From Pseudomonas sp. (GTDB lineage Bacteria; Pseudomonadota; Gammaproteobacteria; Pseudomonadales; Pseudomonadaceae): a stretch of 24,000 bases of DNA. The notes beneath the pieces are model-generated. The model was not told the DNA's origin, did no database searches, and saw only the letters and a list, made by a program, of their open reading frames with translations. Shown piece by piece: positions 1-24,000 of the stretch. The stretch lies in contig NZ_JBLXAP010000002.1 in the NCBI RefSeq assembly GCF_048265905.1, positions 103,796-127,795 on the forward strand, read 5' to 3'. Made by a program: the position numbers and the translations under genes. Positions within the stretch are counted from its first letter, which is position 1, and the number at the start of each line of letters is the position of its first letter.

Positions 1-1
1 C

Positions 2-1396
2 GGCGAAATGATCGAGTTCCCGGGTGGCGTCTACGGTATGGCACTGAACCTGGAGCAAGACTCCGTGGGTGCAGTCGTACTGGGTGCATACACCACGCTC
101 GCAGAAGGCATGAGCGCGAAGTGCACCGGCCGTATCCTCGAAGTTCCGGTTGGTCCGGAACTGCTGGGTCGTGTTGTTGACGCATTGGGTAATCCAATCG
201 ACGGTAAAGGCCCGCTGAACAACGTCGCTACCGACGCTGTTGAAAAGGTTGCACCGGGCGTGATCTGGCGTAAGTCGGTTGATCAGCCGGTACAGACTGG
301 CTACAAGTCAGTCGATGCCATGATCCCGGTAGGCCGTGGCCAGCGTGAGCTGATCATTGGTGACCGTCAGATCGGTAAAACTGCCTTGGCAGTTGACGCC
401 ATCATCAATCAGAAAAACAGCGGCATTAAGTGCGTATACGTAGCCATCGGTCAGAAGCAATCGACCATCGCCAACGTTGTGCGCAAGCTGGAAGAGAACG
501 GCGCCCTGGCCAACACCATCGTGGTGGCTGCCTCGGCTTCTGAATCGCCAGCGCTGCAGTACATTTCTGCCTACTCCGGTTGCACCATGGGTGAATACTT
601 CCGTGACCGTGGTGAAGACGCGCTGATCGTTTATGACGATCTGTCCAAGCAAGCAGTGGCTTATCGTCAGATTTCCCTGTTGCTGCGCCGTCCACCAGGC
701 CGTGAAGCTTACCCAGGCGACGTGTTCTATCTCCACAGCCGTCTGCTGGAGCGTGCATCGCGCGTATCCGAAGAGTATGTTGAGAAGTTCACCAATGGTG
801 CTGTGACTGGCAAAACCGGTTCTTTGACCGCTCTGCCAATCATTGAAACCCAGGCTGGCGACGTTTCTGCGTTCGTACCAACCAACGTGATTTCGATCAC
901 TGACGGTCAGATCTTCCTTGAGACCTCGATGTTCAACTCCGGTATCCGTCCAGCGGTCAACGCTGGTATCTCGGTATCCCGTGTTGGTGGTGCGGCTCAA
1001 ACCAAGATCATCAAGAAGCTTTCCGGTGGTATCCGTACCGCTCTGGCTCAGTACCGTGAATTGGCGGCATTCGCCCAGTTCGCATCTGACCTGGACGAGG
1101 CAACTCGTAAGCAACTTGAGCACGGTGAGCGCGTAACTGAGCTGATGAAGCAGAAGCAATATGCACCAATGTCTATCGCAGACATGGCGCTGTCGCTGTA
1201 CGCAGCTGAGCGTGGTTTCCTGCGGGATGTCGAAGTCGCCAAAGTTGGCGCATTCGAGCAAGCCCTGATTGCTTACTTCAACCGTGATCACGCTGACTTG
1301 TTGGCGAAGATTAACGTGAAGGGTGACTTCAACGACGAAATCGACGCTGGCTTCAAAGCCGGTATCGAGAAGTTCAAAGCCACCCAAACCTGGTAA
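2..1396 (+). CDS. atpA: F0F1 ATP synthase subunit alpha (5' end lies outside the window)
   Basis: Frame 2 is open from the first base ([28 protein letters not shown]...), so the ORF-track Met at 8 is internal. It has the Walker A motif GDRQIGKT and the conserved alpha-subunit C-terminal region. It is followed by gamma, beta and epsilon in canonical order. Confidence 0.97.
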
Positions 1397-1401
1397 GCCG
1401 C

Positions 1402-1425
1402 AGCGAGGGCTTTACGGCCCTCGCT
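1402..1425 (+). other. GC-rich stem-loop in the atpA-atpG spacer (9-bp stem AGCGAGGGC/GCCCTCGCT, 6-nt loop), with no T-run
   Basis: The inverted repeat was read directly. No U-tract follows, so it is more likely an intra-operon mRNA structure than a terminator. Confidence 0.4.
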
Positions 1426-1446
1426 TGCTAACCTGATAGGTGTCAA

Positions 1447-2307
1447 ATGGCAGGCGCAAAAGAGATTCGCAGCAAGATTGCGAGCATCAAAAGCACGCAG
1501 AAGATCACCAGCGCCATGGAGAAGGTGGCGGTAAGCAAAATGCGCAGAGCACAAATGCGCATGGCGTCTAGCCGTCCCTACGCGGAGCGTATCCGCCAGG
1601 TAATTGGTCATCTGGCCAACGCCAACCCGGAATACCGCCACCCGTTCATGATCGAGCGCGAAACAAAGCGTGTAGGTTATGTAGTGGTAAGCAGTGACCG
1701 TGGTCTGTGTGGTGGTCTGAACACCAACCTGTTCAAGGCTCTGGTCAAAGACATGGCGAGCAATCGCGAGCAAGGCGTGGAGATTGATCTCTGCGTGATT
1801 GGTAGCAAAGGTGCGGCGTTTTTCCGTAACTTTGGTGGCAATGTTGTTGCTGCGATCAGCCACCTGGGCGAAGAACCATCGATCAATGATCTGATTGGTA
1901 GCGTCAAGGTAATGCTCGATGCGTACCTCGAAGGTCGTATCGATCGTTTGTCCGTGGTCTCGAACAAGTTCATCAACACCATGACGCAACAGCCGACAGT
2001 GGAGCAGTTGATTCCATTGGTGGCGACTCCGGATCAAGAGCTCAAGCATCACTGGGACTACCTGTACGAACCCGACGCCAAAGAGCTTCTCGAAGGCTTG
2101 ATGGTGCGTTACGTGGAGTCGCAGGTGTACCAGGCAGTGGTTGAGAACAACGCAGCTGAACAGGCTGCACGGATGATTGCAATGAAGAACGCCACCGACA
2201 ACGCCGGTGATTTGATTGGTGATCTACAGCTGATCTATAACAAGGCGCGTCAGGCAGCAATTACCCAAGAGATTTCGGAAATCGTCGGCGGCGCTGCCGC
2301 GGTTTAA
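1447..2307 (+). CDS. atpG: F0F1 ATP synthase subunit gamma
   Basis: A 286-aa ORF between the alpha and beta subunits. Both termini are conserved gamma-type sequences ([28 protein letters not shown]... and ...[20 protein letters not shown]). Confidence 0.95.
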
Positions 2308-3714
<1,407 letters not shown>

Positions 3715-3721
3715 TCACCCT

Positions 3722-3743
3722 ATGCGCCTGGCAACGGGCGCAT
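3722..3743 (+). other. Short stem-loop immediately after the atpD stop (ATGCGCC ... GGCGCAT)
   Basis: A 7-bp inverted repeat read directly. It sits next to the larger palindrome at 3744-3774. Confidence 0.35.
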
Positions 3744-3774
3744 CAGGTTGTGGATAAGACTTATCCACAACCTG
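3744..3774. repeat. 31-bp perfect palindrome CAGGTTGTGGATAAG-A-CTTATCCACAACCTG carrying two inverted perfect DnaA-box 9-mers (TGTGGATAA 3749-3757, TTATCCACA 3761-3769)
   Basis: Read directly; the 15-bp arms are exact reverse complements. It lies in the 77-nt atpD-atpC spacer and has no T-run after it. Confidence 0.9.
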
Positions 3775-3791
3775 TAATGTGAGGCAAGGTT

Positions 3792-4217
3792 ATGGCTATG
3801 ACAGTCCATTGCGATATCGTCAGCGCAGAAGCGGAGATGTTTTCCGGACTGGTCGAGATGGTAATTGCGCACGGTAACTTGGGTGATATCGGTATCACTC
3901 CAGGCCACGCGCCGTTGCTGACTGACCTGAAGCCGGGTCCAATCCGTTTGATCAAGCAAGGCGGCGAAACCGAGGTGTTCTACATCTCAGGTGGCTTCCT
4001 TGAAGTGCAGCCAAACATGGTGAAGGTTTTGGCCGACACCGTGCAGCGCGCTGCCGATCTTGACGAAGCGTCTGCTCAGGAAGCCGTCAAGGCTGCTGAG
4101 AAAGCGTTAAACGAGCAAGGCGCCGAGTTCGATTACGGCTCTGCTGCTGCTCGTCTGGCCGAGGCTGCAGCTCAGCTGCGCACCGTCCAGCAATTGCGTA
4201 AGAAGTTCGGCGGCTAA
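3792..4217 (+). CDS. atpC: F0F1 ATP synthase subunit epsilon
   Basis: A 141-aa ORF with GAGG 7 nt upstream. It has the typical epsilon N-terminus ([19 protein letters not shown]) and is the last gene of the atp operon. Confidence 0.95.
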
Positions 4218-4248
4218 TCGCAGCAGTCAGACTTTTTTGCATCTAAGT

Positions 4249-4279
4249 AAAAGGGTAGCCTAGGCTACCCTTTTTCTTT
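4249..4279 (+). terminator. Rho-independent terminator of the atp operon (AAAAGGGTAGCCTAGGCTACCCTTTTTCTTT)
   Basis: A perfect GC-rich dyad GGGTAGCC/GGCTACCC is flanked by an A-run upstream and a T-run downstream, 32 nt after the atpC stop. Confidence 0.85.
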
Positions 4280-4350
4280 GCTGCGCCAAAAAGCTGCGCA
4301 ATGCAGTGTATGGAAAGGAATTCCGTCTTTAACCAATGGTAGCTTTCGTT

Positions 4351-5709
4351 ATGTCACTTGATATCGTCATTCTTGCAGCAGGTCAGGGCACACGCATGCG
4401 TTCCGCGTTGCCCAAGGTGCTGCACCCGGTTGCTGGCAAGTCGATGCTCGGTCATGTCATCGACATCGCCCGTGAGCTCAAGCCACAAGGTATTCATGTA
4501 GTGATTGGCCATGGCGCCGATGCCGTGCGCGAGCGCCTTGCTGCAGATGATCTGAATTTCGTGATGCAGACCGAGCAGCTCGGTACGGGGCACGCGGTTG
4601 CCCAAGCCTTGCCTGCACTGAGCAGCGACCGGGTGTTGATTCTATATGGCGATGTCCCACTGATCGAAAAGACCACGCTTGAGCGCCTGCTGGAGCAGGT
4701 CAACGACCAGCAACTCGGCTTGCTGACTGTCACCTTGGATGACCCGACCGGCTATGGCCGTATCGTGCGTAATGCCTCAGGCCAGGTAGAAGCCATTGTC
4801 GAGCATAAAGATGCCAGCGCAGCGCAGCGCCTGATCAACGAAGGCAACACCGGTATTCTTGCGGTGCCAGCGACCAAGCTGGGTGACTGGCTGGGGCGTC
4901 TGTCGAACAGCAACGCCCAAGGCGAATATTACCTGACTGACGTCATCGCCATGGCTGTAGCGGACGGTCTGGTAGTTGCGACGGAGCAGCCGTTGGACGC
5001 GATGGAAGTACAGGGCGCTAACGATCGTCGTCAACTTGCCGAGCTTGAGCGTCACTACCAACTGCGTGCGGCGCGTGCGTTGATGGCGCAAGGCGTGACC
5101 CTGCGTGACCCGGCTCGTTTTGATCAGCGCGGTGAAGTCACTGTTGGTCGTGATGTGATGATCGACATCAACGTCATCCTCGAAGGCAAAGTAGTGATTG
5201 AGGATAACGTCGAGATCGGCGCCAATTGCATCATCAAGAACAGCACCCTGCGCAAAGGCGCGATCGTCAAAGCCAACAGCCATCTTGAAGGCGCTGAAGT
5301 GGGTGAGGGCGCCGATTGCGGCCCATTCGCACGTTTGCGTCCAGGCGCGGTGCTGGGTGCCAAGGCGCATGTGGGTAACTTTGTAGAGCTGAAGAACGCT
5401 GTACTCGGTGAAGGCGCTAAAGCCGGCCACTTGAGCTACCTAGGCGACGCTGAAATCGGCGCACGAACCAACATTGGCGCCGGCACCATCACCTGCAACT
5501 ATGACGGCGTAAACAAGCACCGCACTGTCATGGGTGAAGATGTGTTTGTCGGCTCGAATACTTCATTGGTTGCGCCAGTGAACTTGGGTGATAGAGCGAC
5601 CACGGGCGCAGGCTCGGTGATTACTAGCGATGTACCTGTGGATAACTTGGCTGTAGGACGTGGCAAGCAACGTAATATCGAAGGCTGGAAGCGCCCTACC
5701 AAGAAATAA
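4351..5709 (+). CDS. glmU: Bifunctional UDP-N-acetylglucosamine pyrophosphorylase / glucosamine-1-phosphate N-acetyltransferase
   Basis: It has the N-terminal [18 protein letters not shown] signature and C-terminal hexapeptide (left-handed beta-helix) repeats such as [24 protein letters not shown] and [13 protein letters not shown] placed the start at ATG 4351 ([11 protein letters not shown]...) rather than the ORF-track ATG at 4336, because GlmU N-termini normally begin this way. The start is uncertain by 5 codons. Confidence 0.93.
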
Positions 5710-5762
5710 ATCAACGGCTTAAAACGAGCTAACTTTCGTTTGATCTATTGATAACTTCAAAA

Positions 5763-5794
5763 AGGCTGCCATTTGGCGGTCTTTTTGCTGTTTT
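5763..5794 (+). terminator. Probable rho-independent terminator after glmU
   Basis: An 8-bp stem AGGCTGCC/GGCGGTCT (two G-U wobble pairs) with loop ATTT, followed by TTTTTGCTGTTTT. Confidence 0.5.
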
Positions 5795-5828
5795 GCTTGA
5801 CCTAAAAGCTTCATTAGGTTTTGATTCA

Positions 5829-5851
5829 CGAAATTATCTTTCGAATCGAAA
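5829..5851. promoter_or_regulatory. Overlapping palindromes CGAAA-TTATC-TTTCG and TTTCGA-A-TCGAAA; candidate DeoR/GlmR operator over the glmR translation-initiation region
   Basis: Read directly. Three CGAAA/TTTCG half-sites end 9 nt before the glmR ATG, and no clear Shine-Dalgarno sequence is present there. The function is inferred only. Confidence 0.3.
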
Positions 5852-5859
5852 CTTATAGC

Positions 5860-6630
5860 ATGTCGAAACGCAACACCCCGCAACGTCGCCACTCAATACT
5901 TGCCTTGCTCACCGAGCAGGGCGAAGTCAGTGTGGATGAGTTGGCGAAACGCTTTTTGACCTCTGAAGTCACCATCCGCAAGGACCTGGCCGCGCTTGAG
6001 AAAAACGGCCTGTTGTTGCGCCGTTATGGCGGCGCGGTGCAGTTGCCGCAAGAGCTGATGGTCGACGTCAGCCAGCCGGTATCGAGCTACAAATTAGCCA
6101 TTGCCCGCGCGGGAGTGAGCTGTATCCGTGAACATGCGCGAATCATCATCGACAGTGGCACCACTACTGCCGCGATGATCCCTGAACTGGGGCGCAAGCC
6201 CGGTCTGGTGGTGATGACCAACTCGCTCAACGTTGCCAATGCCTTGCGCGAGTTGGAAGACGAACCTGTGTTGTTGATGACTGGCGGTACATGGGACCCT
6301 CACTCAGAGTCTTTCCAAGGGCAGGTTGCCGAACAGGTGCTGCGTTCATACGATTTCGACCAGCTGTTTATCGGCGCAGACGGCATCGATTTGACACGCG
6401 GTACAACAACATTCAATGAATTGCTGGGCTTGAGCCAAGTCATGGCTGAAGTTGCCCGTGAAGTGATTGTGATGGTGGAGAGCGACAAGATCGGTCGCAA
6501 GATTCCCAACCTCGAATTGCCTTGGGCACGTGTACATACCCTGATTACTGATGAGCGTCTGGACCAAGACGCTCGAACCCAATTGCAGGCGCGTGGGATC
6601 AAATTGATCTGCGCGAGCTTAGAGTCGTAA
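5860..6630 (+). CDS. glmR: DeoR-family transcriptional regulator (GlmR-type, between glmU and glmS)
   Basis: It has an N-terminal wHTH ([39 protein letters not shown]) and a C-terminal DeoR sensor domain (IIIDSGTTT..., FIGADGID...). The position matches Pseudomonas glmR. I placed the start at ATG 5860 ([10 protein letters not shown]) rather than the upstream TTG of the ORF track. Confidence 0.85.
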
Positions 6631-6640
6631 GGAGCCAATT

Positions 6641-8491
6641 ATGTGTGGAATTGTCGGAGCAGTAGCAGAGCGTAATATCACCGCTGTGCTGGTTGAGGGC
6701 CTCAAGCGCCTCGAATACCGTGGATACGACAGCGCCGGTGTTGCGTTGTTGAATGAGGCGGCCGAGTTGGATCGTCGTCGCCGTGTTGGCAAGGTCAGCG
6801 AACTCGAAGCCGCACTCAAGGCTGAGCCATTGCCAGGCCGCGTTGGCATCGCGCACACCCGTTGGGCGACGCACGGTGCGCCGAGTGAGCGCAATGCACA
6901 CCCACATTTCTCCGGGCATCAATTGGCGGTTGTGCACAACGGCATCATTGAAAACCACGATGCCCTGCGTGATCAACTCAAAGGCTTGGGCTACAGCTTC
7001 AGTTCCGACACTGACACCGAAGTGATAGTGCACCTGCTCGATCACACCCTGAAGACCGAAGCAGACCTTAGCGCTGCACTCAAAGTGGCGGTCAAGCAGT
7101 TGCATGGCGCTTATGGTTTGGCGGTTATCAGTGCCAAGCAGCCCGACCGCATTGTCGCAGCCCGCAGCGGCAGCCCGCTGGTGATCGGCTTGGGTATTGG
7201 CGAAAACTTCCTTGCATCCGACCAACTGGCCCTGCGTCAGGTGACTGACCGTTTCATGTACCTGGAAGAAGGCGATATCGCGCAGATTTGCCGTGATGAG
7301 GTGCAGATCTGGGATGTAGACGGCAAGCCGGTAAAACGTGAGCAGGTGCAATACCACGAAGGTGCAGAGGCTGCAGACAAGGGTGAATATCGCCACTTTA
7401 TGCTCAAGGAAATCCACGAGCAGCCAGCTGTAGTTCAGCGCACTCTGGAAGGACGTCTGGCCGATGATCACGTTCTGGTGCAGGCTTTTGGCCCACAAGC
7501 AGCGGATATATTCGCCAAGGTTAAAAACATTCAGATCGTCGCCTGCGGTACCAGCTATCACGCCGGTATGGTTGCGCGTTACTGGCTCGAAGAGTTGGCC
7601 GGTATTCCGTGCCAGATCGAAGTGGCCAGCGAGTTCCGTTATCGCAAGGTGGTGGTCCAGCCCGACACCTTGTTTGTCAGCATCTCGCAGTCTGGTGAAA
7701 CCGCCGACACCTTGGCGGCGCTGCGCAACGCCAAAGACCTCACGCCAGAGCAAGGCGGTTACTTGGCTAGCTTGGCAATTTGTAATGTAGGTATCAGCTC
7801 GCTGGTTCGCGAGTCCGACCTGACGTTGCTGACGCTGGCAGGCCCGGAAATTGGTGTTGCTTCAACCAAGGCATTCACAACGCAACTGGTTGCGCTGATG
7901 TTGCTGACGCTGGCTATGGGCCGCGTGCGTGGCACGCTTGATCCACAGCTTGAGGCTGAGTTGGTCGCGGAACTGCGCCGCCTGCCAACCCGCTTGGGTG
8001 AAGCATTGGCGATGGACGATGTGGTTGAAAAGATTTCCGAGCACTTTGCCGAGAAGCACCACACTCTGTTTCTGGGCCGAGGTGCGCAGTATCCGGTGGC
8101 GATGGAAGGCGCTTTGAAGCTCAAAGAGATTTCCTACATCCATGCTGAAGCCTACCCGGCAGGCGAGCTCAAGCACGGCCCATTGGCCTTGGTTGATGCG
8201 GATATGCCAGTCGTTACCGTTGCCCCCAATAACGAGTTGTTGGAGAAGCTTAAATCCAACCTGCAGGAAGTCCGTGCACGTGGCGGTGAGCTGATTGTGT
8301 TTGCCGATGAAAAAGCCGGCATGAGCAATGGCGAAGGCACTCACGTGGTCAACATGCCGCACATCCACGATGCGCTCGCCCCGATTCTCTACACCATCCC
8401 GCTGCAATTGCTGTCGTACTACGTCGCCGTGCTCAAGGGCACAGATGTCGACCAGCCTCGCAACCTGGCCAAGTCCGTCACTGTGGAGTGA
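6641..8491 (+). CDS. glmS: Glutamine--fructose-6-phosphate aminotransferase (isomerizing)
   Basis: It starts MCGIVG (Ntn catalytic Cys2) with RBS AGGAG upstream. It has two SIS domains ([16 protein letters not shown]) and the conserved C-terminus ...[13 protein letters not shown]. Confidence 0.97.
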
Positions 8492-8505
8492 CGGCTGGGG
8501 ATAGA

Positions 8506-8537
8506 AAAGATGGAAACCTTCCTGATTTTCCATCTTT
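8506..8537 (+). terminator. Stem-loop after glmS (AAAGATGGAAA / TTTCCATCTTT); the predicted attTn7 insertion point, about 25 bp past the stop, falls in its loop
   Basis: An 11-bp perfect inverted repeat starting 15 nt after the glmS stop. The stem is A/T-rich and ends in TTT. The Tn7 insertion position is taken from established TnsD/glmS biology, not from the sequence. Confidence 0.5.
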
Positions 8538-8543
8538 GGTATG

Positions 8544-8577
8544 GGGGATGTGGATAACTTGAGTTGTCCACATCCCC
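8544..8577. repeat. Inverted repeat GGGGATGTGGA-N12-TCCACATCCCC containing a perfect DnaA box (TGTGGATAA 8549-8557) and a one-mismatch box (TTGTCCACA 8564-8572)
   Basis: Read directly. The arms are 11 bp and perfect. Confidence 0.8.
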
Positions 8578-8945
8578 TAAGCGGTTCGTATCCAGTCTGA
8601 GCCTGTAGCTATAAGCCTTTATGTTCTGCCAAGTGCTGTACTTGCGCCCAGAGACCTGCTGGTTTTGGACTACGCTGGCTGAATATCTCGTTTCGTCCAC
8701 ATCCTGACCTCAACCACATCTGCCTGTCGCACCAGCGGTTCGCGCGTAGCGGAACTGCGTCACAAAAAATACAGTTATTTCACTCACTTAACCGCTAAGT
8801 AAGCCTGTTTTGAACGGCTAGTTATTTAGCGTTAGCGCCTTAGTGTGAATTGTTCCAAGTCGCTATCTAAAGTATTGCTAGTGTAACTGTACTCGCGCCT
8901 AAGCCTTTGATTAAAAACGTTAAATATTTGGCGCCAAGGAAAGGT

Positions 8946-10277
8946 ATGCTTAATGATACGGGTGCACCGCGGCGCCTCTTGGTCGTCGATCCATGTGATG
9001 ATTGCCGCTCGCTATTACCAAGTCTTCGTGAGGCAGGCTGGACCGTGGAAGGCTGCCTGCTTGAGCATGCAGAGGAGCGTGAATGCGATGTCGGTTTGAT
9101 CCGGCTCAATGAAATGCACTTGCGTCGCCCTGCCGCAATCAAGCAACTGTTAAGCCGCAGTGGTACTGAGTGGATTGCAGTGCTTAGCCCTGACTTGCTG
9201 TCTTCGGTTAATACCCTTGGTGAGTTTGTGGGCGAGTGGTTTTTTGACTATCACACCTTGCCGTTTGACGTGTCTCGGGTGCATGTGACCTTGGGCCGAG
9301 CCTACGGCATGGCAAGGCTACGTGGACGAAAAAGCGGCATCATTGATGATCATGAAAATGAGCTGCTTGGTCAGAGCGCGCCCATCCGTGATTTACGTAA
9401 ATTGCTGGCTAAACTTGCGCCGACTCATTCTCCGGTATTGATCCGTGGTGAAAGCGGTACGGGTAAAGAGTTAGTCGCAAGAACCTTGCACCGCCGTTCG
9501 AGCCGAGCAGGTAAGCCGTTTATTGCGATCAACTGCGGAGCAATTCCTGAGCACTTAATTCAGTCAGAATTATTTGGTCACGAGAAAGGTGCATTTACCG
9601 GCGCACATCAACGCAAAATCGGCCGGATTGAATCGGCAGACGGCGGCACGCTGTTTCTTGATGAAATTGGCGATTTACCCCTTGAGTTGCAGGCTAACCT
9701 GCTGCGTTTTCTGCAAGAGAAACAAATAGAGCGGGTGGGAGGGAGCCAGCCAATATCGGTTGACGTTAGGGTTCTGGCTGCAACTCACATCGATCTTGAA
9801 GCCGCGATCGATAACGGCAGTTTCCGCGAAGACCTGTATTACCGCCTTAATGTCCTGCAGGTGCATACCGCCGCTTTGCATGAGCGAGCGGCGGATATTC
9901 CGATGTTGGCAAATTACTTCGCCAGTCTATACAGCGCCGAAACTGGTCGGCGGGCCAAGCGCTTTAGTGAAGAAGCATTGAAGCAGTTAGCTGAGCACAA
10001 ATGGCCCGGTAATGTCCGTGAGTTGGCGAATCGAGTGCGGCGAGGTTTGGTGTTGGCAGAGGGGCGTCAGATCGAAGCCAAGGATCTTGGTCTTGAACAA
10101 TGCAGCATTCTTATTGAGCGGCTTGGCACCTTGGAAGACTACAAGCGCAAAGCAGAGATTCAGGCGCTCAGCGATGCAATGGCGAGGTATCCTGAGAACT
10201 GTAGCCAGGCGGCCCGCGGCTTGGGTATCTCACGGCCGACATTTTATCGCTTGCTGCATAAGCACCAGATTCGCTGA
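8946..10277 (+). CDS. Sigma54-dependent transcriptional activator (bacterial EBP) with a degenerate receiver-like N-terminal domain
   Basis: The AAA+ core has Walker A GESGTGKE, an intact GAFTGA loop (HEKGAFTGAH), Walker B LFLDEIGD and the FREDLYYRLNV motif. The C-terminus has a Fis-type HTH (CSQAARGLGISRPTFYRLL). The N-terminal ~125 aa look REC-like (LLVVDPCDD...), but the usual phospho-acceptor position reads DVGLIRLNE. I placed the start at ATG 8946 (AAGGA 5 nt upstream) rather than the TTG at 8907. Confidence 0.9.
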   Translation: MLNDTGAPRRLLVVDPCDDCRSLLPSLREAGWTVEGCLLEHAEERECDVGLIRLNEMHLRRPAAIKQLLSRSGTEWIAVLSPDLLSSVNTLGEFVGEWFFDYHTLPFDVSRVHVTLGRAYGMARLRGRKSGIIDDHENELLGQSAPIRDLRKLLAKLAPTHSPVLIRGESGTGKELVARTLHRRSSRAGKPFIAINCGAIPEHLIQSELFGHEKGAFTGAHQRKIGRIESADGGTLFLDEIGDLPLELQANLLRFLQEKQIERVGGSQPISVDVRVLAATHIDLEAAIDNGSFREDLYYRLNVLQVHTAALHERAADIPMLANYFASLYSAETGRRAKRFSEEALKQLAEHKWPGNVRELANRVRRGLVLAEGRQIEAKDLGLEQCSILIERLGTLEDYKRKAEIQALSDAMARYPENCSQAARGLGISRPTFYRLLHKHQIR

Positions 10278-10289
10278 GGTTGCTTAGGC

Positions 10290-10493
10290 TCAGAGCCTGA
10301 AAAAATAGGGAAGAGCTATAAGTGAGCAACCAATCGCAACCATCAGCAAAGTGCTGCTAATGAAGTACGGAAACAGCATCAGCCCCAATCCGCAAATAAA
10401 AGGCATGGTTCTACTGCGCTTTCGCCCGTAGATAAAAAAGCCCAGCCCGACCGAGCCGAATACTAATCCCCAGAGCATTGCTTGAGTATCCAC
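10290..10493 (-). CDS. Small hydrophobic protein with two predicted TM helices, trailing the fap operon
   Basis: The ORF-track entry is 10290..10541. The sequence ...MLWGLVFGSVGLGFFIYGRKRSRTMPFICGLGLMLFPYFISSTLLMVAIGCSLIALPYFFRL has two hydrophobic stretches separated by a basic loop. The start is uncertain: GTG 10493 has GGCGAGG upstream, and ATG 10478 and GTG 10541 are alternatives. It is on the same strand as fapF and 58 nt downstream of it. Confidence 0.45.
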   Translation of the reverse strand: MDTQAMLWGLVFGSVGLGFFIYGRKRSRTMPFICGLGLMLFPYFISSTLLMVAIGCSLIALPYFFRL

Positions 10494-10543
10494 AACAACC
10501 TCGCCTGAACGGTGCTTGGATTGATTGCATAGTAGGCGCACGA

Positions 10544-10583
10544 AGACCTAACCGAAGCACGCTGCGGTTAGGTCTGTGGATAA
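10544..10583. repeat. Stem-loop AGACCTAACCG-N10-CGGTTAGGTCT abutting a perfect DnaA box (TGTGGATAA 10575-10583) between fapF and the small ORF
   Basis: An 11-bp perfect inverted repeat read directly. There is no U-tract on either strand, so it is probably not an efficient terminator. Confidence 0.7.
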
Positions 10584-10599
10584 GTTAAGCCTTCCAGAG

Positions 10600-11856
10600 C
10601 TAGAAGTAGTAAGGAAATCTGACGCTGAATGTAAAGTCGGGGGCATCAGGTGTCAGGCCGATGGATAGGTTGGGCACGATGCTCAGGTTTTCATCGAACG
10701 CATAGGTCATGCCGATGTTGTAATACGCGGCATTGGCATCACTGCTTGGCACTGAAGTGAAGCTTTGACCTTCAGCTTTGACTTTGCTTTTTTGCGAAAG
10801 CAGTTGCGAGTAAGACATCGACAAGCTCATGCGCTCGTTAAGCGCAAAGGCCATGCCTAAGCCGAATTGGAACCAGTTACCCAGCTGCACCGTTCCGGGT
10901 TGTTTGACCCCGCGGGTGGAGCTGATGTCGCTGTAGTCTTCCTCCAGGTTGTAGGTGTACGACAGGTTGCCGAAGAGCACGGCTGGGTCAACGGTTTTGA
11001 CCAGCGATATGCCTGGCGTAATTGACCAGACGCCGTTGCCGGTTGGCAGCTCTTCTGGAACCGTCAAGTTGTCGTTGCCGGGCACCTGTTGCAGCTTGAT
11101 ACCGTAAGGATCTTTACCTGTAGGCGCCTTGACTCGCAGGCTCAGCACTGCATCTGGGCGGCTTTCTGTTTCAGTCAGGAATTTATAGGCGATACCGGCG
11201 CTGACATCGCCAATTTCAGGGTTGCGGGTGACGGTTTCTTCAGAGATGGATGTGCTCGCGCCGCCTGCGCCAGCCGACTCAAATGTAGTCTCGCGGTACA
11301 CCACAGGCACGTTGAGGTCGAACTGCCAGCGGTCATGCCAGTTATAGCGGCCAGTCAGGTCGAGGGTTAAGGTGTCAGAGTTAATCTGGTCGACACCGAT
11401 GTTGCCGAGAAAGATGGTGTCGAGGGCCAAGAAACCGTTAAGAAACAGTTGCCTGCTGTCGTAGTGGCTGTAGGTCAGGCCTGTTTCGAAACTGAAGGTG
11501 CCCGTACCGAAGAAGCCGCTGGCCTCGTTGTAAATATTCTCAACGCTGCGTGCTGGCGCTGCATCATCTTGCAGGCTGGTGCCGTAACCGGCATCCCCTG
11601 ATTTGGCCACAGTCTCGCTGCGTCCGGTTGCAGGAATCGGGCGAAGCAGTGGTTTTTGAACGGGTTGCGACTCAACTTGTTTGAGTCGTTGCTCAAGCAC
11701 CATCAGGGCTTTTTGTTGTGCGTCGTAGTGTTGTTTGAGTAGTTCGAGTTGTTGTTTTAATGCGTCTACTTCAGCATCAGTTGCGGCCATCAAGCTGGGG
11801 GCCGCAACAGCGCTAGCCGCACACATAACCAAGCAAACAGACAGGTGCTTCGGCAT
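10600..11856 (-). CDS. fapF: Fap amyloid secretion outer-membrane beta-barrel (FapF-like)
   Basis: A 418-aa protein with a signal peptide ([24 protein letters not shown]) and an N-terminal coiled-coil-like segment ([36 protein letters not shown]). A linker and a beta-strand-rich region follow, ending in the OMP-type aromatic terminus ...FSVRFPYYF. It is the last gene in the fapABCDEF order. Confidence 0.8.
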
Positions 11857-11904
11857 GGTAAGACTTCCGTTTCAGATCAGTCACAAATCCAGCCTAGACG
11901 ATAT

Positions 11905-12666
11905 TTACAGCCCTGTTGGACGCAAATTGTTAAGTTGGTTCCAATTACAATTCAAACCATTCGCCGTCGGCATATTTTCTTTGAGCAATACGTTGAGCGC
12001 GGCGAAGTTGGTGACAGTATTACGTGAGCCATAAATGTCGGTACGTTGAACTGCGCCGCCTGCGCCAAGCTGCTGCAGACTAGCGCCTTGACCGTTAGCA
12101 TCGATTGCCAACTGCAAGCCGCCACCCATTGGGCTGACCTTTACCGTGCCAAGATCGCTGGTCTGCTGCACACTGCTGACTAACTGTGATCCGGACATGA
12201 CAGCAGGCGCCGTATTGCCGTGGCTGACATCGATATTGAGGTTGTTGTAGCTGGTGTTTAAGTCACCGGCAGAACGGGTCGTCTGCACCACACCCTGAAC
12301 ATTATTGAGGCTGTTGCCACCGCTTAGCTGGCCGGTTCCTTGGGCGGGCGAGTTGCCCACTCCAGCGGCGATAGTTGCGGCCGCAGCATCATTGTTGCCC
12401 TGCTTGAATGTGGTGATGTTGAACACCGGCTTGATGCTTTGCTGGATTTGCATATCAACCTTGGCGCCGAGTACTTGGCCACTCGCGTTTTGCCACGTGC
12501 TGGCCATGGTTACACCAAAATTCACAATTCTTCCTGGCAGTACATAGCGGCCCCGTAGTTGCGATAATTCCTGATCACTCAGTTCAGCAGGAACAAACAG
12601 TCCTGTGGCGTGAAGTGGCAGGCTGGCAACCAGGCAGATGGTTGCCACACACAGTTGAGTCTTCAT
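11905..12666 (-). CDS. fapE: Fap system secreted accessory / minor fibril component (FapE-like)
   Basis: It has a signal peptide (MKTQLCVATICLVASLPLHA) and a Gly/Asn/Gln/Ser-rich body, and sits between the C39 peptidase gene and the barrel gene. I chose ATG 12666 as the start (GGAG 6 nt upstream). The alternative ATG 12678 overlaps the fapD stop (TAATG). Confidence 0.65.
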   Translation of the reverse strand: MKTQLCVATICLVASLPLHATGLFVPAELSDQELSQLRGRYVLPGRIVNFGVTMASTWQNASGQVLGAKVDMQIQQSIKPVFNITTFKQGNNDAAAATIAAGVGNSPAQGTGQLSGGNSLNNVQGVVQTTRSAGDLNTSYNNLNIDVSHGNTAPAVMSGSQLVSSVQQTSDLGTVKVSPMGGGLQLAIDANGQGASLQQLGAGGAVQRTDIYGSRNTVTNFAALNVLLKENMPTANGLNCNWNQLNNLRPTGL

Positions 12667-12677
12667 GTCGTGCTCCA

Positions 12678-13358
12678 TTAAAAGAAGTCACTTTGTATAA
12701 AGCCGAACTCCATCAACTCGGCATCATTCACCGGTTTGAAGCGATCCAGCCGATTGCGCGCAGTTAGTGGCTGCGGCGGGTCAGTGAGTGGGTTATTGCG
12801 GTCATAGCCAGCCCCAATCACTGCGAAAACAATACCGTTCCAACCTTGCTTGAACTCCTCGAGCTTGTAGCGCTTGTGACCCAAGACCGGGTCGCCGATA
12901 TAGGCCCAGTTGTCTTCGGTTTTCTGCAGCACCACGAAATGCTTGTAGCCGCGCACATCGATCAGCACCACCACCGGCACTTTGATTTGTTCAAGTTGTT
13001 CGGCAGGAATGCGATAACCGCGGGCGCGCAGGCCAATGGCTTCGACATAACGCTTCATGTCGAGCATTGAGAAACCCTGGCTGCGAACCAGGTCGAGGTC
13101 TGCTTGTTGCAGCATGCCTTCGATCACGGTTTGTTCATCGATGTCGAAGCGATAACCCTGATACAGAATGGTCGCCAAGGATGCAGCGCCGCAGCTGAAA
13201 TCAGTTTTTTGTTCAATCAGATTGCTAAAGCGTCGTTCGCGAAAGCTCTCGACGTTCTTGAATGCCAAGGCACCACCCGGTAGCACCGGAAAGCCCAGTT
13301 GAGCAGAGTAGGATGCAGGGCAAACCAGCATGATCAGGACAACGAGAAGGGTGCGCAT
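12678..13358 (-). CDS. fapD: Periplasmic C39-family cysteine peptidase (FapD-like)
   Basis: It has a signal peptide and C39 catalytic signatures: Q..DFSCGAASLATIL (Cys), GYKHFVVL (His) and YIGDP (Asp). This is the position of fapD in the operon. Confidence 0.85.
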   Translation of the reverse strand: MRTLLVVLIMLVCPASYSAQLGFPVLPGGALAFKNVESFRERRFSNLIEQKTDFSCGAASLATILYQGYRFDIDEQTVIEGMLQQADLDLVRSQGFSMLDMKRYVEAIGLRARGYRIPAEQLEQIKVPVVVLIDVRGYKHFVVLQKTEDNWAYIGDPVLGHKRYKLEEFKQGWNGIVFAVIGAGYDRNNPLTDPPQPLTARNRLDRFKPVNDAELMEFGFIQSDFF

Positions 13359-13370
13359 AAGTCAGTCCTT

Positions 13371-13406
13371 GTAAAAGAAAGGGACTCCGAAACCTCCGGA
13401 GTCCCC
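13371..13406 (-). terminator. Strong intrinsic terminator or attenuator inside the fap operon, between fapC and fapD
   Basis: The minus strand reads GGGACTCCG-GAGGTTT-CGGAGTCCC followed by TTTCTTTTAC: a 9-bp GC-rich stem, a 7-nt loop and a U-tract. It starts about 10 nt after the fapC stop and ends about 13 nt before the fapD RBS. Confidence 0.75.
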
Positions 13407-13415
13407 AGGACTTGC

Positions 13416-14429
13416 TTAGTAGCGAAGCGACTCGCCGCCGCCAGAACCGCCAGCTGGGCACGAGGTGCAGCCTGCAGCAATCGACAGGGAGTTGCTTTGC
13501 TGGTTACCAGCACCCGCCGCCACGTTGACACCGACGTTACCCGAAACACGGTTCAGTGAGCCGCTGAGCACTGCAGTGTTAACCACTGGAGTGTTGAAGC
13601 CAGCTACAACCGGGATATTGCCTGAGACCACACCGAGCAGGCCGATCACACCTTCTTCGTTGAAGGCCAGTGCGCCGCCGTCATCGTTAAGGTCTTGAGC
13701 GCCTTGGGCGTCGCTATCAAGATCTACGTGACCGGTGTTGCTGCCACCTGGGTGACCTTCACCTTCCCAAGAGTCGAGATAGACATCGCCAATCTGGTCA
13801 GACTTGCCTTTGTAGCCACCAATAGCGGCCATGCCCAAGGTGACTTTTGCAGAGCCATAGTCAAGGGTGGCATTGTTGTTGGTGGTGTTGCCAGAAATAG
13901 ACTGAGTGGCTGTGCTGCTGGCGGTAGAGAACGCGCCGGCAGAGACGGCTGCAGCCATGTCGTTTTTCTGTTGGTTATAAGTACCAGCTGCAATGTTGGC
14001 ACCGACGTTACCACTGGCGCCGTTAAGCGAGTTGGTAAGCGCTGCTGTACTTGGGTTGGAGAAGTTTTTCACGCCGTTGTTGGTCAGCTTCTGGTTAACA
14101 GTAGTTGACGCCTCGGCGGTACCAAAGACAAAGCTTGCATCAGCACTGGCAAGTGCTGCGGCGTTGGCTTGTTGGTTATTGGTACCTGCAACAACGTTGA
14201 TACCGACGTTACCCGAGGCGCCTGCCCCAACGTCATCAACGCCTGCAGCGTTTTCAGTGCCTTCGTTACGTACGCCGTTATTTTTGATGATCTGGGTATC
14301 GTCAACAGTTGCGGATGCACCTGTTTCAGGGAACCAAGATTTTTTTTGATCAGCTTGTACGGTTGTCGCTGCCATGGCTACTGCCAAAGCGAGTGCCAGC
14401 GGCGTCATTACTACCATTTTAGTTTTCAT
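13416..14429 (-). CDS. fapC: Major functional-amyloid subunit (FapC-like)
   Basis: A 337-aa protein with signal peptide MKTKMVVMTPLALALAVAMAATTVQA. It has three imperfect repeats sharing SGNVG(I/A/V)N(V/I)(V/A)AG..NQQ.N, arranged as R1, short linker, R2, ~100-aa linker, R3. A C-terminal CxxC (AAGCTSCPAGG) is present, as described for FapC. Confidence 0.85.
   Translation of the reverse strand: MKTKMVVMTPLALALAVAMAATTVQADQKKSWFPETGASATVDDTQIIKNNGVRNEGTENAAGVDDVGAGASGNVGINVVAGTNNQQANAAALASADASFVFGTAEASTTVNQKLTNNGVKNFSNPSTAALTNSLNGASGNVGANIAAGTYNQQKNDMAAAVSAGAFSTASSTATQSISGNTTNNNATLDYGSAKVTLGMAAIGGYKGKSDQIGDVYLDSWEGEGHPGGSNTGHVDLDSDAQGAQDLNDDGGALAFNEEGVIGLLGVVSGNIPVVAGFNTPVVNTAVLSGSLNRVSGNVGVNVAAGAGNQQSNSLSIAAGCTSCPAGGSGGGESLRY
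13470..13622 (-). repeat. FapC imperfect repeat R3 (approximate bounds; core RVSGNVGVNVAAGAGNQQSNSLSIAA)
   Basis: Protein-level repeat aligned by eye. It is followed directly by the CxxC tail. Confidence 0.7.
13935..14093 (-). repeat. FapC imperfect repeat R2 (approximate bounds; core GASGNVGANIAAGTYNQQKNDMAAAV)
   Basis: Protein-level repeat aligned by eye to R1 and R3. Confidence 0.7.
14130..14288 (-). repeat. FapC imperfect repeat R1 (approximate bounds; core GASGNVGINVVAGTNNQQANAAALA)
   Basis: Protein-level repeat. The DNA core CACCGACGTTACC (plus strand) recurs in all three repeats. Confidence 0.7.
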
Positions 14430-14491
14430 GGTGTATCTCCTTGCCTTGCTGTGTTGGACTTAGGACTTACTCACTTGTGTTGCGCTCAGGG

Positions 14492-15073
14492 TTAATCACT
14501 GACCCTGATACTGAGGTTGTTCCCCATGCGGTTCCCGACCCCAGCACTCTGGTTCAATTGCACGACTCCACGGCTCCCGACAAACGCAGTGTCATCGGTT
14601 GCTACGTGTCGCTCCCCAGTGGAGGGCGCAACTGTTCCTGAGATTTGTGTAATGGCCACGCTTTGCGACAGCACCGAGTCATCCAGGCTGGTTGGCCCCG
14701 AACTCACGCTGATACTTAATGCATTGGCCTGTTGTGTTCCTGCGCCTGCGGATTGGTTGATACCGAGGACGCCGTTACCTGAATTGAATGCGCCAGCCCC
14801 AATGGCCACGCCTGCGTCTTGAGAGCTGTCGACGCCATGAATATTCAGGTTTTGAATTTGTTGGGTCGAAGCGCTGGCGCCGTTACCAATTGCCAGTGCT
14901 CTTGCATTGCTTTGCTGTTGCGATTCGCCAGCCGCTTGGTTGACCGAAACAACGCCCTGATAGTGACTGGCGCTGTTGGTGATATTGGCTTGGTTGATCG
15001 TTTCGGCCAGAGCCGTGGTAGAAAGCGCAGCGCTGCAAACAGCGAGCGTGATTAACAAGGGCAGGGTTCTCAT
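14492..15073 (-). CDS. fapB: Amyloid nucleator-type subunit (FapB-like)
   Basis: A 193-aa protein with signal peptide MRTLPLLITLAVCSAALSTTALA. It has three repeats related to those of FapC: GVVSVNQAAGESQQQSNARALAIG, GVLGINQSAGAGTQQANALSISV and GVVQLNQSAGVGNRMGNNLSIRV. Its start is coupled to the fapA stop (TGAGATG). Confidence 0.8.
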   Translation of the reverse strand: MRTLPLLITLAVCSAALSTTALAETINQANITNSASHYQGVVSVNQAAGESQQQSNARALAIGNGASASTQQIQNLNIHGVDSSQDAGVAIGAGAFNSGNGVLGINQSAGAGTQQANALSISVSSGPTSLDDSVLSQSVAITQISGTVAPSTGERHVATDDTAFVGSRGVVQLNQSAGVGNRMGNNLSIRVSD

Positions 15074-15074
15074 C

Positions 15075-15575
15075 TCACTGGCCTCCGGTAAGCATGTTCA
15101 GAGGTGCCAGTCCGCGTTGAACGGTGCTGTTGATGGTGCTGCCCAGGCCACTGCCCGCGTTGCCGCCTGAATGCCCTGCTGAGCCGGTGTTGGTGGCGCC
15201 TTGATGATTGGCTTGGTCTGTGCCGAGTGCGTTGAAACCTGCAAGATTGCCGTTGGGCAAGATCATCGAGTTGATGCTGGAGCCCGTGGTGATGTTGGCG
15301 AAGTCAGCATCTCCCAGCTCACCACCCATCTGGGTGTTGTTGAGGGTGCCATTGACTGTCGTGACGACTTGCCGAGAAATGTTGGTGTTAACCACCGTTG
15401 GATTGGGGTCGGGAATGTCAGTGGGATGTGTTGCAAGGCGCGGCTGAACCTGGCGACCCAATACGATAATGCCGTCCTGGGCGAACGTAGGTGCAACGTA
15501 GATGCTTGAAAGCATCACAAGCGCTACGGCCAGTAATGACGATTGGAATGACCCTGAACTGTTTGTACGTTCCAT
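15075..15575 (-). CDS. fapA: Secreted, low-complexity protein in the FapA position (putative Fap chaperone/regulator)
   Basis: I placed the start at the internal ATG 15575 (GAAGGA 9 nt upstream), which gives the signal peptide MERTNSSGSFQSSLLAVALVMLSSIYVAPTFAQ. The Asn/Gly/Thr-rich body looks disordered. It is the first gene of the cluster and directly abuts fapB. The assignment rests mainly on position. Confidence 0.6.
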   Translation of the reverse strand: MERTNSSGSFQSSLLAVALVMLSSIYVAPTFAQDGIIVLGRQVQPRLATHPTDIPDPNPTVVNTNISRQVVTTVNGTLNNTQMGGELGDADFANITTGSSINSMILPNGNLAGFNALGTDQANHQGATNTGSAGHSGGNAGSGLGSTINSTVQRGLAPLNMLTGGQ

Positions 15576-15653
15576 GACATCAATTCCTTCTACATCTCTT
15601 CTTGCGCATTGAAGATGTGCAATGCAACTCTGCGGTTGGTTGTGTCGAAGTGT

Positions 15654-15670
15654 TCGCAGGAGTCGTGCCG
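15654..15670 (-). promoter_or_regulatory. Candidate sigma54 (-24/-12) promoter for fapA
   Basis: The minus strand reads CGGCACGACTCCTGCGA, compared with the consensus TGGCACG-N4-TTGCW. GGCACG is perfect, the GG-N10-GC spacing is exact, and there are 3 flanking mismatches. The predicted TSS is near 15644, giving a leader of about 69 nt to ATG 15575. Confidence 0.6.
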
Positions 15671-15689
15671 GAATTGTTTTTTCTTGGAA

Positions 15690-15702
15690 TATCAACGAGT
15701 TA
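15690..15702. promoter_or_regulatory. IHF consensus site TATCAACGAGTTA (WATCAANNNNTTR) between the promoter and the upstream palindromes
   Basis: An exact match to the IHF core consensus with an adjacent T-rich tract (TTGTTTTTTCTT). It is centred roughly at -50 relative to the predicted TSS. Confidence 0.5.
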
Positions 15703-15734
15703 GATTTTGTTGTAGCAGGCGGGGCTAAACACAG

Positions 15735-15752
15735 TGTTTCACCGATGAGACA
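15735..15752. promoter_or_regulatory. Palindrome 1: TGTTTCA-CCGA-TGAGACA (candidate enhancer/UAS)
   Basis: Read directly. It is one of three related 18-bp dyads (TGTTWCA-N4-TGARACA) and lies about 90-110 bp upstream of the predicted fapA TSS. Confidence 0.6.
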
Positions 15753-15814
15753 CTACGGTTTAGGTGTATGAGGTTTATCCGTGTCTGACCAAGCGAGGCA
15801 TGCACTTAACGGGG

Positions 15815-15832
15815 TGTTACACGGATGAAACA
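15815..15832. promoter_or_regulatory. Palindrome 2: TGTTACA-CGGA-TGAAACA (candidate enhancer/UAS)
   Basis: Read directly. Its centre is 80 bp from the centre of palindrome 1. Confidence 0.6.
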
Positions 15833-15887
15833 GTTACGCAGAAAAAGCGGCAAAGCGGCGTAAACAGCGGGTGCTGACTCGCGGATG

Positions 15888-15905
15888 TGTTTCATTGCTG
15901 AGACA
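15888..15905. promoter_or_regulatory. Palindrome 3: TGTTTCA-TTGC-TGAGACA (candidate enhancer/UAS)
   Basis: Read directly. Its centre is 73 bp from palindrome 2, and 15 of 18 positions are identical to palindrome 1. Confidence 0.6.
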
Positions 15906-16151
15906 GACGCGACCAACCAATGAGACCGTTTTATGTGTGAGCGTGATTAACTCGATAAGTTCGGTGCAATTGGCCGGTGTAGATAGGTTGCGGATTGTCC
16001 TGCGGTCAAGGTTGCAGTGCAGCCGGGAGTAGGGGCTGCAGTTTATTTAAATGACGTTGTAACGAATATGGTCTATCCCTCTCTATTGATATGTCGCGCA
16101 CAAACAACTTCTGTGCGGCTGGCGTATTACAATTAATCCGAGGATGTACAC

Positions 16152-16415
16152 ATGACTAACAAAACTACACTTGCTGCTACCGGTGCTGCTATCGCGTTCA
16201 CTGCTGCAACCATGTTTGCAACCATGGCCAGCACTGTTGTTGTCGCTGAAGATTCGCCTGTTCAATGCTTTGGTGTTAACGCATGCAAAGGACAGAATGA
16301 CTGCAAAACTGCTGATAACGCCTGTAAAGGCCAGGGCATCTGTAAAGGCCATGGCTTCAAAGCGATGTCTTTGGCTGATTGCAATGCTGCCAAGGGTCGC
16401 GTTGGCGAAGAGTAA
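16152..16415 (+). CDS. bufA: Bufferin-type RiPP precursor (DUF2282-like / 6-Cys type) with a Sec signal peptide
   Basis: An 87-aa ORF with GAGGA 8 nt upstream. It has the signal peptide MTNKTTLAATGAAIAFTAATMFATMASTVVVA. The core is EDSPVQCFGVNACKGQNDCKTADNACKGQGICKGHGFKAMSLADCNAAKGRVGEE, with six Cys. It lies immediately upstream of DUF692 and DUF2063 genes. Confidence 0.8.
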   Translation: MTNKTTLAATGAAIAFTAATMFATMASTVVVAEDSPVQCFGVNACKGQNDCKTADNACKGQGICKGHGFKAMSLADCNAAKGRVGEE

Positions 16416-16425
16416 GATTGCAGCA

Positions 16426-16463
16426 ACAGGGAGCAGCCATCAGTTGATGGCTGCTCCTGTTTT
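16426..16463 (+). terminator. Stem-loop plus short T-run between the precursor and enzyme genes (candidate attenuator)
   Basis: ACAGGGAGCAGCCATCA / TGATGGCTGCTCCTGT forms a stem of about 16 bp with one bulged G, followed by TTTT. It lies 10 nt after the bufA stop and 30 nt before bufB. Confidence 0.6.
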
Positions 16464-16492
16464 ACTGTCCGGATCTAACCAAGGAGCTTGGC

Positions 16493-17338
16493 ATGCCAGC
16501 TAAGTCAGACTGTCTTGGCTACGGCCTAGGGCTGCGAATTCCCTATTATCAGGAAATCCTGGAGCAACGACCTGATGTCGATTGGTTCGAGGTGATTTCT
16601 GAAAATTTCATGATTGAGGGCGGCAAAGCCCTTTATCACCTGGATGCGGTCGCCGAGCACTATCCAATAGTGATGCACGGCGTATCGCTGTCTATTGGCG
16701 GTCCACACGAGCTGGATCGCGATTACCTCAAACGTCTAAAGCTGCTGGCAGAGCGAGTTAAACCGCAATGGATCTCTGACCACCTGTGCTGGAGCCGCGG
16801 TAATGCCCATCACCTGCACGATTTGCTACCACTGCCTTTCACTGATGAAAGTTTGCAGCACGTAGCGGCGCGAGTTCATCAGGTACAGGACGTTATTGAG
16901 CGTCCGCTGGTGCTGGAAAATGCTTCAACCTATATCCGCAGCGCTGGCGACAAGTTCACCGAGTGGGAGTTTCTCTCGGAACTGACGGCAATCACTGGCT
17001 GCGATTTACTGCTGGATGTGAACAACGTTTACGTCAGTGCGCGTAATCATGATTTTGACCCATGGACCTACATCAGCAGTTTGCCTGTGGATAAAATCCG
17101 CCAGCTGCATTTGGCCGGGCACACCGATTACGGCAATTATCTGATTGATACTCACGATCACCCGGTATGTGACCCTGTTTGGCAGTTGTACGAGCGCACT
17201 ATCAAACATCTGGGGCCGGTCGCGACCATGATCGAGCGTGATGACCATTACCCTCCATTTGCTGAGCTGATGGCCGAACTGCAAAAAGCCCGCGAGCTAG
17301 GCGCTAAAGCACTTCAGGCGGAGTCATTATGCGGTTGA
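16493..17338 (+). CDS. bufB: DUF692 / MNIO (multinuclear non-heme iron oxidative) enzyme, BufB/MbnB-like
   Basis: A 281-aa ORF with AAGGAG RBS. It has the typical DUF692 blocks DWFEVISENF, VMHGVSLSIGG, WISDHLCW, PLVLENAS, LLLDVNNVYVSARNH, LHLAGH, IDTHDHPV and MIERDD. Confidence 0.88.
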   Translation: MPAKSDCLGYGLGLRIPYYQEILEQRPDVDWFEVISENFMIEGGKALYHLDAVAEHYPIVMHGVSLSIGGPHELDRDYLKRLKLLAERVKPQWISDHLCWSRGNAHHLHDLLPLPFTDESLQHVAARVHQVQDVIERPLVLENASTYIRSAGDKFTEWEFLSELTAITGCDLLLDVNNVYVSARNHDFDPWTYISSLPVDKIRQLHLAGHTDYGNYLIDTHDHPVCDPVWQLYERTIKHLGPVATMIERDDHYPPFAELMAELQKARELGAKALQAESLCG

Positions 17339-18153
17339 GTCAGTGGCAGCAAGAGATTGAAACCTATTTGCTTGGGGCTGACTCGGTTGCCAATTCTGAA
17401 TTGCGCGCCACGCTGGTGGGCAGCGCGAACCTTGATGTCGATCTGGGCTTGGCGATTTATCACAACGCCTATCGTGCACGGCTGATCGAAACCCTGCGCG
17501 GCGATTACAGCGCGGTGCATGGTTGGATGGGCGACGAAGAATTTGATGCACTGGCGCTGGCCTATATCAATGCCTATCCGCCCGATCATTTCAGCCTGCG
17601 TTGGCTGGGTGCCCGGTTTGCCGAGTTCATCGAGGCTCATCTGATACCTGAGCAAGCCGAACCATTGGCCGAGTTGGCGCGTTTTGAGTGGGCGTTCACC
17701 CTGTCATTCGATGCAGCAGATGGCCAGCCGCTAACAGAAGCTTTGCTCGCCAGCTTGCAGGCTGATGAGTGGCCAAATCTGCAAACACGCTTGTTGCCAA
17801 GCGTGCAGTGGCAAACGTTGCGTTATAACACCCTGGCGTTATGGCGCGCGTTGAAAGACGACAGCGAATTTCCAGGCAGTCACGCGCTGGAGCAAGTGTC
17901 AGTATGCTTGATTTGGCGCAATGGTTTGATTAGCCGCTATCGCACGCTTGCACCTGATGAAGCCAGTGCGCTCTACAAAATGGCAGTGCAAGGCGGCAGC
18001 TTTGCCGAGCTCTGCGCTGACCTTACACCTCTAGGTGATAACGCAATGGGTCAGGCAATTACATGGATTCGCCAGTGGCTGGCTGACGGAACCTTGCAGC
18101 GTCACATTGGTGAGCCAGTCGTCTATCAGGTCGATAGCTTCATCAATCAATAA
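17329..18153 (+). CDS. bufC: DUF2063-family partner protein (BufC-like)
   Basis: A 274-aa ORF whose ATG overlaps the bufB 3' end by 10 nt, suggesting translational coupling. The N-terminal motif region (YHNAYRARLIETLRGDY..V....GDEEF..LA..YI...P) is typical of DUF2063 proteins paired with DUF692. Confidence 0.8.
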   Translation: MRLSQWQQEIETYLLGADSVANSELRATLVGSANLDVDLGLAIYHNAYRARLIETLRGDYSAVHGWMGDEEFDALALAYINAYPPDHFSLRWLGARFAEFIEAHLIPEQAEPLAELARFEWAFTLSFDAADGQPLTEALLASLQADEWPNLQTRLLPSVQWQTLRYNTLALWRALKDDSEFPGSHALEQVSVCLIWRNGLISRYRTLAPDEASALYKMAVQGGSFAELCADLTPLGDNAMGQAITWIRQWLADGTLQRHIGEPVVYQVDSFINQ

Positions 18154-18196
18154 GCTGAGCTACGCTTTTTGTTGTTAGCAAAAAGCGGAGGTTCAC

Positions 18197-19381
18197 ATGA
18201 TTCAATTTATACCGCCGGTATTACGAAGCCTGCAATTGCCGTTGCGCTTGAAATTGTGGGACGGCAAACAGCTTGATCTCGGCCCTCAGCCGCAGGTTAC
18301 GCTGGTGATCAAGGATCCCAGCCTCGTAGTGCAACTGAGCAATCCAAGTCTCGACGTTCTTGGAGGCGCTTATGTTGAGGGTCGTGTTGAGTTAGAAGGC
18401 AAGATGAGTGACATCATTAAGGTCGGTGTCGACCTCAGTGAAGCGCTGGTGCCTGACGACAGCCCCGCCGCGGTTGAACATGAGCGACATGACAAAGCCA
18501 CTGATGCTGCCGCCATAAGTTATCACTACGACCTGTCCAACGAGTTTTATGCACTCTGGCTCGACCCGGAGATGGTCTATTCGTGCGGCTATTTTGCAGC
18601 CGGTAGCGAGTCTTTGGAGCAAGCCCAGTTGGAAAAAATACGCTTGTTGTGCCGAAAGCTGCGCCTGCAACCGGGCGATAAGCTGCTTGATGTCGGTTGT
18701 GGTTGGGGCGGCTTTGCACGCTTGGCTGCCCGCGAGTTTGGTGCAGAGGTTTATGGCATTACCCTCAGTGCCGAGCAACTGAAATTGGCGCGCGAGCGAG
18801 TTGCCGAGCAAGGCCTGGACGATCAGGTAGAGCTGCAACTGATGGATTATCGCGACCTGCCGCAAGATGGGCGATTCGATAAAGTGGTCAGTGTCGGTAT
18901 GTTTGAGCATGTGGGTTACGCCAATCTACCGGAGTATTGCCAGTGCCTGTATGGCGCGGTCAAACCCGGCGGCCTGGTGATGAACCACGGTATTACCGCG
19001 CGCCATACAGATGGTCGTGCGGTTGGCCACGGTGCGGGTGACTTTATCGGCAAATATGTTTTTCCACATGGCGAACTGCCCCATCTTTCTGTCATGACTG
19101 CTGCGCTGAGTGACGCAGGATTGGAAGTGGTTGATGTCGAAAGCTTGCGCCTGCATTACGCGCGTACCTTGAACTTTTGGAGTGAAAGGCTTGAGACGCA
19201 ACTCGATAAAGCTGCGCTAATGGTTCCAGAACAAGCGTTGCGAATTTGGCGTTTGTATCTGGCGGGTTGCGCGTATGGTTTTGCCCAAGGCTGGATGAAC
19301 TTGCACCAAATATTGGCGGTTAAACCACTCTTGAATGGCGGTCATAATTTGCCGTGGTCGCGTGCGGATATCTATTCTTGA
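18197..19381 (+). CDS. Cyclopropane-fatty-acyl-phospholipid synthase family SAM-dependent methyltransferase
   Basis: A 394-aa ORF with GGAGG RBS, 43 nt after bufC. It has CMAS-family blocks: HYDLSNEFYALWLDPEMVYSCGYF, SAM-binding LLDVGCGWGG, VSVGMFEHVG and LRIWRLYLAGCAYGF. Confidence 0.85.
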   Translation: MIQFIPPVLRSLQLPLRLKLWDGKQLDLGPQPQVTLVIKDPSLVVQLSNPSLDVLGGAYVEGRVELEGKMSDIIKVGVDLSEALVPDDSPAAVEHERHDKATDAAAISYHYDLSNEFYALWLDPEMVYSCGYFAAGSESLEQAQLEKIRLLCRKLRLQPGDKLLDVGCGWGGFARLAAREFGAEVYGITLSAEQLKLARERVAEQGLDDQVELQLMDYRDLPQDGRFDKVVSVGMFEHVGYANLPEYCQCLYGAVKPGGLVMNHGITARHTDGRAVGHGAGDFIGKYVFPHGELPHLSVMTAALSDAGLEVVDVESLRLHYARTLNFWSERLETQLDKAALMVPEQALRIWRLYLAGCAYGFAQGWMNLHQILAVKPLLNGGHNLPWSRADIYS

Positions 19382-19408
19382 GTACAGATATAAAGCCGCT
19401 GTGTGGGC

Positions 19409-19451
19409 CGCGTCGCTGGCGCTAATGCACCGTTAGCGACGCGTTTGTCTT
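19409..19451 (+). terminator. Rho-independent terminator after the methyltransferase gene
   Basis: A 9-bp GC-rich stem CGCGTCGCT/AGCGACGCG with a 17-nt loop, followed by TTTGTCTT. Confidence 0.6.
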
Positions 19452-19484
19452 AACATGCTGCAATCTTGTTGAGATGATCGGTGC

Positions 19485-21239
19485 ATGCCTGCTTTTTTTC
19501 TTCGATACCGCGTTGGACTTACCGTTCTGCTGATTGCCATTGGCCTGCTTGGCAGTATGTGGTTGGCCGGGCGCTATGCACAGCAACGCGCCTGGCAGGA
19601 GCGTAGCGTCGAGGCGCGCGGCCAGTTACAGCTGTATGCGCAATCCATACACACTTTGGTTGAGCGTTTTAGCTCGGTGCCTGAGGTGCTCTCACTCGAC
19701 AGCGATATCAAAGCGGTGCTCAGCTCGCCGGATGATCTGTTGCTGCGAGCCGCGCTTAATCATCGGTTAGAGCAATTGAATCGGGCTGCCGGTTCCAATG
19801 TGCTTTATCTACTTAATGTTGAGGGTGACACGCTAGCGGCCAGCAACTGGCGTGAGTGGAGCAGCTTTGTCGGCAATAACTATGCATTCCGCCCCTATTT
19901 TCGTGACGCGCTAAAGCAGTCTTCAGGGCGTTATTTTGCGGTAGGGGTGACGACGGGGATACCCGGCTACTTTCTTTCCCATGTGGTGCTCGACGACCAC
20001 GATCAAATCATTGGCGTATTGGTGGTCAAGCTTGAGCTTGAAGAACTGCAGCGCGAATGGGTCGAGCAATCGGGTATCTTGCTGGTGGCCGATACTTATA
20101 ACGTAGTAATTCTGAGTAATCGCCCTGCATGGCGCTTTCGAACATTGAGCGAACTGAGTGATCAAGCGCGAAATGAGCTGATTGAGGTGCGAAAATATGC
20201 GGAACAAGCGCTAAAACCACTTCCCAGCAAGTTGCGTTTGCAGATTAACCCCGAGTCACAATGGCGTACCGTCGATGGTCCGGACGGTAAGCAGGATTAT
20301 CTCTGGCAGAGCCAGCAATTGGCGGACGAAGGCTGGAACCTGTACTTGCTGGTTGAGCCACAAAGTGTGGTCGACAGTGTGCGCAGCTATCGCTTGGCTG
20401 GCGCAGGTGTATGGATGACCCTGGCATTCTTACTGCTGTTCCTGCTCCAGCGGCGTAAAAATCATCGCCTGCAAGCGAGTATCCGTGAGCGTTTAGAACA
20501 GGAAGTTAGCCTGCGCACAGCAGAGCTGCGCGAAGCCCAGGACGGTTTGGTGCACGCGGCGAAAATGGCAGCCTTGGGGCAAATGTCTGCAGCGATGGCG
20601 CATGAAGTTAATCAACCGCTTACAGCCATGCGCATGCAATTGGGGAGTTTACGCTTGCTACTCGACAGCGGGCGCCAAACGGATGTGTATGCAGGCTTGC
20701 AACGTATCGATGGTTTGCTTGAGCGTATGGCTTCATTGACGAGCCATTTGAAAACCTTTGCCCGCAAAAGTCCGGCCGGGCTCAGTGAGCGCTTGCAGCT
20801 TGGCGAGGTTCTGGATCAGGCGCTACAGCTGTTAACGCCGCGAATACGTAGCGAAAGTGTGCAACTCCGCAGTCAAGTTGATTACAACGTTCATGTTCTG
20901 GGTGATGCTATTCGCCTTGAGCAGGTGTTGCTCAACTTACTCAATAACGCTTTGGATGCCATGACTGAGATTGAAAATGCACAGCTTGAGGTGGTTATCC
21001 AGCGTTGTGCTGAGCAATGCGTGCTGACGGTCGCCGATAATGGTGGTGGCATTGCTGGGGATAACTTGAGCCATGTATTCGATCCGTTCTTTACCACCAA
21101 GCCAGTCGGTCAAGGCTTGGGTTTGGGCTTGGCTGTGTCATACGGCATCGTGCAGGAATTAGGTGGCACGCTAGAAGTGTCTAACAGCGATGTTGGCGCA
21201 GTATTCACCCTGAAGCTGCCGATTGCGCCAGAGCCATAA
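19485..21239 (+). CDS. DctB-family sensor histidine kinase (periplasmic double-PDC/Cache sensor)
   Basis: A 584-aa ORF with TM1 (VGLTVLLIAIGLLGSMWLAG), a periplasmic region containing the YAFRPYFRDA...GRYFAVGVTTGIPGYFLS motif and TM2 (AGVWMTLAFLLLFLL). It also has a HisKA H-box (AAMAHEVNQPL) and HATPase N and G boxes (LLNNALDA, DNGGGI, GQGLGLGLAVS). Confidence 0.88.
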   Translation: MPAFFLRYRVGLTVLLIAIGLLGSMWLAGRYAQQRAWQERSVEARGQLQLYAQSIHTLVERFSSVPEVLSLDSDIKAVLSSPDDLLLRAALNHRLEQLNRAAGSNVLYLLNVEGDTLAASNWREWSSFVGNNYAFRPYFRDALKQSSGRYFAVGVTTGIPGYFLSHVVLDDHDQIIGVLVVKLELEELQREWVEQSGILLVADTYNVVILSNRPAWRFRTLSELSDQARNELIEVRKYAEQALKPLPSKLRLQINPESQWRTVDGPDGKQDYLWQSQQLADEGWNLYLLVEPQSVVDSVRSYRLAGAGVWMTLAFLLLFLLQRRKNHRLQASIRERLEQEVSLRTAELREAQDGLVHAAKMAALGQMSAAMAHEVNQPLTAMRMQLGSLRLLLDSGRQTDVYAGLQRIDGLLERMASLTSHLKTFARKSPAGLSERLQLGEVLDQALQLLTPRIRSESVQLRSQVDYNVHVLGDAIRLEQVLLNLLNNALDAMTEIENAQLEVVIQRCAEQCVLTVADNGGGIAGDNLSHVFDPFFTTKPVGQGLGLGLAVSYGIVQELGGTLEVSNSDVGAVFTLKLPIAPEP

Positions 21240-21349
21240 GGCTGGGGTGATCCAATGGTACCTGCTCACAGTTTCAGCGGATTGTTCAAATCGAGACTAC
21301 CAAGTCAGGCTCATGGCGATACACTGCGCGCGTTCAAGTTGGAGGGTGT

Positions 21350-22693
21350 ATGAGCAGTCAGGTGTTGGTTGTTGATGATGAAGTGGCAATCCGCGAAGCC
21401 GTGCAGCAATGGCTGGAGCTTTCTGGTTTCAGTGTGCAAACCTGTTCAAGCGCTGCTCAGGCGCTGGCTTTGGTTGATCGGGATTTCCCCGGCGTAGTCA
21501 TCAGCGATGTGCGCATGCCTGGTACTGACGGCCTGCAACTGCTGGAAAAGTTGATCGAGCTTGATCGTGATCTGCCAGTGATTATGGTCACAGGCCATGG
21601 TGATGTGCCGATGGCTGTGCAAGCCCTGCATCAGGGCGCTTATGATTTCATCGAGAAACCATTTACCCCTGAACGTCTGCTCGACAGCGTGCGCCGCGCC
21701 CTTGAAAAGCGGCGTTTGGTCTGTGAAAACCGTGAGCTGCGCCAACAGTTTGCAAATAAAGATCGAATTGAAAGTCAGCTGCTCGGCGTTTCGCGACCTA
21801 TGGAAAATCTGCGTCGACAGATTCTTGAGCTGGCCGGCACCTCGGTGAATATCCTGATTCGCGGCGAGACCGGTAGCGGCAAAGAACGGGTTGCGCGTTG
21901 TTTGCATGATTTCAGCGCGCGAGCGGGCAAGCCGTTTGTGGCGTTGAACTGCGCGGCGATCCCCGAGAACTTGTTCGAGAGTGAGTTATTCGGCCACGAA
22001 AGCGGTGCCTTTACTGGTGCGCAAGGCAGGCGGATTGGTCGTATCGAGCACGCTGACGGAGGCACTCTATTCCTTGATGAAATCGAGAGTCTGCCACTGG
22101 CTCAGCAAGTAAAGCTGTTACGCGTTCTGCAGGAAAAGACCCTTGAACGGCTGGGTTCAAATCGCAGCATTCAAGTGGATTTGCGGGTGATTAGCGCCGT
22201 TAAGCCGGATTTACTCGATGAAGTGCGCAACGGTCGCTTCCGTGAGGATTTGTTCTACCGGCTAAACGTTGCAACCCTGCAAGTTCCAGCCTTATGTGAT
22301 CGTCGTGAAGATATTCCGCTGCTGTTTGAGCACTTCGCCCAAGAGGCCGCACATCGTCATGGTCGTGAAGTTTCGCCGCTACCGGCCACCGAGCTGGCAC
22401 GTTTGCTCGGGCATGACTGGCCGGGCAATGTGCGTGAGCTGATAAACGCCGCTGAACGCCATGCATTGGGCTTAAGCGCGCCGGTTGAGGCGTTTGCCAG
22501 CCAGTCGTTGGCTGAGCAGATGGAAAGCTTTGAAGCGCAATGCCTGCATAACGCCTTGTTGCACTGTCAGGGCAATATTGCTCGGGTCATGGAGTTGCTG
22601 CAGCTACCACGGCGCACGCTCAACGAGAAAATGCAGCGCCATGGCTTGCAGCGCAGCAGCTATCGTCCGGCGGGCAGTCAAGATGATGAATAG
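21350..22693 (+). CDS. DctD-family sigma54-dependent response regulator
   Basis: A 447-aa ORF with GGAGGG RBS. The receiver is canonical (VLVVDDE..., VISDVRMPGTDG, VIMVTGHGD). It has Walker A GETGSGKE, GAFTGA, FREDLFYRLNV and a C-terminal HTH (GNIARVMELLQLPRRTLNEKM). Confidence 0.9.
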   Translation: MSSQVLVVDDEVAIREAVQQWLELSGFSVQTCSSAAQALALVDRDFPGVVISDVRMPGTDGLQLLEKLIELDRDLPVIMVTGHGDVPMAVQALHQGAYDFIEKPFTPERLLDSVRRALEKRRLVCENRELRQQFANKDRIESQLLGVSRPMENLRRQILELAGTSVNILIRGETGSGKERVARCLHDFSARAGKPFVALNCAAIPENLFESELFGHESGAFTGAQGRRIGRIEHADGGTLFLDEIESLPLAQQVKLLRVLQEKTLERLGSNRSIQVDLRVISAVKPDLLDEVRNGRFREDLFYRLNVATLQVPALCDRREDIPLLFEHFAQEAAHRHGREVSPLPATELARLLGHDWPGNVRELINAAERHALGLSAPVEAFASQSLAEQMESFEAQCLHNALLHCQGNIARVMELLQLPRRTLNEKMQRHGLQRSSYRPAGSQDDE

Positions 22694-22709
22694 GCGAATT
22701 ATCGCCTAT
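22690..22709. promoter_or_regulatory. Palindrome ATAGGCGA-ATTA-TCGCCTAT overlapping the regulator stop codon, with a repeated half-site ATAGGCGG at 22722-22729; candidate UAS
   Basis: Read directly. The two elements lie about 100 and 70 bp upstream of the sigma54 promoter at 22792. The function is inferred. Confidence 0.35.
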
Positions 22710-22791
22710 GCGTGATCGGTTATAGGCGGATTGTTGCCGGTATTCGGTTGTTCATTTGTCAAAACCCCTCTAGAGCAGGACTTTCACGTAT

Positions 22792-22807
22792 TGGCACGGC
22801 ATCTGCT
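22792..22807 (+). promoter_or_regulatory. Strong candidate sigma54 (-24/-12) promoter
   Basis: TGGCACGGCATCTGCT compared with the consensus TGGCACG-N4-TTGCW. TGGCACG is perfect, the spacing is exact, and there is one mismatch in the -12 element. It lies downstream of a DctD-type EBP and upstream of the TAXI-TRAP gene. Confidence 0.7.
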
Positions 22808-23071
22808 AAGTTTGATGTAACCCGTTTTTTGTTTACGGGTAATCCAATAAGAAAGACTAGAGGTTTGCCATGAATCATCTTGCCTATTGCGTAAGTCATT
22901 CGCACATAACAGCAAACGCCTTCTCCAGTGCGCCGGGCAATATGCCTCGCGTAAGCGAAAGCTTATTTCTGACGCTCCAATAAGATCTGACGCCTGCCAG
23001 CCTCTTTGCAGGGGGCATCGTCTACAGTGAAAAACTCTGCATAAAGCCATAACAACGACGGAGATTCATCC

Positions 23072-24000
23072 ATGCGATTGACCAAGCGTTTAAGCCTGTT
23101 CGCAGCTGCCGCAACCCTGACTGCAAGCACTGCAGTTCTGGCAGCCCCAACCTTTATCAACATCCTCACGGGCGGCACCAGCGGTGTTTACTACCCGATT
23201 GGTGTTGGCCTGTCGCAGATCTACAGCAACGGCATTGAAGGTTCGAAAACCTCAGTTCAAGCGACCAAGGCGTCGGTTGAGAACCTCAACTTGCTGCAAG
23301 CAGGCCGTGGTGAGCTGGCGCTGGCGCTGGGTGATTCTGTTGCTGACGCCTGGAACGGTGTCGAAGAGGCGGGCTTTAAAGCACCGCTGAAAAAGCTGCG
23401 GGCGATTGCCGGTACTTACCCGAACTACATTCAGATCGTTGCCAACAAAGAGTCGGGCATCAAAACCCTGGCTGACCTGAAAGGCAAAAGCATCTCGGTT
23501 GGCGCACCTAAATCAGGGACTGAGCTGAATGCTCGGGCAATCCTCAAAGCAGCTGGTTTGACCTATGAAGACATGGGCAAAGTTGAGTTCTTGCCGTATG
23601 CCGAGTCGGTCGAGCTGATCAAAAACCGCCAGCTTGACGCTACTCTGCAGTCTTCGGGCCTGGGCATGGCGGCTATTCGTGACCTCGCGGCTACCTTGCC
23701 AATCAACTTCGTGTCGGTTCCAGCTGATGTGGTTGCCAAGATTGGTAACGATGCTTATCAGCCGGCCAGCATCCCAGCGGGCACTTACGACGGTCAGGAC
23801 GCTGACGTTCCAACGGTTGCCATCACTAACATCCTGGTGAGCCATGAAGGTGTTTCTGAAGAAACCGCCTACCAAATGACCAAGCTGATGTTTGAAAACC
23901 TTGAGCGTTTGGGTAATGCCCACTCCGCGGCCAAGGACATCAAGTTGGAAACCGCTGCCAAGAACCTGCCAATCCCGCTGCACCCAGGTGCGGAGCGCTA
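23072..24000 (+). CDS. TAXI-family TRAP transporter solute receptor (3' end outside the window)
   Basis: This ORF is absent from the ORF track because it has no stop within the window; I translated it by hand from ATG 23072 (GGAG 8 nt upstream). The translation reads MRLTKRLSLFAAAATLTASTAVLA/APTFINILTGGTSGVYYPIGVGLSQIY...ELALALGD...YIQIVANKESGIKTLADLKGKSISVGAPKSGTE...LPIPLHPGAERY. The GGTSGVYYPIG and PLHPGAERY blocks are TAXI hallmarks. Confidence 0.85.
   Translation, partial: MRLTKRLSLFAAAATLTASTAVLAAPTFINILTGGTSGVYYPIGVGLSQIYSNGIEGSKTSVQATKASVENLNLLQAGRGELALALGDSVADAWNGVEEAGFKAPLKKLRAIAGTYPNYIQIVANKESGIKTLADLKGKSISVGAPKSGTELNARAILKAAGLTYEDMGKVEFLPYAESVELIKNRQLDATLQSSGLGMAAIRDLAATLPINFVSVPADVVAKIGNDAYQPASIPAGTYDGQDADVPTVAITNILVSHEGVSEETAYQMTKLMFENLERLGNAHSAAKDIKLETAAKNLPIPLHPGAER

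Follow-up and report, generated by a model that had tools for sequence, protein, structure and literature searches.

Fap amyloid is a major component of the Pseudomonas biofilm matrix, and the control of its genes is best described in Pseudomonas fluorescens. Down-regulation of fap in an rpoN mutant of that species was reported by Liu et al. 2021 (PMC8202526). Guo et al. 2022 used 5'-RACE to place the fapA transcription start of strain PF07 at a conserved -24/-12 element, found fapA-E to be RpoN-dependent by RNA-seq of an rpoN mutant, and used qRT-PCR of fapA and fapC in rpoN and brfA mutants to establish dependence on both regulators (PMC9207406). The PF07 brfA gene is a 1,326-bp ORF encoding 441 aa, which adjoins fap in the opposite orientation (PMC9207406). 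Guo et al. 2024 (Microbiol Res 287:127864), as cited in PMC13101488, describe BrfA as a c-di-GMP-sensing bEBP and direct regulator of fapA, and Fap together with BrfA-type regulators as widespread in Pseudomonas. A 2026 preprint on SBW25, which also cites Guo et al. 2024, speaks of the "known BrfA-RpoN pathway" (bioRxiv 10.64898/2026.01.27.702051). Regulation by σ54 and a c-di-GMP-sensing activator explains why matrix production is tied to second-messenger levels, a point already published for P. fluorescens.

The window analyzed here, a 24,000-nt stretch of DNA from a Pseudomonas close to P. segetis, is an orthologous copy of the published PF07 BrfA/RpoN fapA system, and the regulatory model is thus already known. 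A preliminary description of the stretch was not aware of σ54-dependent activation as an established regulatory model for fap, a view overtaken by the BrfA/RpoN control published in 2022-2024 (PMC9207406; Guo et al. 2024). The gene order of the window runs from atp genes through glmU, a DeoR regulator and glmS to a σ54 EBP gene (plus strand) and fapFEDCBA (minus strand). Past a 576-bp intergenic region the bufferin-like operon, divergent from fap, comes next, and then the genes for a dCache histidine kinase and a REC-type EBP. The features that concern us are listed below by their position in the window.

8946..10277, plus strand: brfA ortholog, a σ54 EBP with a VpsR-type N-terminal domain, an AAA+ domain with GAFTGA and a C-terminal Fis-type HTH
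10600..15575, minus strand: fapABCDEF operon, from the ORF list and the tblastn gene order
10600-11856, minus strand: fapF, beta-barrel
11905-12678, minus strand: fapE
12678-13358, minus strand: fapD, C39 peptidase family match
13416-14429, minus strand: fapC, PF27129 (FapBC) on the orthologous gene
14492-15073, minus strand: fapB, PF27129 (FapBC) on the orthologous gene
15075-15575, minus strand: fapA
15670..15654, minus strand: σ54 -24/-12 promoter CGGCACGACTCCTGCGA, read from the sequence of the fap strand
15690..15702, plus strand: IHF-like site TATCAACGAGTTA, an exact match to WATCAANNNNTTR
15735..15752, no strand assigned: UAS1, the promoter-proximal dyad TGTTTCAccgaTGAGACA, centre about 100 bp upstream of the predicted start
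15815..15832, no strand assigned: UAS2, the middle dyad TGTTACAcggaTGAAACA, centre about 180 bp upstream of the predicted start
15888..15905, no strand assigned: UAS3, the distal dyad TGTTTCAttgcTGAGACA, centre about 253 bp upstream of the predicted start
16152-19381, plus strand: divergent bufferin-like operon, encoding an 87-aa BufA1-like peptide (16152-16415), MbnB, DUF2063/HvfC and a CFA-synthase-like methyltransferase

Re-reading the sequence returned the same coordinates for the -24/-12 element, the IHF site, the dyads and the 576-bp intergenic region (15576-16151) as had first been assigned. The elements themselves, their conservation and constant spacing across the genus, and the orthology and intact domains of the EBP are direct observations. 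From these we consider it very probable that the region is the cis-regulatory region of fapABCDE(F), orthologous to the BrfA/RpoN-dependent fapA promoter of PF07, and that it works by the following mechanism. The σ54 (RpoN) RNA polymerase would form a closed complex on the -24/-12 element (15654-15670), and dimers of BrfA, encoded at 8946-10277, would occupy the three dyads, of consensus TGTNTCA-N4-TGAAACA, located approximately 100, 180 and 253 bp upstream of the start. A bend introduced by IHF at 15690-15702 would bring BrfA to the polymerase, and ATP hydrolysis by its AAA+ domain, acting via the GAFTGA loop, would open the promoter. By homology with PF07 BrfA, c-di-GMP is expected to stimulate the activity of the protein. 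For the PF07 ortholog, published work has established where transcription starts, that rpoN and brfA are required and, according to the citations of Guo et al. 2024, the c-di-GMP response.

On the fap strand, exactly 10 nt separate the GG (15669-15668) and GC (15657-15656) of the -24/-12 element, and 79 nt lie between the 3' end of the motif and the fapA ATG (15575). The resulting GG-N10-GC core, GGCACGACTCCTGC at 15669-15656, has the invariant dinucleotides of a σ54 promoter, and the three mismatches to TGGCACG-N4-TTGCW all fall at weakly conserved positions (T-26, T-15 and W-11). The match by itself is not stronger than chance. Scored by simple consensus counts, the window holds 49 matches to the -24/-12 consensus at three or fewer mismatches versus 57.6 expected, and GGCAC-N6-TGC is found three times versus 2.1 expected. 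The stricter GGCACG-N5-TGC occurs only twice in the window, in both cases in an intergenic region adjoining an EBP gene. The element is credible because of its position, its orientation and its conservation in all 14 orthologous loci (see below), not because of its match score. The predicted transcription start would lie near 15644, giving a 5' UTR of approximately 69 nt.

The three dyads are imperfect inverted repeats, TGTTWCA-N4-TGARACA, each symmetric at six of seven positions, with centres 80 and 73 bp apart. They are clearly non-random: the pattern at two or fewer mismatches is found in the window at these three sites (six matches over both strands) where 0.55 matches are expected, and six was reached in none of 100 shuffles. 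All three sites are upstream of fapA, which bears out the original remark that the motif is found nowhere else in the window; relaxing the limit to three mismatches adds one site, which is the chance level. As repeated, conserved and dyad-symmetric sites some 80 to 250 bp upstream of a -24/-12 promoter, they have the properties of UASs. Three sites could accommodate three BrfA dimers that form one hexamer, and the 73- to 80-bp spacing, wide for simple hexamer assembly from three dimers, counts against this part of the model.

The IHF-like site lies between the promoter and the proximal dyad, with its centre about 52 bp upstream of the predicted start, and is a predicted site of IHF binding. 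Exact matches to the consensus WATCAANNNNTTR are in ten-fold excess in the window (5 versus 0.48 expected). The others are at 8900-8912 (minus strand), 5709-5721, 17919-17931 and 20610-20622. The first of these is 34 to 46 bp upstream of the likely brfA start codon, with neither a dyad nor a -24/-12 element beside it. Autoregulation of brfA via the same dyads was also considered and was rejected, since no dyad at three or fewer mismatches was found upstream of brfA.

To assess conservation we assembled 14 regions upstream of fapA, which represent at least 11 lineages, and anchored them on the GG of the -24 element. They comprise the window, its three close relatives (two P. segetis assemblies and Pseudomonas sp. 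RL_15y), Pseudomonas sp. M30-35, a Logan contig, Pseudomonas sp. J237, Pseudomonas sp. LS44, P. nitritireducens, P. putida, P. fluorescens, a Pseudomonas MAG, P. silensiensis and P. bharatica. The loci were gathered through exact look-ups of EBP and FapB homologs; a generic AAA+ peptide-pattern scan returned mainly unrelated EBPs, and among the 80 loci listed only L001-L003 were orthologous. The fap gene order, determined by tblastn, was the same in 10 loci. The P. aeruginosa loci (L087 and L088) were left out as they end inside fapB, because rbs genes separate brfA from fapF, and P. nitritireducens (L095) represents that group. In both P. aeruginosa loci the insertion between the brfA ortholog and fapF is a five-gene ribose (rbs-like) transport and kinase cluster.

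A GG-N10-GC element, reading CGGCAC-N5-CTGC, was present in all 14 regions (one locus has TAGC at -12), at 53 to 102 nt from the fapA start codon, and 11 of the 17 columns of the -24/-12 element reach 90% conservation or more. In the 90 bp that precede the GG, the best match to WATCAR-N4-TTR has an offset of -33/-34 on the same strand in 14 of 14 loci, exact in 10 and with one mismatch in 4. A UAS1-type TGT-N12-ACA dyad was found 81 to 85 bp upstream of the GG in every locus, a UAS2-type dyad at 161 to 168 bp in 13 (at 151 bp in the remaining one, P. fluorescens), and a UAS3-type dyad at 235 to 241 bp in 11. In fluorescens-group loci the distal dyad takes the form TGT-N11-ACA or is reduced to a TGAAACA half-site. 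A MAFFT alignment of 12 of the 14 regions contained 41 columns conserved at 90% or more; 39 of them fall inside the five elements, which make up 84 columns, and the other two are among the remaining 251 columns (Fisher p approximately 5e-25, indicative only because the aligned sequences are related). The dyad pattern at two or fewer mismatches has 27 matches in 233.6 kb of sequence from orthologous loci, and every one of them is within 450 bp upstream of fapA.

A lack of conservation of the dyads and of the GG-N10-GC element in orthologous fap loci was among the outcomes that, in the preliminary description, would have spoken against its σ54/IHF/UAS reading. With GG-N10-GC in 14 of 14 loci, dyads at fixed offsets and an adjacent EBP that is the BrfA ortholog, the comparison strongly supports that reading. 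Judged by this conservation, the fapA upstream region is a genuine, strongly conserved σ54 promoter with a predicted IHF site and three putative activator dyads.

The P. putida locus (L094; 4500-4916, 9019-12634) retains the -24/-12 element, the IHF-like site and all three dyads. A sulfatase gene follows fapF where brfA would stand, and the activator must therefore be encoded elsewhere or be a different protein.

The site-level map predicted from these comparisons has an operator of approximately TGTNTCA-N4-TGAAACA, with operators about 83, 163 and 236 bp and an IHF site 33 bp upstream of the GG, and this geometry reaches a P. aeruginosa-group species and P. putida. The BrfA literature that we searched, to which Guo et al. 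2024 did not belong, contains no description of BrfA operator sites or of an IHF site. That the map of consensus, spacing and IHF site is as yet unpublished is possible, if somewhat doubtful. If new, it would provide an operator for predicting the BrfA regulon and for designing promoter mutants in any Pseudomonas. Our comparison adds to the published model a geometry that is fixed across the genus (-24/-12 element, IHF site and two to three dyads) and bound to fapA whatever gene lies upstream, and a candidate BrfA operator with which to predict the regulon and to design reporters or mutants; it opens no new question.

The EBP encoded at 8946-10277 is the BrfA ortholog, and its link to the PF07 protein is made via length, annotation and gene order. 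It matches the Pfam families VpsR (PF20161), Sigma54_activat (PF00158, E = 5e-73), AAA_lid_14 and, with weaker support, HTH_8. The protein is 96% identical to its P. segetis counterpart and 73 to 75% identical to 441- to 442-aa proteins of P. fluorescens, P. protegens and P. aeruginosa; the identity to the 441-aa P. fluorescens protein P0047, whose gene is convergent with fapF (L089), is 73% over 96% of the length. The true start is likely the ATG at 8946, which gives 443 aa, rather than the TTG at 8907, because the orthologs have 441 to 442 aa. In an alignment of nine EBP orthologs, the Walker A sequence GESGTGKE, the GAFTGA motif and the recognition helix SRPTFYRLLHKH are all invariant, and an invariant recognition helix is thus paired with an invariant dyad half-site. 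The gene is convergent with fapF, as brfA is in PF07. In every locus that extends past fapF, with the exception of the P. putida locus, brfA adjoins the fap cluster or lies within approximately 6 kb of it.

Since the dyads sit within the 576-bp intergenic region common to the fap and bufferin operons, the preliminary description had allowed that they could serve either or both. A single shared enhancer that couples amyloid and bufferin production, or dyads that control the bufferin-like operon (16152-19381) in place of fap, would also agree with the conservation of the fap-bufferin arrangement in the segetis-like clade (the window, L081-83, L090-92 and L096). Nevertheless, our analyses make this very unlikely. 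Only the segetis-like clade has bufferin as the divergent neighbor, and the dyads, the IHF site and the promoter keep the same geometry where the neighbor is FecR (P. fluorescens, L089), bacA (LS44, L093; P. nitritireducens, L095) or an NMN transporter/AAA_28 gene (P. putida, L094). Within the bufferin-linked loci the distance from the distal dyad to the GG is fixed at 235 to 237 bp, whereas between 216 and 286 bp of unalignable sequence separate this dyad from the bufferin ATG. A search for a σ54-like element directed toward the bufferin gene found none, and the bufferin side has a separate conserved block of its own at 16040-16090. The dyads most likely serve fapA, because their distance to the fapA promoter is fixed and because they persist where the neighbor is not a bufferin gene; they track fapA, and the comparison lends no support to their also controlling the bufferin operon.

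That the promoter is σ54-dependent but a protein different from BrfA occupies the dyads is likewise improbable. Candidates for such a protein are the REC-type EBP (21350-22693), an EBP encoded elsewhere, and a repressor or nucleoid protein. In favor of this reading, the P. putida locus has the dyads and no adjoining brfA, and the window itself contains a second EBP gene 5.4 kb away. Linkage of the REC-type EBP to fap, on the other hand, is confined to the segetis-like clade while the dyads are genus-wide, and this EBP has a σ54 promoter of its own immediately downstream. The close linkage of brfA to fap outside P. putida, the invariance of both the BrfA recognition helix and the half-site, and the report that PF07 BrfA regulates fapA directly (Guo et al. 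2024, as cited in PMC13101488) argue for BrfA as the protein that binds the dyads. It is scarcely credible that the -24/-12 match arose by chance and that fapA is transcribed from an unrecognized σ70 or ECF-type promoter, with the dyads used by a classical activator. The core does occur at chance frequency within the window, but in 14 of 14 loci GG-N10-GC is present and keeps a constant spacing from the IHF site and the dyads, with unconserved flanks; the ortholog start maps to the -24/-12 promoter and fap is down in the rpoN mutant (PMC9207406, PMC8202526). A search of the fapA upstream region for a σ70-like promoter found none.

Compared with PF07, the window belongs to the same genus and has the fap operon, an EBP gene convergent just past fapF and the same order of EBP domains. 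The P. fluorescens locus L089 further shares CGGCAC-N5-CTGC, the IHF-like site and proximal dyads with the same geometry. Unlike PF07, the window comes from a P. segetis-like group of lower G+C and has a bufferin-like operon as the divergent neighbor of fap. It also has three full TGT-N12-ACA dyads, unlike the fluorescens-group loci, in which the distal site is an N11 form or a half-site.

VpsR of Vibrio cholerae is a c-di-GMP-responsive master activator of biofilm-matrix genes that uses σ70 polymerase and is not known to have a functional σ54 contact loop. The window EBP shares the VpsR-type N-terminal domain (match to structure 7v2b, E = 5.8e-65) and, unlike VpsR, has an intact GAFTGA and adjoins a -24/-12 promoter. 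FleQ of P. aeruginosa, a c-di-GMP-binding bEBP that controls matrix genes, recognizes the FleQ box GTCaNTAAAtTGAC, which is unrelated to the fapA dyads. Its AAA+ domain is among the closest solved domains to that of the window EBP (8pb9, E = 6.5e-77). R144, within LFRS, and E330 and R334, within ExxxR, which we take to be the c-di-GMP contact residues of FleQ, are not conserved in the window EBP, where only the post-Walker-A KExxxRxxH is kept. Transfer of the FleQ c-di-GMP site to this protein was rejected on these grounds, and the ligand site and binding mode of BrfA therefore cannot be deduced from FleQ.

In its layout the fapA region resembles XylR/Pu, NifA/nifH and NorR/norV, which have UAS dyads 100 to 250 bp upstream and an IHF site between UAS and promoter. 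The TGT and ACA ends of the fapA dyad recall the NifA UAS, and by analogy with NorR the three sites would supply three dimers for one hexamer. The half-site sequence and N12 spacer differ from those of the classical IHF-assisted enhancers, as does the placement of the sites, which are 73 to 80 bp apart rather than clustered.

Several further observations concern the genes around the fap operon. The conserved block TTTAAATGACGTTGTAACGAATATGGTCTATCCCTCTCTA on the bufferin side (16040-16090, plus strand), upstream of the gene at 16152-16415, is found in all six bufferin-linked loci, and its flanks are not conserved. The ATGAC-GT-TGTAAC part of it may resemble CopR/CusR-type copper boxes, a likeness that would agree with the bufferin operon being regulated independently and in response to copper. 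Bufferin operons are expected to carry a DoxX-type membrane protein. The fourth gene here (18197-19381, plus strand) encodes a cyclopropane-fatty-acid-synthase-like SAM methyltransferase (PF02353, E = 2e-104), and this arrangement is kept in all the bufferin-linked loci.

In the window (6641-10277) the brfA-fap-bufferin block is directly downstream of glmS, in the attTn7 neighborhood, and it also directly follows glmS in RL_15y (L090) and in L081, a close relative with the same EBP. It stands beside LysR/EamA genes in another P. segetis assembly and beside DUF202 genes in M30-35 (L082 and L091). These differing surroundings suggest that the block has moved between chromosomal sites.

A second near-consensus σ54 promoter, TTGGCACGGCATCTGCTAA at 22791-22809 (plus strand), lies just past the dCache histidine kinase/REC-type EBP pair (19485-22693). 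Approximately 265 nt separate it from a downstream gene for a TAXI/TRAP-type solute-binding protein (PF16868, NMT1_3; 23072-24000, running off the window), and the long leader that follows it includes a 37-codon ORF at 22870-22983. The kinase, REC-type EBP and solute-binding gene together look like a DctB/DctD-like transporter circuit. Finally, a small hydrophobic ORF of 83 aa with no Pfam match lies between brfA and fapF (10290-10541, minus strand). ORFs of 62 to 81 aa are called at the equivalent position in P. segetis, RL_15y, M30-35 and two Logan contigs, and the fap locus of this clade may thus include an accessory gene that has gone unrecognized.

Follow-up and report, generated by a model that had tools for sequence, protein, structure and literature searches.

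The locus described in this study is very probably a Buf2-type bufferin biosynthetic operon (the BUF_6/12Cys or "Cys-Lys captophorin" group) of a Pseudomonas from the P. segetis / sp. M30-35 group, and its predicted product, by analogy with characterised relatives, is a small secreted copper-binding peptide. The three open reading frames were found on the forward strand of the window (the whole 24-kb stretch of DNA that was analysed) where the preliminary description had placed them (Table 1), and its identification of bufABC as a bufferin-type RiPP cluster was upheld on every point that can be tested in the sequence, with matches to the BufA2, MNIO_BufB and DUF2063 families. A precursor lying outside the bufferin families would have spoken against this identification; instead, BufA scored 91.7 bits against the 60-bit cut-off of the NCBIfam model NF050166 BufA2 (E=2.5e-26). 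The family searches proposed in that description had a divided outcome, where the models for DUF692/MNIO, DUF2063 and BufA2 (BUF_6/12Cys) matched but DUF2282 stayed below threshold (15.1 bits versus a cut-off of 22.4).

In its gene content, the bufferin 2 cluster is an ordinary member of an already known kind. A search with BufB retrieved 80 species loci, of which 75 contained a BufA2-like ORF upstream of bufB, and the order bufA2-bufB-bufC was clear in nearly all of those 75. The cluster is not under-annotated, as public pipelines already give the correct names: identical proteins in UniRef and RefSeq (Pseudomonas sp.) are called BufA2, MNIO bufferin maturase and HvfC-BufC chaperone. Taken alone, the cluster adds little, as it is one further instance of the bufferins/captophorins, periplasmic RiPPs that bind copper and that form a very widespread family characterised recently; its practical use is as a clean and compact Pseudomonas example for Buf2 chemistry, with a short core and four predicted thiooxazoles.

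Table 1. Features of the bufABC locus, numbered from the first nucleotide of the window
Feature	Position	Strand	Basis
Promoter-like motif TGTAACG-N16-CTCTA(G), upstream of bufA	16058-16085	+	Conservation; ECF-type appearance
Stem-loop at predicted 5' end of bufA leader, after the -10 element	16093-16119	+	Per-sequence folding
bufA Shine-Dalgarno, GAGGA	16140-16144	+	7 nt upstream of ATG at 16152
bufA, BufA2-type precursor (87 aa)	16152-16415	+	NCBIfam NF050166; identical to WP_417660804.1, BufA2 family in UniRef
bufA Sec signal peptide, about residues 1-32	16152-16247	+	Inspection
BufA core (55 aa, six Cys)	16248-16412	+	
GC-rich 13-bp hairpin followed by TGTTTT, bufA-bufB spacer	16429-16464	+	Terminator scan
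bufB, MNIO (DUF692) maturase (281 aa)	16493-17338	+	NCBIfam NF050167, Pfam PF05114
bufC, DUF2063 partner (PME1 type) with RRE-like C-terminal domain (274 aa)	17329-18153	+	Pfam DUF2063, AF2 fold
cfaB, C17 cyclopropane fatty acid synthase	18197-19381	+	NCBIfam CfaB, 731.9 bits versus cut-off of 650

The precursor and its two enzymes

The precursor contains exactly six cysteines (C39, C45, C51, C58, C64 and C77), all of which are invariant in 20 homologues, and the precursors called in related loci had either 6 or 12-13 cysteines, apart from a few mis-called ORFs with N-terminal extensions. Assignment to the Buf1/DUF2282 class was considered and rejected: Pfam DUF2282 gave no match to BufA at E<=0.01 and reached its sub-threshold score only at relaxed settings, therefore the precursor is not Buf1, and it has six cysteines instead of four. 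The preliminary description had noted that a Sec signal peptide replaces the classical leader of RiPPs, and such a signal is indeed present as judged by eye, both for the signal and for its cleavage site, the N-terminus comprising K4, an Ala/Thr/Phe-rich hydrophobic stretch of approximately 25 residues, and VVA followed directly by ED. There is no lipobox in BufA, because the first cysteine is residue 39 and none lies N-terminal to it. The calculated monoisotopic mass of the reduced core is 5659.53 Da. In a low-confidence AF2 model (pLDDT 58), C39 lies in strand 1 and C77 in a short helix. The GAGG of the bufA Shine-Dalgarno sequence is invariant in a 25-sequence alignment.

BufB scored 379.2 bits against NCBIfam NF050167 MNIO_BufB (cut-off 310, E=9e-114) and 375.8 bits against Pfam PF05114 (MbnB_TglH_ChrH; E=1e-112), and the nearest solved structures are 3BWW, TglH and MbnB. 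Residues H62, H97, E142, D175, N178, H206, D219, H221 and E248 fall in motifs common to MbnB, TglH and 3BWW; at the level of sequence, BufB carries all of the metal-ligand motifs of MNIO enzymes. Its iron ligands were placed with the ligand numbering of MbnB.

BufC matched Pfam DUF2063 at 72.6 bits (cut-off 27.2, E=3e-20) and yielded an AF2 model with a pLDDT of 89, for which the best PDB match in Foldseek was 3DEE/NGO1945 (E=5e-7, TMt 0.77), followed by TglI (E=6e-5), with weak matches to the TbiB1 RRE and MbnC. When BufC was compared with PDB sequences, neither phmmer nor a 27-sequence profile gave any match, and 3DEE emerged only from the comparison of folds. The 10-nt overlap of bufB and bufC noted in the preliminary description was confirmed, with the ATG of bufC lying within the 3' end of bufB (ATGCGGTTGA), and this arrangement marks bufC as translationally coupled to bufB.

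Related systems and gene neighborhood

Bufferin 2 of Caulobacter vibrioides (buf2ABC, CCNA_02999-03001 / CC2905-CC2907) resembles the Pseudomonas cluster in its Sec signal peptide, six-Cys precursor and MNIO + DUF2063 pair, and the two promoters share a -35 GTAAC and 16-nt spacing. The two systems differ in their -10 element (CGAA in Caulobacter versus CTCTAG here), in core length (61 aa versus 55 aa) and in host, which here is a gammaproteobacterium with a bufferin predicted from its sequence. As the preliminary description had stated, no DoxX gene was found among the window genes scanned with Pfam, nor was there one among the genes called within 10 kb on either side of the cluster in its closest relatives, and DoxX was the ORF 3' of bufC in just one of 27 related loci scanned. 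However, the claim that this is a departure from the canonical layout does not stand, since the founding buf2 operon of Caulobacter likewise consists of three genes and lacks bufD, and even Buf1 can do without DoxX (PMC11626156). The layout observed here, bufA-bufB-bufC without DoxX and without adjacent sigma/anti-sigma genes, is also the one found for Buf2 in the literature (PMC11626156, PMC12452194).

The Buf1 systems (buf1ABCD of Caulobacter and the Pseudomonas-like loci L084, L101 and L200) have the same enzyme pair and presumably the same thiooxazole chemistry, and in the Pseudomonas-like operons a TGTAACG-N16-CTCTAGTG motif is likewise followed by a hairpin. Their precursors differ from BufA in having four cysteines and a DUF2282 match (85.5 bits for L101), their operons include DoxX (DUF2282-MNIO-DUF2063-DoxX), and their BufB proteins are just 42-45% identical to BufB here. 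The EGKCG/Lys-Cys captophorins (oxazolin HvfABC of H. influenzae, fontiphorin FonABC and gonophorin) also combine an MNIO with a DUF2063 (PME1) protein, 5-thiooxazoles on cysteine and copper association; however, their precursors consist of repeats in which Lys precedes Cys, whereas Lys follows Cys in BufA (NACKG, NDCKT), and FonBC leaves motifs of the NACKG and HNDCK types unprocessed (PMC13097082). The Hvf system is also set apart by model scores, BufB reaching 276.9 bits versus 360 on the HvfB model and BufC 22.4 versus 142 on the HvfC model. Methanobactin (MbnABC) shares the MNIO fold, the iron ligands and a precursor-binding partner protein, but differs in having a leader peptide instead of a signal peptide, an oxazolone-thioamide product, and a role as a secreted chalkophore for copper acquisition that is induced by copper starvation.

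The divergent amyloid operon of the preliminary description was identified as fapABCDEF, with all six products above their NCBIfam equivalog cut-offs. A functional link between fap and buf was rejected: this adjacency is limited to one small clade, that of the closest relatives, and occurs in none of 80 species-level loci, so the fap neighbor provides no functional hint. Downstream, cfaB is a conserved neighbor that probably lies outside the biosynthetic cluster; it follows bufC in about 20 Pseudomonas species, with a histidine kinase in its place in others.

Promoter and RNA hairpins

The motif upstream of bufA occurs once in the window (0.01 expected by chance), and by its sequence it looks like an ECF-sigma promoter. 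It is conserved in L201 and in 24 Pseudomonas species loci, approximately 90 nt 5' of bufA. Its -35 element, TGTAAC at 16058-16063, is conserved in more than 30 Pseudomonas sequences and fits the (T/C)GTAAC of ECF16/sigmaF, for which a -35 consensus of TGTAAC has been reported (PMC3511200, PMC8315932, PMC3420878). The ECF16 -10 element, CGAA 16-17 nt downstream, is absent from the motif; the conserved element at this place is CTCTAG(T), therefore the promoter is filed only as ECF-like and not as ECF16. In Caulobacter, where both buf operons are under the control of sigmaF, the site of this factor reads GTAACC-N16-CGAA (PMC3511200); among alphaproteobacterial buf2 loci, L043 and L051 have GTAAC-N15/16-CGAA, and L069 and L076 have CGTAA. 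Transcription of bufA is predicted from this sequence to start at approximately 16091-16094. Scans for other promoter types included one for sigma-70 upstream of bufA, which returned nothing, and one for the sigma-54 consensus, which gave 21 matches where 21 were expected, a chance level; no definition of a SigX consensus was found in the literature.

Across Pseudomonas-like metagenome contigs, the same motif was also found 5' of buf1-type operons (11 loci) and of a gene for a Met-rich secreted peptide (2 loci), where the scan was seeded with the motif itself and the identity of the downstream genes is the only independent evidence. The occurrence of one motif before Buf2 operons, Buf1 operons and the Met-rich peptide gene points to one envelope-stress regulon, which would be like that of sigmaF/NrsF in Caulobacter; NrsF orthologues have been reported in P. 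putida and P. entomophila. Genes for sigma or anti-sigma factors, such as an ECF sigma with a DUF1109 anti-sigma factor, were found neither in the window nor beside the Pseudomonas-like buf1 loci examined (L101/L200). Locus L090, in which the motif lies directly upstream of an ECF sigma gene, was rejected as a lead to the sigma gene, its contig being non-Pseudomonas.

The leader stem-loop formed in all 25 of the Pseudomonas sequences folded, with stems that differ between them (for example, ACTGAAC/GTTCAG versus ACCGGGC/GCCCGG) and with covariation of the outer pair from U-A to C-G in six sequences. The stem-loop of the window itself has a weak z-score (-1.3), and RNAalifold recovered only a 4-bp outer stem in the leader because indels misalign the inner stem. 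No Rfam family was detected in the window at gathering thresholds, nor around the leader at E<=1.

The hairpin between bufA and bufB has a folding energy of -31.6 kcal/mol (z=-5.8), which none of 200 shuffled sequences equalled. Of 77 loci, 76 have a hairpin in this spacer (minimum 8 bp, energy no weaker than -12 kcal/mol; median -26 kcal/mol); it starts approximately 6 nt past the stop codon, and its sequence is unrelated between loci. The U-run on the 3' side, TGTTTT here, is shorter in most Pseudomonas homologues. This hairpin probably increases the amount of precursor relative to enzyme, whether as a possible leaky terminator or by stabilising the 3' end, and its near-universal presence suggests a family-wide mechanism for setting that ratio.

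Predicted pathway, alternative readings and implications

The pathway proposed for the Pseudomonas cluster would begin with transcription from the conserved ECF-type promoter, TGTAACG-N16-CTCTAG, upstream of bufA, after which the bufA-bufB hairpin would probably yield precursor in excess of enzyme, both steps being drawn from sequence comparison. As in Caulobacter Buf2 and related captophorins, BufC would dock the precursor onto BufB in the cytoplasm, where BufB and O2 would convert C45, C51, C58 and C64, each in a C-K motif, into 5-thiooxazoles by four-electron oxidations (-4 Da each). The modified peptide would then be exported by Sec with removal of the signal peptide after VVA32, and a C39-C77 disulfide would bring the total shift to -18 Da from the reduced core of 5659.5 Da. 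In the periplasm, the folded peptide may then act as a Cu(I)/Cu(II) chelator that buffers copper stress. This scheme follows the chemistry reported for the Buf2 family, namely a shift of -18 Da with CysI and CysVI unmodified and the four central cysteines each losing 4 Da, in a Caulobacter system that is induced by copper and protects against it (PMC11626156), and it also draws on the work that assigned the 5-thiooxazole and described the Cys-Lys class of precursors (PMC13097082).

There are several potential alternatives to this scheme. The BufB product could consist of oxazolone-thioamide pairs, as in methanobactin, instead of 5-thiooxazoles; both products correspond to -4 Da, and an oxazolone/thioamide was the structure first put forward for the related oxazolin (PMC11252979). 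However, NMR of Buf1 favors the 5-thiooxazole (PMC11626156), as do later alkylation-assisted HMBC and selective labelling, following which the oxazolin structure was revised (PMC13097082; also preprints), and BufB scored 56.8 bits on the MbnB model, far under its cut-off of 325, making oxazolone-thioamide formation very improbable. Even less credible is a literal reading of the legacy names, by which the DUF2063 protein would be a regulator that binds DNA, the small ORF would encode an integral membrane protein and the three genes would form no RiPP pathway. Older sources do use "putative DNA-binding domain-containing protein" and "integral membrane protein", and the title of the 3DEE entry is that of a putative regulatory protein, but TglI, which the BufC fold also matches, is a proven MNIO partner, DUF2063 proteins are almost always encoded beside MNIOs and are needed for modification (PMC13097082, PMC11626156), and the sole hydrophobic segment of the small ORF is its N-terminal signal sequence.

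Other alternatives leave the thiooxazole biosynthesis in place and concern the role or the extent of the operon. It is doubtful that cfaB belongs to the same transcription unit, as part of a four-gene bufABC-cfaB envelope-stress operon that would couple a periplasmic metallophore with membrane cyclopropanation. The 43-nt spacer between bufC and cfaB, in which there is no terminator, and the retention of this adjacency across Pseudomonas species are in its favor. However, the spacer also holds a -10-like element, CTACGCT at 18160-18166, and an AT-rich inverted repeat at 18163-18187, and the conservation of CTAnnnT in other such spacers suggests that cfaB has its own promoter; cfaB is reportedly RpoS-dependent. 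Furthermore, several buf loci (L007, L016 and L019) lack cfaB or have another gene in its place, and no related locus outside Pseudomonas had it directly 3' of bufC, with a weak opposite-strand match near L062. It is also unlikely, and slightly more so, that the main role of the bufABC product is defense against oxidants such as hypochlorite or against other metals, with its thiol-bearing heterocycles serving as a periplasmic scavenger in an ECF-controlled oxidative-stress regulon. Such a role is favored by the Met-rich peptide gene that the bufA motif also precedes, whose product is similar to MrpX/BcrX from the SigF/NrsF and BcrS systems, which respond to HOCl (PMC4436054, PMC8315932), by the response of Caulobacter sigmaF to Cr and Cd (PMC3511200), and by the reported induction of captophorin clusters by Cu, Au and oxidative stress (PMC13097082), but direct phenotype and binding data on Buf2 and its relatives concern copper only (PMC11626156, PMC13097082). 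Oxidant defense and copper buffering are not mutually exclusive roles.

With a copper-buffering Buf2 operon as the preferred reading, a broader proposal can be made tentatively, at somewhat less than an even chance. Pseudomonas Buf2, the DoxX-containing Buf1 and the MrpX-like Met-rich peptide gene may constitute a single regulon under an undescribed type of ECF promoter, TGTAACGcc-N14-CTCTAGTG followed by a 5' stem-loop. This promoter would derive from the sigmaF/NrsF (ECF16) system, in a gammaproteobacterial form with changed -10 specificity. Such a regulon would provide a combined periplasmic defense against copper and oxidants (HOCl), and one chromosomal slot, livGF ... LysR-SDR, would be occupied interchangeably by the buf1 operon or by the gene for the Met-rich peptide, each behind this promoter. 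The shared and conserved ECF-type promoter offers a handle for finding the regulator of Pseudomonas bufferins and the signal that induces them. If the single regulon is real, bufferins would be part of a periplasmic defense against both copper and HOCl rather than stand-alone copper buffers.

Identity and layout of the cluster

By every measure that sequence affords, the cluster belongs to the Buf2 family (BUF_6/12Cys; Cys-Lys captophorin), in agreement with its preliminary description as bufferin-type. The three open reading frames lie where that description had placed them, all on the forward strand, and the 10-nt overlap it reported between bufB and bufC is also seen, with the bufC ATG inside the final bufB codons (ATGCGGTTGA). 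Identical copies of the three proteins are present in RefSeq (WP_417660804, WP_417660805 and WP_417660806, Pseudomonas sp.), and the UniRef names are BufA2 family metallophore, MNIO family bufferin maturase and HvfC/BufC chaperone. The cluster is an ordinary one that public databases already name correctly.

Features of the window
Feature	Position	Strand	Remarks
atpA (partial) GDC, glmU, DeoR regulator, glmS
fapFEDCBA	8907-15695	-	complete functional-amyloid operon
VpsR-type sigma-54 activator			between glmS and fapFEDCBA
TGTAACG-N16-CTCTA	16058-16085		ECF-type promoter motif, shared with related loci
Leader stem-loop	16093-16119		begins a few nt 3' of the -10 element
bufA	16152-16415	+	87 aa
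bufA-bufB spacer hairpin	16429-16464		13 bp, GC-rich, then TGTTTT
bufB	16493-17338	+	281 aa
bufC	17329-18153	+	274 aa
bufC-cfaB spacer	18154-18196		43 nt
CTACGCT, -10-like element	18160-18166
AT-rich inverted repeat	18163-18187		CGCTTTTTG...CAAAAAGCG
cfaB			after bufABC
dCache histidine kinase and NtrC-type response regulator
End of window	22694-24000		~800 bp after the response-regulator gene lack a convincing ORF

The precursor, BufA, passed the NCBIfam equivalog model BufA2 for periplasmic bufferin-type metallophores (91.7 bits, cut-off 60), the family match for which the preliminary description had proposed an HMM search, while its score against Pfam DUF2282, the Buf1 signature, was 15.1 bits and below the cut-off of 22.4. 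Its gene is preceded by a GAGGA Shine-Dalgarno sequence 7 nt 5' of the ATG, and its N-terminus is of Sec type (K4, a hydrophobic stretch and VVA|ED), with no lipobox. The 55-aa core has a calculated mass of 5659.53 Da when reduced and unmodified and contains six Cys, all invariant among 20 homologues, the central four of which stand in Cys-Lys motifs (NACKG, NDCKT, NACKG and GICKG). The AlphaFold model, which is of low confidence (pLDDT 58), has C39 in a first beta-strand and C77 within a short helix, as reported for bufferins (PMC11626156).

BufB passed the MNIO_BufB equivalog (379 bits, cut-off 310) and fell under the cut-offs of the HvfB, ApyH, ChrH and MbnB models. Its alignment with 3BWW, TglH and MbnB shows common His/Asp/Glu motifs at H62, H97, E142, D175/N178, H206, D219/H221 and E248, positions that we take to be the iron ligands of MbnB. 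BufC contains a DUF2063 domain; sequence searches returned no solved relatives, and its confident model (pLDDT 89) matched best to NGO1945/3DEE (E=5e-7, TMt 0.77), followed by TglI, with weak matches to a lasso-peptide RRE and to MbnC. 3DEE has been named as a type-1 partner protein of MNIOs (PMC13097082). Two other identities were rejected: Buf1, on the points of DUF2282, four Cys and DoxX, and HvfB/HvfC or MbnB, on scores under the respective cut-offs.

No DoxX gene was found in the window, as the preliminary description had stated, but its reading of this absence as an unusual layout was not borne out, since the four-gene form is that of Buf1. Among 80 species-level loci retrieved with BufB as the query, the order bufA2-bufB-bufC is kept in nearly all, and the precursors have either six Cys or a duplicated 12-13. 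The gene following bufC in Pseudomonas is cfaB (~20 species) or a histidine kinase, and among loci outside Pseudomonas only one of 27 ORFs immediately 3' of bufC is DoxX. The Caulobacter operon that defined buf2 (CCNA_02999-03001) likewise has no bufD, and even Buf1 does not require DoxX (PMC11626156). Together, the locus survey and the Caulobacter operon identify the three-gene layout as the norm.

Within the comparison set, ten loci (L042, L050, L052, L054, L056, L057, L059, L062, L073 and L075) encode ~150-aa precursors with 12-13 Cys, in which the 6-Cys domain is duplicated in tandem; in several of these, a Cys close to where the signal sequence ends resembles a lipobox, matching the lipoprotein-type Buf2 of PMC12452194. 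Additionally, in a gammaproteobacterial MAG (L037, 8681-9145), a YHS-domain protein gene lies directly 3' of bufC and overlaps its stop codon, which is consistent with a metal-related role of Buf2 clusters given that YHS is a putative metal-binding domain.

Genomic neighborhood

The divergent amyloid operon noted beside bufA was confirmed as fapABCDEF, each of its six products exceeding the NCBIfam equivalog cut-off. None of the 80 loci has a fap operon within 7 kb, and the divergent arrangement is limited to the nearest clade (L201-L203, BufA 86% identical). The juxtaposition is a local insertion rather than a sign of linked function; because glmS directly adjoins bufA as its upstream neighbor in two other Pseudomonas loci (L001 and L016), the fap operon and the VpsR-type activator together look like an insertion of ~7 kb.

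Downstream, no terminator was found between bufC and cfaB. A CTAnnnT -10-like element is conserved in the bufC-cfaB spacers of the compared loci, and cfaB is therefore probably transcribed from a promoter of its own, which is reported to be RpoS-dependent (Pini et al. 2011). The inverted repeat of this spacer adjoins the cfaB Shine-Dalgarno sequence, and P. fluorescens-group spacers instead contain a conserved GCTATC-N5-GATAGC palindrome and GGTCTACCCTCA. At the position of the ORF-poor end of the window, the closest relatives (L202) continue with genes for an NMT1-like periplasmic binding protein and a DctM-type TRAP transporter. Judging from this gene order, that transporter, rather than bufABC, is probably the target of the two-component pair.

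Putative promoter motif and candidate regulon

The putative promoter and its candidate regulon are the only part of this analysis that goes beyond the descriptions we found, and the motif predicts a transcription start at about 16091-16094. TGTAACG-N16-CTCTA has one match in the window versus 0.01 expected by chance, and its position ~90 nt 5' of bufA is kept in 24 Pseudomonas species and the nearest clade. The -35 element and spacing are those of the ECF16/sigmaF consensus, reported as (T/C)GTAAC-N17-CGAA for ECF16 (PMC8315932) and GTAACC-N16-CGAA for Caulobacter sigmaF, which controls both buf operons there (PMC3511200); alphaproteobacterial loci in the comparison set have GTAAC-N16-CGAA/CGTAA. 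Because the -10 element (CTCTA) is unlike the CGAA of ECF16, we call the motif ECF-like and name no sigma factor.

A metagenome scan seeded with the motif, in which the evidence consists only of the identity and position of downstream genes, returned mostly low-GC chance matches. In Pseudomonas-like contigs (GC 0.59-0.66), the motif precedes three kinds of genes: buf2 operons (~10 loci), buf1-type operons (11 loci; DUF2282 precursor at 85.5 bits, MNIO, DUF2063 and, by eye, a DoxX-resembling ORF) and a secreted Met-rich peptide gene (two loci). This peptide resembles MrpX/BcrX of HOCl-responsive ECF16 regulons. NrsF orthologues have been reported for P. putida and P. entomophila; an NrsF gene is absent both from the window and from the immediate surroundings of the buf1 loci examined.

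Two of these contigs share one chromosomal slot, running from livG/F-like ABC ATPase genes to a LysR regulator and a short-chain dehydrogenase, which holds a buf1-type operon (DUF2282-like precursor, MNIO, DUF2063 and DoxX-like ORF) in one (L200, 10715-13222) and a 78-aa secreted Met-rich peptide gene in the other (L119, 2664-2987), both behind a TGTAACG-N16-CTCTAGTG motif and a leader hairpin. In a contig not from Pseudomonas (L090, 2978-4238; GC 0.56; neighbors LptF/G, DedA and Nth), the motif lies 14 nt 5' of a gene for an ECF sigma factor, and divergent from this gene is one for a 146-aa membrane protein, DoxX-like by eye. The sigma factor may be autoregulated and recognize the TGTAACG-N16-CTCTA promoter type.

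Two predicted RNA elements accompany the operon. The leader stem-loop is present in 25 of 25 Pseudomonas leaders, with varying but compensated stem sequences, and likewise in the leaders of buf1 and Met-rich peptide genes; it is possible that it stabilizes the mRNA or serves as an operator. The bufA-bufB hairpin (-31.6 kcal/mol, z=-5.8) has strong counterparts of unrelated sequence in the same spacer of 76 of 77 loci from many orders. With its short U-run, it fits a candidate leaky terminator or 3' stabilizer that would keep the precursor in excess over the enzymes. Precursor excess through a hairpin after the precursor gene is an arrangement found in other RiPP operons.

Proposed function

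The Buf2 product of Caulobacter shows a shift of -18 Da, with -4 Da at each of the four central Cys, and absorbs near 305 nm, while its CysI and CysVI carry no modification and are probably joined by a disulfide; it is Cu-inducible and protects against Cu (PMC11626156). Assignments of 5-thiooxazoles followed later (PMC13097082). By homology, the whole mechanism of the Pseudomonas bufABC may be proposed as follows. In the cytoplasm, BufC would present the precursor to BufB, which would oxidize C45, C51, C58 and C64, at core positions 13, 19, 26 and 32, to 5-thiooxazoles. The peptide would then be exported by Sec and cut by signal peptidase after A32 to leave EDSPVQ as the predicted mature N-terminus, a disulfide would form between C39 and C77, and the 55-aa product would act as a buffer of periplasmic copper.
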